Shown here: piece after piece, positions 1 to 64,000 of the stretch | Position numbering within the stretch: the first letter of the stretch is position 1 | Layout of the letters: every line of letters begins with the position of its first letter | Origin: Deltaproteobacteria bacterium | GTDB lineage: Bacteria; UBA10199; JADFYH01 | Direction: 5' to 3' | Assembly (NCBI GenBank): GCA_015233135.1 | Contig: JADFYH010000003.1 | Span: forward strand, 43,021 to 107,020 | DNA: 64,000 bases | Translations under genes and position numbers: made by a program | The notes under the pieces: generated by a model | Database searches by the model: none | The model's input: only the letters and a program-made list of their open reading frames with translations | What the model was told of the DNA's origin: nothing

Positions 1-80
1 AAACTCCCAAGCCAAAAGTGAAAAAAAATAAGAAAGTGAAAGCAAAAAGTATTGATTAATGAGTCAATGAATTGAAAAAA

Positions 81-107
81 GGCGTCCAAGTTTTGGGCGC
101 CTTTTTT
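81..107 (+). terminator. Putative intrinsic terminator: 9-bp stem (one G-T wobble), 3-nt loop, T6 run, preceded by an A-run (could act in both directions).
   Basis: ggcgtccaa-gtt-ttgggcgcc followed by tttttt. It lies just upstream of the likely true batB-like start at 114 and probably terminates an upstream gene outside the window. Confidence 0.45.
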
Positions 108-113
108 GTTTTT

Positions 114-2003
114 ATGCAATTTGCCCATCCGTTCTATTTTATCGTCTTCTTATTATTTCCCTTGCTGGCAATATTCTTTTTTTTCCTTTTAAAAAAAAGA
201 AAAAAAAGTTTGCAAAACTTTGCTCATGTCCAATCTCTGCCACAGCTCTTGCCTCATTTTTCAGTGTACCGAAAATTAATCAAACAGGCTCTGTTGTGCC
301 TGGTTTTTTTCTTTTTATTCTTAAGTTTGACGGGGCCTCAATGGGGTTATCATTTTGAAGAGGTGACTCGGAAGGGCGTAGATCTTTTTGTTGTAGCGGA
401 TGTTTCTAACTCAATGTTGGCTGAAGATTTAAAACCCAATCGTCTGGAACAACTCAAACGAAAAGTTCACGATTTACTCCGACTTTCTCAAGGGGATCGT
501 ATTGGTCTTATTGTTTTTGCGGGAAAGGCAGTGGTCCTTTGCCCTCTCACTTTAGACTACCAGGCCATTGAACAATTTATAGAAGACTTATCCACCGATC
601 TTATTTCCATACAGGGAACTAATTTGGCAGAGGCCCTTCGTTTGGCACGTCAAAGTTTTAAAGATACAAAAACTTCCAAGGCAATATTACTGATAACGGA
701 CGGAGAGGATCATGGCCAGGCCTTAGAAAAAGAGATGAATGAGTTGAAGCAAAATCAAATTCCGCTCTATGTCCTGGGTGTTGGAACTACACAGGGAGCT
801 CCCATTCCTTTAGCGAAAGGAGAGGGGGGCTTTAAGCGCGATGAGGCAGGTAATGTGGTGGTTTCTAAATTGGAAGAAAATGCATTAAGCGAACTGGCCC
901 TTTCGAGTGGAGGGGAATATGTACGTTCGGTGACGGGTGACGAGGATCTCAATGTCTTGTACGTGAAAGGCCTGAAAGGTGCTTTGAGTTCCTCTGAATT
1001 TAAGGCCAGTAAGAAAAAAGTGTTTGAACACCGCTATCAGTGGCCTTTGGCCTTTGCATTTTTATTTCTCTTGCTCGAATTTTTATGGACAGATTTTAAA
1101 AAAGTAGGGGCCTTGTTTCTCTTTCTGCTTTTATTTTTAAATTCCAGGCCATCGCTCGCTTTTTCCTTCAAGAGTTTAGAAGAATTGCAGGGAGCTCAAA
1201 ATTATCAAAAGAAAAATTATGAGGAAGCCCTCAAACATTATCAAACGAATGTGGTGGAAGACCCCAAAGATGCAATCAATGCCTATAATCTTGGGAATAG
1301 TTACTACCAGCAAAAGCGGTATGAATCCGCTGCGGAGAGTTTTGTGAAAGCGGCTCAGAATGGAGCGGCGGAGCTTAAAGTAAAGTCTTTGTACAATCTT
1401 GGAAATTCGCTTTATAAAATGGGAGAGCTGGAAAAATCCATTACGGCCTATGAAAAAGCCTTGGAGCTGGATGCAAAGGATGAAGAGACAAAACTGAATC
1501 TGGAATTTGTCAAACGCAAGTTGCAGGAAAAACAAAAGCAGCAGGCAGGAGGTCAACAAAACTCGCCAAAGAATTCCAAAGATCAGCAAAAAGATCAACA
1601 AAAGGATTCCCAAAACTCAGAAAATAAAAATCAGGATCCGTCACAGAATTCATCTCAAGACCAGAAACAGAATCAAGATCAAAAGCAGAATCAAGATCAG
1701 AAACAAAAACAAAACCAGAATCCGCAGCAGGGGCAATCTCAATCTGAAAAACAGGAAAACGCGGATCAGGAAGCTCAGAAGAATCAAAATTCAAGTCCTC
1801 AAAACTCCAAGGAGCAGAACGCGCAGGCAAAAAAAAATCAGTCCGAAAAAGGCTCAGCTCTGCAAGAGGCGCAAAAAGGAAATAAAAATACCCAAGAGGC
1901 CGAAATGTGGCTAGGGGCTATTGAAGAAAATCAAAGACAGGTTTTAAAAAATCAGATTGAAAAAAAACTGGGACGTGAAAGACGGGTGGAGAAAGATTGG
2001 TAG
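114..2003 (+). CDS. batB: BatB-like aerotolerance protein: N-terminal TM helices, von Willebrand A domain with a DxSxS MIDAS motif, TPR repeats, and a long Q/N/K-rich low-complexity tail.
   Basis: ORF 72..2003. The better start is the in-frame ATG at 114 (MQFAHPFYF, the usual Bat N-terminus after the terminator hairpin). MIDAS motif DVSNSM. TPR-like YNLGNSYY and YNLGNSLY. The tail carries tandem QDQKQN repeats. Confidence 0.7.
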   Translation: MQFAHPFYFIVFLLFPLLAIFFFFLLKKRKKSLQNFAHVQSLPQLLPHFSVYRKLIKQALLCLVFFFLFLSLTGPQWGYHFEEVTRKGVDLFVVADVSNSMLAEDLKPNRLEQLKRKVHDLLRLSQGDRIGLIVFAGKAVVLCPLTLDYQAIEQFIEDLSTDLISIQGTNLAEALRLARQSFKDTKTSKAILLITDGEDHGQALEKEMNELKQNQIPLYVLGVGTTQGAPIPLAKGEGGFKRDEAGNVVVSKLEENALSELALSSGGEYVRSVTGDEDLNVLYVKGLKGALSSSEFKASKKKVFEHRYQWPLAFAFLFLLLEFLWTDFKKVGALFLFLLLFLNSRPSLAFSFKSLEELQGAQNYQKKNYEEALKHYQTNVVEDPKDAINAYNLGNSYYQQKRYESAAESFVKAAQNGAAELKVKSLYNLGNSLYKMGELEKSITAYEKALELDAKDEETKLNLEFVKRKLQEKQKQQAGGQQNSPKNSKDQQKDQQKDSQNSENKNQDPSQNSSQDQKQNQDQKQNQDQKQKQNQNPQQGQSQSEKQENADQEAQKNQNSSPQNSKEQNAQAKKNQSEKGSALQEAQKGNKNTQEAEMWLGAIEENQRQVLKNQIEKKLGRERRVEKDW

Positions 2004-2010
2004 TATTTTC

Positions 2011-3852
2011 ATGTTTATTAAAAAAAATAAAATTTTTATAGCCCGACTCTTTTTTATTCTACTAGCTGCTGGCTGCTGTTTGCTGGCAAATACTCCTAGC
2101 TATGCTCAGGTGGTAGTTGAAGCGACAGTCGATAAACCCACTATTGCCCTGGATGATCAACTGGTGCTGACGGTGAAAGTAAAAGGGGGCTCGGTTTCTT
2201 CAGACCCTCGCATGCCCTCCAAGGGGAATTTTCAGGTTCTTAACCAAAGTTTTTCTACTCATGTTGAAATGATTAATGGTCGGATTTCTATGGAGAAGGA
2301 ATACACCTACATTTTGGCCCCTGTGAAAGAAGGCAAATTCGAGATTGGACCCATTACGGTTTCTGTAGAAGGGGTTGATTATCCGACCGGTCCTATTAGT
2401 GTAACGGTAGTAAATGGGGGGAGTAAGCCAGCTCGCCCCCCCCTGCCTAATAATGCGCCTAATTCTCCACCAGATGAGGCTGCTACACCAGCGGGCGATT
2501 ATAAGGAGGTGTTCATTGAAGCCAAGCTCGATAAGACCAATCCTTATGTGGGTGAGCAGCTGATTTATAATTTTAAACTTTATACCAGCCGCAATTTGCG
2601 TGAAGTCTTGCCTGAGTTCCCAGACTTTCATGATTTTTGGAGCGAAAATTTGCTAAAAGAGGGGAAATCAAAAGAAGTGTTGGGGGGAAAAGAATATTTA
2701 GTTTATCAATTTAAATATGCCCTCTTTCCCTCTAAAAGTGGAAAACTGGAAATCGGTGAAACCAGTGTGAAGGCTCAAGTGGAAGAGCCTTTGAATCTTC
2801 CTGGTTTTTTTAACGATCCATTTTTTAATCTAAGGGCAGGGGGGGGGGCTTATAGGCCTCGTGTATTTAGGGCGCCAGCCCTTAGTGTGGATGTGAAGGA
2901 ATTACCCCCCAATGCTCCTGCCGATTTTAAAGGCTTAGTCGGAAGTTTTGCATTAAAGTCTGAACTTTCAAAACAAGATTTAACTGTGGGAGAAACAGCC
3001 ACCCTCACACTTACTCTCTCGGGACAGGGAAATTTGAAAGAGGCAAAAATTGAAGGATTTGAAAATTTACCCAATTTAAAAATTTATCCGGATAAAGCTG
3101 ATTTGGAATTGAATCGTACAGTTTCCGGTCTCAGTGGGAAAAAAGTTTTTAAATTTGCCCTGGTTCCGGAGGCTGCAGGAAAAATTCAAATTCCTGAAAT
3201 AAACTTAAGTGTATTTAATCCTAAAACGGGGCAATACGAGAACTTGCAAAGCCCTGCTTATACTTTGTCGGTAGTGCCGGGTAGCACTTCTCAGGGCAAC
3301 CCTGTTCAAAAGCAAAATTTCATTTCAAAACCGGAGTCGCCCAACTTGTTGGCAGAAGATATTGCCAGCATCCATCAGGAACTTCGGGTTGATTCTCTGC
3401 TTTCTAATGCGTCCTTGTATGCAGGCCTGAGTTTGTTTTTAGCCATCCCTCTGGTCACCTGGATTCTTCACCTGCTGAATAAGCGCAAAACTTGGCTACA
3501 GCAAAATGAAAGTTATTTGAGAAAGAAAAAGGCCTTTTCGAAAGCACAACAAAAGATAAAACAGATTGCGCTGGATAATGCAGCAATCTTTGCCGACCTG
3601 GTTTCAAAAATAATGAAAGAGTTTTTGGGAGATAAACTCCAACGCATGGGGGTTTCTCTCACTCCTCAAGAAATTGAACAAATTTTGAAAGATAAAAAAA
3701 TAAGACCGGACTTACTAACTGAGACCATTGTTTTTCTGAAAGAGTTGGAAGCTACAAGTTTTGGGGCCGTTCCAAATAAGGAGTTGTGGAAAAAAGAGTG
3801 GCCTTTGAAAGCGATCAAGTTGTTGAAGGCGTTGGAGAGGGGGTTGAAATAA
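2011..3852 (+). CDS. batD: BatD-like protein: signal peptide, large periplasmic domain, C-terminal TM segment.
   Basis: ORF 1957..3852. Start moved to the ATG at 2011 (MFIKKNKIFIARLFFILLAAGCCLLA is a signal peptide). It immediately follows batB. Length and a C-terminal TM (LYAGLSLFLAIPLVTWIL) fit the BatD architecture. Confidence 0.6.
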   Translation: MFIKKNKIFIARLFFILLAAGCCLLANTPSYAQVVVEATVDKPTIALDDQLVLTVKVKGGSVSSDPRMPSKGNFQVLNQSFSTHVEMINGRISMEKEYTYILAPVKEGKFEIGPITVSVEGVDYPTGPISVTVVNGGSKPARPPLPNNAPNSPPDEAATPAGDYKEVFIEAKLDKTNPYVGEQLIYNFKLYTSRNLREVLPEFPDFHDFWSENLLKEGKSKEVLGGKEYLVYQFKYALFPSKSGKLEIGETSVKAQVEEPLNLPGFFNDPFFNLRAGGGAYRPRVFRAPALSVDVKELPPNAPADFKGLVGSFALKSELSKQDLTVGETATLTLTLSGQGNLKEAKIEGFENLPNLKIYPDKADLELNRTVSGLSGKKVFKFALVPEAAGKIQIPEINLSVFNPKTGQYENLQSPAYTLSVVPGSTSQGNPVQKQNFISKPESPNLLAEDIASIHQELRVDSLLSNASLYAGLSLFLAIPLVTWILHLLNKRKTWLQQNESYLRKKKAFSKAQQKIKQIALDNAAIFADLVSKIMKEFLGDKLQRMGVSLTPQEIEQILKDKKIRPDLLTETIVFLKELEATSFGAVPNKELWKKEWPLKAIKLLKALERGLK

Positions 3853-3856
3853 ATTT

Positions 3857-4603
3857 ATGTTCAAAAAAATATTTCTAATTTCCGTTTTACTTTTTTTTAC
3901 CAACAATGTCTGTGCTCAAACTCCAGTGCAAACTTTTAAAACAGCCAATGAAGCTTATTTGGCCCGCGATTTTCAAAAGGCGGAAACGCTCTATCAGGAA
4001 CTTGAAAAGCAGGGGATTCTTTCGGGGGGCTTATTTTTTAATTTGGGAAACACCTTTTATCGCCAGGGAAAAGTGGGAGAAGCCATTTACTATTACGAAA
4101 AGGCTCTCCGGTTAAGTCCTCGGGATAGGGATTTATCGGCCAATTATAATTATATCCGCGAACGCCTGATTGATAAAATTGAAGAGCCACTCCTCAATAA
4201 AATTTTGTCCTATGCTTTTTTTTGGAATGCTTTGCTTTCTTTGAAAGAAGGCCTCTTTTTCACCCTAGGGGCTTACGCCTTGCTGTTTGCTTTGCTTATT
4301 TCGCGACTCTATTTTAAATCTCGCATGCAATTTTTGTGTCTGTTGTTTCTTGTTTTTGTGAACCTGTTGAGTCTTTCTTCTTTTTCCCTAAAGTTAATTG
4401 AAGAAAAACTACTTCGCTATGGGGTCTTGTTTGCTTCAAACCAAGGTGTTTTTTCAGAACCTACGGAACAATCGGTCCGCCTGTTCGAACTTCATGAAGG
4501 GGCAAAAATAAAAATTTCAGAAGAGCAAAATGGTTTTTATAAAGTGCAATGGGTGGATGGGAAAAAAGGTTGGATGAAAAAAGAGACGATTGGAAATATA
4601 TGA
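3857..4603 (+). CDS. batE: BatE-like protein: signal peptide, TPR repeats, TM segments, C-terminal SH3b-like domain.
   Basis: TPR motifs FNLGNTFYRQGKVGEAIYYYEKAL. The C-terminus FYKVQWVDGKKGWMKKETIG is a bacterial SH3-like signature. Third gene of the bat cluster. Confidence 0.5.
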   Translation: MFKKIFLISVLLFFTNNVCAQTPVQTFKTANEAYLARDFQKAETLYQELEKQGILSGGLFFNLGNTFYRQGKVGEAIYYYEKALRLSPRDRDLSANYNYIRERLIDKIEEPLLNKILSYAFFWNALLSLKEGLFFTLGAYALLFALLISRLYFKSRMQFLCLLFLVFVNLLSLSSFSLKLIEEKLLRYGVLFASNQGVFSEPTEQSVRLFELHEGAKIKISEEQNGFYKVQWVDGKKGWMKKETIGNI

Positions 4604-5145
4604 GACCTCAATTAAAACAAATCCTCCTTCAGAATTCTTATGAACAACGCGAAGTAAAACTTGCTTCGGGACGGCTTTCTAATTTTTATTTTGATGGAAA
4701 ACAAACTGCCCTTTCTGCAGAAGGTGCTTTTTTGATTGGAGAATGTTTTTTTGATCTCTTTCAAAAATCAGGTCGTCGGATTCAGGCCGTGGGGGGTCCT
4801 ACTTTAGGGGCGGATCCTATTGTGAGTGCGGTGAGTTTGATTTCTTATCTAAAAAATTCCCCGCTGCCCGCTTTTATTATTCGTAAAGAACCCAAGAAAC
4901 ACGGTACTGCAAAATGGATAGAAGGGGACAAAAATTTAAAGCTAGGGATGCAAGTGGCTTTAGTGGAAGACGTGGTGACCTCAGGTGGATCCATATTGAA
5001 AGCCGCTGAAAGAGTGGAAGAAGCCGGATATTTTGTGAGTTTAATGGCTACGATTGTCGATCGTGAAGAAGGAGGACGGGAGGCGATTGAAGCAAAAGGC
5101 TATCGCTTGTTGTCTTTGTTTACGAAGACGGAATTGCTTTCATAA
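4600..5145 (+). CDS. pyrE: Orotate phosphoribosyltransferase
   Basis: ORF 4549..5145. Start taken at the ATG at 4600, overlapping the batE stop as ATGA. PRPP-binding motif VALVEDVVTSGGS and typical PyrE length and sequence. Confidence 0.85.
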   Translation: MRPQLKQILLQNSYEQREVKLASGRLSNFYFDGKQTALSAEGAFLIGECFFDLFQKSGRRIQAVGGPTLGADPIVSAVSLISYLKNSPLPAFIIRKEPKKHGTAKWIEGDKNLKLGMQVALVEDVVTSGGSILKAAERVEEAGYFVSLMATIVDREEGGREAIEAKGYRLLSLFTKTELLS

Positions 5146-5149
5146 TTTT

Positions 5150-5707
5150 ATGATTAAAAAAATAATCCTCATCCTCCTCCTTATTTGTTCAAGCCATATC
5201 CTTTTTGCAAAGGAACTCTCTTACGAAAAAGCTCTCAAAAAATATCATCGTGTGGGGGAACAATACAGCCCCGAAAACTTCCATGCCCTTTATCGCTGGG
5301 AAGTTTTGTGGATGAGCCCCGAGTTGCGCGAGGCCCAGGATAAATATCTGGCGCAGCATTATAAAGATTCAGCGGCCGATCTTAAGGCTCGTGAGACAAA
5401 GTCTGAAAAAATCGAACATCAATACACCGAGTTCCTCGTCTTTTTTTACACCTACAATAAAAAATGGAACGATCTGGATGCTCCCGAAAGCCTTTGGCAG
5501 CTGCGTCTTGAGGCAGCGGAGTCTCATTTAAAACCCAGCGAAATTATCAAAGTAAAACCCACTCCTCTCGAAGAAAGCCTTTATCCCTATCTGGCACCTT
5601 GGGTAAAAATGTATCGGGTTCGGTTTCCTGTGTCTGATTCAAGCAGCGAATTGAAGTTGAGCCTTTATGGGATTAAGGGGGAAAAAGAATTAGTCTGGAA
5701 GAATTGA
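5150..5707 (+). CDS. Hypothetical secreted protein with an N-terminal signal peptide.
   Basis: ORF 5054..5707. Start taken at the ATG at 5150 (MIKKIILILLLICSSHILFA). No recognisable family. The 3' end overlaps the convergent nadB by about 18 nt. Confidence 0.45.
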   Translation: MIKKIILILLLICSSHILFAKELSYEKALKKYHRVGEQYSPENFHALYRWEVLWMSPELREAQDKYLAQHYKDSAADLKARETKSEKIEHQYTEFLVFFYTYNKKWNDLDAPESLWQLRLEAAESHLKPSEIIKVKPTPLEESLYPYLAPWVKMYRVRFPVSDSSSELKLSLYGIKGEKELVWKN

Positions 5708-7294
5708 CTCTTGCTTTATTAAGCTATTCTGAGTTCGATCTGAAAAATCTGGATAATCCAAAGTATAATGCAATCCACGACTCTCCTGTCTTTGCAGCGC
5801 ACAGCGAACCACGAGTTCGGCCACCAAAACCAGATTTCGTAATTCAATCAAGTCTGCCGTAATCTTAAAATTCCAATAATATTCTCTTACTTCTTCTCTT
5901 AAAAATTCAATGCGGCTTTGTGCGCGCAGCAGGCGTTTTGTGCTTCTCACAATCCCTACGTAGTTCCACAGGGTTCGTCGGATCTCATCCCAGTTTTGTG
6001 TGATGACCACAGCCTCGTCGGAATCTGTTGCCTGCCCAGAATTCCAAATAGGGAGTAAAGAGGAAGGAGGAAGATCAATTTCCTGTGCATATCTTACGCT
6101 GTCGGTCGCAGCTCGCTTCGCAAAGACCACGGCTTCAAGAAGAGAGTTAGAGGCCAAACGATTGGCTCCATGCAAACCTGTGCAAGCCACTTCTCCACAG
6201 GCATACAGGCCCTTTACCTCGGTTTGGGCGTATTCATTGGTTTGAACGCCTCCGCAAAAATAATGGGCGGCAGGGACCACGGGGATGGGGCCTTTCGTAA
6301 GATCAAATCCAAAACTCAAACAGCGCTCGTAAATACTGGGAAATCGTTTTTTAAGAAAATCAGCGTTTTGATGCGAAATATCCAGATAGACGAAATCTTC
6401 TCCGCCCTTTTTCAGCTCAGCATCAATCGCCCTGGCAACAATATCCCGAGGGGCAAGTTCCGCCTGAGGATGATAACGGGTCATAAAACGATCACCCTTT
6501 TGAGTGCGCAAGATTGCGCCTTCTCCTCGCAGCGCTTCCGAAATTAAAAATGACTTTGCCTGGGGATGAAATAAGCAGGTGGGATGAAATTGCACAAATT
6601 CCAGATTGGAAACAGTGGCCCCCGCGCGCCAGGCCATGGCAATTCCATCGCCGGTGGCAATGTCGGGATTGGAAGTATAAAGATAAACTTTTCCGGCACC
6701 GCCCGTCGCGAGTAAACAGGTTTTACAGGAGAGGGTGATGACTTCACCCGTGAGACGATTCAGCGCGTAGGCTCCAATCACCTGATTTTTTTGGCTTGCA
6801 GGAATTAATTTTTTTGTGGTGATCAAGTCAATCGCCACATGATGTTCTAAAATTGTGATGTGAGGATGTGCTTTGACACGTTCAAGCAAGGCGCGTTCAA
6901 TTTCTTTTCCGGTGATATCTCCCTGATGCAGAATACGTCTTGCGGAATGTCCACCTTCTTTTCCCAAATCGATTTTGTCTTTTTCTTTTTTGGAAAATTG
7001 AACTCCCAAATCGATCAGATGCTTCACACGTTCTGGGCCTTCTTCTACCACCATTCGAACAATTTTTTCGTCACAAAGTCCGGCCCCCGCGATCAGCGTA
7101 TCTTGAATATGGGCGCTGAAGCTGTCTTCAGGATCCCAGACGCTGGCAATTCCCCCTTGGGCATAGTTGGTATTAGATTCGGCAGAGTCTTTTTTGGTCA
7201 GGATGAGTACACGGCCAAAATCAGCGACCTCGAGGGCATAGCTGAGTCCGGCGATCCCCGAACCTAAAATGAGAAAGTCAGTTTGCTGGGACAT
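5690..7294 (-). CDS. nadB: L-aspartate oxidase
   Basis: N-terminal FAD motif ILGSGIAGLS. Full-length similarity to the NadB/succinate dehydrogenase flavoprotein family, including RSHTVAA-like and C-terminal helical domains. 534 aa. Confidence 0.9.
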   Translation of the reverse strand: MSQQTDFLILGSGIAGLSYALEVADFGRVLILTKKDSAESNTNYAQGGIASVWDPEDSFSAHIQDTLIAGAGLCDEKIVRMVVEEGPERVKHLIDLGVQFSKKEKDKIDLGKEGGHSARRILHQGDITGKEIERALLERVKAHPHITILEHHVAIDLITTKKLIPASQKNQVIGAYALNRLTGEVITLSCKTCLLATGGAGKVYLYTSNPDIATGDGIAMAWRAGATVSNLEFVQFHPTCLFHPQAKSFLISEALRGEGAILRTQKGDRFMTRYHPQAELAPRDIVARAIDAELKKGGEDFVYLDISHQNADFLKKRFPSIYERCLSFGFDLTKGPIPVVPAAHYFCGGVQTNEYAQTEVKGLYACGEVACTGLHGANRLASNSLLEAVVFAKRAATDSVRYAQEIDLPPSSLLPIWNSGQATDSDEAVVITQNWDEIRRTLWNYVGIVRSTKRLLRAQSRIEFLREEVREYYWNFKITADLIELRNLVLVAELVVRCALQRQESRGLHYTLDYPDFSDRTQNSLIKQESILPD

Positions 7295-7348
7295 GCGGAG
7301 TTGGATAAGAGGAAAAGAAGGACTTCGTCAAAATAAAATTGGAAGAAT

Positions 7349-8581
7349 TTAATCTTCCAAAAATTCTTTCAACTCATTGTGTTTTGTTTTTGCATCCTCA
7401 AAGCCCAGGGCCAAAAGCTTTTGCAGGTATTCAGGAATAAATCCGATATAAGAAAGAAAGTCGTTTCCGCTGGAAGGATCAATATCCAATACTCGAATCA
7501 GAAATTTTTCAAATGACCCAAAGTGGTGATCTTTGCTTTTTTGAAAGCACTCAATAAACATCTCCCCAATATCTTCCGAGGGACGGATGCGGAGTAGCTT
7601 TAGTTTCTTCACTCCGCGATCGGCAATGTCTCCGTGGATATTTTTTTCCACCAACATTTTATTCAAGTCGTCCAAAAAATTTTTGCCATAAAGCAGCTCT
7701 GCCCATTCGACAATGCGATTGATGCGCTCCAATTGCTCCAAATCGTATTGGATCTTGTCCAAAAAGACCGAGTTCAAAACTCTACCTAAAATTTGTCCTA
7801 GGGCAGGAGGCTGTCCTTTTACCCCATGAAAAGGGATCTCTTCACCCGCGCGTGCGCGATGATTGAGGCCGATGACCAGGATGGAATCTGCCCCTAAATG
7901 AATGGCAGGAGAAATAGGAGTATTTAAACGGAGTCCTCCATCGGTATAGGCAATGCCGTTGATCAGTATGGAGGGGAACACGATGGGTATTGCCGCAGAA
8001 GCAAGTGCATGGACCGGTTGAATGGTGGTGAAATGCGAGGTGTAGTCGCCGTAGTAACTGAGCTTTGAGTTTTTTTCGATGAAGAGTTCTGTCCTACCAG
8101 TAAAGACGTTGGTGGCAACAATGGCTATGGCTTGTACAAAACCTTTTTGGATATTTTTGGAAATCTGGGGCCAATCCATGACATTGCTGATAAAAGGGAG
8201 AAAAGGGCTTGTATCTAAAAAACCCGGGAAATGAGGAGACTCTTGATTGAGCCCTCTGAGAAATTTGAAAAAAATTTGTTTGGATCCTTTGGAAAGAAAT
8301 TCCAATAAGGCCTTAAAATTTCGTTTGTAGATGTTTTCTTCCCGAATGTTTTCCCAAAGCTCCCACATTTTTTTGGCTTGGAAATTCAGGTCATGAGCGG
8401 TGGCCACCATAAAACAGGTATTGATGGCGCCTACGGATGAGCCGGATTGAATGTCAAAATTCCGATTGCGGCTTTTGCTGGGAAGCATGGTTCTCACATA
8501 GTGAAGCACCCCGGCTTCATATGCGCCTCGCGCCCCACCTCCCGATAAAACCAGGCCTAGTTTGTTGTTTTTTGAAGCCAT
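7349..8581 (-). CDS. Patatin-like phospholipase
   Basis: Oxyanion motif GGGARG, nucleophile elbow GSSVG (GxSxG), catalytic DGG (DGGLRL). Confidence 0.8.
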   Translation of the reverse strand: MASKNNKLGLVLSGGGARGAYEAGVLHYVRTMLPSKSRNRNFDIQSGSSVGAINTCFMVATAHDLNFQAKKMWELWENIREENIYKRNFKALLEFLSKGSKQIFFKFLRGLNQESPHFPGFLDTSPFLPFISNVMDWPQISKNIQKGFVQAIAIVATNVFTGRTELFIEKNSKLSYYGDYTSHFTTIQPVHALASAAIPIVFPSILINGIAYTDGGLRLNTPISPAIHLGADSILVIGLNHRARAGEEIPFHGVKGQPPALGQILGRVLNSVFLDKIQYDLEQLERINRIVEWAELLYGKNFLDDLNKMLVEKNIHGDIADRGVKKLKLLRIRPSEDIGEMFIECFQKSKDHHFGSFEKFLIRVLDIDPSSGNDFLSYIGFIPEYLQKLLALGFEDAKTKHNELKEFLED

Positions 8582-8763
8582 CAGTCCAATTGTATAGGGG
8601 AAATGAAGGGAGTGCTAGAAATTAAGCTGGGAGTGAGAAAGATGCTTAAGCTTGTTAAATCTGGCTTAAATAAATGTCTTAAATCAAAGCTTTACAAAGA
8701 AAATAAGTCTGTGTTACAGGATTTTGGCTTTTAATAACCAATTTATCATTATGAGGTTTTTCC

Positions 8764-9030
8764 ATGCTATTGGAGAGTCAAAAGAAAGAAGTGATCAGTA
8801 AATTCAAACAACACGATGCTGATACCGGTTCGCCTCGTGTACAAATCGCCCTCCTGACCGAGCGGATTAATTCCTTAACCGAGCATTTCAAAAGTCATAA
8901 AAAAGACCATTCTTCTCGAAGAGGTCTTTTGCAGCTCGTCGGCCAACGCCGGCGCTTGCTGGATTATGTGAAGCGTAAAGATCATCCTCAATATGCACAA
9001 CTTCTCGAGAGTTTGAATTTACGTAAATAA
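8764..9030 (+). CDS. rpsO: 30S ribosomal protein S15
   Basis: 88 aa with the conserved GSPEVQIA-like and RRGLL motifs. Followed by pnp, the classic rpsO-pnp arrangement. Confidence 0.95.
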
Positions 9031-9192
9031 ATTTTCATCTAACCCCAAAGTTATTGTCTTTTTTTTGCTGATAATTTGAGTAATTTTCTTTCCCTGAAAG
9101 ACAATTCCTTGAATTATCAGTTTTCTGAGAAAGACGCTTTGGGGTATTTTTTCACTTGGATCAATCCTGATCCTACTAAAGGAGTCTCTCTC

Positions 9193-11319
9193 ATGTTTAA
9201 TATTCAAAGTGTTTCTGCTCAACTCGGAAATAAAACCATCCACATTGAAACCGGAAAACTTGCCAAGCAGGCAGGGGGCTCAGTGACGGTTCGTTGTGGA
9301 GATACCATTGTTCTAGTCACCGCTGTGGTGGCCACAAAAGCCCGTGTGGGAATCGATTTTTTCCCTCTCACTGTCGATTATGTTGAAAAAACCTATGCTG
9401 CTGGAAAAATCCCCGGCGGATTTTTTAAGCGTGAAGGTCGGCCTACCGAAAAAGAAGTCCTTACTTCCCGTTTTATCGATAGACCCATTCGGCCTCTGTT
9501 TCCAGATCATTTCCAAAATGATGTTCAAGTGACGGCCCTCGTTTTATCGGCCGATCCGGAAAATGATCCTGATGTTTTGGCCATGGTGGGTGCCTCTGCA
9601 GCTCTCATGCTGACGGGAGCTCCTTTTCAGGGGCCTATTGCCGGATGTCGCATTGGCCGCATTAATGGCGATTGGGTTTTAAATCCCAGCGCTGCGCAAC
9701 TCGAAAAGTCTGAGCTTGAAATGATTGTAGCGGCTACGAAAGATGCCATTGTGATGGTGGAAGGTGGCGGAGATGAAGTGAGCGAAGAAGTGATGATCGA
9801 GGCTATCCTGAAAGCCCATCAAGCCATGCAGCCTTTGCTGCAAGTTCAAGTGGAACTGGCTTCCAGAGCCGCAAAAGCCAAGATGGAAGTGGTGCTTCCC
9901 GAAGTAAATCAGCCTTTAATTGATCAAGTCAAACAACTTGCCGAACAAAAACTGGCTGTGGCGATTCGTATTCCTGAAAAACAAAAACGCTATCAATCGA
10001 TGGATGAAGTAAAAGCTGAAACGATCAAAGCCATTGTCACCGAAGGGGCTGAAGACGAAGAGACCAAAAAAGCCGAAGTAAAGGCTGTTTTTGAAGACTT
10101 AAAACGTACTCTGGTTCGAGAAATGATTTTAAAAGATAATCTTCGAGTAGATGGGAGAAATCTTCAACAGATTCGTCCCATTATCTGTGAGGCCGGCCTG
10201 CTTCCCCGTGCCCATGGATCCGCCTTGTTTACCCGAGGTGAAACTCAAGCAATTGTGGCCACTACCTTGGGAACCGAAGACGATCTGCAAATTATTGATA
10301 CCTTGATGTTTAATGGGCATAAAAACTTCATGCTGCATTATAATTTTCCTCCTTTTTCAGTGGGTGAGGTGAGAAATATGCGTTCGCCCGGACGACGCGA
10401 AATTGGCCATGGTGCCCTGGCAGAACGCGCGATTCGAAAGGTGATGCCAAAAGGAGACTTTCCTTATACAATTCGTATTGTTGCAGAGATTTTAGAATCC
10501 AATGGTTCCAGCTCAATGGCTACGGTTTGCGGCGCGTCTCTTTCTTTGATGGATGCGGGAATTCAAATCAAGGCCCCGGTGGCCGGCATTGCGATGGGAC
10601 TAATTCAAGAAGAAGGCAAGACCGCTATTTTGTCCGATATCTTGGGAGACGAAGACCATTTGGGAGATATGGATTTTAAAGTGGCAGGGACTACCCAGGG
10701 AATTACTGCCATTCAGATGGATATCAAAATTCAGGGCCTCACCCATGACTTGTTGAAACAAGCCTTGGAACAGGCGCGGGTAGGGCGTTTGCATATTTTA
10801 AGTAAAATGGATGAGGCCTTAACGACCCATCGAAAAGAGCTTTCCCCTTATGCCCCCCGTGTGGAAACCCTAAAAATTCCCAAAGACAGAATTCGAGAAG
10901 TAATTGGCACGGGTGGAAAGGTCATCCGATGGATTATTGAAGAAACCGGCGCAAAAATTGATGTGAATGATGAGGGCTTAATCAATATCTATTCCAGCGA
11001 TGGTGAGGCCTTGGCCAAGGCCAAACAAATCATTCAATTCATCGTGGCCGATCCTGAAGAAGGAAAGACCTACCTGGGGCGCGTGCAAAAAATCATGGAT
11101 TTTGGCGCCTTTGTCGAAATCCTTCCGGGGACCGATGGATTGGTGCATATTTCTCAACTCGCAGATCGCCGTGTAGAACGCGTGACCGATATTTTAAAAG
11201 AGGGCGATGAAGTGGTGGTGAAATGTATTGGGATTGATCGGGATGGGAAAATTAAGCTTTCGCTGAAAGAAGCGGTGGGATTGGTAGCAGATATTGTTCC
11301 TATTCGGATGCCAAGGTAG
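9193..11319 (+). CDS. pnp: Polynucleotide phosphorylase (two RNase PH domains, KH and S1).
   Basis: ORF 9076..11319. Start taken at the ATG at 9193, preceded by aaaggag. MFNIQSV...[11 protein letters not shown] is the typical PNPase N-terminus. C-terminal KH (GKVIRWI) and S1 domains. Confidence 0.95.
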
Positions 11320-11343
11320 TCAGCTAATCTTTTAGTCTTCTTT

Positions 11344-11447
11344 CCTCCCCTTAAGCTAAGGGGAGGTTAGGAGGGGTTATGATTCAATTGTATCCAATTG
11401 TTCGTAACGCCCCCTGACCCCCTCTTACCCTAAGAGGGGGAATTTGT
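11344..11447. repeat. Composite GC-rich palindromic repeat: two hairpin units, each followed by a (t)tatgattcaa(a)tt motif.
   Basis: Hairpin 1 is cctccccttaagctaaggggagg. Hairpin 2 is ccccctgaccccctcttaccctaagaggggg. The same two-hairpin unit recurs at 36693..36812. Confidence 0.7.
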
Positions 11448-11897
11448 ATGATTCAAATCCCTCTCCAACATCTAAAGCCCGAATTGTCTCAGCAAATGCC
11501 GAAGTACATGACTGCAGGGTCAGCAGGAATGGACCTTTGCGCGGCCATAGAAAATCCTGTCGTCTTAAAACCTTTTGAGAGAAAACTCATTTCCACCGGT
11601 TTGGCGATTGCACTCCCTCCAGGCTACGAGGCCCAGATTCGGCCTCGCAGTGGTTTGGCCATTAAGAAAGGTATTACCTGCCTCAATTCTCCAGGCACCA
11701 TTGATAGCGATTATCGCGGTGAAATTGGTGTGATCTTGATTAATTTAGGGTCTGAAGAAGTGTTGATTGAAAAAGGCGAGCGCATCGCCCAGATGATTAT
11801 TTCTCGTTATGAACAAATTGGGTGGCAGGAAGTGGCCGAATTGCCTAGCTCTGAGCGGGGGAGTGGGGGCTTCGGTTCGACTGGAACTCGTTCATAA
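11448..11897 (+). CDS. dut: dUTP diphosphatase
   Basis: Motifs AGMDL, RSGLA and [10 protein letters not shown]. 149 aa. Confidence 0.9.
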
Positions 11898-11957
11898 ATG
11901 AAATTTGTGAGTTACTAATTATTTGACTTCAGAAATCATTCTCACTACCAAAAGGGC

Positions 11958-12836
11958 ATGGAAAACCTTAAAGAAAACCTCCTGGAACTCATTCGAAAAA
12001 CCTCCGCCGAACTTCCCGCTGATGTTATGCGAGCTCTGGAGTCGGGGCAGCAAAAGGAAATGCAGGGCAGTCCCAGTCAACATGCCATGGATAATATCCA
12101 AAAGAATATCCAATTGGCCCTGGAAAAATCCAAACCCCTTTGTCACGACACAGGATCCATTCTTTTTTATGTTGAGGCCCCTCGCGGTTTTGATCAGTTG
12201 GTTTTTGAGCAGGAAGCCAAGAAAGCGGTGATTGTGGCCACCAAAAAAGGTTATCTTCGGCAAAATTCCGTCGATTCTATCACGGGTCAAATTTCAGAAA
12301 ATAACACAGGGCCTGGAAATCCCAGTTTTCACTTTCATCAGAATACCCGAAAAGATTTTACGGTGAGGCTACTTCTTAAAGGGGGTGCTTGTGAGAATGT
12401 GGGAGCCCAGTATTCTTTGCCTTGTGAGGCCCTTAAGGCAGACCGTGATTTGGAAGGCGTGAAAAAATGTATTTTGAATGCGGTGTCGCAGGCTCAAGGA
12501 AAAGGTTGCAGTCCTGGAGTTTTGGGGGTGACTATCGGTGGAGATAGATCCACTGCCTATGCAGGGTCAAAGGAACAATTTTTACGGCCTATCACCGATG
12601 TGAATTTGAATCCAACCTTAGCACGGCTTGAAGAAGAAATCGTTAAAGAAGCCAACAAGCTGGGCATAGGTCCTATGGGCTTTGGCGGGGAAACTACTTT
12701 ATTGGCTTGCAAAATTAGCGCACTCAATCGGGTTCCGGCCTCCTTTTTTGTGACCATTTCCTATATGTGCTGGGCCTTTCGTCGTCAGGGATTTGTACTT
12801 TCGATGGAAGGTGAAATCAAGAAGTGGTTGTATTAG
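11958..12836 (+). CDS. Fe-S hydro-lyase, tartrate/fumarate family, alpha subunit (FumA/TtdA N-terminal-type).
   Basis: 292 aa. The N-terminal pattern and CHDTGS resemble the class I fumarate hydratase / L(+)-tartrate dehydratase alpha region. No beta-subunit ORF is adjacent. Confidence 0.6.
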   Translation: MENLKENLLELIRKTSAELPADVMRALESGQQKEMQGSPSQHAMDNIQKNIQLALEKSKPLCHDTGSILFYVEAPRGFDQLVFEQEAKKAVIVATKKGYLRQNSVDSITGQISENNTGPGNPSFHFHQNTRKDFTVRLLLKGGACENVGAQYSLPCEALKADRDLEGVKKCILNAVSQAQGKGCSPGVLGVTIGGDRSTAYAGSKEQFLRPITDVNLNPTLARLEEEIVKEANKLGIGPMGFGGETTLLACKISALNRVPASFFVTISYMCWAFRRQGFVLSMEGEIKKWLY

Positions 12837-12860
12837 GATCTGTCCGTATAAAATCCACTA

Positions 12861-14069
12861 TCACTTTTCACTCCTCTTCAATTCTTCCTCAATCAACAGA
12901 TTGATTTTGATGGGATTCAGCCAATCCTCGAGCTTCCTTCCATTTACAAATACCCCCGGGGTACCATTCACCTGAGCTTGGTTTCCCATTTCGATGTCCT
13001 TTTTAACTGTATCCAAATGTTCATTCGATTTCAGGCATTGATTGAACTTATTTTCATCCAAGCCTAGTCCTTTGGCGAATTCTGGGAATCGTTCGGAACT
13101 CAAGCGGGTTTGTTCTTCGAAAATCTTGTCATGCATTTCCCAGAATTTGTTTTGGTCTTGGGCGCAATAAGCCGCCATGGCGGCAGTGCAGGCATTTTGA
13201 TGCAGATCGCGCTGCATGTATGGGTTGCAGCTTTTATCGAGGGGATAGCTCATGTAGATGAACTGAATTTTTTTCAGATACTGCCTCAAGTAAGGTTTAA
13301 GTGTGGCAGCAGCCCTTTTACAATGAGGGCATTCGAAATCACTGAATTCCACAATCTTAATAGGGGCATCCGGATTTCCCCAGGAGGCGTGGTTTTGGAT
13401 ATCGAAAGTGTACTGAGGTTCAATGTAGTGAAAATCCAGGAAGGCCTGGTGATCAAAGTCTTCCAAATCCTCTGTATATTTTTTTTCATTGGCATAGAGT
13501 GCTGCCAAGGTGATGAGAAAGAAAATGAGTAAGAAGGCCAAATGTCCGAAAAAAGAAGAGCGCAAAGTTTCTCTTTGTTTCGTGTTACCGATTTGAAAAA
13601 AATCTTTCAAAAAATTAAGGCGTGTGGGTTGTTTTGGAAAGAAAAGATGGATGAAAATAAAAAACAAAAAAGTTATAAAGTACAGTGAAACACAAAAGAG
13701 GCAGTAACTTTTTATGATATAAGAAGAGACTAATCCCAGATAAATTGAAAAACCCAGGGCAGGGTAAGTCCCCAGTAAGGGGAAGGTAAGCGTCGCTGCA
13801 CTTTCTTCGCGATTGATAAAGGCATAAGCCATAGCGAGGAGGGCATAGATATAAAAAAGAAGGCCAAGGCCGCTTACTGGGAAAGGGCCCAGCTTGGAAT
13901 AAGTGCTGATGATGACGCTATCGCAATCAAATTTGCCGTTGATATTGCAAATACTTTTATGTTCAAACCCTTCCTTTAAGATATCAAAATGTCGTACGGT
14001 CAGGTACCCGGATACCGCAAGGCCGGCAAGGATGAGGATGAGCAGGATTAAAAGATGTTTTGTTTTCAT
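12861..14069 (-). CDS. Vitamin K epoxide reductase (VKOR)-like membrane domain fused to a DsbA-like thioredoxin domain.
   Basis: Loop cysteines CNINGKFDC and an in-membrane CLFC (CxxC) are typical of VKOR. The C-terminal thioredoxin fold carries FECPHC. The ORF extends to 14108; I chose the ATG at 14069 (MKTKHLLILL). Confidence 0.7.
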   Translation of the reverse strand: MKTKHLLILLILILAGLAVSGYLTVRHFDILKEGFEHKSICNINGKFDCDSVIISTYSKLGPFPVSGLGLLFYIYALLAMAYAFINREESAATLTFPLLGTYPALGFSIYLGLVSSYIIKSYCLFCVSLYFITFLFFIFIHLFFPKQPTRLNFLKDFFQIGNTKQRETLRSSFFGHLAFLLIFFLITLAALYANEKKYTEDLEDFDHQAFLDFHYIEPQYTFDIQNHASWGNPDAPIKIVEFSDFECPHCKRAAATLKPYLRQYLKKIQFIYMSYPLDKSCNPYMQRDLHQNACTAAMAAYCAQDQNKFWEMHDKIFEEQTRLSSERFPEFAKGLGLDENKFNQCLKSNEHLDTVKKDIEMGNQAQVNGTPGVFVNGRKLEDWLNPIKINLLIEEELKRSEK

Positions 14070-14146
14070 AGTGAAAAAAACGCTACACAAGTGATTTGGA
14101 AGAGACAAGTTTTTTTGTGAAATGAAAAGATGAAAAAAGGAGAATT

Positions 14147-15223
14147 ATGAGTTCAGAGAAAATAAAACATCTTCGGGAAGAAATCGATCAGCTTGACCAA
14201 TCCTTTTTAAAGCTGCTTTCTCAGCGTGGTGAGAAAGTGATGCAAATTGGCCAGCTGAAGAAGGCCGCTCAAAGCCGCTTTCACGTGCCGGAGCGCGAGG
14301 CGAAGATCTTTCAGAAACTCAAAAAAAATAATCCGGGGCCCTATAAAGATGAAGCGATTTTAAGTATTTTTCGTGAAATCCTGTCTGCCTCTCTGGCTTT
14401 AGAATCTCCCTTGCAAGTGGCTTTTTTGGGGCCCGAGGCCACCTTCACGCATTTGGCGGCCATTCAACGCTTTGGGCTGTCGGCGCAATTTGTTCCTCAA
14501 GAAACGATTGCCCAGGTGTTTCAAGCGGTTCAGCAGAAAAAAGTAAATTACGGAATTGTGCCCATCGAAAATTCCACCGAGGGGGTGGTGAATCACACGC
14601 TCGATTTGTTTGTAGATTTTCCTCTGAAAATTTGCGGTGAAATTAAAATTGCGATTGTGCACAATCTGCTTTCTCAAGAAAGCGACTTGCGTAAAATCAA
14701 AAAAGTTTATTCTCATCCCCATGCCTTGGCGCAATGCCGGCAGTGGCTTACGAAGCATTTGCCTCAAGTGAAAATAGTGGATGTGGCCAGCACCGCAAAA
14801 GCCGCGGAAATAGTGAGCGGAGAAAAACAGGTGGCGGCTATTGCCTCCGAATATGCCGCCAGCAAATACAAATTAAAGGTGTTGTGTAAAAACATTGAAG
14901 ATCATCCCAATAACTTCACCCGATTTGTGGTGATCGGAGAAGAAGGCTGCGGGCCTTCGGGTCACGATAAAACCTCGCTGATGTTTTCTACCAAAGATGA
15001 AGTGGGGGTGCTGTTTAAATTGCTGGCCCCCTTTGCAAAAGAAAAAATAAATCTCACCAAAATAGAATCTCGTCCTCTGAAGGGGCGTGCCTGGGAGTAT
15101 ATCTTTTTTGTCGATTTAGATGGGCATCAGGAAGATCCCAAAGTGCGGCGTGCTATTGAGACGATGGCACAGAGTTGCTCTTTTTTACGGGTGCTGGGGT
15201 CTTATCCGAAGAGTGAGGTTTAG
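14147..15223 (+). CDS. pheA: Bifunctional chorismate mutase / prephenate dehydratase (P-protein) with a C-terminal ACT domain.
   Basis: RBS aaaaggag. N-terminal CM helix (LREEIDQLDQ), PDT domain and ACT domain. 358 aa. Confidence 0.9.
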   Translation: MSSEKIKHLREEIDQLDQSFLKLLSQRGEKVMQIGQLKKAAQSRFHVPEREAKIFQKLKKNNPGPYKDEAILSIFREILSASLALESPLQVAFLGPEATFTHLAAIQRFGLSAQFVPQETIAQVFQAVQQKKVNYGIVPIENSTEGVVNHTLDLFVDFPLKICGEIKIAIVHNLLSQESDLRKIKKVYSHPHALAQCRQWLTKHLPQVKIVDVASTAKAAEIVSGEKQVAAIASEYAASKYKLKVLCKNIEDHPNNFTRFVVIGEEGCGPSGHDKTSLMFSTKDEVGVLFKLLAPFAKEKINLTKIESRPLKGRAWEYIFFVDLDGHQEDPKVRRAIETMAQSCSFLRVLGSYPKSEV

Positions 15224-15263
15224 AAGAATAATGGCTATTTTGAAGATGAAAGTTCCTAAAATT

Positions 15264-15755
15264 AAAAGTGGGACTTGTTTAAATTTTAAAAGTGGACTGA
15301 AAACGAATTCCCCTCTCCCCTTGGGGGAGAGGGTAGGGTGAGGGGTAAAAATGAGTACTTTGATTGACCTTTCAAAATCTCTCAGGAAAAACTCAACTCA
15401 TACAGAAAATGATCTTTGGTATTATTTAAGATCAAGGCGATTAAATGGATTGAAATTTAGAAGACAGCATCCTCTTGGTCTATACATTGTAGATTTTATA
15501 TGTCTTGAGAAGCGCATTGTTATTGAATTGGACGGTGGGCAACATGCTGCAGCTCAAAGTGAAGGTAAGAAACGAGATGAATGGTTGAAAGCAGAAGGAT
15601 ACCAAGTATTACATTTTTGGAACTCTGAATTTTATGAAAATCGTGAAGGGGTGTTGAGTCAAATTTTAGCAGCAAGTGAATGAACCCCTCACCCTGCCCT
15701 CTCCCCCAGGGGGAGAGGGGATTATTAAAAGTCCACTTTTAAATTTAGGTAACAC
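15264..15755 (+). mobile_element. Compact cassette: a DUF559 endonuclease gene between inverted terminal repeats. The inner TIRs are GC-rich palindrome units of about 36 nt; the outer TIRs are AT-rich aaaagtggact segments.
   Basis: Left unit, 15310..15345, is cccctctccccttgggggagagggtagggtgagggg. Right unit, 15685..15720, is cccctcaccctgccctctcccccagggggagagggg, a near-perfect reverse complement. The outer segment taaattttaaaagtggact (15280..15298) is the reverse complement of aaaagtccacttttaaattta (15727..15747). Confidence 0.6.
15351..15683 (+). CDS. DUF559 domain protein (Vsr / PD-(D/E)xK-like endonuclease fold).
   Basis: Characteristic LWYYLRSRRLNGLKFRRQHPLGLYIVDFICLEKRIVIELDGGQH...VLHFWNSE. 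A degenerate second copy lies at 36883..37080. Confidence 0.8.
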   Translation: MSTLIDLSKSLRKNSTHTENDLWYYLRSRRLNGLKFRRQHPLGLYIVDFICLEKRIVIELDGGQHAAAQSEGKKRDEWLKAEGYQVLHFWNSEFYENREGVLSQILAASE

Positions 15756-15771
15756 CTAGAAAAAGTTTGTC

Positions 15772-16674
15772 TTAATTAAAATCCCCAGGCACCGGAGCTT
15801 CAATTCTTACCTCTTTGCCATCCGCCATCTGAAAAGAAAGCCTGTGGGCATGCAAAAGTATTCGGGTCGATTGCAATGGGCTTCCATACAAATCATCTCC
15901 CAAAATGGGATGTCCTTTTGACGCAAGATGGACGCGGATTTGGTGGGTGCGGCCTGTGAGAGGTCTGGCCTCAATCAAGGTCACTTTTTCGTTTGCTTCT
16001 AGAACTTTAAACTCCGTTTTACTCCAGCGGGAATTTTTTTGTTCCTTTTCATAAAGGCGATAAACATTGAGGGGCAATTTTCGAAAATCGCGCTGAAGGT
16101 ACCCTTCTACAATCCATTCTTTTTCTGCCGCTGCGGGGGAGACGAGGGCCAGGTAAGATTTTTTGATCTTCTGATCATGAAATTGTTTCATGAAATAAGC
16201 TTCGGTTTTTTTATCATAGGCGAATAAAACGATTCCGCTGGTTTGCCTATCCAAACGATGCAGGGCATTTAAATTTTTCAAGCCCGTGAAGTCACGAACT
16301 TGTTCCTGCAGGCCAAAACGAGTACTGGCGCGGCTTCCCTGTACGGGTAACCAGGCGGGTTTGTTCACGGCCAAAAGGCCATTCTCTTTCAATAAAATAT
16401 GCTGTGAAGAAATAGGAATGGCTTCTGGTTCTCTTGAAAAAAGATAAAGTTCGATTTCGGAGTTTGCTTTAAATGGATGTTTGAGATCTTGTTCATTCAG
16501 TCTTTTTTTGTTGAGATAACATCCTCCATGAAAAAGTGCTTTTTGAATATTTTCTGTAGCAAGATTGAGTTGCTGGGAGAGATAAGGCAGCAAGTTGCGA
16601 CCTGAAATTGTTTTTTCAAGGGTGAAGGAATAATACTTAACTGGTGGGTTGTAGCGGTAGGCGTCCGTTGTCAT
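15772..16674 (-). CDS. RluA-family pseudouridine synthase
   Basis: Catalytic motif HRLDRQTSGIVLFA and an S4-like N-terminus. ORF runs to 16713; the likely start is the ATG at 16674 (MTTDAYRY), overlapping the ABC-F stop as ATGA. Confidence 0.8.
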   Translation of the reverse strand: MTTDAYRYNPPVKYYSFTLEKTISGRNLLPYLSQQLNLATENIQKALFHGGCYLNKKRLNEQDLKHPFKANSEIELYLFSREPEAIPISSQHILLKENGLLAVNKPAWLPVQGSRASTRFGLQEQVRDFTGLKNLNALHRLDRQTSGIVLFAYDKKTEAYFMKQFHDQKIKKSYLALVSPAAAEKEWIVEGYLQRDFRKLPLNVYRLYEKEQKNSRWSKTEFKVLEANEKVTLIEARPLTGRTHQIRVHLASKGHPILGDDLYGSPLQSTRILLHAHRLSFQMADGKEVRIEAPVPGDFN

Positions 16675-18185
16675 TTTTGTCTTTTCTTCTTTCCACCCTC
16701 TTCCTCTTCCCAACCTATTTTTTCTAAAAACTCATCGTAGTTACCCAAGAAAAGTTCGGCTCCTCCTTCACGAAAGACAATCAGTTTGGTGGCGATGGCT
16801 CGCAAAATCATTTCGCTGTGAGTGACAATCATCATGGCGCCTTTGAAATTGCTAATGCTGTCTACCAGGGCATCAATCGATTGCATGTCCAAATGGTTGG
16901 TGGGTTCGTCCAGAAAGAGCAAATTGGCAGGAGCCGCCAGAATTTTTCCCAACAAAACGCGACTGCGTTCGCCTCCGGAAAGCACGCCAATACGCTTTTC
17001 AGCGGCATCGCCTTCAAACATCATCACCCCGCAAATGCCTCGCACTTGAGTGCGACTGAGGCTGGAGTTGACGGAACCAATTTCATCTTCCACGGTTGTT
17101 TTAAGATCGAGGCGATTGATATTGGTTTGTCCAAAATAGCCCAGTTTCATTTCGGGATGCGAATAGAGGCTGCCCCCCGTTGCTTGAAATTCACCAGCCA
17201 GCACATTCAGCAAAGTCGATTTCCCTTTTCCATTTTTCCCGATGATGGCAATGCGATCGTCACTTTTTATAGAAAAACTTAAATTCTGGATGAGCGGAGT
17301 TTTTGCTTCGTAGTGAAAAGATAAATCGTTCACCTCCATCACTGTTTTAGCGGCAAAGGGGGCGTAATGAAAATCGAAATCGAGGCTTTCGATATTTTGC
17401 AGGGCATCTTTGCTGCCCATTTTTTCTAATTGTCGAATACGCGATTGAACGGAAGCGGCTTTGGAGGCCTGGGCGCGAAAGCGGTTGATGAAGGTTTCGA
17501 TTTCTTTTCGTTTTTTGCCCTCGTTGACCCGATTTTTTTCGTAGAGTTCTTCGTCTTGCTCAATTTGGGTATAAAGTTTTTCGGTGGGGCCAGTGACTCT
17601 TTTTAATTTTTGTCGGTGAATGGCGGCCGTGTGTGTGGTGACGCTGTCCATAAATTCACGGTCATGCGAAATGAGGATGAGCTCATCTTTCCAGTTTCTC
17701 AAAAAGCGGGTGATCCAGCGCACGGAGACAATATCCAAATAGTTCGTGGGTTCGTCCAAAAGCAGAAGATTGGGTTCGGAGACCAACAGCTTCGCCAGAT
17801 TGAGACGAATTTGATAGCCACCCGAAAACTCATAAGGGCTGCGATCCATGTCTTCTTGGGTGAAGCCCAGCCCAAACAAAATTGCCTCTACTTTGTAGTA
17901 ACAATCTTCTTCTCCAACCGGCAATCCCAGTGCCCCTTCTAGCAACACCGTGGGTTGGGTAAAATTCAGATGCTGGGCAAGATGGCCTACACGGTAATTG
18001 CGGGGAAAGGTGATGCTGCCTTCATCCGGCAATTCTTCTTTCAAAACAAGTCTGAATAACGTGGATTTTCCGTGGCCATTTCGACCCACCAAACCCAGTC
18101 TTTCTCCGCGACTGAGTTGAAGGTCGAGATCTTCAAAAAGAATTTGGGAGCCGTAAGTCTTTGTCAGTTTGTTGATTTGCAGCAT
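16671..18185 (-). CDS. ABC-F family ATPase: two ABC cassettes, no TM domain.
   Basis: Two Walker A motifs (GRNGHGKST, GKNGKGKST) and two signature motifs (LSGGYQIRL, LSGGERSRV). Inter-domain linker present. 504 aa. Confidence 0.9.
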   Translation of the reverse strand: MLQINKLTKTYGSQILFEDLDLQLSRGERLGLVGRNGHGKSTLFRLVLKEELPDEGSITFPRNYRVGHLAQHLNFTQPTVLLEGALGLPVGEEDCYYKVEAILFGLGFTQEDMDRSPYEFSGGYQIRLNLAKLLVSEPNLLLLDEPTNYLDIVSVRWITRFLRNWKDELILISHDREFMDSVTTHTAAIHRQKLKRVTGPTEKLYTQIEQDEELYEKNRVNEGKKRKEIETFINRFRAQASKAASVQSRIRQLEKMGSKDALQNIESLDFDFHYAPFAAKTVMEVNDLSFHYEAKTPLIQNLSFSIKSDDRIAIIGKNGKGKSTLLNVLAGEFQATGGSLYSHPEMKLGYFGQTNINRLDLKTTVEDEIGSVNSSLSRTQVRGICGVMMFEGDAAEKRIGVLSGGERSRVLLGKILAAPANLLFLDEPTNHLDMQSIDALVDSISNFKGAMMIVTHSEMILRAIATKLIVFREGGAELFLGNYDEFLEKIGWEEEEGGKKKRQK

Positions 18186-18373
18186 GTGAAACTCTTGTCC
18201 GTAAAATGTATAAGGCGAAACGTGAAATGCGGCTGCCCTATATACGCCGCTAAGCTTGATGGCAATAGCGAAAACAGGGTGGAAGGAGTTATTTAATTTT
18301 TTGCTTTGCTCTCAAAAGCGTGAAGGGTATAAGCGTGCGTCGAACTTACTCAAAAAAAGAGAGCGGACTTCCC

Positions 18374-21300
18374 ATGAATTCAAACTCCAGCATCCTTCTT
18401 GGCACTCTTCGTCCCGATTTATTAAAAGACGAAACCTTGGCCGAACTTTTTCGTGCCTCCGCCAAGACGCATCTTTCTAAGACAGCACTGATCTGCAGAG
18501 ACCAGGCTCTCAGCTATGCAGAGTTAGATCGCTGGAGCGATGCCGTGGCTGCCTCTCTTGCCAGCCAGGGCATTGGCCGAGGAGCTAGTGTAGGCGTTTG
18601 GTGGCCTCGGGGTTTAGAATTGCATGTCATTATTTTGGCTATAGTTAAATCGGGAGCGGCGTATGTGCCTCTTGATTTTGAAATGCCGGCTGAGCGGGTA
18701 GTGACGGTATTATCCGAAGTAAAGGCTGCGGCGTGTTTTAGTCCAAAAACTCTGGAGCTTAACTGTCCCACGTTGTCTGTTCCTCCTTTAATGGGCCCAG
18801 AAAATACTAAAATCCCCCTTCATCCCCCTTTTTCAAAGGGGGAGATTGGTCCTCAGTTCCAAGATTGGGCCTATGTCTTATACACCTCGGGGAGCACGGG
18901 AAAGCCCAAAGGAATCCCCATTACGCACAGTCAAATTTGTCATCTGGTTCGAGCAGAACAAAGCGTATTGGGGCTTCGAAGTGAAGACAAAGTGTATCAG
19001 GGTTTTTCGGTTTCTTTTGACATGTGGTGTGAAGAAACCTGGATCAGCTATCTAGTAGGTGCCACACTTTTTGTGGCCGATGCAGAGATGGCAAAGTCTA
19101 TTGATGAGTTGAGTGAGGTCTTGAGCAACAACAACATCACGGTGCTGCATGCCGTGCCCAGCTTACTGGCGGTGATCGACGAGCATATTCCTTCTTTGCG
19201 CTTGGTGAATGCAGGAGGCGAGGCCTGCACTGCTTCGGTACTTGCGCGTTGGGGCAAGCCTCCTCTCCAATTTTTTAATACCTATGGCCCCACCGAAACC
19301 ACAGTCACTGCAACAATTGCGGCCCTCAAAAGTGGAGAGGCCATCACCATCGGCCAACCTTTACCCAATTATGATTTGGCAATCGTCGATGAAGCGTTAA
19401 ATCCGCTCCCTTATGGCCAACGCGGAGAATTGGTCATTTCTGGCCCGGGAGTAGGACAGGGTTATATTAATCTCGTGGATTTGACGCGAGAAAAATTCGT
19501 AAAAAAACCGGCGTTGTTGGCAGCGATGCGGGGGGAAGTGATTTATCGCAGTGGGGATGCGGCGCTGATGGATGCCGAACAGAATATTTATATTCAAGGC
19601 CGTTTTGACGATCAAATCAAACTCAGAGGCTATCGCATTGAGCTGGGGGAAATCGAAGTGCGATTGAATCAGCTCCCTGGCATCTCGGCCGCTGCCGTGG
19701 CTGTTAAAAAAGACAAACAGGGTAACGATCACCTGGTGGCTTATTTAAGGAGTGAAAATCAGAAAAAAATTGAAGAAACTGAACTGCGTAACTTGCTGGC
19801 AAAGGAGTTGCCGGTCTACATGCTGCCTAGCCTTTTGGTGCAACTGAATGATTTGCCGCGCCTGGCCAGTGGAAAGATAGATCGCAAAGTTCTTCCGACC
19901 CCGGAGGCGCTGCTGCACCTTTCCGAAGAGACACAAGTGCCCCTGGATAAAAATGCCCCTTTGCGAGAGCGCGTCGTGGCGGTGTTGCAGAAGGTTTTTC
20001 CAAATCGAAGTTTGGATTTAAGCCAGGATTTTTTTGACGACTTGGGTGGGCATTCGCTTTTAGCCGCGGGATTTGTTTCCCGGATGAGAAATGAAGCGGG
20101 AGTGGAGCAAGCCTCTATTCGAGATGTCTATTTAAATCGTCCTTTGGCAGCCCTTGTCGAAAAATGGGAGACCAAGACCGAAACAAAGTCTGCGGTTCAA
20201 GACTTTCAAAAAGTGCCTGCCTGGCGCTATCTCCTGTGTGGCTTGGGGCAATCCGTTGCCTTACTTTTTATTTTTGCCTTGTTCGCGGTGCAAATTTTTC
20301 TGCCTTATCTCGCATACTATTATGTGCTGCAAGAATCTTCGAGTCATCTGTGGAGCATTGTCACTGCCCTTTTTTCCTTTTGTTTTATCCCTCCTTTTTT
20401 TTCATCGCTTACCATTGTCAGCAAATGGTTGGTGCTTGGGCGTGTGCGGGCAGGGGATTATCCGCTTTGGGGGGGGTACTATTTTCGTTGGTGGTTTGTG
20501 AAGACCATGCAGCGCTTGACGCCTATTGAATACATCAATGGCACTCCACTTTATGCGATCTATTTGCGACTACTGGGGGTTAAAATTGCTTCGGATGCGC
20601 AACTCAGTGCCTTCACCATTGCGGCAGAAGATTTGGTGACGATAGGAAAAGACGTCAGCATCAGCTCGGGCGCGGTCATGAACAATGCCGTGGTAGAAGG
20701 AGGGCTTTTAAAATTACGGGCCATCCATATTGCCGACCACGCTTATATAGGCACCAGCGCGGTGATTGCGGGAGGCTGTCGCATCGAAGAATGGGGGGAG
20801 CTGAAAGATCTGAGTTTTCTTCGTCCCAACACGGTGCTCAAAACCCGCGAAGTTTGGGGCGGGAGCCCTGCCATTCATCAGACCACAAAATCTCCAGAAG
20901 AATTGCCTCAGCCTTTGGAGGTTTCCCCGGCCACCCTCAAAAAATATAGCAAGGTGTACTTGCTCTTACTTTTGATTTTTCCTTTCACTATTCTGCTTCC
21001 TTTACTGCCCAGTATTATTGCCTTGAATGCCCTGGATAACTACGCAGCCGATTATGATTTTTCCTATTTGGTTCTTACTCCCTTGCTCAGTTTGAGCTAC
21101 ATCCTTCTCTTTGCCCTGGAGGCGATTTTTTTCACCCGCCTGCTACAGCATGGTCTGCAACCCGGTACTTATCCTGTCTATAGCAGAACCTATTTGAAAA
21201 AATGGTTTTCCGATCAAATCATGACCTTGTCTTTGTTTGTGCTGCATCCTGCTTATGCCACGGTCTTTGTGTCGACTTTGTATCGTGCCCTAGGGGCAAA

Positions 21301-22336
21301 AATTGGAAAGAATGCCGAAATTTCTACCGCCAGTCAGGTGACGCATCGTTTGTTAGAAATTGGAAATGGGGCCTTTGTGGCCGATGTCGTGGTGCTGGGT
21401 GAAGATGATGTGCGGGGGCAGCGTTTAACCTTGAGTAGAACTTCCATCGGGAATAACAGCTTTGTGGGCAACAGCGCCCTCATTCCCCAAGGTTATCATC
21501 TGCCCGACAACATGCTGGTGGGCGTGCTCTCGGTGCCTCCCACTCCAGAACAGCTGCAATCTTCAGATGCCAAGAACTGGTTTGGATCTCCCGCCATTCC
21601 TCTCCCCCGAAGACAAGAGAGTAAAGTTTTTCCCCCTGAACTCACGACCCATCCCACAAAAAAACGCCGCCTTGCACGAGGCCTGGTGGAGCTGATCCGC
21701 ATTCTCATTCCCTCCAGCGCGGTGATGAGTTTCAGCGTACTCTTTATTGCGTATGGGCATGACTTGTTGGTGGGGGATAGCTGGTGGCGATTGATCTATC
21801 AGTTTCCTCTCTATTATCTTTTTTTCGTGGGAATTCCCTCACTGCTGGTGACTGTTATTTTAAAATGGTTGTTGATTGGAAAACATCGTCCCGCTCAAGT
21901 TCCCTTATGGAGTTGGAAAGTGTGGTGCAGCGAAGCCATTACCTCTACCTACGAAGCCTTAACCGTTCCTTTTTTGCTGGAATATTTGCAGGGGACCCCC
22001 TGGCTACCATTGGTACTGCGTTTGTTTGGTGTTCGAACGGGAAAACGCGTCTGGCTCAATACCACCGATATCACCGAATTTGATGTGGTAAACATTGGCG
22101 ATGATGCAGCCCTCAACGACGAAAGCGGCCCTCAAACTCATTTGTTTGAAGATCGGGTAATGAAAATCGGCCCCGTAAAAATAGGAGCCCGCAGCAGCAT
22201 TGGCGCCCGGTCGGTAGTCTTGTACGATAGCTATGTAGGAGAAGATAGCAATCTGGAAGCCCTTTCGCTGGTGATGAAAGGAGAGAATCTCCCAGCGCAT
22301 TCGAATTGGGGGGGGAGTCCGGTGAGGCAGGGGTGA
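18374..22336 (+). CDS. NRPS-like protein: adenylation domain, thiolation (PCP) domain, polytopic membrane region, and two C-terminal left-handed beta-helix (hexapeptide-repeat) domains. This is the architecture of the so-called NRPS terminal domain of unknown function.
   Basis: A-domain core motifs LYTSGSTGKPKG, NTYGPTETT, YRSGD, GRFDDQIKLRGYRIELGEIE and LPRLASGKIDRK. PCP motif DLGGHSLLA. Hydrophobic stretches after residue 640. Repeated hexapeptide-like I/V-G blocks in two C-terminal copies. ORF starts at 18320; the ATG at 18374 is an alternative start. Confidence 0.85.
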   Translation: MNSNSSILLGTLRPDLLKDETLAELFRASAKTHLSKTALICRDQALSYAELDRWSDAVAASLASQGIGRGASVGVWWPRGLELHVIILAIVKSGAAYVPLDFEMPAERVVTVLSEVKAAACFSPKTLELNCPTLSVPPLMGPENTKIPLHPPFSKGEIGPQFQDWAYVLYTSGSTGKPKGIPITHSQICHLVRAEQSVLGLRSEDKVYQGFSVSFDMWCEETWISYLVGATLFVADAEMAKSIDELSEVLSNNNITVLHAVPSLLAVIDEHIPSLRLVNAGGEACTASVLARWGKPPLQFFNTYGPTETTVTATIAALKSGEAITIGQPLPNYDLAIVDEALNPLPYGQRGELVISGPGVGQGYINLVDLTREKFVKKPALLAAMRGEVIYRSGDAALMDAEQNIYIQGRFDDQIKLRGYRIELGEIEVRLNQLPGISAAAVAVKKDKQGNDHLVAYLRSENQKKIEETELRNLLAKELPVYMLPSLLVQLNDLPRLASGKIDRKVLPTPEALLHLSEETQVPLDKNAPLRERVVAVLQKVFPNRSLDLSQDFFDDLGGHSLLAAGFVSRMRNEAGVEQASIRDVYLNRPLAALVEKWETKTETKSAVQDFQKVPAWRYLLCGLGQSVALLFIFALFAVQIFLPYLAYYYVLQESSSHLWSIVTALFSFCFIPPFFSSLTIVSKWLVLGRVRAGDYPLWGGYYFRWWFVKTMQRLTPIEYINGTPLYAIYLRLLGVKIASDAQLSAFTIAAEDLVTIGKDVSISSGAVMNNAVVEGGLLKLRAIHIADHAYIGTSAVIAGGCRIEEWGELKDLSFLRPNTVLKTREVWGGSPAIHQTTKSPEELPQPLEVSPATLKKYSKVYLLLLLIFPFTILLPLLPSIIALNALDNYAADYDFSYLVLTPLLSLSYILLFALEAIFFTRLLQHGLQPGTYPVYSRTYLKKWFSDQIMTLSLFVLHPAYATVFVSTLYRALGAKIGKNAEISTASQVTHRLLEIGNGAFVADVVVLGEDDVRGQRLTLSRTSIGNNSFVGNSALIPQGYHLPDNMLVGVLSVPPTPEQLQSSDAKNWFGSPAIPLPRRQESKVFPPELTTHPTKKRRLARGLVELIRILIPSSAVMSFSVLFIAYGHDLLVGDSWWRLIYQFPLYYLFFVGIPSLLVTVILKWLLIGKHRPAQVPLWSWKVWCSEAITSTYEALTVPFLLEYLQGTPWLPLVLRLFGVRTGKRVWLNTTDITEFDVVNIGDDAALNDESGPQTHLFEDRVMKIGPVKIGARSSIGARSVVLYDSYVGEDSNLEALSLVMKGENLPAHSNWGGSPVRQG

Positions 22337-22353
22337 ACAATCCTAATTTTTTT

Positions 22354-22953
22354 TCAAGTTAATGAACACAAGACGGGGAACAAGCTTTTTACCTGTTTTT
22401 GCGTTGCCTTCAAATCTCCCGAATTTTCAATAATCCAATTGGATACTTTAGCTTTTTTTTCATCCAAAGTTTGGGCCGTAAGACGTTTTTCTATTTCTTC
22501 ATCCGAAAGTTGATCTCGTAATTTGGCTCTTTGTTTCTGAAGTTCAGGCTTCGCACGCACTAGAATCAAGCCCTCAAACTGTTTATAGTAAGCGGCTTCC
22601 ACCATCAGAGCAGCTTCTACAATTACTAAAGGGATACTCTGTTTTTTTGCTTTTTCAATTTGCTCGGCAATTTGTTTTCGAACGGCGGGATGAATAAGCG
22701 CTTCCAACCAGACCCGCTTATCCCGATTTTGAAAGACAAGACCTCCCAATTTTTTTCTATCAATTTCTTGTTTGGAATTTAGAATCGAGGTTCCAAAATG
22801 GGAGACTACTTTTTTTTTGAGTTCCAGGTCTGTTTCGTAAATCGTATGCACGACCCGATCGGCATCAATAATTTGGGCCCCTAAGGCCTCAAACATCTTA
22901 GCGACCGTGGATTTTCCAGAAGCCATTCCACCAGTCAGCGCAATCACTTTCAT
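22354..22953 (-). CDS. coaE: Dephospho-CoA kinase
   Basis: P-loop GGMASGKST and the CoaE fold pattern. 199 aa. Confidence 0.9.
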   Translation of the reverse strand: MKVIALTGGMASGKSTVAKMFEALGAQIIDADRVVHTIYETDLELKKKVVSHFGTSILNSKQEIDRKKLGGLVFQNRDKRVWLEALIHPAVRKQIAEQIEKAKKQSIPLVIVEAALMVEAAYYKQFEGLILVRAKPELQKQRAKLRDQLSDEEIEKRLTAQTLDEKKAKVSNWIIENSGDLKATQKQVKSLFPVLCSLT

Positions 22954-23459
22954 TCCTCTTCTCCACTACTAAAGGGAGGCGGTGGCGGGAGTGTGGCGTC
23001 TAGCAGTGACTCTCCATTCTGTTCACGAGCCATGGCATCAATTTCTAGCAAAGTATGCAGCAAGGGGAGTACTGCCTTTTCACCATGGGCCTTAATCTTG
23101 TGCAGGAGCAGTTCTTTAAATTCTTCAGGGCTGAGTAAAAGTTGGGCGATGAGTTGTTTGATTTGCCCGTACTCTACACTTAAAGTTTCATGTAAATTTT
23201 TAATATTTGGATTTTCCAATTCCTGTTTTTTCATGGTCCAGGAAAGGGTTTGAGTAAAATCGGCTTCTTTCCATTCTTGAGTAAGCGCCGATTTCATCTC
23301 AATCAGTTTGTCATAAATTTGAGGATTATTAGGATTGAATTCTTCGGAAGCCTGGTAGGCCTCGAAGGCGGCCTCCCAGTTTTGACGGGATCTGAAGTCA
23401 TCGCCCTGACTTTCCAAAACAATTGCTTTTTGAATGATGTCTTTAGGTGTTTCGTTCAT
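22950..23459 (-). CDS. Hypothetical helical (TPR-like) protein, translationally coupled to coaE.
   Basis: 169 aa. ATGA overlap with coaE. No recognisable family. The plus-strand ORF 22993..23253 is rejected as antisense. Confidence 0.45.
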   Translation of the reverse strand: MNETPKDIIQKAIVLESQGDDFRSRQNWEAAFEAYQASEEFNPNNPQIYDKLIEMKSALTQEWKEADFTQTLSWTMKKQELENPNIKNLHETLSVEYGQIKQLIAQLLLSPEEFKELLLHKIKAHGEKAVLPLLHTLLEIDAMAREQNGESLLDATLPPPPPFSSGEEE

Positions 23460-23477
23460 GAGACCTCTTGTAACCGA

Positions 23478-24719
23478 TCAGCCTCCCTTCCAGGGACGCT
23501 GACCAGTTACCTCCCTTAAGTATTTGCGTAAAATTTCAGTTTTATTTTTATGAGGATCTCTTAACACTAGCTGAAGCAGACCCTGCAAAATTGTACCAAG
23601 TTTGGGGCCAGGCTCAAAGCCTAATTTTAAGAGATCTCTTCCTTGAAGAGCGAGATCCTTTATTTCTAAAGGAGGGGCTTCATCCAGAATATCTAAAATC
23701 TTATTTTGAAGGGAGAGTTCTTCGTCAAAAGAAAATTTTAAGTTCAGCCAGGGCTTGATTAAGGGTCTCCCTAAATGATGAATAAAAAGACGGATGTCGT
23801 AATTGCTGCTTTCATCCGTGATTTGCTGAGGCCAGAGTTTCAGTAGTTTTAAAAATGATTTGTGATTGATGCCGATGAGGCTGAGTGGATATTTGCTGAG
23901 CCAGGTCCTTGCAGCCTCCAAGTCCGATTGATCTTTGGAGAAAATGAAGAGGATTGCAAAAAGCGAATAGAAATTTTTTTCAAGAATATCGAGTCTTTTT
24001 ATAAGCCGTGGCCAACTCGCAATAAAAGGGGAGGTGAGAAGGTGCGGAAACAGATAAGGCAACAGGCCTGTTTTTAAAAACAACTCGAAGCCCAGCCCAG
24101 GCCGCTTACTTAAAAAAAGTTTTTTCAGTTCTTCTACAATCCGTTCGGCGGAAATGGTTTCGAGTAATGGGGCATTTTTAATAATGGATTGAAAAGTTTT
24201 TTCTTCGATGTGCAAAGAAAAACGTGTGGCAAATTGCACAGCTCTCAGCATTCGAAGGGGATCTTCAACAAAAGATTGCTCAAATACCTGGCGTAAAATT
24301 TTATTTTCTAAATCTTTTTTCCCTTCAAAAGGGTCGAGTATTTCTCCCGTTTGGAGATTTTTTGCCATGGCGTTGAGCGTGAAATCGCGGCGTTTGAGGT
24401 CTTCTTCAATGGCCAGGTCAGGATCTTGTGTGACTTCAAAATCACGATGGCCAAGGCCTGTAGAGCGTTCGGTGCGAGGAAGGGCAATGTCGTAATTCTT
24501 TTGATCTTGCTTGCATTTAAATTTGAGTACCCCAAAAGATCTGCCTACCAACTCGACATGGCCGAATTTTTTGAGCAGGTTTATCAGCTTGGGAAGAGGA
24601 AGTTTTCGAACCAGCAGATCTTGATCTTTGATTTCGATATTTAAAAACCGATCACGGAGAGAACCGCCCACTTCGTAGACTTCTCCTCCCTGTTCAAAGA
24701 TCGCATCGATAAATTTCAT
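23478..24719 (-). CDS. tRNA nucleotidyltransferase / poly(A) polymerase family protein (CCA-adding enzyme or PcnB-like).
   Basis: Pol-beta-like nucleotidyltransferase motifs GGSLRDRFLN...DQDL, RSFGVLKF and RRDFTLNAMA. 413 aa. Confidence 0.8.
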   Translation of the reverse strand: MKFIDAIFEQGGEVYEVGGSLRDRFLNIEIKDQDLLVRKLPLPKLINLLKKFGHVELVGRSFGVLKFKCKQDQKNYDIALPRTERSTGLGHRDFEVTQDPDLAIEEDLKRRDFTLNAMAKNLQTGEILDPFEGKKDLENKILRQVFEQSFVEDPLRMLRAVQFATRFSLHIEEKTFQSIIKNAPLLETISAERIVEELKKLFLSKRPGLGFELFLKTGLLPYLFPHLLTSPFIASWPRLIKRLDILEKNFYSLFAILFIFSKDQSDLEAARTWLSKYPLSLIGINHKSFLKLLKLWPQQITDESSNYDIRLFIHHLGRPLIKPWLNLKFSFDEELSLQNKILDILDEAPPLEIKDLALQGRDLLKLGFEPGPKLGTILQGLLQLVLRDPHKNKTEILRKYLREVTGQRPWKGG

Positions 24720-25829
24720 CTACATTAAATTGCTGTTGGTTGTTGTTTTGGCTTTTTGAAGGAGTTTGTCGGCGATTTGTTTTAAAACAAGATTTTTCTT
24801 TCGATTGAGCAAGTCGCCTGCCAGTTTGCTTTTTTCTTGGTCAAACTTTTCCATATCCGCGTCTTTTCGTCCCACGAGTTTGAAGAAAACGAGCTGATTT
24901 TCGATCGGATAGGCCTTCCTGCACCATGGATTTTCCAGGGTTAATTGGACAATACACTGCAAGGGCTCTTTTGTGTCCTTGATTTCAGTGGAGCCTACCA
25001 AGGCGGCGCGTTCTCTCAGCGAATAAAAACCCGTACTTTCATCTTTTAGCTCATATTTTTTCTTAAGAACTTCGATGGCAGAAGGTGTTTTTTTCTTGTC
25101 TTTGGGGTTGCTGGGTTGACTTTCAGATAGGGTCGAAAAGACTTCCTGTTCTATTTCTTTCGTTTTTTGCTCTTTAGCTTTTTCTGGGTTTGATTCTGTG
25201 CCAGCCTGAGATTGAATTTTATTTAAATCCACACTGTATTTTTCCAGATTCAACTCTGTCTTATTAAGACTGTATTCCTCTTTCACTTCTTCATCCGAAA
25301 CCTTTACCGAATCCCTGTTGAGGTCTTCAAATTTTTCGGCCAATAAAATTTCATTCAAATAATCTTCATAGTCCACCTGGGTTTGTTTGAAAAAACCGGG
25401 TTTGACTTGTTTGAGATAAAAGTTTTTATCAAAGACATTGTCTTTACTAAAATTGGGATTTTGTGTGATGGCTTCTATTAGCTCGCTTTTAGAAACCCGG
25501 ACTCCCATTTTTTTTGCCTCCTGGGCAAACAGTTTAATGCGGAGAAGTTGGTCGAGGGTGTCCTGTTTGGCTTTCTCTTTCATTTCTTCTGAGATATTCC
25601 CTTTGAAAATTTGTTCGTAGAACCGCATTTGATTCTCATAATTCATCTCAAATAAGCCCTGGGTGATTTTTTCTCCATTGACCTCTGCTAGGATATTAGG
25701 ACTGTTTTTAATCCCCTCAGCTCTTCGTAAGCCCGAAGAGCCAAAAAAGAAGATAAGGCCTATCGACATGAGTCCCAGTAAAGTTTTAGTAAGCCAGGAA
25801 GCAGCGTGGTTTCTTAAATGATCTAGCAT
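24720..25829 (-). CDS. Periplasmic chaperone, SurA N-terminal-domain / PpiD-like, with a TM anchor.
   Basis: N-terminal TM (LLGLMSIGLIFFF) followed by a helical SurA_N-like region. No clear parvulin core seen. Abuts the stop of the upstream minus-strand gene. Confidence 0.45.
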   Translation of the reverse strand: MLDHLRNHAASWLTKTLLGLMSIGLIFFFGSSGLRRAEGIKNSPNILAEVNGEKITQGLFEMNYENQMRFYEQIFKGNISEEMKEKAKQDTLDQLLRIKLFAQEAKKMGVRVSKSELIEAITQNPNFSKDNVFDKNFYLKQVKPGFFKQTQVDYEDYLNEILLAEKFEDLNRDSVKVSDEEVKEEYSLNKTELNLEKYSVDLNKIQSQAGTESNPEKAKEQKTKEIEQEVFSTLSESQPSNPKDKKKTPSAIEVLKKKYELKDESTGFYSLRERAALVGSTEIKDTKEPLQCIVQLTLENPWCRKAYPIENQLVFFKLVGRKDADMEKFDQEKSKLAGDLLNRKKNLVLKQIADKLLQKAKTTTNSNLM

Positions 25830-25883
25830 AGAGTTCTTTTGAATGGAGCTTGTATTTAAGTGTTAATTTTCTTTATTTCACGG

Positions 25884-25898
25884 GGGATAATGATTATC
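25884..25898. promoter_or_regulatory. Fur/PerR-family 7-1-7 box-like palindrome in the divergent intergenic region between the ppiD-like gene and mreB.
   Basis: ggataatgattatca matches 14 of 15 positions of the consensus TGATAATnATTATCA. It could also simply be an AT-rich -10 region. Confidence 0.3.
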
Positions 25899-25990
25899 AC
25901 TCGAGAAATGAAAAGCAATATTTTATTTAAGCCGAATGAAGGTTTGACGCCCGAGAGAGAAGAGTGATAGGTCGAAAAATTAGTTTGTAA

Positions 25991-27052
<1,062 letters not shown>

Positions 27053-27087
27053 GGCTTCTGTAATTGCCTAGAGAATGGTGACACTGC

Positions 27088-27951
27088 ATGTTCAGTCGTT
27101 TTTCGCGAATCAAATGGGGTTTTTGTTTTATCCTCCTCCTTTTAGCTTTTTCTCGTTTTTATGTCCCCATGGAAAAAACTCAAAATCGTTTTTTGGTTTC
27201 CATTTTTAATCCTCTCCTGAAAAGCAGTCATTTTTTTTCAGAACATTTTATTTCTCTTAAAAACTGGTTTTTTTGCTGGGGTGATATTTGTCAGGAAAAT
27301 AAAAATCTAAAGGATCAGCTACAAAGTAAATCCCTGCGCTTAATGGAGCTAGAAAGTATTCTTCAAACTCAAAAAAATTGGGATAAAATTCAAAACTTTT
27401 CTCTCTTTTCTACTTATGAAAAAATTCCGGCAAAGGTGTTGGCTTGCAACCCCAGCGATCTTATTCAAACGCTTCGAATCAATGTGGGGAAAAAACAATC
27501 GATTGCCCTCGGTGATCCGGTCATCGTTCCCGAAGGTTTGGTCGGGATAGTGAGCGAGGTGTATGAAGACAGCTCGGTGGTAATGTTGGTCACCGACACT
27601 CATTTTCAGGCGAGTGCTTCTCTAAAAAACAAAGTGCAGAAAGGTTTAATGAAGGGCTTTCATAAAAAGATGGATTTTGATCGCTACTTCGCGATGAATC
27701 GTTTGGAATATTTGCAAAATTCGTCGGATATTCAAGAAGGGGATGAGGCGCAAACTTCGGGCCTCGATGGTTTTTTTCCGACAGGCATCCCTCTAGGAAA
27801 AATCTCTAAGGTTTTGCGCGATGAAAAGAATTCTTTTTTGAATGCGGAGGTGATTCCTGCGGTGGATTTTTTTAGTTTGGATGGGGTACTGGTTTTGAGA
27901 AGGAGTATAGAGATCGGATTAAATTATAAACTTGAGTTCCGCAGATTTTAA
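27088..27951 (+). CDS. mreC: Rod shape-determining protein MreC
   Basis: N-terminal TM, a coiled-coil region, then the beta-rich domain GDPVIVPEGLVGIV. Sits between mreB and mreD. Confidence 0.85.
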   Translation: MFSRFSRIKWGFCFILLLLAFSRFYVPMEKTQNRFLVSIFNPLLKSSHFFSEHFISLKNWFFCWGDICQENKNLKDQLQSKSLRLMELESILQTQKNWDKIQNFSLFSTYEKIPAKVLACNPSDLIQTLRINVGKKQSIALGDPVIVPEGLVGIVSEVYEDSSVVMLVTDTHFQASASLKNKVQKGLMKGFHKKMDFDRYFAMNRLEYLQNSSDIQEGDEAQTSGLDGFFPTGIPLGKISKVLRDEKNSFLNAEVIPAVDFFSLDGVLVLRRSIEIGLNYKLEFRRF

Positions 27952-27995
27952 GAATCATTTTTTGCTCATTCTTGGCAAGTACCCATCTATAAAGC

Positions 27996-28100
27996 ATTTC
28001 CCCTCTCCCCTTGAGGGAGAGGGTTAGGGTGAGGGGTATTTCTAGTGCACTCAGGATCACCCTCTCTCTGACTCTCTCCCCTCAAGGGAGAGAGGACTTT
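27996..28100. repeat. Two adjacent GC-rich palindromic repeat units between mreC and mreD.
   Basis: 28000..28035 is cccctctccccttgagggagagggttagggtgagggg. A degenerate unit at 28061..28097 reads ...tctcccctcaagggagagagg. Both fall within the 5' extension of ORF 28011, which is therefore probably not coding there. Confidence 0.7.
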
Positions 28101-28184
28101 TCAGAGTGGCTTCTTACTAAAATCTGCGGAACTCAAGTTTATGTGTTACAGCCAATACATGGAATACGTGAATGTATAGGATAT

Positions 28185-28745
28185 ATGAAAAACCCCTTCC
28201 TCCTCTTTCTCTTCTGGCTTTTTCTTTTCTTTGCTGAACAGCAAAGCACTGCCCGCCTTCTTTTTTTCCCGGGTGTTTCTTTTGTTGTCTTCACTTATGC
28301 CTTGCTCAATTTGGAGCGTGAAAAGATACTTGGGTTGGCGATTTTTATTTTTTTTATTCGTGCAGTCTTTTGCTCTTCTAATTTTTTGGTGTTCATAGAA
28401 TTTTTCACCTTAGTCGTTTTACGCCTCTTTCTTTCATTTTCCCAAGGTGGAAAAATTTTTATGGAAGCGGTTTTTAGTTCTCTTGCTGTTTTTTTATCGA
28501 AGTTGCTTTTTTTATTTCTTTCACCCGAATATCAAATCACGGTGGAACAGTTCCGCTTGGGCGCTTATTTGAACTTGTTTTTTTCCAGTCTTTTGTTTTT
28601 ATGGATAATCCACGAACCTGCTGCCTTGTTTGAAGAACGTTATTTTTCCTTGGGGTCTAGAAAAGGCCAACTCTATCTTCTTAAAGCGCGCAAATTGCGT
28701 AAGCACAGACTTAGACGGCGTTTTGGTCTGAAAAATGATTGGTGA
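28185..28745 (+). CDS. mreD: Rod shape-determining protein MreD (polytopic membrane protein).
   Basis: ORF 28011..28745. The part upstream of the ATG at 28185 is repeat-derived, and the remainder is highly hydrophobic. Position between mreC and mrdA supports the call. Confidence 0.6.
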   Translation: MKNPFLLFLFWLFLFFAEQQSTARLLFFPGVSFVVFTYALLNLEREKILGLAIFIFFIRAVFCSSNFLVFIEFFTLVVLRLFLSFSQGGKIFMEAVFSSLAVFLSKLLFLFLSPEYQITVEQFRLGAYLNLFFSSLLFLWIIHEPAALFEERYFSLGSRKGQLYLLKARKLRKHRLRRRFGLKNDW

Positions 28746-30579
28746 GTGGATGTTCCCTCGCAATAAAATATTCTTCATGGGTCTTGTCATTGTCCTGTTT
28801 TTTGCGATGGTGTGCAGTCGCTTGCTTTATTTGCAGCTTTTTAAGAGGGTTGCGTACCAAAAAATTTCTGAAAATTTCAGTTTGAAAGAAACCCCCCTAC
28901 TGGCTCAGCGCGGTATCTTGACGGACTGCAAGGGGAGGGTGCTGGCGACAACGCGTCCCTCGTTTAATTTATTTTTAACCCCGCAAAAAATAAAAGATAC
29001 CCAGGCTCTTTTTGAAAAAATTTCGAAAATTACGGGGCAAAGCCAGGAAATTTTTTCTCAAATTTTGGAAAAAAATAAAAAAACTCCCAAATACAAAGCC
29101 CTTCTTTTAATGCAGGATTTGAATTCAGATCAAGCCGCCCAATTAAATATCTTTAAAAATTTGGCCCAAAAAAATAATGAATATGCCGATTTTTCAGCGA
29201 TAGATCTTAAGATTGAGCCTTTACGCACTTATCCTCAGTCTGAACTATTTTCTCATCCCCTGGGTTTTGTTCGAAATGAAGGGGGGGATTGGTTAGGAGT
29301 GCAAGGTCTTGAAAAATTTTATGAGGCCACTTTAAGGGGAGTCGATGGAAAAGAACAAACTGTGGTAGATGCCTTTGGACGAGAGATGAATGCTCTTGCT
29401 TTTGGAATGGCCAAGGAATCTTTGTTGGAAAATCCGTTGCCAGGAAAAAACTTGCAGCTGACTTTGGATAGGGATTTACAAGAGGCTGCAAACACTGCTT
29501 TTGGAAATCAGTCTGGGGCCCTAGCCCTTCTGGAGCTGAAAAGCGGCGATGTCTTGGCCCTGGTTTCAAAACCTTCCTTCAATGCCAATCAACTTTTGTC
29601 TAATATAAGTGCAAAGGAATGGAAAAAAATTAATGAAGATGAATTGAAGCCCTTGCTCAATCGAACACTCCAGGCAGCTTATCCTCCCGGTTCTACTTTT
29701 AAGATTGTCACAGCCCTGACCGGTTTGATGGAGGGGAAAATATCTCCTCAAGAAAAATTTTCTTGTCCGGGTTATTACATGAGTGGAGGCAGGCGCTTTA
29801 GTTGTTGGAATGCCAAGGGGCATGGACAAGTGGATTTTTATCATGCCTTGATGTCGTCGTGCGATGTCTATTTTTACAAACTCGGAGAACGATTAGGGGT
29901 GGATAGAATCGCCGAGTATGCCAAACGATTGGGCTTGGGGCAGCTCACGGGCATCGATTTGGATTACGAGCGCAGTGGTTTAATTCCGAGTAGCGAATGG
30001 AAAAAACGGGTTAAAAAAGAAGAGTGGAATCCCAGCGAAACTTTATCGATGGCGATTGGACAGGGTTACGATTTGGTGACCCCTTTACAGAATGCCCTGA
30101 TGATGGCGACCGTGGCTTCCGGTGGAAAAAAAATCACGCCTCATCTTGTGAAAAATGAGGAGGGGAAAGAGGGAGTGAAAAAAAACGAGGAGGGTCTGAA
30201 AATTCCTGCAGAAATTTATAAAACGCTGATGTCTGCCTTAAAAGGAGTGGTGCAAGACCCCGGCGGAACGGCCCATCGAATCGCTTTGCCAGGAGTAGAG
30301 ATAGGAGGTAAGACTGGAACTGCCCAGGTGGTGAATTATGACACGCAGGGCCGAAAGGCGAAGTCCCGTAAAACGGAAGATCACGCCTGGTTTGTGGCCT
30401 ATGCACCGGCAGAAAATCCGGAGATTGCGTTGGCAGTCGTCGTAGAACATGGAGGACACGGAGGAGCGGCCGCTGCACCTATTGCCCAAGCGGTGCTCAA
30501 AAAATATTTTGAAGTGTATCACAATCAAGTTTGGAAGGAGAAAACCGATGAGCCTCGAAAAAAATCAAGACGCCCCTGA
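28735..30579 (+). CDS. mrdA: Penicillin-binding protein 2 (elongasome transpeptidase)
   Basis: N-terminal TM, active-site STFK, SCD (SxD/N) and KTGTAQ. 614 aa. Overlaps the mreD stop. Confidence 0.9.
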   Translation: MIGEWMFPRNKIFFMGLVIVLFFAMVCSRLLYLQLFKRVAYQKISENFSLKETPLLAQRGILTDCKGRVLATTRPSFNLFLTPQKIKDTQALFEKISKITGQSQEIFSQILEKNKKTPKYKALLLMQDLNSDQAAQLNIFKNLAQKNNEYADFSAIDLKIEPLRTYPQSELFSHPLGFVRNEGGDWLGVQGLEKFYEATLRGVDGKEQTVVDAFGREMNALAFGMAKESLLENPLPGKNLQLTLDRDLQEAANTAFGNQSGALALLELKSGDVLALVSKPSFNANQLLSNISAKEWKKINEDELKPLLNRTLQAAYPPGSTFKIVTALTGLMEGKISPQEKFSCPGYYMSGGRRFSCWNAKGHGQVDFYHALMSSCDVYFYKLGERLGVDRIAEYAKRLGLGQLTGIDLDYERSGLIPSSEWKKRVKKEEWNPSETLSMAIGQGYDLVTPLQNALMMATVASGGKKITPHLVKNEEGKEGVKKNEEGLKIPAEIYKTLMSALKGVVQDPGGTAHRIALPGVEIGGKTGTAQVVNYDTQGRKAKSRKTEDHAWFVAYAPAENPEIALAVVVEHGGHGGAAAAPIAQAVLKKYFEVYHNQVWKEKTDEPRKKSRRP

Positions 30580-31009
30580 TTTTGAAGCCCTCGATCAAGA
30601 AGGAAAGAAACGAAGTCTGAAAGAGTTTAAGGGAAAGTGGGTCTTTGTCTATTTTTATCCCATGGATGACACTCCAGGTTGTACCAAGGAAGCTTGTAGT
30701 ATTCGGGATGAATTCTCGGAAATACGAAAACACGCGGTGGTGATTGGGGTGAGTTCGGATACAGTAAAAAGCCATCAGAAATTTGCGAACAAATATCAGC
30801 TGCCCTTTTTGTTGATCTCGGATCCTGACAAAAAGGTCATTAGCGATTATGGGGCCAAGGGATTATTGTTCACCAAACGAATTTCTTACCTCATTAATCC
30901 CCAGGGGAAAATTGCACGCGCCTATTTGAAGGTGGACCCTAAAACACATGCGACTGAAGTGTTGGCGGATTTGTTGGCGTTGGTGAAAAATTTTTGTGCT
31001 TCATTTTAA
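30548..31009 (+). CDS. bcp: Peroxiredoxin Bcp (thiol peroxidase, AhpC/TSA family)
   Basis: ORF 30449..31009. Start taken at the ATG at 30548 (MSLEKNQDAPDFEALDQEGKK). Peroxidatic motif PGCTKE. Overlaps the mrdA 3' end by about 32 nt. Confidence 0.85.
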   Translation: MSLEKNQDAPDFEALDQEGKKRSLKEFKGKWVFVYFYPMDDTPGCTKEACSIRDEFSEIRKHAVVIGVSSDTVKSHQKFANKYQLPFLLISDPDKKVISDYGAKGLLFTKRISYLINPQGKIARAYLKVDPKTHATEVLADLLALVKNFCASF

Positions 31010-31086
31010 TATTTCTTTTTTAAGCAAAGATTTTAAAATTAATCCCTACTTTAACAATCTCCTAGAAAATCACACAAGAGGAGTTG

Positions 31087-32244
31087 TCAAATCACCCTCA
31101 GGACAAAACACTTGAGGTATTTCGATTCTGGAAAACCCAGTAAGGCAGGATGATCTGGGCCTTGCTGGCCTCTAAATAAAATTTGTACTTGACGCCTTGC
31201 ATCTCGCGCAGCTTGCTGCAGTACTTCAATAAATAAATTTTCACTGAGGTGATGGGAACAAGAGGAGGTGATTAAAATTCCTTCTGCTTCCAGAAGCTTC
31301 ATGGCCCTGAGATTGATTTCTTTATAGCCCTTCAGGGCTTGAGTCAGCTGGGAGCTTGATTTTACAAAGGCAGGCGGGTCCAAATTGATCAAATCAAATT
31401 TTTCTTTTCGTTGATCTGCTTCTTTTAAATAATCAAATACATTCTGGCAGAGCACTTCGATGTTGTTCAGTTGATTGAGCCTGGCATTCCGTTCCACTTG
31501 TTGGAGAGCCTTCTCGCTCTGATCCAGCGCGATCACCTTTCCCGCAGATTTTTTTGCCATGTGGCAGGCAAACCAACCATTGTAGGCGCAAGCGTCGAGC
31601 AGCTTTTTTTTACCCTGAGCCAGCAGAGAGGCCAACATTCGATTGTCGCGCTGATCCAAAAAAGCCCCCGTTTTTTGGCCTTCCAGCAGATCTACTTCAA
31701 AACGAAGCGAGCCTTCTTCTATTTCGATAAAAGATTTTTCGCCCTTCAGCAGCCCTTGGGCCTGCTCCAGATTTTCAAGGCGTCTCACGGAAACATCATT
31801 GCGTTCCACCAGAATTTCCGGATGAAAAATCTCTTCCACGGCCTGTAAAACAAGGCCTCTACAGCTTTCGAGGCCGGCACTTAGAATCTGAAAACTGAGG
31901 GCCCCATTGTAAAAATCCAAAATAAAAGAGGGGATGAAATCCGATTCGCCAAAGACGATGCGATAAGCATTCGAGGGGAGCTTTAACTGTTTTCGTCTTT
32001 CCCAGGCTTGAGTGATTCTTTGCTTAAAAAAATTGAGATCGATCGATTGATTTTTAGCAGACAGCGTTCGCAGTGCTATTTGAGAGTAGGGACTGTATAG
32101 CGCCAGCCCCAGGAATTTTTTAGAAGTGTTCTGCAGGGAGACTGCTCCAGCCAGGGTATTCTCTGGAATACTCAGATCCGATCTGAAAATCCAGGGATGG
32201 CCTTGTTGAAGACGCTTTTCTGCTTTGGAGTTGAGGGTAATCAT
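31087..32244 (-). CDS. Class I SAM-dependent rRNA methyltransferase, RlmI/RlmK-like, with a PUA-like N-terminus.
   Basis: N-terminus GHPWIF. SAM motif LDACAYNGWFACHMAK and D-PPAF (LDPPAFVKS). ORF extends to 32295; start taken at the ATG at 32244. Confidence 0.8.
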   Translation of the reverse strand: MITLNSKAEKRLQQGHPWIFRSDLSIPENTLAGAVSLQNTSKKFLGLALYSPYSQIALRTLSAKNQSIDLNFFKQRITQAWERRKQLKLPSNAYRIVFGESDFIPSFILDFYNGALSFQILSAGLESCRGLVLQAVEEIFHPEILVERNDVSVRRLENLEQAQGLLKGEKSFIEIEEGSLRFEVDLLEGQKTGAFLDQRDNRMLASLLAQGKKKLLDACAYNGWFACHMAKKSAGKVIALDQSEKALQQVERNARLNQLNNIEVLCQNVFDYLKEADQRKEKFDLINLDPPAFVKSSSQLTQALKGYKEINLRAMKLLEAEGILITSSCSHHLSENLFIEVLQQAARDARRQVQILFRGQQGPDHPALLGFPESKYLKCFVLRVI

Positions 32245-32289
32245 ATTTGCTTTTGACAGAGCGAGTTTCCTAAAGGCATAACACTCGTT

Positions 32290-33126
32290 ATGCAAGCTTC
32301 AAAATACGTGCATCAAGTGCAAAAAAGTGCGGCCTGGCTGAAAAAAAAGCTAAGGGTAAGCTCCTCGGGTATTATCGTTTTTGGCTCAAATTTGTCTTCT
32401 GCATTTCTCGGTAAAACAAAAATTCTTCAAAGTATTCCTTTCTCCACTATTCCTTTTTTTCCACAACCCACGGTGAAAGGGCATAAGCCCTTTTTGCATC
32501 ATGTGTTACTGGGTGATAAATCCTTTTGTGTGGCAGAAGGGCGCTTGCATTATTATGAGGGGTTTAGCATCCCAAATCTTTGTTTCCCCATTTTGCTATA
32601 TCACGAGTTGGGGATCCAAAATTTTATATTTACCAACGTAGCAGGGGCCTTGGATCCAAAATTTCAGGTAGGAGATTTGATGTACGTGTCGGATCACATC
32701 AACTTCATGGGCTTTAATCCCTTGCGTGAGATTGGGCAAATGTACGAAAGAGATCGCTTTATCTCCCTGAACGAGCTGTATGATAAAAACTGGGAAAAAC
32801 ACTTTCTTGAAATTGCGCAGCAACAGAAGATTAAACTCCATTCTGGAGTTTATTTGGGACTGAATGGCCCCAGCTATGAAACGCCTGCTGAAATCAAGGC
32901 CTTTCGCGCCTGGGGTGCCCATGCGGTGGGGATGTCGACTATCCCTGAGGTGCTGGTGGCCAAGTATCTTGCTTGTCGAGTGGCGGCTATTTCTTGTATA
33001 AGCAACGTTTGCAACGATTCTGTTTCAACCCTCTCTCATGAGGGGGTGTTAGAGGTGGCGCAGCAAAACCAAAATAAACTAGCCCATTTATTGGAGGATT
33101 TTTTGTGCGAGATTCCATTATTTTAG
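32290..33126 (+). CDS. Purine nucleoside phosphorylase (PunA/PNP-I type)
   Basis: GPSYETPAEIKAFRAWGAHAVGMSTIPEVLVAKY matches the PNP family-2 signature. Confidence 0.8.
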   Translation: MQASKYVHQVQKSAAWLKKKLRVSSSGIIVFGSNLSSAFLGKTKILQSIPFSTIPFFPQPTVKGHKPFLHHVLLGDKSFCVAEGRLHYYEGFSIPNLCFPILLYHELGIQNFIFTNVAGALDPKFQVGDLMYVSDHINFMGFNPLREIGQMYERDRFISLNELYDKNWEKHFLEIAQQQKIKLHSGVYLGLNGPSYETPAEIKAFRAWGAHAVGMSTIPEVLVAKYLACRVAAISCISNVCNDSVSTLSHEGVLEVAQQNQNKLAHLLEDFLCEIPLF

Positions 33127-34010
33127 CGACACGAGCTTCCGCCTTGGCTTTGTTCCAAGCCAATCTGGTAAAAGGTTTGTTGGAACAGAAACATCCCGGT
33201 TTAAAAGTGGAAATCCTTCCCCTGAAAACTTCCGGCGATCTTATCTTAGATCGGCCTTTGCGGGAGGTGGGGGGCAAGGCCTTATTTGTCAAAGAAATTG
33301 AAGAGGCCTTGCTGCAGAAGAAAGCGGATTTTGCGGTGCACAGTATGAAAGACGTTCCGGCGCTGCTTCCTCAGGGATTGAAACTGGGGGTAATTTTAGA
33401 AAGGGAAGATGCGAGCGATGTCCTAATTTGTAGAAATGAAGGCAAGTTAGAGAATCTTCCTCCGGCAGCAAAAGTGGGCAGCAGCTCGCTACGCCGAAAA
33501 ATTCAATTGCTTCGCCTTCGTCCCGATTTGAAAGTAGTAGATCTTCGTGGAAACATTGATACGCGCCTGCGCAAGTTGAAGGAAGGCGCTTTGGATGCCA
33601 TCTTGTTGGCTGCCGCAGGGCTAAAGCGTTTGGGCCTTTTTCAAACTCATTTCCAAAGACTAGATTTTATTGCCTCACCCGGTCAAGGGGCCATAGGTCT
33701 GGAATATCGGGAATGTGACCGCGAATTACAAAATATTCTGCAAGTCTTAGATCATCCTCAAACCCATGTTTGTGTAGAAGCAGAGCGCCTTTTGATGAGG
33801 CATTTTGAGGCCTCGTGTGAATTGCCTTTGGGTGCGCATGCTTTTTTAAAAGGCAATGGCTTGTCACTAAAAGCCTTTGTCTCAAACCAGGATGGAAGTC
33901 GTTATCTGGAAGCAGAAAAAGAAGGTGAGCTTGTTCAAGCTCTGCTGATGGCCCAAGCGTTGGTTGATGAATTAAAAGCACAAGGGGCAGAGGAGTTTTT
34001 TAAAGTATGA
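33105..34010 (+). CDS. hemC: Porphobilinogen deaminase (hydroxymethylbilane synthase)
   Basis: Motifs IILATRASALALFQAN, ILPLKTSGD, GGKALFVKE and AVHSMKDVP. Overlaps the 3' end of the PNP gene by about 22 nt. Confidence 0.9.
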   Translation: MRDSIILATRASALALFQANLVKGLLEQKHPGLKVEILPLKTSGDLILDRPLREVGGKALFVKEIEEALLQKKADFAVHSMKDVPALLPQGLKLGVILEREDASDVLICRNEGKLENLPPAAKVGSSSLRRKIQLLRLRPDLKVVDLRGNIDTRLRKLKEGALDAILLAAAGLKRLGLFQTHFQRLDFIASPGQGAIGLEYRECDRELQNILQVLDHPQTHVCVEAERLLMRHFEASCELPLGAHAFLKGNGLSLKAFVSNQDGSRYLEAEKEGELVQALLMAQALVDELKAQGAEEFFKV

Positions 34011-35515
34011 GTCGTAAAGGAAAAATCTACCTCGTCGGCGCTGGGCCGGGAGATAAGGGTTTGCTGACTCTAAAAGGGGCTCAGGTTCTTTCTAAAGCCG
34101 ATCTTGTTTTCTACGATAATCTCGTGAATCCAGAAATTTTAGAATATGCCCCTCCACATGCAAATTGCGTGTATGTGGGCAAGCGCGGTTTGGGTGACAA
34201 GACTTCCCAAACTCATATCGAAGACCAACTGGTTCAAGCAGTTCAGGAAGGTAAATGCGTCATCCGTTTAAAAGGAGGAGACCCTTTTTTGTTTGGCCGT
34301 GGGGGAGAAGAAGCAGAGCGCTTAGCTCAAGAAAATATTCCTTTTGAAATTGTCCCCGGAGTTTCTTCACTTATTGCAGCCCCAGCGTATGCAGGGATTC
34401 CGCTGACTCATCGGGATTGGAGTTCTACCCTTGCTTTTGTCACAGGCTACACCCAGGAGAATAGTCCTTATCCCATCGATTGGCCCGCCTTGGCTAAAAT
34501 GCAAACTATAGTTTTGGTGATGGGAGTGAAGACTCTCCAAGGGAATTGTGCCCGATTATTACAGGGCGGTATGCGTGGATCCACCCCCGTTGCGATCATT
34601 CGTTGGGGAACGACCCCTAGACAAAAAACTTATATTTCTACTTTAGAAAAAGTTGCTGATGAAATGCAGCAAATAAAATTGATGCCTCCCGTGGTGATGG
34701 TGATTGGAGAAGTGGTTAAGCTTCGTTCCAAACTTTGTTGGTATGAAAAACTTCCCTTGTTTGGAAAAAAAATTTTGGTGACTCGGGCTGCCTCTCAAAT
34801 ATCGGAGTTGTCTGATGGCTTATCTGCCTTGGGAGCAGAGGTGTATAAAGTCCCAAGTCTTGAGTTTAGTGCACCGGATTCTTGGGAGGATCTGGATCAA
34901 GTCAGTCAAAATCTGTCCCAATTTGAATGGTTAGTGTTTAGCAGTGCGCAGGGTGTCGAATTTTTCATGAAGCATTTTTTGAGTCTTCATCCAGACATTC
35001 GACTTTTTCCAAAAATAAAAATCGCCTGTGTAGGACCTAAAACAGCTTTGGCCTTGGAAAAATTTTATTTGAAGGCCGATAGGGTAGCTCAAAACAGCTC
35101 TGCTGCTGGTCTGGCTCAGGAGATGATTCTGGGGAAGATGATCCACGGAAAAGTGCTTTTTGTGCGTGCTCAAGAGGGACGAGAGGAATTTGTGGAGAGA
35201 CTTTTGCAAGAAAATATTTTTCTCACAATGGTTTTTGCCTATAAAACCCAAGCCTGTTCAGAAGGAGTCCAGAAACTTCAACAAGGTTTGGACTTTGGAA
35301 AATTGGATTTGTTACTCTTTGCGTCTGCCTCTGCCATCAAGAATTTATTTGCCCTTTTGAACGAAGCACAGAAAAATATGCTGCTGAAACGGCCCTGTCT
35401 TTGTATCGGCCCTACCACTGCTCAGACCGCCAAGGATTTTGGCTTTCTCTCTGTGGTTCAAAGTGAGATTCCCAGCGTTGAAAGCCTTATTGAAAAAGCC
35501 ATAGGATGTTTTTGA
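34007..35515 (+). CDS. Bifunctional uroporphyrinogen-III C-methyltransferase (N-terminal, CobA/SUMT) and uroporphyrinogen-III synthase (C-terminal, HemD).
   Basis: The N-terminal domain carries KIYLVGAGPGDKGLLTLKGAQVL and VIRLKGGDPFLFGRG. The C-terminal half has HemD-like repeats. ATGA overlap with hemC. Confidence 0.85.
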   Translation: MSRKGKIYLVGAGPGDKGLLTLKGAQVLSKADLVFYDNLVNPEILEYAPPHANCVYVGKRGLGDKTSQTHIEDQLVQAVQEGKCVIRLKGGDPFLFGRGGEEAERLAQENIPFEIVPGVSSLIAAPAYAGIPLTHRDWSSTLAFVTGYTQENSPYPIDWPALAKMQTIVLVMGVKTLQGNCARLLQGGMRGSTPVAIIRWGTTPRQKTYISTLEKVADEMQQIKLMPPVVMVIGEVVKLRSKLCWYEKLPLFGKKILVTRAASQISELSDGLSALGAEVYKVPSLEFSAPDSWEDLDQVSQNLSQFEWLVFSSAQGVEFFMKHFLSLHPDIRLFPKIKIACVGPKTALALEKFYLKADRVAQNSSAAGLAQEMILGKMIHGKVLFVRAQEGREEFVERLLQENIFLTMVFAYKTQACSEGVQKLQQGLDFGKLDLLLFASASAIKNLFALLNEAQKNMLLKRPCLCIGPTTAQTAKDFGFLSVVQSEIPSVESLIEKAIGCF

Positions 35516-36553
35516 ATGTTCAAAAAAAATAATCAGGTGAATGAAAAAAATAAGCTCTTCGAGGTACAACCCAAACAGATATTTGAGGTCTACTCTGGTT
35601 TTGCAGGCACTCAGGCCTTGCTTGCTGCCATTGAGCTAAATCTCTTTCAATTCATTGCCAATCAATTGAATACGGTAGAACGCATGGCCCCCGCCTTGAA
35701 TATTTCCGCGCGTTCCCTGCGTATTTTACTGGATGCCTTGGTGGCGCTTAAGATTTTAAACAAGGCAAAAAATGTCTATCAATTGAGTTCGGAGTCCAAA
35801 CAATATTTGGTAAAAGGTGGGGCTCTGTATATTGGGGATGTTTTACTTCGTTATGCCTTTAACTTCGAGAACTGGCACCCCTTGCTTGAGGCCTTGCGCA
35901 AAGGGCCCTCCTTGAACATGAAAAGCTGCGAGGAACGCATGAGGGGAATTCAGGATTCTTCCCGGGATATCTTTAGCACTTCTTATGCCTCGGCTGTTTT
36001 CATTAGCAAAAAACTAGGTGTGGGGAAAAGTTTAAAAAATTTAAAAGTGTTGGATATCGGTGCAGGTTCTGCTGCCTGGAGCCTGGCCTTTGTCTTGGCC
36101 GATGCTCAGAGTCAGGTAGATGCGCTCGATTTTGAAGGCATCTTGCCTCTAACCCGAGAGTTTGTGCAAAAATTTAGAGTGGAAAAGCAGTACAATTACC
36201 TGGCCGGAGATGTCTTGGAATATTCCTTAAAAAAAGAGCACTACGATGTTATTTTAATCGGACATCTTTGCCATCATTTGGGCGAGCAAGATTCAAAGAA
36301 GCTCTTCAAAAAATGTCACGAGGCCTTAAGACCCAAAGGCCGGGTGCTGATTGCCGAATATGTGGCCAACGACTTGAGAACCGGTGACAAGATTGCATTG
36401 CTGTTCGGTTTAAAGATGATTCTGCAAAGTACTCAGGGCGATGTATTTACGGTGAAGGAATTTAAAAAATGGCTGGCTGGCTGTAAATTTCGCAAGACCA
36501 GTGCCTTGTCGGCGGTATATCCGACCACGGTGATTTCAGCACAGAAGGGGTAA
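35516..36553 (+). CDS. Class I SAM-dependent O-methyltransferase (family 2, with an N-terminal dimerisation helix).
   Basis: Motif I is VLDIGAGSAAWS. Starts one nt after the cobA/hemD stop. Confidence 0.7.
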   Translation: MFKKNNQVNEKNKLFEVQPKQIFEVYSGFAGTQALLAAIELNLFQFIANQLNTVERMAPALNISARSLRILLDALVALKILNKAKNVYQLSSESKQYLVKGGALYIGDVLLRYAFNFENWHPLLEALRKGPSLNMKSCEERMRGIQDSSRDIFSTSYASAVFISKKLGVGKSLKNLKVLDIGAGSAAWSLAFVLADAQSQVDALDFEGILPLTREFVQKFRVEKQYNYLAGDVLEYSLKKEHYDVILIGHLCHHLGEQDSKKLFKKCHEALRPKGRVLIAEYVANDLRTGDKIALLFGLKMILQSTQGDVFTVKEFKKWLAGCKFRKTSALSAVYPTTVISAQKG

Positions 36554-36612
36554 AAAAATAAGGGGGGCTTCACGCTATCGAGTGGGTAAAATAATATACT
36601 TTAACTGCTCAT

Positions 36613-36637
36613 TCATTTATTCCCCTCTCCCCTTGAG
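36613..36637. repeat. Left half of a GC-rich palindromic repeat unit, split by the insertion of the MITE-like element.
   Basis: cccctctccccttgag. It continues at 36839..36867 as ccccttgagggagagggcagggtgagggg, leaving a 9-bp direct duplication ccccttgag on both sides of the insert. Confidence 0.6.
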
Positions 36638-36838
36638 CATAGGTATCTACACATCTCAGCAAACTATGGGTTTTATTGACTCTGCTGTTCCTCCCCTTAA
36701 GCTAAGGGGAGGTTAGGAGGGGTTATGGAAGATCTTGCTGAACTCAAAAATACTGTAATTTGCACGGTTTTCCATAACTCCCCCAACCCCCTCTTAGCTT
36801 AAGAGGGGGCAATACCAAAAGATGTGTAGATACCTATG
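36638..36838. mobile_element. MITE-like 201-bp non-coding element with perfect 19-bp terminal inverted repeats and a 9-bp target-site duplication, nested inside the terminal repeat of the decayed DUF559 cassette.
   Basis: Left TIR cataggtatctacacatct (36638..36656). Right TIR agatgtgtagatacctatg (36820..36838). Flanking ccccttgag at 36629..36637 and 36839..36847. The interior carries the two-hairpin unit also seen at 11344..11447. Confidence 0.6.
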
Positions 36839-36882
36839 CCCCTTGAGGGAGAGGGCAGGGTGAGGGGTTCATTCACTTGCTT

Positions 36883-37080
36883 CCAATATCTGACTCAACC
36901 TAGCTCAACCACAATGCGCTTTTCCAAACATACGAAATCCACAATATAAGCTCCAAGAATAGGTTGTCTTCTAAATTTCAACCCCTTTAAACGCCTGGAT
37001 CTCAAATAGTACCAAAGATCATTTCCTGTATTTGTACTTTCCTTTCTGAGTAGTTTTGAAATGCCAACAAGTACACCCAT
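36883..37080 (-). pseudogene. DUF559 endonuclease pseudogene: an internal deletion of about 100 nt removes the conserved core and creates a premature stop.
   Basis: Minus-strand ORF 36895..37080 encodes MGVLVGISKLLRKESTNTGNDLWYYLRSRRLKGLKFRRQPILGAYIVDFVCLEKRIVVELG*, about 80% identical to the first 61 aa of the 15351 protein. The downstream remnant ...gaagcaagtgaatga matches the 3' end of the intact copy. Confidence 0.7.
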
Positions 37081-37088
37081 TTATTTCT

Positions 37089-37125
37089 CCCCTCACCCAG
37101 ACCCTCTCCCCCAAGGGGAGAGGGG
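37089..37125. repeat. GC-rich palindromic repeat unit, here the upstream terminal repeat of the decayed DUF559 cassette.
   Basis: cccctcacccagaccctctcccccaaggggagagggg. Its reverse complement matches the left TIR of the intact cassette, including the spacing to the ATG. Confidence 0.7.
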
Positions 37126-37317
37126 AATCCTTTCTGCCTATTTCTAATTCTTGATTGTGATACAAGTTCTTCATCCTACTCAATCCTTTTCTTATCCGCT
37201 ACTCGTACATATTCCCTACCCTTAAATATCTCAAATTTACCCACTCAGTTTCGTGATGAGCCTCCTTTAATAAAATGCAGAAAAAATATTTTGTGCAAAC
37301 CTTGGGAGCTTTAAGTT

Positions 37318-38046
37318 TCACAACTCCTCAAAACTCCTACTCTGCATCCTTCTCAATAATATTGCCTTGCGCCTCTGGGCGCGTTTTTGTCTTTTGGGAT
37401 CGGACAAGTATTTGGGGTTTGGAATAATCGCAGCCAAATAAGCCGCTTCTTCGCTGTTCAAGTTTTCGGCATCTTTTTTAAAGTAAAAATGGCTTGCGGC
37501 CTGGGCTCCATAAATGCCTTTGCCCCACTCGATGACGTTGAGGTAAATTTCCAAAATTCTTTTTTTCTCCAAAACTTTTTCCATCCAAAGGGCCAAAATG
37601 ATTTCTTTGATTTTTCGGAGAGGATTTTTAGAGGCATCCAGATATAGATTTTTCACTAATTGTTGCGTAATGGTGGAGCCCCCGCGGACAATTCTTTTCT
37701 TTTTTAGATTGGCCTCCCAGGCGGATTCCAAGGCATCGGTGTCGATGCCATCGTGTTCAAAAAAAGTGTCATCTTCTCCAATGAGCACGGCTTCTTGAAG
37801 ATGTTTTGAAATTTTATCCAGATTCACCCATTCTTGCTCAAAAAAACAGGGATGCTCACATCCCTTAAGATAGGTTTGAATAAATTTTGTGCTTTGAGGA
37901 TTCTTTACCGTGAGGAGAAAAATTTCATGGGCGGGGAGCAAAATTTGAAGCAAAAAAACGAGTAACAGGATTGACAAAACAGGGATAAACGCCCTTCTGA
38001 GGAAGGACGACTTTTTTTTGTAGGGTTTGAGAGGAGATCGTTGCAT
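37318..38046 (-). CDS. mtgA: Monofunctional biosynthetic peptidoglycan transglycosylase
   Basis: GT51 motifs EDDTFFEHDGID and RGGSTITQQLVKN. N-terminal TM anchor. 242 aa. Confidence 0.85.
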   Translation of the reverse strand: MQRSPLKPYKKKSSFLRRAFIPVLSILLLVFLLQILLPAHEIFLLTVKNPQSTKFIQTYLKGCEHPCFFEQEWVNLDKISKHLQEAVLIGEDDTFFEHDGIDTDALESAWEANLKKKRIVRGGSTITQQLVKNLYLDASKNPLRKIKEIILALWMEKVLEKKRILEIYLNVIEWGKGIYGAQAASHFYFKKDAENLNSEEAAYLAAIIPNPKYLSDPKRQKRAQRRKAILLRRMQSRSFEEL

Positions 38047-38106
38047 CGTTTATGCTTCTCATGCTAGGGGCGAGACCGTTTCAGTTCAACCTAATAAGGA
38101 GTTTTT

Positions 38107-38670
38107 ATGCTTACTGCCAACCAAATCCGTCCGGGGATGATTATCGAATTCGAAGGACAGGTTTATTATGTCATGGAATCGATTCATCGTACCCCCGGAA
38201 ATTTGCGTGCCTTTATGCAAGTGAAGATGCGAAATCTGCGCACGAGCACCCAACTGGAGCAACGATTTTCCTCTTTCGATAAAGTGGAAAAAGTCACCCT
38301 GGACAATCAGAAAATGCAATATCTGTATCAGGAAGGTGACAGCTATTTTTTTATGAATACAGAAAATTATGAACAAGTGCAGCTCAATAAAAATGAGCTG
38401 GGCGATTCGGTTTATTTCTTACTTCCCGATACCCTGATTGAGGTTCAATTTTACGAAGGAAAGCCCATAGGCATTGATTTACCTAAAAGCATGGTGCTGA
38501 AAGTGGTTGAAACAGAACCCTCTATCAAAGGCCAATCCGCTACCTCCAGTTATAAGCCCGCAAAACTGGAAACCGGTTTAATGATAAAAGTCCCCCAGTT
38601 TATTAATGAAGGGGATATGATCAAGGTGGATCCCCTCTCCAAGGAATATATGGAGAGGGCAAATAAGTAA
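38107..38670 (+). CDS. efp: Elongation factor P
   Basis: 187 aa. Conserved N-terminal KOW-like region and the loop containing the modified Lys (MQVKMRNL region). Three OB domains. Confidence 0.95.
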
Positions 38671-48889: not shown

Positions 48890-51727
48890 TTAAAGGTCAT
48901 TCGAAAAGAAATCTGCGCCACTCCCTTTGGAAGATTTTGCCCCGCTGTTCACCCCACCAGGCACCGTTCCCATAAAATCTGCGGATTCAGCATCCCCCTG
49001 TACGGCCTCCAAGGGTTTTTGATACTGAGAAAGATCTATCCAGGAGGGGACCTTGAAATCTTTAGTAGGATATTTTTTGCTAGCCTCTTGCATGTAATAG
49101 AGCCAAATGGGCGCCGAGACATGGCCTCCCGTTTCTCCATGGCCAATCGATTTGATCTTTTCATCGTGTCCCACCCAAACTCCCGCTACCAAAGTGGGTG
49201 TATAGCCAATGAACCAGGCATCGGTGGAACCATTGGTGGTCCCGGTTTTCCCGGCGGCAGGTTTTCCCAAGGGAAGCACGGCCGTACCCGTACCGGATTT
49301 GACGATATCCTGCATGATGGAGACCATGGTAACCGCCGTGATGGGACTGATGACATGATCTTTGGGAATATAACTACCATACAAAATCTTCTTTTCATAC
49401 TCACTTAAAGTCAGCTGATCTTTGCTAATGGCTTCTTCCCCGCTTTTTACCAAATCGTCTCTGAACTGCATTTCGTCCCAGGGAATTTTATTATCCTCTG
49501 TTTTAGATTTTGATTCTGCCTTTGCAGTCTTGGCTTTGCTTTGAGATTCCGGGGCCGATTCGGCTTGAGACTCAGCGGTTTGGGTTTCAGGTTGAGACTC
49601 AGGGATGCTTGCTTTTCCCTGCCCCTCTTCTCCCTTGGCAGAATGAGAATCAACGGTAGAAAGCGCGGCACCAGCGTTCTGCTGTTTGCTTTCATCCCAG
49701 GTAATAATATATTTTTTTCCAGGATCTTTATGCTCTTCGATAATTTTATTTTTTGGGTCCACAATTTTTCTTACAAAATACAAGTCGGGTAAAATGCCAC
49801 CGGTAGCAAAAGTGCCGTAAGCCCGTGCCATCTCGGAAAGATAAACATCGTTCGCACCCAAGGCCATCGAGTAATATTTGAAAACGGGAGTACTGAGTCC
49901 CAATTTACGCATATAGGCTGTGATATAGTGGGTGCCAATGTCCATGGTGATACGTACAGTCACCACGTTCTTGGAATGCACCAAAGCGGAACGGAAGGTG
50001 GTGGCCCCCGAATATCCTCCTCCATAATTCTTGGGAGTCCAAAATTTTCCGGGGGATTCTTCGAACATCAAAGGGGAATCCTGGATGACCGTATTGGGTG
50101 TATATCCCTTGTCCAATGCGGCAGAATAGATAAGGGGCTTCACCGAGGAACCCGGTTGACGAACGGCCTGGGTGGCACGATTGAATTCACTCTTTAAATA
50201 ACTTACCCCGCCGACAATGGCCTTAATTTCGCCGCTGTAGGGCTCATAAGAAAAAAGTGCGCCTTCCAGATCGGGTTCCTGGTCGAGAGAAAAAAGAAGG
50301 GCGCTGGAAACTTCTTCACTGCTTCTGGTTTCGCTTTTAACCATTTCTTTTTTTGCTTCACCTTTTTTTGCAGCTTTTACTTTTTGATCGTCTTTGTTTT
50401 TTACTTCGGGCTTATTGTACAATTTTACCTGCACCACATCCCCTGGCTTGAGTTGATCGGCAGCCCCCGCCCAGTTTGTGCCTTCGGAGACAATGTTTCC
50501 TTTTTCATTGCCCACCATCACTTCAAAACCTTTTGTCCTGGATCCAGAGAGAATCACCGCATCGTAATATTTTCCTGCTTCAATGGGGGTTTTGAGTTGA
50601 AGCAGTTGATCTCTTTTTCGAGTTTGCTGATCTCCCAAGCCTGCTGCTTCTACTAACTTAATATGGTTTGCTTCATTGAACTGGTTGATCGCTTCAAGAT
50701 CATTTCCCAAGTGCTGTGAGGCGCCGCGGAATCCGTGACGATGATCGACTTCTCTCACCCCACGATCCACCGCATTTTGCGCAGCCCTCTGCATGTCTAA
50801 GTTGGTTGTGGTATAGATTTTCCATCCACTTTTGTAGAGGGCATCATTGCCATATTTGTCGGTCAGTGCGCGGCGGACATGTTCTACAAAATAGGGGGCG
50901 TATTGCAGATTGAAATCTTTGTCAGTTCCCGCGCGGTACAGGTTCAATTTATAGTTTTTTGCCTCCGCGGCCTCCTGCTTGGAAATAAAGCCCAATTCCA
51001 GCATGCGGTCGATGACATACCATTGGCGGGTTTTTGCTCGCTCCGGGTTTACCAGCGGATTGAATCCCGAAGGAGATTTTGAGAGCCCTGCAATCATGGC
51101 TACTTCAGCGACATTGAGTTCCTTTAAAGTTTTGTGAAAATAATTGCGGGCGGCAGCAGCAATTCCATAGGCGCGATTTCCTAAAAAGATCTGGTTGAGG
51201 TATAAGAACAGTATTTGATCCTTCGAAAATTTGCTTTCAATCTTTGTGGCCAGAATGGCCTCTTTTATTTTTCGGTCATAAGTTCTCTCCGGTGAGAGAA
51301 CCAAGGCCTTGGTCACCTGTTGGGTAATGGTGGACCCTCCCTGAACTACATGACCTGCCTTAAGGTTGGTGATGAACGCACGTAGTATTCCCATGGGATC
51401 TAATCCATGGTGTTCAAAAAAACGTTCATCTTCACTGGCTAAAAACCCCTTGATCACGCGGTCGGGAACTTCCTTGATGGGAGTGAGAAAACGGCATTCG
51501 CTCCAGAATTCACCAATTTTAAATCCCTCCGAATCAAATACTTCAGAGACCAAGGGAGGATTGTAATCTTCAATCCTATCCATTTTAGGAAGATCGCGAG
51601 AGAAAAACTGATAGGCTCCAATGGCGAAGGTTACACCCAGAATAAAAAGGAGTAGAAAAAACTTGAAGAAAAAAAGTGAGAGACGAACAAAAAAAGATCT
51701 TTTTGGCTTTTGTTTTTCAGACGTCAT
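48890..51727 (-). CDS. mrcA: Bifunctional penicillin-binding protein 1A (GT51 transglycosylase plus transpeptidase), with a low-complexity acidic insertion.
   Basis: Motifs EDERFFEHHGLD, GGSTITQQ, SSVKP (SxxK) and KTGTT. N-terminal TM. 945 aa. Confidence 0.9.
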   Translation of the reverse strand: MTSEKQKPKRSFFVRLSLFFFKFFLLLFILGVTFAIGAYQFFSRDLPKMDRIEDYNPPLVSEVFDSEGFKIGEFWSECRFLTPIKEVPDRVIKGFLASEDERFFEHHGLDPMGILRAFITNLKAGHVVQGGSTITQQVTKALVLSPERTYDRKIKEAILATKIESKFSKDQILFLYLNQIFLGNRAYGIAAAARNYFHKTLKELNVAEVAMIAGLSKSPSGFNPLVNPERAKTRQWYVIDRMLELGFISKQEAAEAKNYKLNLYRAGTDKDFNLQYAPYFVEHVRRALTDKYGNDALYKSGWKIYTTTNLDMQRAAQNAVDRGVREVDHRHGFRGASQHLGNDLEAINQFNEANHIKLVEAAGLGDQQTRKRDQLLQLKTPIEAGKYYDAVILSGSRTKGFEVMVGNEKGNIVSEGTNWAGAADQLKPGDVVQVKLYNKPEVKNKDDQKVKAAKKGEAKKEMVKSETRSSEEVSSALLFSLDQEPDLEGALFSYEPYSGEIKAIVGGVSYLKSEFNRATQAVRQPGSSVKPLIYSAALDKGYTPNTVIQDSPLMFEESPGKFWTPKNYGGGYSGATTFRSALVHSKNVVTVRITMDIGTHYITAYMRKLGLSTPVFKYYSMALGANDVYLSEMARAYGTFATGGILPDLYFVRKIVDPKNKIIEEHKDPGKKYIITWDESKQQNAGAALSTVDSHSAKGEEGQGKASIPESQPETQTAESQAESAPESQSKAKTAKAESKSKTEDNKIPWDEMQFRDDLVKSGEEAISKDQLTLSEYEKKILYGSYIPKDHVISPITAVTMVSIMQDIVKSGTGTAVLPLGKPAAGKTGTTNGSTDAWFIGYTPTLVAGVWVGHDEKIKSIGHGETGGHVSAPIWLYYMQEASKKYPTKDFKVPSWIDLSQYQKPLEAVQGDAESADFMGTVPGGVNSGAKSSKGSGADFFSNDL

Positions 51728-51912
51728 AAATTTACAAAAATCCTTTCCTTGTTTTTAAGAGAGTGGAAGTCTCTGTCACAGTGTCTTTGGAAGATCAAGC
51801 GCTCTTGTGCAGCGTAAGGATAAAAAAAAGGAAAAATCTTGACTCTTATTTTTTTTAAACGATAGCCTTGACTCCGTTTTTTGTAAGCAACCTCTGGATA
51901 AGGAGAGCTTGA

Positions 51913-52269
51913 ATGTTTAAAAAGACTCTTGCTGTGTTTACTCTTGGCGCTATCCTCGCATTCACAAGTCCTGCCTGTAAAAAGAAAGAGGTTCCCGAGG
52001 AAGGAATTAATTCTGAAGGAGCTGTCGCTCCCACCAAGGCGCCTGTTTCCCAAGATTTTCCTAAAATTCAAGGAAGTGTTGTCCCGGCAGCCCCTGTTAT
52101 TCCACCGCCCCCTCCTTCTGGTTTAAATATGCCCCCCAGTACGCCAGCTGTGCCGGGTTCCATGCCTTCTTCAGTTCCTTCAAACATTTCACCCCCACCC
52201 CCTCCTCCTCCCCCGGCAGCTATCCCGACCCTGACCACACCCACTCCACCCCATCCGGCAACTCCATAA
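51913..52269 (+). CDS. Proline-rich secreted protein or lipoprotein.
   Basis: Signal peptide MFKKTLAVFTLGAILAFTSPAC, then a Pro-rich region with PPPPPPPP runs. Confidence 0.45.
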   Translation: MFKKTLAVFTLGAILAFTSPACKKKEVPEEGINSEGAVAPTKAPVSQDFPKIQGSVVPAAPVIPPPPPSGLNMPPSTPAVPGSMPSSVPSNISPPPPPPPPAAIPTLTTPTPPHPATP

Positions 52270-52281
52270 CGATTTTTTTCT

Positions 52282-52608
52282 ATGAACTGTAAAAAATATA
52301 AAACAAAACAAACTCTTGTTTACATAGCGTTGTGTTTGGCCTTTTTTTTAATTCACTGCTCGGATCAAAAACAAATGTCCGAGCAGCAGGCCTATAGACC
52401 TGTGCCTTTAGTGCTTCCTCCCACCTCGGCTTCCATCGATTTGAGTAAGCTTCCTTCTCTTCCGACCACAGTTCCTGATACGCGGCCCGCTTCGCTCCCT
52501 GCAGAAAGCCAGGCGGAGTCTTTGCCGGAGTCCAGTCTGGCCAAGCCTACAAGTTCCACCACGTTGAGCATCTATGAACGATTAAAAAATGCGCCTCAAG
52601 CCTGGTAG
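52282..52608 (+). CDS. Hypothetical small secreted Pro/Ser/Thr-rich protein.
   Basis: Signal-peptide-like N-terminus, low-complexity body. Weak call. Confidence 0.35.
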   Translation: MNCKKYKTKQTLVYIALCLAFFLIHCSDQKQMSEQQAYRPVPLVLPPTSASIDLSKLPSLPTTVPDTRPASLPAESQAESLPESSLAKPTSSTTLSIYERLKNAPQAW

Positions 52609-53183
52609 AATAATAAACAATGGAATAAGGCCACCCCTAAGGGGACCAATAAGTTGTCAAGCTGTCCAACAGGCAGAGATTCCAGAAGGCATCCAAAGAG
52701 AGAAAGTGCGAGGGCTGGGTAGAAGCCGATGAGAAAAATCAGGCAGAGAAAGGCCGAAACGAAAAAGGTAAACGAGCCCACATAAGATTTCTTTTGGGAA
52801 TAAAAAATCTTATGTGTTCCAAAGCTCAGGCCCGCCCACGCGGCCGCGGCATCACTGACTACGATCAGCAGGGTTCCACACAGGGCCGAAATCATCGGGA
52901 GAAAAAGAAGCAGCAAAATAAGGCTGAGGGCCAAAAAAAAGGGGCCAAAATCAAACTGGGGAGATCGACGAAGTCTTGTGATGAGATCCGTCAAAAATGG
53001 GGTTTCCTTTTGAAAAATCCTTCTCATCAGATATTCGGCCGAATAAATCAAGAGAAGCAGTAGCAGTAAAACCACAGAGGTCTTGAGATAGAAGTTTCCT
53101 AAGAGAAGAAAAAACAGCGCAGGGAGATGAAGAAGTTTTCGGAAAAACTCTTTCTTAAAAACTGCTTTGGAAGAGCATTCCAT
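52596..53183 (-). CDS. Polyprenol (dolichol/phytol) kinase-like membrane protein of the CTP-transferase-1 superfamily.
   Basis: Polytopic membrane protein. VSDAAAAWAGLSFG and LPVGQLDNLLVPL resemble the conserved C-terminal motifs of the phosphatidate-cytidylyltransferase / polyprenol-kinase family. ORF extends to 53189. Confidence 0.45.
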   Translation of the reverse strand: MECSSKAVFKKEFFRKLLHLPALFFLLLGNFYLKTSVVLLLLLLLIYSAEYLMRRIFQKETPFLTDLITRLRRSPQFDFGPFFLALSLILLLLFLPMISALCGTLLIVVSDAAAAWAGLSFGTHKIFYSQKKSYVGSFTFFVSAFLCLIFLIGFYPALALSLFGCLLESLPVGQLDNLLVPLGVALFHCLLFYQA

Positions 53184-53934
53184 ATTCATTGGGAGAAATT
53201 TGAGGGGTTAAGCTGAAGTTGTGAAGTTTTTTATGATACTTCGCAGTTCCATATCCGATGACGGTTCCCAGCGTTGCTCCCATTAATACATCCGACAAAA
53301 AGTGATGATAAGAGTCTACGCGAGAGACTGCCACCAAACTTGAAAATAGATAGGCGGGGATCCCCGCCTTATACCCATACATTGATTGTAAGACAGCGGC
53401 CGAACCAAAACTTGCGCTCGTATGTGCAGAAGGAAAACCCCGGGAATCCCCATTGGGTCTGTCCCTTCCCACCGCGTATTTTAAACCCAGGCTCAAACTT
53501 TGAGTCCAAAAAAAAGTTTCAAGCAGACTTTCTCCTGTAGTGAGAAGTTTTTCATCATGAATTCCAGCGCCCACAGCGGTCACAACCAAACTTGCCCCAC
53601 CCCAAACGTAGGGTGAACCTGCAGTGCTGAGGACCGTATTGGCCTTGGAGCCTAATAAATCATTGGGTTGAAATTTGGATTGAAGATTATGATCGGTCTT
53701 GGTCAAGCCCACCGAAAGGCCCGTTCCCAAAAGAAATGCCAATCCTCCCCATCCCCAAAAACTTTCTTTCATGTCATAAGCCAAATGCTTGGGCAGGTCC
53801 GAAAAAAAGAAACGGGAGCCTGATTGAGATCGCTCTGCATAAGCTTGATCTTGACTTTCTTCCGCCTTCAACAAGCAAGGGAAGAATTGTTGGAGTGAGA
53901 AAATTCCAATGAATAAATAAATAATTTTTTTCAT
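53155..53934 (-). CDS. PAP2-family phosphatase (candidate undecaprenyl-diphosphate or lipid-phosphate phosphatase) with a signal peptide.
   Basis: All three PAP2 motifs: KYAVGRDRP, PSAHT and SRVDSYHHFLSDV. Confidence 0.8.
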   Translation of the reverse strand: MKKIIYLFIGIFSLQQFFPCLLKAEESQDQAYAERSQSGSRFFFSDLPKHLAYDMKESFWGWGGLAFLLGTGLSVGLTKTDHNLQSKFQPNDLLGSKANTVLSTAGSPYVWGGASLVVTAVGAGIHDEKLLTTGESLLETFFWTQSLSLGLKYAVGRDRPNGDSRGFPSAHTSASFGSAAVLQSMYGYKAGIPAYLFSSLVAVSRVDSYHHFLSDVLMGATLGTVIGYGTAKYHKKLHNFSLTPQISPNEYGMLFQSSF

Positions 53935-54133
53935 AGGCGCGCACAGATATCATCCCAAATTCTTTTCACAAGTAATAATTTTACTACTGTTAGATTCATT
54001 ACTCTTTAGAAAAGAAGTTTAAAAAAGAAAGATTGCGTGTTTTTTTTTCATCTGAAAAAAGACAAGCCGAAGTCCGCGAATAGGAGATAGGGTTATCACA
54101 ACGAGTAGTTCACAGAATGTGGAGTAATTCCCA

Positions 54134-55945
54134 ATGTCTTCCAAAATTATACAGCTCCCTCCCGAGATAGCCGAAAAAATTGCGGCGGGCGAAGTGGTCG
54201 AGCGGCCTTTGTCAGTCGTCAAAGAACTGGTCGAAAATAGTGTAGACGCCGGGGCCACGCGAATTGAGGTTTTTCTGGAAGAGGGGGGGAAGAAGCTCAT
54301 CCGGGTTCAGGACGATGGCATGGGTATGAATCCCAGCGAAATGCGGCTGGCCTTGCAAAGGCATGCAACCTCCAAAGTAAAAAGTCTTGAAGATCTTTTT
54401 GCTATTTCTACCCTGGGTTTTCGGGGAGAGGCCCTGCCTTCCCTGGCGGCCATCTCAAAATTCTGCTTACAAAGCCGCTCTCGAGAAGAAAACTCTTTTG
54501 CCTACGAGCTTTATCTGGAAGGGGGTAAATCGATTCACGAACGCGAAGTGGGGCATCCTTTTGGGACCACGATAGAAATCAGCGAACTTTTTTATAACAC
54601 CCCGGCACGACTGAAATTTCTCAAATCGAGTGAAACAGAATGGAACCATATCGAAGAATTCATCACCGCGATGGCCTTGGCTCATCCCGAAGTGCAATGG
54701 GTGGTACGTCATCAGGATAAAGAAAAAATTCGATATGTTCAAAAAGGGCTGCAAGATCGAATGCTCGAGGTGTGGGGGAAAGAGGTTTTTAGCGGATTTT
54801 ATCCCTTGTTGCAGGAACAGGGCGATTACAGTCTGCAAGGCTACATTGCGCATCCCAATCTTTCCAAATCACAGGCGCGCGGCCTGTATGTGTTTGTGAA
54901 TGGGCGTTGGGTAAAAGACCGTTTACTGAATCATGCGGTATCGACCGGCTATCGCAATTTACTGATGCAACATCAGTATCCGCTGGTGGTTTTATTTCTG
55001 AATCTGCCTGCTTCCGAGGTGGATGTGAATGTGCATCCTACCAAACGCGAAGTGCGTTTTGTGAAGACGCAGTTTGTGCACCATTTTATTTCGGAGGCAA
55101 TTCACGCGGAGTTGGTGAAGGCGCCGTGGGTGGAGAAGCAGTTGCCAGTAGATTCCTTTATCCCCCCTGAATCCCCCCTTAATAAGGGGGGGTGGGGGGG
55201 TGTTTCCAATTGGAAAAAAGAAAATTTCGATTCTCTTTCTTCCCAACGAAAAGCACAAAGTGAACTCGAGTGTTTGACCCCTCACCCTAACCCTCTCCCC
55301 CAAGGGGAGAGGGGACTGGGACGGGGAGTGGGGGAGCAAGTAGCAAAAGCCGGCGTGCTCCCCTTCGCCTCGCTCAAAATCATCGGCCAACTCAAGCTCA
55401 CCTACATTTTATGCGAGTCCGAACATCATCTCGTCCTCATTGATCAACACGCCGCCCACGAGCGTTTGGGGTATGAACAGATCAAAAAATCTTACGAAAA
55501 ACGAGAGCTCAAAAGCCAGAATCTTCTGGTGCCCGAACAGCTAAACCTGAAAGAATCTGAGCTGGAGCTGATTCGCCCTTATCAGGAAAAATTTGAAGAG
55601 CTGGGTTTGAGGGTTGAAGAATTTGGTAGAGATTGCCTGCTCGTGAAGGCCGTGCCAGAAATTTTGGGAAAGCTGGAGGTTAAAAAGTTGATTGAAAATA
55701 TTTTGGAAGATCTGAAAAATTTTCCTCAAAGTCGAAGGCTGGAAGAAAAGCTGGATCATCTCTTTGCAACCATGGCCTGTCACCGGCAGGTGCGGGCAGG
55801 GGATAAGCTGGCGAGGGAAGAAATGCAGGCCCTGATTTCTCAACTCGATGCCGAAGCGGTGCTCTATCACTGTCCCCACGGGCGTCCGCTGATGGTGCAG
55901 GTGTCTTATGCGGAGATTGAGAAGTGGTTTAAGAGGGTGCTGTAA
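54134..55945 (+). CDS. mutL: DNA mismatch repair protein MutL, with two palindromic-repeat insertions in-frame in the inter-domain linker.
   Basis: N-terminal GHKL ATPase: AIKELVENSVDAGAT-like VKELVENSVDAGATRIEV and DDGMGM. C-terminal dimerisation domain: IIGQLKLTYILCESEHHLVLIDQHAAHERL. The linker (around 55162..55340) encodes PPESPLNKGGWGG and PHPNPLPQGERGLGRGVG from the repeats. Confidence 0.9.
   Translation: MSSKIIQLPPEIAEKIAAGEVVERPLSVVKELVENSVDAGATRIEVFLEEGGKKLIRVQDDGMGMNPSEMRLALQRHATSKVKSLEDLFAISTLGFRGEALPSLAAISKFCLQSRSREENSFAYELYLEGGKSIHEREVGHPFGTTIEISELFYNTPARLKFLKSSETEWNHIEEFITAMALAHPEVQWVVRHQDKEKIRYVQKGLQDRMLEVWGKEVFSGFYPLLQEQGDYSLQGYIAHPNLSKSQARGLYVFVNGRWVKDRLLNHAVSTGYRNLLMQHQYPLVVLFLNLPASEVDVNVHPTKREVRFVKTQFVHHFISEAIHAELVKAPWVEKQLPVDSFIPPESPLNKGGWGGVSNWKKENFDSLSSQRKAQSELECLTPHPNPLPQGERGLGRGVGEQVAKAGVLPFASLKIIGQLKLTYILCESEHHLVLIDQHAAHERLGYEQIKKSYEKRELKSQNLLVPEQLNLKESELELIRPYQEKFEELGLRVEEFGRDCLLVKAVPEILGKLEVKKLIENILEDLKNFPQSRRLEEKLDHLFATMACHRQVRAGDKLAREEMQALISQLDAEAVLYHCPHGRPLMVQVSYAEIEKWFKRVL
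55162..55205. repeat. cccccTGA...cccccttaataaggggg-type palindromic repeat inside the mutL coding sequence.
   Basis: tcccccctgaatccccccttaataagggggggtggggggg. A sister copy lies at 55946..55990, just after the mutL stop. Confidence 0.65.
55278..55314. repeat. GC-rich palindromic repeat unit (the same family as the DUF559 cassette TIR) inside the mutL coding sequence.
   Basis: cccctcaccctaaccctctcccccaaggggagagggg, translated in frame as TPHPNPLPQGERG. Confidence 0.7.
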
Positions 55946-55990
55946 TCCCCCCAACCCCCCTTAATAAGGGGGAGAAATTCTGGGGGTAAA
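55946..55990. repeat. cccccttaataaggggg-type palindromic repeat in the mutL-miaA intergenic gap.
   Basis: tccccccaaccccccttaataagggggag. Confidence 0.65.
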
Positions 55991-55999
55991 GGTTAAAAT

Positions 56000-56932
56000 A
56001 TGCAAAAACTCCTCATCCTCTGTGGTCCTACCGGCATCGGTAAAACCGCGCTCTCTCTCGAAGTCGCTGAAAAAATGGGTGCCGAAATTATTGGGGCCGA
56101 TTCTCAAACAGTGTTGAAAGATTTTAACATTGGTACTGCAAAACCCTCGTCCGAAGAACAGGAGCGGGTTCCCCATCATCTGTTGGATGTCGTTTGTTTC
56201 AATGAAGTGTTTGATGCCGTTTCTTTCGTAAAACTGGCAGATGAGGCCATTGCAGCGGTGCGTTCAAAAAATAAGATTCCACTGATCTGTGGTGGCAGTG
56301 GTTTGTATTTAAAGGCCCTGGTTTATGGATTGATGGAGGCCCCCAAGCGGGATGTGGGCTTTCGAAAAGCGCTGGAAGAAAGAATAGAACAAGAAGGACT
56401 GCAAAATTTATATCAGGAATTGCAAACGATCGACGCCTTTCGTGCAGCGCAAATTCATCCCCACGATGCCCTGCGTATTATTCGCGCCCTGGAGTTGCAT
56501 CATCTGAGCGGACAGAAGCCCAGTGCGCTTTCCAGCGCCCATCAGTTCAGAGAGAAGCGCTATGAGACCTTAAAAATAGGACTGCGTCTGCCTTTGGAAG
56601 AGCTTTATGCCCGTATCAATGCGCGGGTGATAAAAATGTTGGAGGCGGGTTGGTTGACCGAGGTGCAAGGGCTATTAACTAAAGGTTACGATCTTCTGTA
56701 TTCCAAAACCCAAGCCTTGGGTTATAAAACTTTAGCCCTGCATTTAGAGGGGAAAATTTCTTTGGAGCAGGCGATTAAGCAAATTCAAAAAGAAACCCGC
56801 CACTACGCCAAGCGGCAAATGACCTGGTTTAGGGCTGATCCTGAAATTGTCTGGTTTCATCCTCAGGCGGTGGGTGAAATTTTAGAGAAAATTAATTTTT
56901 TCTTAGCAACATTTCTTGAAAGCCGTCGATAG
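56000..56932 (+). CDS. miaA: tRNA dimethylallyltransferase
   Basis: P-loop GPTGIGKT and the MiaA fold pattern. 310 aa. Confidence 0.9.
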   Translation: MQKLLILCGPTGIGKTALSLEVAEKMGAEIIGADSQTVLKDFNIGTAKPSSEEQERVPHHLLDVVCFNEVFDAVSFVKLADEAIAAVRSKNKIPLICGGSGLYLKALVYGLMEAPKRDVGFRKALEERIEQEGLQNLYQELQTIDAFRAAQIHPHDALRIIRALELHHLSGQKPSALSSAHQFREKRYETLKIGLRLPLEELYARINARVIKMLEAGWLTEVQGLLTKGYDLLYSKTQALGYKTLALHLEGKISLEQAIKQIQKETRHYAKRQMTWFRADPEIVWFHPQAVGEILEKINFFLATFLESRR

Positions 56933-56944
56933 GTTAGTTTCACT

Positions 56945-64000: not shown

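Follow-up and report, generated by a model that had tools for sequence, protein, structure and literature searches.

The BoxC repeat, also called the PIT element or TM, is an orphan repeat family that has been known since the early 1990s. Its units have been described as BoxC, PIT or TM (TMECO) elements (Hoyne & Maher, 2000, 2002; Holder et al., 2015, PMC4666352), and the formation of an intrastrand class II triplex by the E. coli unit was demonstrated in vitro by CD and NMR (PMC4666352). The main survey of the family reported no mobility function near the units and found them always in intergenic positions, and a comparison of 56 E. coli strains placed most BoxC units at fixed loci (PMC4666352). 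BoxC units stall polymerases in vitro and have been linked with local instability, and in earlier work they displayed neither promoter nor terminator activity.

An enzyme gene between structured repeats is known from the REP/RAYT system (REPtron), in which a small enzyme gene lies between inverted GC-rich structured repeats and many gene-less copies of the repeat are found elsewhere. RAYT is an HUH Y1 enzyme (IS200/IS605 TnpA-like), and REP is a simple imperfect palindrome. In Rickettsia, palindromic elements (RPE) of short length are reported (Ogata et al., 2000) to insert into protein-coding genes in frame and to be translated. Homing endonucleases of the EDxHD type (I-Bth0305I) already use a Vsr-like fold (PMC3239194, PMC3384342), and a survey of PD-(D/E)XK proteins places DUF559 with Vsr and 3R3P (I-Bth0305I). 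The DUF559 family comprises 22,846 cluster representatives at 50% identity (E ≤ 0.001), and for proteins of the type analyzed here no biochemical activity or substrate was found in the literature that mentions DUF559.

Here, we analyzed a DUF559 gene in a stretch of 64 kb of bacterial DNA (the window). We interpret the locus, with moderate confidence, as a selfish DNA cassette of ~0.5 kb, in which a DUF559/YcjD-family nuclease gene is placed between inverted BoxC units and whose decay leaves BoxC repeats behind. A preliminary description, made from the sequence of the window, had placed the 110-aa gene between two inverted repeat units, and the open reading frame is indeed bordered by such arms on both sides (Table 1). 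The units had been given as ~36 nt long with 2-3 mismatches; their inverted pairing holds, while the arms measure 38 nt and are 95% complementary. Each arm comprises a hairpin of 10-12 bp, CCCCTCTCCCC-N3-GGGGAGAGGG, and on the side of the gene a G-rich tail, (T/C)AGGGTGAGGGG. The DNA hairpin of the left unit was calculated at -11.4 kcal/mol by folding that models hairpins only and not triplexes. The third strand of this unit doubles as a Shine-Dalgarno sequence, with the ATG 5 nt further on. Alignment of the cassette flanks also recovered the AT-rich inverted segments that had been noted outside the units, 15252-15276 pairing with 15729-15753 and 15280-15298 with 15725-15747, and the whole flank alignment covers 67 nt with a score of 83. 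The left outer segment is probably the left terminus of the element in the lineage of the window. The right outer segment is kept in a related, 75%-identical cassette (L084), which sits beside an unrelated gene in a different genomic context, and the similarity stops at ~15754.

The encoded protein matches Pfam DUF559 (PF04480) with an E-value of 1.2e-39 and 135 bits (cutoff 20.6), its only other Pfam match being a weak one to MTES_1575. Since its score against the NCBIfam YcjD equivalog model (113.7 bits) is below the curated cutoff of 218, we consider it a member of the family and not an equivalog. The sole match in a PDB sequence search was 3HRL from N. gonorrhoeae (E = 2.5e-24), the annotation of which goes no further than 'endonuclease-like'; this protein and E. 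coli YcjD (b1289) have their protein subfamily in common with the window protein. The family-invariant residues E19, W23, F36, Q39, D48, E59, D61, G62, H65, and R75 are all present, and the acidic and histidine residues are invariant across all 81 domains, in-frame copies included (D72 in 80 of 81). By analogy with Vsr, putative catalytic roles can be assigned to the conserved E, D, H, and R residues. A defence-system identity was rejected because PADLOC models gave no match to the window protein, and phage carriage was rejected on the basis of 3 good matches among 2.9 million viral contigs and weak PHROGs matches.

A strict unit scan of the 64 kb identified 17 units and one split unit, compared with 1 match in total in 20 block shuffles, and the units represent at least seven sequence variants beside a single intact nuclease gene. 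All of the copies previously listed as solo exist, but those at 28001, 55278, and 59796 are halves of inverted pairs, and the one at 37089 belongs to a second cassette. The decayed state of this second cassette, which had been placed at 36613..37125, was confirmed by tblastn and blastn, a truncated DUF559 gene lying between its units. Residues 1-60 of the gene (37080-36901, minus strand) are 75% identical; past the internal deletion, the end of the open reading frame and the unit follow at 36899-36839, and the gene is short of ~126 nt. The inverted pair in mutL is translated in frame within the interdomain linker of the protein (ORF 54134-55945), and the end of its spacer resembles the 3' end of DUF559 (...KAQSE..TPHPNPLPQGERG), a likeness that is only suggestive of an in-frame cassette remnant.

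Table 1. Coordinates of the cassettes, unit pairs and solo units in the window
Feature	Position	Strand	Remarks
Left outer AT-rich inverted segment	15252..15298	.	Two tandem copies of aaaagtgg(g)act
Left BoxC/TM unit	15309..15346	+	Pyrimidine arm CCCCTCTCCCC, loop TTG, purine arm GGGGAGAGGG, linker TA, mirror third strand GGGTGAGGGG
DUF559 (YcjD-family, Vsr-fold) endonuclease ORF	15351..15683	+	110 aa, apparently intact
Right BoxC/TM unit, inverted copy	15684..15721	-	Begins right after the stop codon; third strand aimed back at the gene
Right outer AT-rich inverted segment	15722..15753	.	Pairs with the left outer segment
BoxC/TM unit of second cassette	36621..36867	+	Hairpin loop split by a 203-bp MITE
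MITE in second-cassette unit	36637-36839		20-bp perfect terminal inverted repeats, 8-bp target duplication CCCCTTGA
Internally deleted DUF559 gene	36869..37080	-	Residues 1-60 joined to the last ~10 codons; tblastn, blastn
BoxC/TM unit upstream of deleted gene	37089..37125	-	Third strand toward the gene
Inverted unit pair in mutL	55160..55314	.	Units 55171-55202 (+) and 55278-55313 (-), third strands inward
Gene-less inverted pair	11344..11440	.	Third strands inward; two other unit variants, CCTCCCCTTA... and CCCCCTCTTA...
Gene-less inverted pair	28001..28094	.	Third strands inward; 24 nt between units (28036-28059)
Gene-less inverted pair	59736..59831	.	Third strands inward
Solo unit, A-rich variant	18811..18843	-	Mirror rule kept; strict unit scan
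Solo unit	48505..48540	-	Strict unit scan
Short solo unit at the end of mutL	55945..55972	-	Strict unit scan

The repeat, taken in the preliminary description for one of the genome's own, turned out to be BoxC/PIT/TM, which is known from E. coli and over 260 further genomes (PMC4666352). Like BoxC/TM, the window units are ~35-37 nt long and are composed of a pyrimidine arm, a loop, a purine arm, a linker of 2-3 nt, and a mirror third strand. They nearly match the published E. coli (TMECO) consensus of 34-37 nt, CCCTCGCCCCTTTGGGGAGAGGGTTAGGGTGAGGGG, and inverted pairs occur in both; compared by eye, the unit at 55278-55313 (reverse complement CCCTCTCCCCTTGGGGGAGAGGGTTAGGGTGAGGGG) resembles TMECO no. 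5 CCCTCGCCCCCTTGGGGAGAGGGTTAGGGTGAGGGG. Hairpin stems of 10-12 bp are present at 15309-15335, at 15695-15721, and in 15 other units. In contrast to the published units, those described here bracket a nuclease gene and lie in frame in mutL, HrpA, and other genes. No publication tying DUF559, ycjD, or PF04480 to BoxC or triplex repeats was found in the openly accessible literature searched.

The association between DUF559 and the repeat was assessed in the nearest 80 homologues of the window protein. Inverted flanks were detected at 64 of 78 homologue loci and at 6 of 780 control placements, which excludes chance as an explanation; with a score of at least 40, the respective numbers were 53 of 78 and 0 of 780. 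According to strict triplex-unit criteria, the third strands point inward at 43 of 80 loci and outward at 1, with a background density of 0.10 unit/kb. Units are a few to ~60 nt away from the domain, and in 22 of 31 free-standing copies the start codon lies -6 to +8 nt from the end of the tail. The association that had been suspected from one locus is thus tight and oriented, and it is widespread, since the homologue loci come from many phyla. No second recurrent cargo between inverted unit pairs was found in 635 kb of flanking DNA, where longer-range unit pairs bracket ordinary host genes only. Six copies at the HsdS site, from four phyla, share a special unit type and show 74% identity among themselves, compared with 56% to the rest, which suggests that units and gene lineage move together. 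Such tracking of the HsdS site could simply be due to entire hsdS genes being transferred horizontally.

About one quarter of the cassettes lie in frame inside conserved proteins, an observation that was absent from the preliminary description. The reading frame stays open for more than 150 nt beyond the domain at 21 of 80 loci, and the hosts confirmed by Pfam are HrpA, MetG, a class-I aminoacyl-tRNA synthetase, Mfd, HsdS, PrmA, and a PolyA/CCA enzyme, further in-frame hosts being more HsdS, DNA methyltransferase, and helicase proteins. Pfam reported no intein domains in the host proteins. The clearest indication of movement of the cassette as one unit comes from these insertions into housekeeping genes. 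Presence/absence polymorphism of the cassette, which had been proposed as a comparison across strains, was found both at the window locus between pheA and rluA and at a site in HrpA. At the locus of a relative (L096), the synteny of four genes is shared with the window and a 50-nt gap between pheA and rluA replaces the cassette. Close relatives display four states at the HrpA site, i.e., empty, solo unit, unit pair, and full cassette; solo units lie in frame in HrpA P0136/L093, where relatives have nothing.

The arrangement had been likened to REP/RAYT. The likeness holds for the layout, as inverted units flank the gene and gene-less copies are numerous, but not for membership in that system: the enzyme belongs by its fold to the Vsr/PD-(D/E)XK-like proteins and not to the HUH/Y1 transposases, the repeat is a triplex motif with an obligatory third mirror strand, and the cassette inserts in frame into genes. 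The cassette resembles REP/RAYT in layout only. A strict REP/RAYT-type mechanism, in which DUF559 would excise and insert single BoxC units in trans and the gene would lie between its own substrates, with the solo units as products, appears unlikely to us. Such a mechanism would fit the excess of units over intact genes (17:1 in the window and 23:1 in E. coli K-12, which has a single DUF559 gene) and the solo units in HrpA, but one sequence-specific enzyme is hard to square with the number of unit variants in a single window. This reading overlaps partly with that of a selfish cassette.

The situation in E. coli speaks against mobilization of the repeats in trans as well. ycjD is missing from 38% of complete E. 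coli genomes and is single-copy where present, and further matches, which can be ascribed to the BoxC unit contained in the query, were still obtained in the sampled genomes without ycjD. Given that the gene is single-copy or absent, that sampled genomes lacking it still yielded BoxC-type matches, and that the published units are mostly at fixed, conserved loci, the element spreads episodically at best, and the gene is not required for solo units to persist. Mobilization of solo repeats in trans by the DUF559 nuclease is not supported. The ycjD locus itself resembles the window cassette in that the gene runs into a degenerate unit, with a full BoxC unit ~170 nt downstream, but its upstream unit has been lost, and the eefRABCD operon lies at this place in other lineages. 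Since strains lacking ycjD carry eefRABCD there, with no unit left, the place does not qualify as a clean empty site and yields no evidence of spread, and the E. coli pan-genome was rejected as a test of mobility.

A host function, with DUF559 as a repair nuclease that processes BoxC triplexes or hairpins and with flanking units that are cis-regulatory or simply accumulated, would not involve a selfish element at all. The cis-regulatory roles proposed in this case are those of a ribosome-binding site and of mRNA-stabilizing or terminating hairpins. The Vsr repair-nuclease type of fold, the position of the left tail as a Shine-Dalgarno sequence, and the polymerase stalling and local instability tied to BoxC units are consistent with such a role. 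However, a housekeeping gene is not expected to occur in frame, together with both of its units, in essential genes whose sites are empty in close relatives; moreover, the gene decays readily and is absent from 38% of E. coli genomes, and the units lacked promoter and terminator activity in the earlier work. We therefore consider a host function quite improbable.

The filled/empty polymorphism at conserved housekeeping-gene sites (HrpA, pheA-rluA) and the lineages that follow the insertion site are features which the cassette shares with EDxHD and free-standing homing endonuclease genes, and a Vsr-related catalytic fold in a selfish element may be a further one. It differs from them in that it has no intron, intein, or NUMOD/HTH domain (110 aa; no Rfam intron match), carries structured inverted repeats at both ends, and is translated within the host protein when in frame. 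Inverted ends are also common to DDE-type IS and MITEs, whereas target-site duplication gave no signal in the cassette, the mean longest common flank substring being 4.28 for true and 4.22 for mismatched pairs. RPE are likewise short palindromic repeats in frame inside protein-coding genes, but they are not known to encode a protein or to have an enzyme of their own, and they are unrelated in sequence and structure, whereas here a nuclease gene accompanies the repeats.

Programmed inversion of the DUF559 segment by the repeats, switching its expression on and off, would agree with an independent screen in which predicted inversion targets were enriched for 'DUF559 domain-containing protein' and 'Endonuclease domain-containing protein', with odds ratios of 14.3 and 9.6, respectively (PMC9881135). 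That screen keys on inverted repeats, however, which the cassettes provide regardless. No recombinase gene adjoins the window cassette, inversion would break the host frame in the in-frame copies, and units in the window also occur solo and in gene-less pairs, all of which makes an invertible segment very improbable.

The third strand follows a triad rule. In 91 distinct units, a purine-arm G is opposite a third-strand G in 651 of 672 positions, and a purine-arm A is opposite A in 114, T in 47, G in 2, and C in 0 cases, i.e., A or T in 161 of 163. The units thus obey the C-G.G and T-A.A/T triads, as BoxC/TM does. The turn before the third strand measures 2-3 nt in 81 of the 91 units, and mirror alignment of the third strand was better than direct alignment by 50:5. 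Because asymmetric units are mirror and not direct copies, the tail was rejected as a direct repeat or as an alternative Watson-Crick partner of the pyrimidine arm. The rule agrees with the class II triplex of the E. coli unit, and we infer that the window units may form such a triplex too. A G-quadruplex was rejected as a general constraint, since variants poor in G-tracts retain the mirror pattern. A control of DUF559 translation by transcript units that switch between hairpin and G-quadruplex or between alternative hairpins, for which the frequent four G-tracts of purine arm plus tail, the overlap of the tail with the Shine-Dalgarno sequence, and a weak likeness to Rfam Whalefall-1 could be put forward, is highly unlikely, as variants with two G3 tracts (L024, L063; window 28060, 18811) keep the mirror A/T pattern, the mirror relation rules out Watson-Crick pairing of tail and pyrimidine arm in asymmetric units, and units lie far from gene starts on either strand. 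The Rfam scan of the window gave no match at the gathering threshold, Whalefall-1 being a sub-threshold look-alike (17.5 bits against a threshold of 37).

According to the selfish-cassette reading that we prefer, gain and loss affect the cassette as a whole and leave no target-site duplication. The cassette is found in intergenic DNA and, where length and frame permit, in frame in genes, where it is translated through. Decay proceeds through internal deletion and probably yields gene-less inverted pairs and solo units, so that many BoxC repeats would be non-autonomous relics. The nuclease may drive the spread by nicking or cutting a site set by the empty target or by the repeat, either folded or as a duplex, and host recombination or repair synthesis would next copy the cassette in a homing-like manner; polymerase stalling at the triplex may help to bound the copied segment. 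Since the HrpA and pheA-rluA sites are free of units when empty, simple homing into repeat pairs that are already in place does not suffice as an explanation. Some findings count against a selfish cassette: the window protein is a catalytic domain alone and has no separate DNA-binding domain, 14 of 78 homologue loci have no clear inverted flanks, and no recent bursts were seen among paralogues within one genome, which are 62-75% identical.

A cassette made of three parts that is found across many phyla, even in frame in essential genes, is probably an unrecognized kind of selfish element. More tentatively, BoxC/PIT/TM could descend, as non-autonomous derivatives, from mobile elements of a new class, the sole protein of which would be a Vsr-fold nickase of ~110 aa that recognizes the triplex or the hairpin-triplex junction at the element ends and leaves no target duplication. 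Both the ends and the gene of such an element can be translated, which would allow it to colonize essential genes in frame with neither intron nor intein.

The link described here gives the repeat a candidate enzyme and DUF559 a candidate substrate. It accounts for the DUF559 and 'endonuclease domain' genes flagged by the inverted-repeat screen (PMC9881135), and also for the PSPxGRGxGVR / PLPxGEG peptide inserts and the internal nuclease domains in housekeeping proteins. The hypothesis lends itself to direct tests with E. coli YcjD, the crystallized Neisseria protein, and synthetic BoxC oligonucleotides, and a triplex-specific nuclease, if it exists, might be a useful reagent. The cassette may represent a third route, beside introns and inteins, by which a nuclease gene comes to reside inside essential genes and, if the more tentative reading of a triplex-recognizing nickase is true, it would be the first system of enzyme and element in nature to be based on triplex DNA.

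The preliminary description, made by a model from the sequence alone, had proposed a REP/RAYT-like arrangement of a DUF559 gene and inverted units of the genome's GC-rich palindromic repeat. The gene was indeed found between such units, and the AT-rich inverted segments reported outside them were confirmed. Each arm of this cassette, i.e., the DUF559 gene with its two inverted units, consists of a 10-12 bp hairpin followed by a G-rich tail toward the gene, and the hairpins fold at -11.4 and -11.7 kcal/mol (as DNA). Including the outer repeats, the cassette takes up almost the entire gap between pheA and rluA. The encoded protein is a member of the DUF559/YcjD family, and its best relative of solved structure is the uncharacterized 'endonuclease-like protein' 3HRL of N. 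gonorrhoeae (E=2.5e-24).

Cassette features and neighboring genes in the window, and host proteins carrying DUF559 in frame
Feature	Coordinates	Strand	Description
DUF559 ORF	15351-15683	+	110 aa; PF04480, E=1.2e-39
Inverted arms enclosing the ORF	15309-15346 and 15684-15721		38 nt, 95% complementary
Outer AT-rich inverted repeat beyond the arms	15252-15298 vs 15722-15753
pheA	14147-15223		Convergent neighbor of the cassette
PseudoU_synth_2 gene, labeled rluA in this analysis	15772-16713	-	Convergent neighbor of the cassette
Internally deleted cassette	36621-37125		Residues 1-60 and ORF end
HrpA			Insert between DEAD and Helicase_C domains
MetG			Insert ahead of tRNA-binding domain
Class-I aminoacyl-tRNA synthetase			In-frame DUF559
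Mfd			In-frame DUF559
PrmA			In-frame DUF559
PolyA/CCA nucleotidyltransferase			In-frame DUF559
Type I HsdS			Insert in central conserved region

A strict scan of the 64-kb window detected 17 units and one split unit, and 20 shuffles combined gave one match. The tail is the mirror image of the 3' arm and not a direct copy of it. In 91 distinct units, taken both from the window and from the homologue loci, a purine-arm G lies opposite a tail G at 651 of 672 positions, and a purine-arm A is found opposite A in 114 cases, T in 47, G in two and C in none. Mirror alignment of the tail with the purine arm outscored direct alignment 50:5, and the turn measures 2-3 nt in 81 of the 91 units. Judged by sequence, this pattern is the rule of a purine-motif intramolecular triplex (C-G.G, T-A.A, T-A.T), and it is obeyed by every one of the at least seven unit sequence variants in the window. 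A repeat of this kind was named BoxC, then 'potential intrastrand triplex' (PIT) element and finally TM/TMECO motif (Holder et al., 2015; PMC4666352). E. coli K-12 contains 23 copies and five inverted pairs, G/C-rich motifs of TM type occur in >260 genomes, and the TM single strand gives a stable triplex in vitro, whereas no mobility function was found near the motif (PMC4666352). Since the window units match the E. coli consensus almost exactly, what had been taken for the genome's own palindrome is instead a known and widespread repeat, and in all its sequence-level features it belongs to BoxC/PIT/TM. In E. coli pair 1+2 the third strands (tails) face inward across a 16-nt spacer. The Rfam family Whalefall-1 (RF01762) scores 17.5 bits against 15311-15345 and 15685-15719 (gathering score 37); its consensus, a hairpin UCuCuCC-UuGG-GGaGaGA followed by a 24-nt insert and AGgGuGAGGAC, resembles a BoxC unit whose second loop is extended, and the family may be a DNA repeat of the BoxC kind rather than an RNA.

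The association between DUF559 and the repeat is general. We analyzed 80 loci of the closest DUF559 homologues (45-57% identical) on one-genome-per-species contigs from Gallionellaceae, Pseudomonas, Nitrospirota, Binatia, Omnitrophota, Rickettsiales, Dehalococcoidia, Saccharibacteria and other taxa. A pyrimidine/purine hairpin was present within 150 nt upstream in 68 and within 250 nt downstream in 67 of the 80 loci, against a background of 0.38 per kb in these loci. When the upstream flank was aligned to the reverse complement of the downstream flank, 64 of 78 loci reached a score of at least 30, compared with 6 of 780 random placements, and 53 of 78 reached at least 40, compared with 0 of 780. 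The nearest strict units (background 0.10 per kb) were arranged with third strands inward (+,-) at 43 of the 80 loci, (+,none) at 11, (none,-) at 6 and in other orientations at 3; 17 loci had none, some of them because the ~35-nt second loop of HsdS-associated units escapes the strict scan. The left and right units are alike within one cassette, and unit sequences vary between loci. Target-site duplications were looked for at the homologue cassettes and none were found. Of 31 free-standing copies, 22 have their first in-frame start codon at -6 to +8 nt relative to where the G-rich tail ends; the tail therefore acts as Shine-Dalgarno sequence, as in the window (GGTGAGGGGTAAAAATG). The putative nuclease residues E19, D48, E59, D61, H65 and R75 show no variation, and 80 of 81 domains have D72, in-frame copies included. 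Two Gallionella cassettes (L001, ~4900-4960; L010, ~1513-1570) hold a second small palindromic element (ataaccagcgact...agtcgaatggctag) inside the third strand of the left unit.

Presence/absence polymorphism of the cassette, for which the preliminary description had suggested a search, was found at two sites. The metagenomic relative L096 (PheA 81% identical) shares the gene order VKOR/DsbA, pheA, rluA and ABC-F with the window, and its pheA-rluA gap is 50 nt long, with neither unit nor DUF559; a second relative, L097, likewise has no cassette after pheA. At locus L084, a 75% identical cassette matches through the right unit and the AT-rich segment outside it as far as ...tttaggtaac, beyond which its sequence continues into an unrelated gene. 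In HrpA, the insertion site is covered by 99 close homologues; nearly all of them read HF-xxAP-V[IL]xVSGR or hold a few extra residues, and these near-empty alleles include the closest relatives (88-90% identity) of the filled allele L064. One homologue carries a full cassette of 156 aa, one a single unit in frame (+36 nt) and one a gene-less pair. A recurrent composite of two outward-facing units with a conserved ~26-nt spacer (ctaa...gcca[ga]atag) was seen at L094 (HrpA site) and L069 (~2252-2362); it is gene-less in one HrpA allele and lies directly upstream of a DUF559 cassette in another, a second pair geometry unexplained by the cassette model.

The DUF559 frame runs >150 nt past the domain at 21 of 80 loci and is open across both units in 28 of 67 cassettes, and translation and Pfam scans showed the embedded domain flanked by translated units (PSPxGRGxGVR... 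and ...PLPxGEG). Searching a library of 1.84 billion representatives yielded 22,846 family members at E<=0.001; by our own count, the best 150 of these include about 35 proteins of at least 300 aa in which DUF559 is internal, and five proteins with two or three DUF559 stretches. Ten of the long proteins were scanned against Pfam: six were HsdS, one was a PriA-like helicase, two belonged to DNA methyltransferase types and one was mixed. Predicted proteins with two or three domains (P0241, P0242, P0253, P0287, P0317), e.g., an Eco57I-type restriction-modification methylase with two, imply multiple cassettes per reading frame.

DUF559 similarity tracks the insertion site and not the host. The six DUF559 copies at the HsdS site come from four phyla; identity is 74% among them versus 56% to the rest, they are mutual four nearest neighbors, and they share one special unit type. 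The same pattern might stem from complete hsdS genes having moved by horizontal transfer. This site recurs at L002, L006, L009, L011, L017 and L036 and in the proteins P0259, P0286, P0314, P0277, P0300 and P0322; the unit variant found there has a second loop of ~35 nt (ACTCCCCCC-ttga-GGGGGGAGT ... GGTGGGGGG), and the HsdS peptide around the insert is, by eye, near-identical over the four phyla.

In the window, units lie in frame in the mutL linker (54134-55945), which contradicts the published statement that TM units are 'always intergenic' (PMC4666352), and the mutL pair is probably a strongly reduced in-frame cassette remnant. This inverted pair occupies 55160-55202 and 55278-55313 of the MutL interdomain linker (...PPESPLNKGGWGG...TPHPNPLPQGERG...), and the end of its spacer is like the DUF559 3' end. 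The further copies named in the preliminary description were all recovered, its second, decayed cassette being a real, internally deleted copy. Besides this copy and the mutL remnant, the window contains one intact cassette, three inward-facing pairs that enclose no gene, and three units standing alone, and these forms can be read as a series of decay stages.

A MITE of 203 bp (36637-36839), bounded by perfect 20-bp terminal inverted repeats (GCATAGGTATCTACACATCT) and flanked by an 8-bp target duplication (CCCCTTGA), sits precisely in the loop of a BoxC hairpin. Inside the MITE is a further inward-facing pair, composed of two other unit variants and of the type at 11344-11440; the MITE appears to be a separate element that makes duplications and either has the units as its targets or is built from them. 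A near-perfect ~21-nt inverted repeat (27930-27955 / 28115-28140; aacttgagttccgcagatttt / aaaatctgcggaactcaagtt) encloses the gene-less pair at 28001-28094, and a related tctgcagattttaagaatg is found next to the 59736 pair (near 59700-59725), which suggests that palindromic elements are nested or composite here. In the 11344/11405 pair (region 11380-11460) the spacer starts with ATGATTCAATTG, and the gene right after the pair starts with ATGATTCAAATC, a short duplication of the 5' end of this gene that echoes the ~70-nt permease 5'-end duplications beside the Gallionella cassettes L010, L014 and L019.

In E. coli, the DUF559-family gene ycjD is single-copy and missing from 38% of genomes, and sampled genomes without it still gave extra BoxC-type matches. 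In lineages lacking ycjD the site is occupied by the efflux operon eefRABCD, for which a published study inferred at least two independent replacements. At this site (L081, K-12 NC_000913.3 1351000-1351830; L082; L083) ycjD reads into a degenerate unit; after the gene come a duplicate of part of its own 3' end and, upstream of fabI, a full BoxC unit. Among the cassettes themselves, paralogues in one genome are 62-75% identical, with no sign of recent bursts.

Taken together, these sequence comparisons suggest that the cassette is gained or lost as a unit and is probably a selfish element with a predicted nuclease and with inverted repeats, probably triplex-forming, as ends, most likely moving by a homing-like mechanism. 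The nuclease would nick or cut at a structure or sequence set by the repeat or the empty site, repair would then copy the cassette, and polymerase arrest at the triplex might bound the copied tract. Because units are absent from the empty HrpA and pheA-rluA sites, homing into pre-existing pairs is not the sole route, and the model is limited by the lack of recent bursts and by a ycjD that is single-copy and often absent, also from sampled genomes that gave extra BoxC-type matches. A strict RAYT-like enzyme mobilizing single units in trans, a view that overlaps with ours, is possible but unsupported. If the nuclease instead served host repair and its flanks were cis-regulatory, this would agree with the fold and the Shine-Dalgarno role, but not with insertions into essential genes and the ready decay. 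The sole hint of a programmed invertible switch is that DUF559 was flagged by an inverted-repeat screen (PMC9881135), which would pick up these cassettes regardless. RNA-level or G-quadruplex control by the units is contradicted by G-tract-poor units that retain the mirror pattern.

The likeness to REP/RAYT holds for the layout and not for membership, as the cassette has no HUH transposase. It behaves like a free-standing homing endonuclease gene but is not one, having neither intron or intein nor a separate DNA-binding domain, and its arrangement lacks a target duplication. The in-frame copies recall the Rickettsia RPEs, in-frame palindromic insertions for which we know of no enzyme. In the openly searchable literature we found no link between DUF559 and BoxC or triplex repeats. 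The cassette resembles a known kind of element, in which a selfish nuclease gene is combined with structured terminal repeats and gives rise to non-autonomous derivatives, and there is a real chance that it represents a new class.

Follow-up and report, generated by a model that had tools for sequence, protein, structure and literature searches.

The window, by which we mean the whole 64-kb stretch of DNA analysed from an uncultured 'Deltaproteobacteria' MAG, carries between an ABC-F gene and a CoaE gene a single plus-strand open reading frame whose 1320-aa product is identical to GenBank MBF0491472.1, an entry named merely 'amino acid adenylation domain-containing protein' (Table 1). An in-frame upstream GTG at 18320 was considered as the true start and rejected, since alignments to the homologues and to the GenBank record begin at the ATG at 18374. 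The gene has a GC content of 49.4% against 44.3% in the rest of the window, and since the mutL gene is equally GC-rich, composition was rejected as a usable signal of horizontal transfer.

Table 1. Features of the synthetase gene, its product and its immediate surroundings, in window coordinates.
Feature	Coordinates	Strand	Basis
ABC-F gene	16671-18185	-	ORF scan, family match
Intergenic region, 188 bp, between divergent ABC-F and synthetase genes	18186..18373	.	ORF geometry
Complete gene, Pls/PosA-family homopoly(amino acid) synthetase (predicted)	18374..22336	+	ORF, Pfam, TIGR02353, homologues, GenBank record
Adenylation (A) domain, aa ~20-510	18431..19903	+	Pfam AMP-binding, AMP-binding_C; TIGR01733; alignment to 8G95
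Thiolation (T, carrier) domain, aa 532-591	19967..20146	+	Pfam PP-binding
C-terminal membrane-embedded polymerisation domain, aa 626-1317	20249..22324	+	TIGR02353, AF2 model
TM helix pair 1 (TM1/TM2), aa ~616-688	20219..20437	+	Hydropathy; model helices H16-55, H58-88; K/R pattern
LbH domain 1 ('C1'), aa ~747-838	20612..20887	+	Weak Pfam LbH_EIF2B, GMPPB_C; model beta-coil; Foldseek LbH acetyltransferases
TM helix pair 2 (TM3/TM4), aa ~852-925	20927..21148	+	Hydropathy, model, K/R pattern
LbH domain 2 ('C2'), aa ~994-1070	21353..21583	+	Internal repeat alignment A1, model
TM helix pair 3 (TM5/TM6), aa ~1096-1170	21659..21883	+	Hydropathy, model, K/R pattern
LbH domain 3 ('C3'), aa ~1239-1313	22088..22312	+	Best Hexapep stretch aa 1268-1296; model; repeat alignment
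CoaE gene	22354-22953	-	ORF scan, family match
CCA/poly(A) polymerase-family gene	23478-24719	-	ORF scan, family match

The genes flanking the synthetase on both sides lie on the opposite strand, and the three neighbours named in the original prediction (ABC-F, coaE and a CCA enzyme) were all found, each on the minus strand. When ten window neighbours were compared with 83 homologue loci, none recurred, the sole matches being two weak ABC-ATPase ones, and clustering the flanking ORFs of the homologue loci returned lineage-restricted neighbours only, with no family common beyond one bacterial family. With opposite-strand genes on both sides and none of its neighbours conserved across the 83 loci, the gene is therefore a single-gene unit. 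The lack of pathway context noted earlier is thus borne out, but it is the norm for the family and not a puzzle, since posA of A. baumannii has likewise been described as a single-gene operon (PMC10522769). Judging from the geometry of the divergent genes, the 188-bp region upstream presumably holds the promoter; a promoter and terminator scan across 18100-22500 gave counts no higher than the shuffled expectation and no sigma-70-like site in that region, while an Rfam scan of 17900-22700 (E <= 1) returned nothing, neither riboswitch nor leader. The ~57 scanned ORFs of the window contained no Condensation domain (PF00668), no phosphopantetheinyl transferase and no thioesterase family, negatives that, coming from a 64-kb sample, say nothing about the rest of the genome.

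The N-terminal part of the protein consists of an A domain recognised by Pfam AMP-binding (aa 26-364, E 2e-69) and AMP-binding_C (aa 426-501) and by TIGR01733 (363 bits against a cutoff of 317), with DltA models also among the matches, followed by the T domain. The phosphopantetheine-attachment serine is Ser561 (nt 20054-20056) within DLGGHSLLA, the motif already pointed out from the sequence, and it is invariant in all 120 close homologues and in 91 distant representatives. With no Condensation or Thioesterase family within the protein at E <= 0.01 (Pfam), its description as a stand-alone A-T NRPS-like protein that lacks a condensation domain holds.

Most of the remaining protein belongs to a single family-defining domain. 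Against the curated equivalog-domain cutoff of the model (423.1 bits), the match to TIGR02353 scores 645.4 bits, with aa 626-1317 covering model positions 3-695 of 695, so the terminal domain is of the type that had been proposed. What has become outdated is the view of this family as one of unknown function, as NCBIfam now lists TIGR02353 under the name "Pls/PosA family non-ribosomal peptide synthetase" and its biochemically studied members make isopeptide-linked homopolymers of diamino acids, namely Lys, beta-Lys, DAB, DAP and Orn (PMC10522769; PMC9205021). Because the gene belongs to this known family, it is an ordinary addition to a known class of enzymes and not an unknown.

The C-terminal part is built of three repeats, each made of a TM helix pair, a helical linker and an LbH domain, which are mutually 25-30% identical and each end in W-x-G-S-P. 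Hydropathy groups six hydrophobic helices into three pairs, the AF2 model of the domain (pLDDT 86, pTM 0.87) repeats a helix-pair/beta-coil pattern three times, and the HMM for Hexapep scores 41.4 bits against the Pfam cutoff of 27. A membrane region and hexapeptide/LbH repeats are therefore both present, as had been predicted, but instead of the proposed single hydrophobic region with two LbH domains in tandem after it, there are three LbH domains alternating with three TM pairs. Each pair lies between segments with 3-5 K/R, against 0-1 K/R and 1-3 D/E in the short loops that connect the two helices (none of the former in the loop of pair 1), a pattern that fits cytoplasmic soluble domains. 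Almost all of the best 50 PDB fold matches listed by Foldseek are LbH-fold proteins at 10-27% sequence identity, including serine, maltose and galactoside acetyltransferases, gamma-carbonic anhydrase, LpxD and GlmU. The PDB holds no whole-domain structure of the polymerisation domain (best query-normalised TM-score 0.18), and literature searches found no experimental structure of it. As modelled, the TM/LbH anatomy matches the published model of PosA, in which three helices pack like the subunits of trimeric LbH acyltransferases (PMC10522769). Such acyltransferases (serine acetyltransferase, maltose/galactoside O-acetyltransferase, LpxA/LpxD, GlmU) share the fold of the three soluble repeats, whereas in our protein a single chain contains all three helices, with TM hairpins between them, and the donor is acyl-CoA or acyl-ACP in the former and a carrier-protein thioester in the family to which our protein belongs.

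The closest characterised relative is PosA, the delta-poly-L-ornithine synthetase of Acinetobacter baumannii (ATY43264.1; A-domain structures 8G95-8G98; Patel & Gulick 2023, PMC10522769), which has the same succession of A domain, T domain and six TM helices with three LbH repeats, and whose gene is also a single-gene unit that lacks pathway neighbours. Its structures 8G95/8G97 are the best solved-structure match to our A domain (E 1e-107, 363 bits for 8G95), well ahead of that of Pls (7WEW; E 1e-64, 221 bits), although the A-domain core is 44% identical to PosA, i.e. 56% divergent. Read from an ungapped alignment of the code region to 8G95, the specificity code is DMEHNGTVTK (D216, M217, E220, H259, N279, G281, T303, V311, T312 and K501), identical to the PosA code DMEHNGTVSK at 9 of 10 positions, with the lone change keeping the hydroxyl. 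D216 and E220 (positions 1 and 3), the Asp and Glu that in this family bind the alpha-amine and side-chain amine of a diamino acid, align ungapped with PosA D217 and E221, M217 (position 2) aligns with Met218, and T303 with Thr304, while T312 (position 9) replaces Ser313, Thr304 and Ser313 both being delta-amine contacts in PosA; four of the five substrate-contacting residues of PosA (D, M, E, T, S) are thus identical and the fifth is a conservative S-to-T change. In PosA, L-Orn is preferred more than 160-fold over L-Lys with weak Lys activity present, Met218 disfavours lysine (the M218A change raises Lys efficiency ~10-fold) and the S313A change costs 183-fold (PMC10522769). Because PosA separates L-Orn from D-Orn by only ~2-fold (PMC10522769), stereochemistry is not fixed by the code.

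Supplementary Table 2 of PMC10522769 gives Orn as the substrate for codes of the form DMEHNG[ST]V[ST]K, an assignment that outside Acinetobacter is the authors' prediction, and going by the extracted residues our code belongs to this ornithine group of Patel & Gulick. By homology, the A domain is most likely specific for L-ornithine, so the substrate that the original prediction had left open can now be named at the level of prediction. The same code family marks the surrounding clade: DMEHNG[ST]V[ST]K is present in each of the 120 closest homologues, 96 of them with the Thr variant at position 9, and across the DMEHNG clade the S and T variants are interspersed. We also ranked 91 full-length representatives of 50% clusters by how similar their polymerisation domains, taken alone, are to ours, which yields a ranking and not a formal tree: nine of the first 12 of the 91 carry DMEHNGT[VI][ST]K or the near-variant DMENNGTVTK, whereas the first Lys-type DAESIG code comes at rank 11, and from rank 16 this type is dominant. 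As Orn-type codes lead this ranking and Lys-type codes come later, the two domains agree, and in both our protein is closer to PosA than to members of the Lys, DAB, DAP or beta-Lys types.

Among relatives known by sequence, predicted Orn-type synthetases of the Bacteroidota are 60-65% identical to our protein over the full length, though they come from another phylum. That of Chitinophaga vietnamensis (WP_201747873.1; 65% identity) has the code DMEHNGSVSK and is Orn by prediction (PMC10522769), and that of Pedobacter caeni (WP_073234317.1), with Thr at position 9 (DMEHNGSVTK), is likewise classed as Orn by the authors' prediction (Supp. Table 2, PMC10522769). At 24 loci of the Chitinophagaceae the next gene after the synthetase, on the same strand, encodes a GNAT acetyltransferase, and this gene is absent from our window. 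Another member of the family, the Bdellovibrionales bacterium CHPA synthetase (OFZ39577.1), stems from a lineage formerly placed among the deltaproteobacteria, but its code is not the one found here.

The gene thus encodes a membrane-anchored, single-module synthetase of the Pls/PosA family, which its architecture and code together make a probable poly-ornithine synthetase. A mechanism can be proposed by analogy with Pls and PosA. The cytoplasmic A domain would adenylate L-ornithine, with Asp216 binding the alpha-amine, Glu220 the delta-amine and Met217 limiting side-chain length, and the activated ornithine would pass as a thioester to the phosphopantetheine arm on Ser561 of the T domain. The C-terminal domain, with its six TM helices and three LbH repeats, would then catalyse attack on this thioester by the side-chain (delta) amine of free ornithine or of a growing chain held non-covalently. 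The cycle would repeat in the absence of a template, and the polycationic product would then leave the enzyme, presumably by way of the membrane part or beside it. In Pls, polymerisation is iterative with a freely diffusible acceptor (PMC9205021), and the polymer made by PosA in vitro consists of 7-12-mers (PMC10522769). We infer the substrate, isopeptide linkage, iterative polymerisation, export and antimicrobial (antifungal) role by this homology, and the product is most likely a cationic antimicrobial polymer of L-ornithine.

An orthologue of Pls polymerising L-lysine instead of ornithine appears quite improbable here. Pls, the epsilon-poly-L-lysine synthetase of Streptomyces albulus (BAG68864.1) and founding member of the family, resembles our protein in the order of its domains and in length (~1320 aa), likewise lacks C and TE domains and shares the TIGR02353 domain; its A domain (7WEW) is a clear homologue, and PosA itself, as noted, has weak Lys activity. 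Its code is DAESIGTVVK, however, with an Ala at position 2 that admits lysine and that every Lys-type enzyme has (DAESIGTV[VI]K), whereas our protein has Met at position 2 and His and Asn in place of Ser and Ile at positions 4 and 5, an A domain that lies nearer to PosA by bit score, and a polymerisation domain from which Lys-code representatives are more distant too. A family member making a different, undescribed polymer, of D-ornithine or another cationic amino acid or with another chain length or linkage, is unlikely, but draws on the 44% A-core identity, on the change at position 9, which is important in PosA, on the slight discrimination between D- and L-Orn by PosA, and on the many codes in the family that have no known specificity. 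Against it stand the substrate contacts, four identical and one conservatively changed, the intermixing of S and T variants across the clade and the Orn classification of the Pedobacter code. In a related vein, there is a small chance that the replacement of Ser by Thr at the delta-amine contact, together with a divergence of 56% from PosA, has given the large DMEHNG..TK clade, which takes in our protein and most Bacteroidota members, a different substrate, stereochemistry, chain length or cellular role, for example a D-ornithine or mixed polymer, or a polycation that this uncultured lineage keeps at its cell envelope instead of a secreted antifungal.

Two further readings do away with polymerisation by this protein. 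LbH domains are typically acyltransferases on sugar, lipid or amino acceptors, the protein is membrane-embedded, DltA models are among the A-domain matches and Gram-negative members have no demonstrated in vivo polymer, all of which would suit an aminoacyl transferase that passes a single carrier-bound amino acid to a membrane or envelope acceptor (lipid or glycan), akin to DltA/DltC fused to an LbH acyltransferase. We regard this as very improbable, as all TIGR02353 proteins studied biochemically make homopolymers, PosA polymerises in vitro from ATP and ornithine alone, and the polymerisation domain is conserved over its full length at a score above the equivalog-domain cutoff. Scarcely credible is an ordinary NRPS initiation module partnered with a condensation-domain protein encoded elsewhere: the A-T domains do look like those found in multimodular NRPSs (the whole protein matches LgrA at E 1e-142), but the Condensation domain is missing from the protein and the scanned ORFs of the window, opposite-strand housekeeping genes flank the synthetase, and the 700-aa C-terminal domain is the polymerisation domain that defines the family.

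The prediction made here corrects an under-annotated GenBank entry (MBF0491472.1) and extends the host range of predicted ornithine-polymer synthetases to a deep-branching, uncultured lineage of 'Deltaproteobacteria', whereas PosA, the one ornithine enzyme that has been tested, is gammaproteobacterial. The clade with DMEHNG codes is very large, with at least 120 clusters at 90% identity sharing at least 61% identity with our protein, and just one enzyme of the clade has been biochemically tested. The practical value of the finding is modest; if the prediction is true, cationic isopeptide polymers would be a common single-gene trait of soil and groundwater bacteria.

The gene analyzed here is a single long open reading frame running from an ATG to its stop, with an in-frame GTG further upstream at 18320, and its product is identical over 1320 aa to GenBank MBF0491472.1. 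The contig of that record is 110,848 bp long, and the sole annotation given to the protein is 'MAG: amino acid adenylation domain-containing protein [Deltaproteobacteria bacterium]'. Pfam matches (see table) and the presence of DLGGHSLLA, whose Ser561 is invariant in 120/120 closest homologues, bear out the adenylation (A) and carrier (T) motifs of the original prediction. Hexapep also scored above its Pfam cutoff, alongside weaker matches of left-handed beta-helix (LbH) type. No Condensation or Thioesterase family matched the protein at E ≤ 0.01, in line with the earlier statement that a condensation domain is missing.

Features of the synthetase and of the surrounding window (aa, position in the synthetase; otherwise window coordinates)
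Feature	Position	Strand	Remark
Synthetase gene	18374-22336	+	1320 aa
AMP-binding	aa 26-364		Pfam, E 2e-69
AMP-binding_C	aa 426-501		Pfam
PP-binding	aa 532-591		Pfam
ABC-F	16671-18185	-	divergent neighbor, 188-bp spacer to synthetase
CoaE	22354-22953	-	convergent neighbor, 17 bp past synthetase stop
CCA/poly(A)-polymerase family enzyme	23478-24719	-	
TPR protein			neighbor of synthetase
Bat-like cluster	72-4603	+	VWA-TPR protein, BatD, TPR-SH3 protein
ORF, 217 aa	5054-5707	+	no Pfam match at E ≤ 0.001
PNPase ORF	9076-11319	+	TTG start, 747 aa
VKOR-DsbA fusion	12861-14108	-	VKOR (vitamin K epoxide reductase) membrane domain fused to DsbA/thioredoxin domain
DUF559 ORF	15351-15683	+	lone, small, Vsr-like endonuclease fold; between pheA and pseudouridine synthase gene
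ORF, 244 aa	28011-28745	+	no Pfam match at E ≤ 0.001; between mreC and PBP2 gene
Uroporphyrinogen-III methyltransferase (TP_methylase)-HemD synthase fusion	34007-35515	+	immediately 3' of hemC
ORF, 474 aa	39544-40968	+	no Pfam match at E ≤ 0.001
ORF, 2204 aa	41083-47697	+	sole Pfam matches: flavin amine-oxidase/DAO region aa ~1382-1619; C-terminal HATPase_c aa 2051-2157
ORF, 914 aa	56945-59689	+	no Pfam match at E ≤ 0.001

The C-terminal part of the protein (aa 626-1317) matched the NCBIfam model TIGR02353 over positions 3-695 of 695, scoring 645 bits where the cutoff is 423, so that the HMM comparison suggested earlier came out above cutoff over nearly the full model length. The current NCBIfam release names this model 'Pls/PosA family non-ribosomal peptide synthetase', and the protein almost certainly belongs to that family, whose products include epsilon-poly-L-lysine made by Pls of Streptomyces albulus, polymers of DAP, L-/D-DAB and beta-lysine made by other relatives (PMC10522769; PMC9205021), and delta-poly-L-ornithine made by PosA of Acinetobacter baumannii (PMC10522769). 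The original prediction of an NRPS-like protein ending in an 'NRPS terminal domain of unknown function' therefore rested on a real observation and had the right family, but it erred on parts of the anatomy (see below), and its reading of the family as poorly characterised and the function as open is out of date because Pls/PosA members have been characterized (PMC10522769; PMC9205021).

Evaluating substrate specificity, we found the best solved-structure match of the A domain to be that of PosA (8G95/8G97; E 1e-107, 363 bits), with the Pls A domain 7WEW at E 1e-64 and 221 bits, and the HMMER alignment to 8G95 had no gaps in the binding-pocket region. PosA residues Asp217, Met218, Glu221, His260, Asn280, Gly282, Thr304, Val312 and Ser313 correspond to D216, M217, E220, H259, N279, G281, T303, V311 and T312 of the query, with K501 at the tenth position, and the specificity code extracted as the original prediction had proposed is DMEHNGTVTK, one position off the DMEHNGTVSK of PosA. 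Asp217 and Glu221 are indispensable in PosA, where Thr304 and Ser313 form hydrogen bonds to the delta-amine. Side-chain length is set by Met218, a position occupied by Ala in lysine enzymes, and the M218A exchange makes PosA about ten times more efficient with lysine; the wild-type enzyme prefers L-Orn over L-Lys >160-fold and L-Orn over D-Orn only about 2-fold (PMC10522769). Supplementary Table 2 of that study assigns DMEHNG[ST]V[ST]K codes to ornithine as a prediction and includes Chitinophaga vietnamensis (PMC10522769), the synthetase of which (P0014) is 65% identical to the query. This pattern was present in 120/120 best homologues, nine of which (query included) carry the exact query code, and Ser and Thr are mixed at position 9 across the DMEHNG clade.

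The polymerisation domain, the membrane-embedded C-terminal part, was also searched alone against 1.84 billion cluster representatives, which yielded 614 clusters at E ≤ 1e-30, and codes were ranked for the 91 full-length proteins among the best 150 of these. DMEHNGT[VI][ST]K or the near-variant DMENNGTVTK took 9/12 top ranks, the Lys-type DAESIGTV[VI]K appeared first at rank 11 and dominated from rank 16, and DAP/DAB-like and beta-Lys-type codes ranked lower. Because ornithine-type codes top this ranking, the two domains give a concordant ornithine-type signal. By analogy with PosA, we consider it likely that the synthetase makes an ornithine polymer, although it differs in having Thr at code position 9 where PosA has Ser, A-domain core identity to PosA is only 44%, and the biochemical data on this clade come from the Acinetobacter enzyme alone.

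Where the original prediction had a single hydrophobic region and then a pair of LbH copies, hydropathy, alignment and an AlphaFold2 model instead revealed three transmembrane (TM) pairs and three repeats. Six strongly hydrophobic helices are arranged in pairs (aa ~618-688, ~857-925 and ~1104-1170), and the region splits into three units with 25-30% pairwise identity, in each of which a TM pair leads through a linker into a beta-rich segment with W-x-G-S-P at its end. The model (aa 601-1320, 48 homologues in the alignment, mean pLDDT 86, pTM 0.87) shows, three times over, a pair of long helices, then one short strand and the linker helices, and finally a beta-helix-like run of short strands. 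Foldseek matches in the PDB were almost exclusively LbH proteins (serine acetyltransferase, maltose/galactoside O-acetyltransferases, gamma-carbonic anhydrases, LpxD and GlmU), which, together with the Hexapep match, upholds the LbH/hexapeptide nature of the repeats. Each PDB target covered a fraction of the polymerisation domain only, with query-normalised TM-scores ≤ 0.18, and therefore no structure of the whole domain has been solved. The anatomy agrees with the model of PosA by Patel and Gulick, in which six bent membrane helices lie beneath three LbH domains of five turns each, related by a roughly three-fold symmetry (PMC10522769). Since Lys/Arg residues are concentrated in the stretches flanking the TM pairs (3-5, versus 0-1 in the short intra-pair loops, which hold 1-3 acidic residues), the positive-inside rule makes a cytoplasmic location of the A, T and LbH parts likely. 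Five His residues (789, 958, 991, 1129 and 1256) are invariant among the 120 closest homologues, as are a number of acidic ones, D888, E1259 and D1260 among them, and these are candidate catalytic residues of the polymerisation domain.

The synthetase gene cannot be co-transcribed with its neighbors because both adjoining genes lie on the opposite strand. The ABC-F, coaE and CCA enzyme neighbors named in the original prediction are all there, as is a TPR protein, and the window otherwise holds housekeeping genes (PNPase, dUTPase, fumarase, PheA, MreBC, PBP2, heme synthesis, EF-P, TatAC, PBP1, MutL and MiaA). No condensation-domain protein, such as an ordinary NRPS module would have nearby, and no thioesterase or phosphopantetheinyl transferase was found among the scanned ORFs of the 64-kb window. 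None of ten window neighbors recurs beside synthetase homologues in 83 fetched loci, and clustering of flanking ORFs returned lineage-restricted neighbors only. As a stand-alone gene without conserved neighbors, it resembles posA, described as a single-gene operon (PMC10522769).

Other loci are arranged differently. The closest homologue (P0002, 73% identity, groundwater-metagenome contig) is preceded on the same strand by a hybrid histidine kinase and response regulator (L001/L002, 6771-9989; in L001 ending 12 bp before the synthetase), and in locus L004 a 68%-identical synthetase has an OmpR-type regulator and kinase (2279-4965) upstream of it in the same orientation, with a Bax1-I gene of the opposite orientation in the interval. 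These two-component systems may point to regulated synthetase expression in those loci; the window lacks such a system. P0002 may share a contig with P0140, a PNPase 65% identical to that of the window, which would place it in a related genome with a different neighborhood. Separately, in L006 (9945-10463, +) and 23 other loci (Chitinophaga, Flavipsychrobacter L033, Segetibacter L070), the gene after the synthetase has the same orientation, mostly lies no more than a few tens of bases away, and encodes a GNAT acetyltransferase of ~170 aa, which could serve in tailoring of, or self-resistance to, a polyamine polymer; the window has no homologue of it.

The host appears to be a deep, uncultured lineage, because its PNPase is only ~60% identical to its nearest named relatives (Geobacter, Oryzomonas), found among many 'Deltaproteobacteria' MAGs. 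As the synthetase is equally close (60-65%) to counterparts from Chitinophaga, Mucilaginibacter and Pedobacter, horizontal spread of the gene is suggested; base composition does not settle this. The PNPase itself probably starts ~39 codons downstream of the listed ORF start, since the GenBank product has 708 aa. Elsewhere in the window, the 244-aa ORF occupies the position expected for mreD, the VKOR-DsbA fusion is a predicted DsbB-replacing disulfide system, and the 2204-aa ORF, with no Pfam family match in its first ~1380 aa, is an unusual domain combination.

The domains, family, code, TM/LbH anatomy with its likely orientation and stand-alone organisation were established directly, and the working cycle is drawn from Pls and PosA. 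The A domain would adenylate L-ornithine and transfer it to the phosphopantetheine arm at Ser561, and the delta-amine of free ornithine or of a non-covalently held chain would then attack the thioester, with the C-terminal domain as catalyst. The cycle would iterate to no defined end point with the chain never covalently attached, and the polycation would exit the cell.

Follow-up and report, generated by a model that had tools for sequence, protein, structure and literature searches.

We have identified a 201-bp miniature inverted-repeat element (MITE) that belongs to a Tn5-like, REP-targeting lineage of IS4-family insertion sequences (IS) and is nested in the terminal repeat of a decayed DUF559 gene cassette. 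Its 19-bp terminal inverted repeats (TIRs) are recognised by the DDE transposase of that lineage, and a 9-bp duplication marks its transposition. In the reading that we favour, with a probability of roughly 85%, the element is a non-autonomous miniature derived from a Tn5/IS50-like IS of the IS4 family, and was inserted preferentially at the hairpin apex of the DUF559 terminal repeat. An original prediction for this DNA had proposed that a non-autonomous element was transposed into one of the terminal repeats that bound a decayed DUF559 cassette; the TIRs, the 9-bp duplication and the rejoined target all support that proposal. The locus lies in a stretch of DNA of 64 kb, which was analysed at its full length and is referred to below as the window.

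Results

Structure of the 201-bp element

The element and its ends are as follows.

36638..36838, no strand assigned: miniature inverted-repeat element, 201 bp, no transposase ORF
36638-36656: left TIR, CATAGGTATCTACACATCT, 19 bp
36820-36838: right TIR, exact reverse complement of the left TIR (19/19 complementary)
Right end of the element on the plus strand: AGATGTGTAGATACCTATG, then the flank CCCCTTGAGGGAGAGGGCAGGGTGAGGGG

When the 64-kb window was searched with the TIR 19-mer at up to three mismatches, the two ends of the element were the only matches, against a chance expectation of 0.01. Both ends are abutted by a copy of the 9-bp target duplication CCCCTTGAG, at 36629-36637 and 36839-36847, and the two copies are identical at 9/9 positions. 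A 201-bp element with perfect 19-bp TIRs and a 9-bp ccccttgag duplication had been described in the original prediction, and its coordinates and sequences match ours base for base; the word "recent" that was attached to the insertion there draws solely on the perfect TIRs and the perfect duplication.

The longest ORFs crossing the element are junction ORFs of 37-44 aa, and neither a second copy of the element nor a transposase gene is present within the 64-kb window. The element thus combines the small size, TIRs, target duplication and missing transposase ORF of a MITE, and the TIRs are held in common with an autonomous IS by virtue of 1.37-kb transposase-bearing elements in other genomes.

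The decayed DUF559 cassette

The element sits within a gene cassette that has an intact paralogue in the window. DUF559 cassettes are laid out as hairpin, G-box, gene, C-box and hairpin.

36895..37080, minus strand: truncated DUF559 ORF, 61 aa, with a Pfam DUF559 match
37089..37128, minus strand: intact upstream terminal repeat, with G-box (37089-37098), hairpin (37102-37124) and ATT end
15306-15723: intact cassette, with the gene for the 110-aa DUF559 protein at 15351-15683

The existence of a second, minus-strand DUF559 cassette with a 61-aa ORF, as first proposed, is borne out by the Pfam match. The truncated ORF covers profile positions 7-59 of 109 of DUF559 (PF04480; E 6.9e-19, 68.2 bits) and the intact 110-aa copy covers positions 5-107 of 109 (135 bits), both scores lying above the gathering cut-off of 20.6. 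Alignment with the intact cassette at 15306-15723 revealed one internal deletion in the truncated gene, which takes out DGGQH and about 35 following residues, up to the last ~10 codons. Loss of the core had been recognised previously, but the deletion measures 121 nt and not approximately 100 nt. Its junction lies at about 36899/36900, with GTTGAG microhomology on its flanks. The truncated copy lacks a complete catalytic core and, as read from its sequence, is a pseudogene.

The upstream repeat (37089-37128) matches that of the intact copy almost exactly, as had been stated. Over codons 1-60, the two DUF559 copies of the window share 73% DNA identity, with a dS of ~1.2 and a dN/dS of 0.16, whereas the terminal repeats of the decayed and intact cassettes are nearly identical. 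It follows from this disparity that the two DUF559 genes are old paralogues that evolved under purifying selection, that the deletion came late, and that the terminal repeats have been constrained or homogenised far beyond synonymous sites.

The split terminal repeat

The downstream terminal repeat of the decayed cassette is divided by the element into two halves.

36619..36637, minus strand: outer half of the divided repeat at the downstream end of the DUF559 cassette, ATTCCCCTCTCCCCTTGAG, containing duplication copy 1
36622-36637: left half in the shorter form first reported, cccctctccccttgag
36839..36867, minus strand: inner half of the split repeat, comprising duplication copy 2 (36839-36847), right hairpin arm and G-box
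36858-36867: G-box of the inner half, GGGTGAGGGG

The stretch at 36619-36635 in the outer half is 100% complementary to 37112-37128 in the upstream repeat. Removal of the element and one duplicate yields CCCCTCTCCCCTTGAGGGAGAGGGCAGGGTGAGGGG, and the target restored in this way reads CCCCTCTCCCCTTGAGGGAGAGGG-CA-GGGTGAGGGG. An uninterrupted unit at 27997-28036 reads CCCCTCTCCCCTTGAGGGAGAGGG-TTA-GGGTGAGGGG; the restored target is this same unit, and the earlier statement that the halves rejoin into one intact unit therefore holds. Because the uninterrupted unit contains a single CCCCTTGAG, the duplication is no part of the repeat consensus and is a true target duplication, which disposes of the proviso that it could be a feature of the consensus itself.

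Hairpins of the target type are C-rich/G-rich, CCCTCTCCCC-loop-GGGGAGAGGG being one of them. The midpoint of the duplication in the window misses the axis of the hairpin CCCTCTCCC-CTTGA-GGGAGAGGG by 1 nt, and in a fixed-centre test the reconstructed empty site of the window has only 6/10 palindromic pairs.

An IS lineage with the same 19-bp end

The exact 19-mer was scanned against 185,579 species-representative genomes and was found at a minimum of 120 loci. It bounds transposase-encoding elements and miniatures at at least 120 loci other than the one studied here, which settles that the TIR is a real transposon end. Sources of the matches listed include Pseudomonas, Acinetobacter, Symbiopectobacterium, Photorhabdus, Xenorhabdus, several Betaproteobacteria, Acidiferrobacterales, Gallionella, Thiolinea, Planctomycetota (Schlesneria, Fuerstiella), Candidatus Finniella, Hyphomicrobiales, Mariprofundaceae and Alphaproteobacteria.

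Among the matches listed, elements with paired 19-mer ends fall into two size classes, one of 1349-1373 bp and the other, with many members, of 70-280 bp. The long class carries a single ORF of 401-442 aa that matches Pfam DDE_Tnp_1 (E 7.5e-9) and, weakly, the Tn5 N-terminal DNA-binding domain; one transposase copy of the lineage, in Acinetobacter, is found at L083:5301-6629. The best of the NCBIfam IS4 models is transpos_IS4_3 at 87.6 bits, under its cut-off of 160. A single-sequence transposase search of PDB returned no match, and a profile built from six diverse copies matched the Tn5 transposase structures in PDB with an E of ~1e-11. In the profile alignment, both catalytic Asp, the Glu and the Y-x2-R-x3-E-x6-K signature fall opposite their Tn5 counterparts. 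The transposases of full-length elements that share the TIR have an invariant YYWRWxIExxxKLxK motif and, among the matches listed, diverge down to 34% mutual identity while the 19-bp end stays unchanged.

Perfect duplications flank 31 distinct complete elements among the matches listed; the duplication is 9 bp long in 24/31 and 10 bp long in 7/31, the latter mainly in Pseudomonas. The lineage accordingly shows the hallmarks of the IS4 family (Tn5/IS50-like), namely DDE and Y-(2)-R-(3)-E-(6)-K in the full-length relatives, short TIRs and a duplication within the 9-12-bp range. By sequence comparison it is a distant, separately evolving branch of that family. The autonomous IS with identical TIRs for which a search had been advised thus exists, as 1.37-kb Tn5-like IS4-family elements in other genomes. 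Plasmid records label the transposase simply "transposase" or "IS4 family transposase" and give no ISfinder name, and the 19-mer was not found in the searchable literature.

Nextera/Tn5 adaptor contamination was considered as a source of the 19-mer and rejected, as the match to the mosaic end extends over no more than 9 bases, and the elements encode transposases of their own and are integrated between duplications.

The interior of the element

Enclosed by the TIRs is a hairpin doublet that belongs to a second repeat family (family B).

36690..36809, no strand assigned: family-B two-hairpin doublet inside the MITE, with left unit CCTCCCCTTAAGCTAAGGGGAGGTTAGGAGGGGTTATG and right unit CATAACTCCCCCAACCCCCTCTTAGCTTAAGAGGGGG

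The left unit is identical at 40/40 bases to the pnp-dut intergenic doublet at 11344-11445, and the right unit is similar; this identity confirms that the interior is the two-hairpin unit found between pnp and dut, as the original prediction had it. In a metagenome scan, the family-B unit was found on three contigs as free-standing doublets without TIRs, so that family B is an independent repeat family; no sibling MITEs were found among these three contigs. The doublet has the layout of the DUF559 termini, with a hairpin, a G-rich box and then ATG. Rfam gave nothing at gathering score across the window, and only sub-threshold microRNA-like matches on the long doublet hairpin.

Likeness of the 201-bp element to the full-length IS is confined to ~22-26 bp per end. 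These shared ends, together with the lack of a transposase ORF, identify the element as a MITE of the lineage; to judge from the ends alone, it would have originated from the IS by internal deletion.

An alternative history, which we regard as unlikely, is that a full-length 1.37-kb IS inserted at this site, made the 9-bp duplication and later lost its interior on the spot. The family-B doublet would then perhaps have been inserted into the element or have replaced its interior, and the 201-bp form would never have transposed as a miniature. Such a history is consistent with the single element copy in the 64-kb window, with an interior unlike any sampled IS past the 22-26 bp at the ends, with the left subterminal sequence ATCTACACATCTCAGCAAACT, which had 0 matches in the scan of the metagenome collection, and with the independent occurrence of the family-B doublet elsewhere. 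It is opposed by the abundance in other genomes of miniatures that have the same TIRs, unrelated interiors and perfect duplications of their own (among the matches listed, 70-280-bp forms of this kind are common, and most have 9-bp duplications), from which mobilisation of short forms appears to be routine for the lineage. It is opposed as well by the TIRs of the window element, both of which are perfect, whereas many full-length copies among the matches listed have 1-2 mismatches in one end.

The intergenic block and its absence in relatives

The cassette and the MITE lie between convergent genes, in a block with the following limits.

36554..37317, no strand assigned: whole intergenic block, from methyltransferase stop codon to mtgA stop codon, 764 bp
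36570-36590 and 37236-37256: outer imperfect inverted repeat around the cassette, 21 nt, 81% complementary

The methyltransferase gene upstream of the block occupies 35516-36553. The outer parts of the block have no repeat partner in the window or in the fetched loci, and no further element could be defined in them. Gene order is conserved in two relatives (Logan ERR14098938, locus L121, and GCA_020049755.1, locus L122), whose methyltransferase proteins are 81-82% identical to that of the window. Both lack the 764-bp block, the stop codon of the methyltransferase gene either overlapping that of mtgA or lying 3 nt from it; the block is therefore an addition in the lineage of the window, or a loss in the others. 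A comparison with related strains, which had been suggested as a way to find an empty site, thus supplies one for the cassette as a whole but not for the MITE alone, the distance being too great.

Preference of the lineage for hairpin repeats

Among the matches listed, a palindromic content of 80% or more was reached by 32% of the reconstructed empty sites, compared with 0.15% of sites drawn at random within these loci. A set of 116 distinct flanks beside exact TIRs was compiled from the matches listed; in these, 40% of the adjoining 9-mers have at least 3/4 complementary pairs, compared with 5.5% of controls, and C occupies flank positions -9/-8 in 60-70% and G occupies positions -2/-1 in 70-81%. 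A pyrimidine stem of the CCCTCTCC type precedes the duplicated 9-mer, whose consensus is CCYNNNRGG. Four reconstructed sites, all of them insertions at the apex of C-rich/G-rich hairpins, serve as examples.

Reconstructed site, duplication in capitals: tctCCCTTGGGGaga
Reconstructed site, duplication in capitals: tccCCTTCAGGGgga
Reconstructed site, duplication in capitals: ccttctCCCGGCGGGagaagg
Reconstructed site, duplication in capitals: ccctctCCTTTTAGGagaggg

Behind many of the target hairpins stands a box of the GGGTGAGGG type, as in the window, and targets of the window type, with hairpin plus G-box, are many (e.g. loci L043, L046, L073, L089, L097 and L113). Copies in Pseudomonas sit within REP elements (GCTGGCTTGCCTGCGATAGC). 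Three loci involve DUF559 itself. In a Gallionella MAG (L055), a 205-bp MITE with the 9-bp duplication CCTTGAAGG lies in the 3' terminal hairpin loop of an intact DUF559 cassette; in Acinetobacter (L018), an IS end lies inside a hairpin ~50 bp from a DUF559 remnant; and at L063, a whole DUF559 cassette lies inside an element of 578 bp that ends in the TIRs and is flanked by a perfect 9-bp duplication.

These data support a preference of the lineage for the apex of C-rich/G-rich hairpin repeats. Insertions of the lineage are concentrated at the palindrome axis, as is characteristic of REP-targeting IS, with the window duplication displaced from it by the 1 nt given above. Given this preference and the independent replicate in L055, the nesting in the window was driven by the target and is no passive accumulation. 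The locus had been called a mobile-element graveyard, and while the nested insertion in a decayed cassette stands, the evidence points to target preference in place of the passive accumulation that the term implies.

We consider it very improbable that the site was essentially random and that the nesting reflects insertion tolerance in a non-essential region of dead repeats. The position between convergent genes, a 764-bp block that is dispensable and missing in relatives, and a DUF559 gene that is already broken would all suit an explanation of this kind, but the hairpin apex has been struck far above random expectation in more than 100 independent insertions, and the cassette struck at the corresponding place in L055 is an intact one. 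Chance repeats, or recombination among the abundant hairpin repeats without transposition, have a negligible probability: the region is dense in C-rich/G-rich palindromes, a source of many short repeats, but the 19-mer is unrelated to the hairpin repeats, and an origin of this sort is already refuted by the count of matches in the window (against the 0.01 due to chance), by the restoration of the canonical unit on excision of the element with one duplicate, and by the scan, which places the 19-mer precisely at the termini of transposase-encoding elements in other genomes.

DUF559 cassettes in the window and in other phyla

Besides the two cassettes, the window contains four further occurrences of the DUF559-type terminal repeat (family A).

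27997-28098: gene-less family-A doublet
59729-59830: gene-less family-A doublet, in which a few bases of the 3' end of the gene are kept
48500-48541: single family-A unit
55275-55314: single family-A unit

The window thus holds one intact cassette, one decayed cassette, two gene-less doublets and two single units. A repeat copy was also seen in-frame within mutL.

The layout recurs in DUF559 homologues that were picked irrespective of the IS, in Poribacteria (L126) and Nitrospinota (L130), where a hairpin and G-box stand just ahead of the ATG and a C-box and hairpin past the stop; a DUF559 gene of Uhrbacteria (L128) has the upstream unit only and none past the stop. Translations of the repeats are read into by 22/24 over-long homologues, as N-terminal GEGxGEG and C-terminal PHPxPLPxGERE, a fraction that is biased upward by the selection of these 24 for length beyond the domain. 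The ends of the DUF559 cassettes showed no target duplication, and no description of the cassette architecture was found in the searchable literature. The hairpin/G-box DUF559 cassette is a conserved and apparently undescribed architecture that occurs across phyla.

Discussion

A sequence of events can be proposed for the locus. Purifying selection acted on the host cassette for a long time while it drew apart from its intact paralogue, and a deletion between short GTTGAG repeats then cost it 121 nt of its catalytic core. The element, whose cargo is the family-B doublet that also stands alone elsewhere, presumably moved by excision and was joined to double-stranded DNA at ends staggered by 9 bp. 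Its insertion point would have been the apex of the C-rich/G-rich hairpin in the repeat that ends the DUF559 cassette on the downstream side, chosen through the preference of the lineage for the symmetry axis of hairpin repeats. The symmetry of such a target is probably read, or the target bent, by a dimeric transposase, a behaviour that Tn5 displays in weaker form.

Tn5 has 19-bp ends and makes a 9-bp target duplication. The lineage resembles Tn5/IS50 in both respects and in its DDE transposase with Y-x2-R-x3-E-x6-K, and the inner 9 bases of its TIR, TACACATCT, are those of the Tn5 mosaic end. It differs from Tn5/IS50 in the outer 10 TIR bases, which are unlike, in transposases that are too distant for a single-sequence match and fall below the NCBIfam IS4 cut-offs, and in a target preference that is much stronger and aimed at hairpin repeats. 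The window itself has just the 201-bp derivative without transposase. Tn5 favours palindromic targets with G/C at the duplication ends, according to work cited by Tobes and Pareja (2006, PMC1525189).

Targeting of REPs by IS is established for the IS3, IS110, IS5, IS256 and IS4 families, with IS1397/ISKpn1, ISPpu9/ISPpu10, ISPsy8 and, for the IS4 family, ISRm22 as known cases (Tobes and Pareja 2006, PMC1525189). Hairpin-targeting IS are therefore already a known class, IS4 family included, and the present lineage is an addition to that class. Like those IS, among which ISRm22 also belongs to the IS4 family, it inserts at or near the symmetry axis of a palindrome, splits the repeat and leaves a short duplication. 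It is nevertheless separate, as its duplication is 9 bp long compared with the 2-6 bp of the others, its target class consists of the CCCTCTCC/GGAGAGGG hairpin tied to DUF559 genes in addition to Pseudomonas REPs, its matches listed span several phyla with an invariant 19-bp end, and its abundant miniatures themselves bear hairpin doublets. The 201-bp element shares with other bacterial MITEs its small size, TIRs with target duplication, lack of a transposase and termini that match an autonomous IS exactly, but differs in that its interior is an independent hairpin-repeat doublet and not a remnant of IS deletion.

The DUF559 cassette invites comparison with the REPIN-RAYT system (Bertels and Rainey 2011, PMC3116915; Nunvar 2010, PMC2817692). 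In both, a single small gene of nuclease type lies between inverted hairpin repeats, many gene-less inverted doublets are scattered about, and the repeats are near-identical while the genes diverge. In contrast to RAYT, DUF559 is a Vsr-like PD-(D/E)XK endonuclease and not an IS200/IS605-type tyrosine transposase; its repeats are polypyrimidine/polypurine hairpins with a G-box and not GTAG-type REPs, and any mobility of the DUF559 cassette is hypothetical. DUF559 genes are enriched among genes flanked by inverted repeats (PMC9881135), and a homing endonuclease from a group I intron is a member of the Vsr/DUF559 clan (PMC3424549).

By analogy, we infer that DUF559 may have a REPIN/RAYT-like role. 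The likeness has a correlative basis, consisting of the conserved layout, the gene-less doublets, the homogenised repeats and the block missing in relatives. We suggest, tentatively and with more doubt than confidence, that two layers of selfish DNA interact here, a REPIN/RAYT-like DUF559 cassette and a Tn5-like IS that parasitises its hairpins across phyla. The Vsr-like PD-(D/E)XK endonuclease would have as its substrate the hairpin repeats on either side of its own gene, which would explain near-identical repeats beside synonymously saturated genes, as well as the scattered gene-less doublets and the in-frame copy in mutL. Miniatures that carry hairpin doublets or, as in L063, whole DUF559 cassettes would spread new target sites of their own.

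Conclusions

The locus is a clean textbook case of nested transposition. The homing of the lineage to hairpins is useful for understanding the choice of target by Tn5-type transposases, and explains contig breaks at such repeats. Of the "unknown" genes for small endonucleases in bacteria, DUF559 is one of the most frequent; should it service its own flanking repeats, it would constitute a second REPIN-type system beside REPIN-RAYT, built on a different enzyme.

Architecture of DUF559 cassettes

Small DUF559 genes are flanked in a conserved order of hairpin, G-box, ATG, stop, C-box and hairpin, both in the window (15306-15723) and at five loci elsewhere (Gallionella L055, 19-mer-bearing L063, Poribacteria L126, Uhrbacteria L128 and Nitrospinota L130). 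The cassette layout is present in Poribacteria, Nitrospinota, Gallionella, Acinetobacter and the MAG of the window; the Uhrbacteria gene has the upstream unit only. Read-through of the flanking repeats was found in 22 of 24 long-called DUF559 homologues, a fraction biased upward by their selection for length. No description of this architecture around DUF559 genes was found in the literature searched.

Terminal repeats of the two window cassettes (15306-15350 and 15684-15723 versus 37081-37128, 36619-36637 and 36848-36895) are ~95-100% identical. The genes that they enclose have reached synonymous saturation (dS ~1.2, dN/dS 0.16), so in this genome the repeats must be either homogenised or under strong constraint.

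Gene-less copies and outer repeats

Family-A units, the hairpin and box repeats that end these cassettes, also occur apart from DUF559 genes:

27997-28098, gene-less inverted doublet
59729-59830, gene-less inverted doublet in which a few nucleotides from the 3' end of DUF559 remain
48500-48541, single unit
55275-55314, unit (C-box and hairpin) in frame within mutL (54134-55945)

Given the 3' remnant in the 59.8 kb doublet, the gene-less doublets appear to derive from cassettes by deletion. Neighboring ORFs, one TatA-like (48493-48831) and one encoding a subtilase (59804-61480), extend into family-A units. The mutL unit, translated as ...TPHPNPLPQGERGLGRG..., sits in the linker joining the N-terminal and C-terminal domains of MutL and resembles Rickettsia palindromic elements, which are likewise located within coding genes.

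Each family-A cassette or doublet is enclosed by the arms of its own, different outer inverted repeat, including:

15288-15298 and 15730-15740, arms around the intact cassette
27930-27952 and 28122-28144, arms around the doublet at 27997-28098
36570-36590 and 37236-37256, arms around the decayed cassette

The outer repeat of the intact cassette has the appearance of a bidirectional terminator hairpin with the cassette in its loop, and the enclosing repeats suggest that family-A cassettes, too, may enter hairpin loops.

The IS lineage and its possible cargo

The 19-bp end of the Tn5-like IS lineage is identical across lineages whose transposases are just 34-55% identical (at least 120 loci, L001-L120). 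Among the matches listed, it spans Pseudomonadota and Planctomycetota. Since many of these matches fall at the ends of contigs, assemblies are often broken by this IS.

Two elements of this lineage enclose further sequences:

L055:4438-4642, Gallionella MITE with two inverted copies of another palindromic repeat (GTAGGTGCGCAATTTATTGCGCG type) in its interior
L063:5798-6375, 578-bp element with the TIRs of the window MITE and a perfect 9-bp duplication (CCTTCAGGG)

With the palindrome pair in the Gallionella MITE, MITEs of this lineage are seen repeatedly to hold doublets of local palindromic repeats. The 578-bp element, whose right end is tandemly duplicated, carries a complete DUF559 cassette; therefore, either DUF559 cassettes can be transported by the IS lineage, or they insert themselves into its MITEs.

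Follow-up and report, generated by a model that had tools for sequence, protein, structure and literature searches.

The mutL gene in the window (here, the whole 64-kb stretch of DNA that was analysed) encodes an endonuclease-type MutL with a GHKL ATPase, a transducer and a C-terminal dimerisation domain bearing the DQHA(X)2E(X)4E and CPHGRP motifs. The translation contains IDQHAAHERLGYE and CPHGRP, with DQHAAHER also present, and these fall in invariant columns of the MutL alignment. A homolog search returned 8000 homologs with a top identity of 79%, and the nearest relatives are MAGs labelled Deltaproteobacteria or "bacterium". Pfam assigns HATPase_c_3 to aa 27-129, DNA_mis_repair to aa 212-327 and MutL_C to aa 417-559.

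The mutL ORF runs without interruption through two copies of a palindromic repeat, referred to here as site 1 and site 2, and a third copy lies directly after the stop codon (Table 1). Because the Pfam boundaries end at aa 327 and restart at aa 417, both repeat-encoded segments lie between domains, and the flanking N- and C-terminal domains are intact, as the initial annotation had stated. In an AlphaFold model built from the MutL alignment, the stretch that holds both in-gene repeats is the sole long one of low confidence, with confidently modelled domains on either side. The same stretch is hypervariable in the MutL alignment.

Table 1. Repeat copies and associated genes in the window, with positions, strand and composition
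Feature	Position	Strand	Details
mutL coding sequence	54134..55945	+	603 aa, endonuclease-type MutL; from ORF listing, Pfam and homologs
Linker-coding stretch, predicted disordered	55136..55357	+	aa 335-408, AlphaFold pLDDT <50
Site 1 element	55162..55200	+	C6, TGAAT, hairpin CCCCCCTTAATAAGGGGGG(G), T, G7; in-frame peptide PPESPLNKGGWGG
Site 2 element	55277..55334	+	39-nt core 55277-55315 and G-rich extension to 55334; peptide TPHPNPLPQGERGLGRGVG
Third copy, site 1 subfamily	55946..55999	+	fills the mutL-miaA intergenic spacer
Two intergenic copies, other stem variants	11342..11440	+	CCTCCCCTTAAGCTAAGGGGAGG plus tail; CCCC-TGA-CCCCCTCTTACCCTAAGAGGGGG
DUF559 cassette 1	15307..15721	+	element 15307-15346, ORF 15351-15683 (110 aa), inverted element 15684-15721
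Candidate in-frame copy, 1338-aa NRPS-type adenylation protein	18808..18843	+	TCCCCCTT-CA-TCCCCCTTTTTCAAAGGGGGA, peptide IPLHPPFSKGE
Intergenic inverted doublet	27999..28100	.	27999-28037 (exact TMECO pattern, TTA loop) and variant 28056-28100
DUF559 cassette 2, degenerate	36839..37127	-	element-gene-element unit as in cassette 1, with a 121-nt internal deletion
Intergenic solo variant copy	48502..48546	+	
Intergenic inverted doublet	59726..59833	.	variant 59726-59772 and family A copy 59794-59833

Repeat copies within and beyond mutL

Each repeat pairs a short hairpin, in which a 3-7 nt loop separates a C-rich from a G-rich arm, with a second tract of C or G at a distance of 1-5 nt. Site 1 reads in full C6-TGAAT-CCCCCCTTAATAAGGGGGGG-T-G7, and its peptide occupies MutL aa 344-356 (nt 55163-55201). 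Its 18-mer core, CCCCCCTTAATAAGGGGG, has two occurrences, at 55173 and, 10 nt past the mutL stop, at 55955, and is matched nowhere in shuffled sequence. The core of site 2 consists of a C-tail (CCCCTCACCC), TAA and the hairpin CCCTCTCCCC-CAA-GGGGAGAGGG, and the element's peptide occupies aa 382-400 (nt 55277-55333). A 23-mer from this core recurs at six loci within the window at no more than three mismatches, with no shuffle matches, and over its 39 nt the core shows 97% complementarity to the intergenic copy at 27999-28037.

The initial annotation had proposed that mutL reads through two repeat elements, had given their peptides, and had placed a third copy right after the stop; the uninterrupted 603-aa ORF, the near-identical intergenic copies absent from shuffles, the translation and the recurring 18-mer bear out all three. 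The element boundaries required some adjustment. The first element had been placed at 55162..55205, of which the start is retained but the end moves to 55200; the second, placed at 55278..55314, extends further, in a G-rich run ending at 55334.

Computed as single-stranded DNA with Watson-Crick pairing, site 1 folds at -15.6 kcal/mol and the element hairpins overall at -10 to -16 kcal/mol. The z-scores are weak (between -0.2 and -2.1, with the hairpins above at -1.2 to -2.1) because shuffled C-block/G-block sequences fold nearly as well, and folding energy is therefore no evidence for the elements. Both in-gene elements supply canonical four-tract G-runs on the sense strand. Neither the mutL copies nor the post-stop copy have a recognisable target-site duplication at their edges, a feature that together with terminal inverted repeats characterises MITEs.

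The 64-kb window contains 16 perfect hairpin elements, compared with 14 in unrelated metagenome flanks totalling 383 kb; two of the 16 are inside the mutL ORF, one candidate is inside the NRPS ORF and 13 are intergenic. The stem variants at 11342..11440 recur at 36688-36727 and 36780-36809, with one pair 100% identical over 40 nt, and are also found in the mutL linkers of two other loci (L166 and L169). The NRPS segment is a candidate insertion: it lies in a variable stretch before SGSTGKPKG, in which the query exceeds one LgrA domain by about 8 residues but does not exceed the other. A separate 201-nt insertion at 36638-36838 is bounded by terminal inverted repeats of 19 bp and shows a duplication of 9 bp.

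Relation to known repeat families

The mutL segments are copies of the already described, dispersed BoxC/PIT/TMECO class and not of a new family. This class consists of G/C-rich motifs with the potential to form an intrastrand triplex (Bergler 1992; Hoyne and Maher 2000; Holder et al. 2015, PMC4666352). Folding of the single strand into an intrastrand purine-motif triplex, by CD and NMR in vitro, is one of its marks, and the TMECO pattern is given as 5'-CCCTCNCCC N3-6 GGGNGAGGG N3 GGGNGAGGG-3' (PMC4666352). Exact matches to the pattern are found on the minus strand of site 2 (55279-55313, 35 nt), at 28001-28035 and at 37090-37124, against none in 100 shuffles, and the exact matches in the window have the TTA "type A" second loop. 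Site 1 fails the strict pattern; it and several other window copies have different stems (C6/G7; CCTCCCC; CCCCCTC) and share only the architecture of C-arm, G-arm and G-tract. The third tract is more similar to its own G-arm (0.809) than in permuted pairs (0.769 +/- 0.009), which is compatible with triplex formation or with alternative pairing and proves neither.

As in the described class, the copies in the window are numerous and scattered, favour neither strand and are frequently arranged as inverted pairs (27999-28100, 59726-59833 and around both DUF559 copies); the same 22-mer, GGGAGAGGGTTAGGGTGAGGGG, also adjoins ycjD in E. coli. The E. coli K-12 TMECO copies are "always located intergenically", with no tie to any mobile element (PMC4666352), whereas the window has two translated copies in mutL and a family that brackets a DUF559 gene. 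Intergenic location, which does not hold for the mutL copies, describes the E. coli copies and does not define the structure. A further difference is that the present host belongs to an uncultured lineage with 45% GC and is not an enterobacterium. To our knowledge, neither a function nor a mechanism of spread has been assigned to BoxC/PIT/TMECO repeats since the 1990s.

The initial annotation had missed this class and drawn a parallel with the Rickettsia palindromic elements (RPE), reportedly described by Ogata et al. in 2000. The parallel holds as an analogy: RPE are likewise said to be dispersed palindromic repeats inserted in frame into protein genes, tolerated because the extra peptide lies outside the folded core, and the mutL copies similarly occupy an ORF without disrupting the fold. 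It does not extend to membership, as RPE are reportedly about 100-150 bp, in contrast to 30-58 nt for the window elements; no sequence relationship between the two is known, and RPE are said to have no nuclease gene and to be confined to Rickettsia.

Whalefall-1 (RF01762) is matched on the G-rich strand by three copies of family A, mutL site 2 among them, and the consensus of that RNA similarly has a UCUCUCC/GGAGAGA hairpin followed by AGGGUGAGG. Membership was rejected because these copies lack the 24-nt internal segment of the model, and the scores of about 15-17.5 bits compare with a gathering score of 37. At gathering thresholds, Rfam has no matches anywhere in the window, and sub-threshold miRNA and snoRNA matches on the elements are attributed to chance.

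MutL linkers of relatives and the origin of the in-gene copies

In the closest relative (L003), whose MutL is 79% identical, a different element lies between the same conserved anchors at site 1, and the element of the window is absent. At site 2 the flanks and G-arm are common to both genes, with the element remodelled by 15-nt indels, and this is the only one of the sites that they share; the mutL-miaA spacer of the relative consists of TAATTTTATG only, leaving the post-stop site empty. A nested mini-hairpin in the relative (GAAAATG-N6-CATTTTC) has no counterpart in the window or at any other locus and was set aside. No true pair of empty and filled sites was found for site 1 or 2 among the relatives compared, and we therefore infer insertion, as opposed to local growth, without having seen it.

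Among the 12 clade mutL genes with DNA, seven carry one or two linker hairpins each, which differ between carriers in stem, position and orientation, and five carry none; because five of the seven carriers were chosen for repeat-like peptides, 7/12 is not an unbiased frequency. The proposal that all clade mutL genes carry elements (7/7) was rejected, as those homologs had been picked by eye and five unselected members lack any. These five homologs have unrelated, repeat-free linkers, and linker length in the clade is about 60-100 aa with or without elements. Together with the closest relative, they agree with the expectation of the initial annotation that the segments would be lineage-specific. 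The same annotation had named native occurrence of the peptides in homologs as contrary evidence, and no homolog in the MutL alignment carries them as native sequence. In a control set of distant metagenome MutL genes (34-41% identical), 2/80 carry such hairpins, again in the linker; the metagenome scan gave only distant genes because its patterns were universal motifs.

In 2.9 kb of linker DNA there are 19 perfect hairpins of 8 bp or longer, compared with 3 in 18.7 kb of domain-coding DNA. All stems of the linker copies are perfect, with 9-10 bp and no mismatch, and in several loci hairpin density is greater in the linker than in the surrounding intergenic DNA. Perfect stems at such density could reflect recent arrival, or hairpins kept by selection; the latter counts against neutrality, because pure neutrality does not predict it.

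The mutL segments are most probably copies of a dispersed G/C-rich hairpin repeat that are tolerated in the disordered linker as selfish, near-neutral passengers. The copies would have landed, or been copied, into DNA for the unstructured tether between the ATPase and the dimerisation/endonuclease domain of MutL. There they would survive because the core of each is 39 nt long, a multiple of three, because three of the six orientation/frame combinations of each element are free of stop codons, and because a Pro/Gly-rich peptide suits a linker of unconstrained sequence; such tolerated in-frame survival would make them near-neutral passengers. Turnover of the elements would be on the timescale of genus-level divergence, and, as a by-product, a mismatch-repair gene would come to contain direct repeats prone to slippage along with G7/C6 runs. 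The initial annotation had likewise proposed palindromic insertions tolerated in a disordered linker, and the low pLDDT, the near-identity to intergenic copies and the lack of native counterpart peptides support it.

Other readings of the segments were weighed against this one. Many MutL linkers are rich in proline, and sequence of low complexity may look like a repeat, so that the segments might be native linker resembling the repeats through Pro/Gly-rich composition alone. This is effectively refuted by the 35-nt exact motif match and the 39-nt intergenic match, which shuffled sequences do not reproduce, by the absence of the site 1 peptide from every homolog and by the site 1 subfamily copy just past the mutL stop. 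An advantage at the protein or mRNA level, in which Pro/Gly peptides tune linker length or flexibility, or an mRNA prone to form hairpins or G-quadruplexes causes a translational pause between the MutL domains, would make use of the four-tract G-runs and of a linker that is long, disordered and within one range of lengths in clade members with and without elements. However, element sequence, position and orientation vary by genome, some elements have the G-rich strand antisense, and element-free linkers of similar length are known in the clade; we regard such an advantage as very unlikely.

The initial annotation had speculated that slippage or excision could make the repeats a route to mutator phenotypes. 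The elements could in this vein be kept as a reversible mutator switch, whereby slippage or structure-induced deletion inactivates MutL, the mutation rate rises and reversion follows later. Hexanucleotide slippage in mutL is a known mutator route in E. coli and Salmonella, with 6-bp tandem repeats acting as the switch in work reportedly by Shaver and Sniegowski in 2003 and Chen et al. in 2010. There, as here, slippage-prone repeats within mutL can inactivate the gene, but those are said to be short tandem repeats that lie in the ATPase region and have been shown to change in length, and these are dispersed linker hairpins. In simulation, MutL is cut short at 345-398 aa, ahead of MutL_C, by a loss or gain of one nucleotide in the G7 run and also by deletions between C6/C6, G7/G7 or C-tail/C-arm repeats; E. 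coli TMECO loci show raised local deletion and rearrangement (PMC4666352), and the hairpins recur in MutL linkers at higher density than in nearby DNA. Homopolymer runs were nevertheless rejected as a special mark of mutL: 32 G or C runs of at least six (G6-G10, C6-C8) occur in window ORFs outside mutL, including a G10 in an unrelated ORF, and such runs are therefore not special to this gene. Given also that five clade members do without any element and that a candidate in-frame copy is present in an unrelated NRPS gene, a switch is improbable.

DUF559 cassettes as a possible source of mobility

Two units in the window combine the repeats with a DUF559 gene. In cassette 1, the upstream element is a hairpin plus G-tail and the downstream element a C-tail plus hairpin, with arms 95% complementary; the family A copy at 59794-59833 is 98% complementary to the upstream element. 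The ORF matches Pfam DUF559 (E=1.2e-39) and NCBIfam PRK09767, which is the YcjD family, with weaker similarity to MTES_1575 REase, and its product matches an "endonuclease-like protein" of known structure (N. gonorrhoeae NGO0050, PDB 3HRL, E=2.5e-24). In cassette 2 the distal hairpin is split by another insertion, and a 61-aa ORF remnant is still recognised as DUF559 (E=6.9e-19; phmmer E=1.9e-26). When the two cassettes are aligned, homology begins and ends at the outer hairpin edges.

The association of DUF559 genes with the repeats extends well beyond the window. At DUF559 loci from many phyla, a hairpin is found within 150 nt upstream in 55/79 and at or after the stop in 47/78, compared with 7/459 control windows; hairpins are present on both sides in 37/75, with the same arm on both in 25 of those 37. 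Enrichment of DUF559 proteins has been reported for genes that have inverted repeats on either side (PMC9881135). The 3' end of E. coli ycjD lies inside a BoxC/PIT/TMECO-type element, and TMECO counts are 19-30 in ycjD-carrying phylogroups versus 1-2 in B2 strains without ycjD, a difference confounded by phylogeny.

It is possible, and proposed here only tentatively from sequence comparisons, that BoxC/PIT/TMECO repeats are the non-autonomous partners of a DUF559 (YcjD-type, Vsr-like PD-(D/E)XK) nuclease gene, forming a REP/RAYT- or homing-endonuclease-like system across phyla. The gene would lie between two inverted copies and its nuclease would recognise or cut the hairpin or triplex structure, after which repair would copy the gene or the elements to new sites. 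The repeat family would then spread with assistance from the nuclease encoded between two of its copies, and the in-frame copies in MutL linkers would be fallout of that activity. REP/REPIN sequences and their RAYT transposase, reportedly treated by Nunvar in 2010 and by Bertels and Rainey in 2011, are said to be similar in that they are short, dispersed, imperfect palindromes present as solo copies and inverted doublets, and a single-copy gene is again flanked by two inverted repeats. The systems differ in that the gene in the window encodes a putative DUF559 / Vsr-like PD-(D/E)XK nuclease and not an IS200/IS605-type Y1 transposase. No DUF559 genes are present near mutL in 650 kb of mutL loci outside the window. 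A published link of DUF559, COG2852 or ycjD, or of MutL-linker repeats, to BoxC/PIT/TMECO-type repeats was not found in a search covering few subscription journals, and a prior report may exist.

As a probable case of tolerated insertion, mutL would provide a clean new example of selfish palindromic DNA inside a housekeeping gene, and it extends into coding sequence a repeat class thought to be strictly intergenic. The MutL linker appears to be a recurrent safe harbour for hairpin elements, in unrelated genes as well as within the clade. With instability-linked structures and G7 runs placed in a mismatch-repair gene, a self-inflicted mutator route becomes testable. The larger pay-off may lie in the DUF559 link, which offers a concrete candidate for what spreads BoxC/PIT/TMECO elements, and which also suggests a role for the very widespread DUF559 proteins.

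Two repeat elements read through by mutL

The mutL gene lies in a window of 44.6% GC and encodes a protein with a GHKL ATPase domain (aa 27-129), a DNA_mis_repair transducer domain (aa 212-327) and a MutL_C domain (aa 417-559), as assigned by Pfam; two motifs of the endonuclease type, IDQHAAHERLGYE and CPHGRP, are present in its translation. In the inter-domain region, the ORF passes through two repeat elements, and translation gives exactly the peptides listed in the initial annotation. Site 1 is read as ATC CCC CCT GAA TCC CCC CTT AAT AAG GGG GGG TGG GGG GGT (aa 343-356) and site 2 as ACC CCT CAC CCT AAC CCT CTC CCC CAA GGG GAG AGG GGA CTG GGA CGG GGA GTG GGG (aa 382-400). The further copy that had been placed after the mutL stop is also present; it is of the site 1 kind, starts two bases 3' of the stop codon and has an 18-nt core identical to that of site 1. 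Dinucleotide-preserving shuffles yielded zero matches to either core, and the core matches of the mutL elements and the third copy are not expected by chance. Both mutL cores have a length divisible by three (39 nt), and each element can be read without a stop in three of six frames, which makes survival in frame reasonably likely.

Coordinates of the features in the window
Feature	Position	Strand	Remarks
mutL ORF	54134..55945	+	603 aa, uninterrupted
mutL site 1	55162-55200		in linker
mutL site 2	55277-55334		family A; in linker
TMECO match in site 2	55279-55313	-	exact; CCCTCTCCCCTTGGGGGAGAGGGTTAGGGTGAGGG
Third copy	55946-55999		after mutL stop
DUF559 ORF, cassette 1	15351..15683 (unit 15307-15721)		110 aa; two inverted family A copies around it, 95% complementary
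DUF559 cassette 2	36839-37127		copy of the element-gene-element unit as a whole, with an internal deletion
Interrupted family A hairpin	36620-36868		insertion in loop
Insertion in that hairpin	36638-36838		201 nt
Hairpin elements inside the insertion	36688-36727, 36780-36809
Hairpin doublet	27999-28100
Inverted repeat flanking it	27926-27950 / 28118-28142		perfect, 25 bp; ATAAACTTGAGTTCCGCAGATTTTA
Similar left end	59694-59717		TTGAGTTCTGCAGATTTTAAGAAT
Doublet behind it	59726-59833
NRPS-type adenylation ORF	18320..22336		1338 aa
In-frame candidate in it	18808-18843		TCCCCCTT-CA-TCCCCCTTTTTCAAAGGGGGA, read IPLHPPFSKGE
Long G/C homopolymers (G10, C8, G8)	2839-2848, 2436-2443, 20469-20476, 22308-22315, 45338-45345		in otherwise ordinary ORFs, for example RAGGGAY in a BatD-like protein

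A repeat of this kind is known from E. coli as BoxC, renamed PIT elements and later TMECO (Holder et al. 2015, PMC4666352). TMECO is defined as 5'-CCCTCNCCC N3-6 GGGNGAGGG N3 GGGNGAGGG, with 23 copies in K-12 and 3610 across 262 proteobacterial genomes; its single strand forms an intrastrand triplex, seen in vitro and not shown in vivo, and it has neither promoter nor terminator activity (PMC4666352). The K-12 copies are 'always located intergenically', and no link to mobile elements was found (PMC4666352). A TMECO pattern search of the window gave three exact matches, one of them mutL site 2, and none in shuffles, so the window repeats can be assigned to this known class. Site 1 is like TMECO in layout (C6, loop, G7, T, G7) but unlike it in sequence pattern. 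No Rfam family covers these repeats, the sole similarity being a weak one to whalefall-1 (17 bits; threshold 37). The mutL elements are BoxC/PIT/TMECO members in a new setting, as they are translated inside a mismatch-repair gene and recur there. The earlier observation of palindromic repeats inserted in frame is real and its interpretation is supported, with the parallel to Rickettsia elements being functional only.

Palindromes in the MutL linker

In an AlphaFold model (23 homologs), both MutL domains are confident and pLDDT is below 50 for aa 335-408, which contain both elements. The linker is hypervariable in the protein alignment, and the site 1 peptide occurs in no homolog of that alignment. 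The closest relative for which DNA was compared (L003; MutL 79% identical) has a different element at site 1 between the same conserved anchors, consisting of CCTCACCC, a nested mini-hairpin and CCTCTCC-TACTTT-AGGAGAGG. At site 2, it has conserved flanks and the same C-tract and G-arm as the window, yet the site is remodelled, with a 15-nt block present in one genome and missing from the other in each direction. Its mutL-miaA spacer is just TAATTTTATG; that of the window, with the third copy, is about 50 bases longer. These differences form a pattern of elements coming and going, in which site 2 is older than the split from this relative and site 1 and the post-stop copy are not. Because no true empty site was found for site 1 or site 2, and no target duplication is visible at the mutL elements, we can only infer their insertion. 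A nested 20-nt mini-hairpin, GAAAATG-N6-CATTTTC, occurs in both linker elements of the relative (L003 1815-1834 and 1983-2002) and is absent elsewhere among 169 loci and the window; a comparable AT-rich mini-hairpin lies between hairpin and G-tract upstream of one DUF559 gene (L066).

The DNA of eleven clade homologs, 53-79% identical to the window MutL, was compared. Six of the eleven, five of them picked for repeat-like peptides, have one or two perfect C-arm/G-arm hairpins with tracts in the linker, which vary in position, orientation and stem; some stems match window intergenic variants (for example CCTCCCCTTAA-TTAAGGGGAGG and CCCCCTCTTA-TAAGAGGGGG). With no such elements in the five unselected homologs, the tally is seven of twelve clade mutL genes, window included. 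Among 80 distant mutL genes (34-41% identical), two have elements, again within the linker. Perfect hairpins of at least 8 bp number 19 in 2.9 kb of linker in the twelve clade genes, whereas the 18.7 kb that code for the domains contain 3. On these clade, distant-gene and hairpin counts, the MutL linker is a recurrent sink for palindromic elements. The two distant carriers (L122 and L163) are unrelated mutL genes of 67-69% GC with TMECO-like linker elements, those of L163 being an inverted pair about 65 nt apart. Other perfect palindromes are read in frame in the linkers of L171 (GTAAGGGCAAAT-GATT-ATTTGCCCTTAC) and L166 (GGGCAATTCA-TGAATTGCCC), so the linker collects palindromes of more than one family. 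The linker of the clade member L172 (gene 6001-7797) contains no C/G hairpin; instead, a purine block GGGGAGGTGAGGAGAGAGGAGTGAGGAGTGAGGTGA is followed about 57 nt downstream by a complementary array of CCTCAC-type hexamers, read as SPLTPHPSPSPPLTPHSSPS, and together they form a long-range inverted repeat of in-frame 6-nt units.

This recurrence fits a ratchet, in which an in-frame insertion in a needed gene is lost only via exact or in-frame deletion, and it also fits active maintenance of the linker palindromes; only the perfect stems are not an obvious prediction of pure neutrality. The elements as a route to mutators via slippage are possible but unsupported. They add four pairs of short direct repeats and three G7/C6 runs to mutL, in simulations slippage and single-base changes invariably cut MutL short at 345-398 aa, ahead of its dimerisation/endonuclease domain, and TMECO sites are associated with local deletions and rearrangement between strains (Holder et al., PMC4666352). 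But stretches of six to ten G or C occur commonly in the window's other ORFs, the genome tolerating many slippage-prone coding runs, and five clade members do without the elements.

The repeat family in the window and at DUF559 genes

Repeat finding and a simple hairpin scan detected 16 perfect elements in the 64-kb window. All consist of a C-rich arm, a 3-7 nt loop and a complementary G-rich arm, with a second tract 1-5 nt away, either a C-tract 5' or a G-tract 3' of the hairpin. Stems vary by subfamily (CCCTCTCCCC, CCCCCC, CCTCCCC, CCCCCTC, CTCCCTCCC), and several copies form inverted doublets. All copies are intergenic except the two in mutL and one candidate in an NRPS gene. That candidate, a possible insertion, sits in a variable stretch directly before the SGSTGKPKG motif and corresponds to about 8 extra residues in alignment with one LgrA domain and none with the other. 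One family A hairpin is interrupted by a MITE-like insertion with 19-bp terminal inverted repeats (CATAGGTATCTACACATCT / AGATGTGTAGATACCTATG) and a 9-bp direct duplication (CCCCTTGAG). The 25-bp inverted repeat around one doublet and the similar left end ahead of the other suggest larger composite elements of about 217 bp.

The cassette 1 ORF belongs to DUF559 (Pfam, E=1.2e-39) and to the YcjD family of E. coli. Among solved structures, 3HRL, an 'endonuclease-like protein', is the closest to it. DUF559 is a member of the Vsr / PD-(D/E)XK group, which also holds a homing endonuclease (PMC3424549). Homology between cassettes 1 and 2 is limited by the outer hairpin edges. One genome per species was scanned for relatives of the cassette 1 protein, and the best 80 loci (L006-L085) span Gallionella, Pseudomonas, Nitrospirota, Omnitrophota, Dehalococcoidia, Saccharibacteria, Melainabacteria, Rickettsiales and others. 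Among these best 80, 55 of 79 loci have a perfect C-arm/G-arm hairpin (7 bp or longer) no more than 150 nt upstream of the gene, and in 49 of the 55 a G-tract adjoins the gene. At or just past the stop, 47 of 78 have such a hairpin; in control windows from the same loci, it occurs in 7 of 459. Hairpins are found on both sides in 37 of 75 loci, with arm sequence common to both in 25 of the 37. The G-arms comprise 26 different sequences, and the third tract tracks its own arm better than permuted arms. The G-tract beside the start codon often resembles a ribosome-binding site, e.g. GGGAGAGGGTAAATG. Six loci (L007, L011, L016, L022, L041 and L065) have an alternative conserved upstream block, ACTCCCCCCTTG(A/G)GGGGGAGT-CGGCAAG-CAAGG-CG...CCGCAG-CG-GCCGGTGGGGGG, which may be another structured element.

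In E. coli K-12 (NC_000913 1351000-1352200; L002), ycjD ends inside a TMECO-like hairpin, CACCCTCTCCC-TGA-AAGAGCGAGGGGG, whose loop contains its stop codon. Beyond it, and still upstream of fabI, come a second, partial copy of the ycjD 3' end and a full TMECO element. DUF559 proteins are 14-fold enriched among predicted inversion targets, that is, genes between inverted repeats (PMC9881135), and E. coli phylogroups A, B1 and C carry ycjD in place of the eef operon (PMC12817139). TMECO counts per strain follow the phylogroups carrying ycjD, with 19-30 in A/B1/C strains versus 1-2 in B2 strains, a comparison confounded by phylogeny (Table S1, PMC4666352). All three fit a DUF559-repeat pairing; the literature searched included no paper linking DUF559, COG2852 or ycjD with BoxC/PIT/TMECO-type repeats. 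The arrangement is like that of REP elements around the RAYT transposase, but the enzyme class is different. DUF559 genes and these repeats are associated, and the nuclease may recognise, cleave and mobilise the repeats. The most interesting outcome lies outside the mutL coordinates: across phyla, this repeat class is paired with DUF559 nuclease genes.
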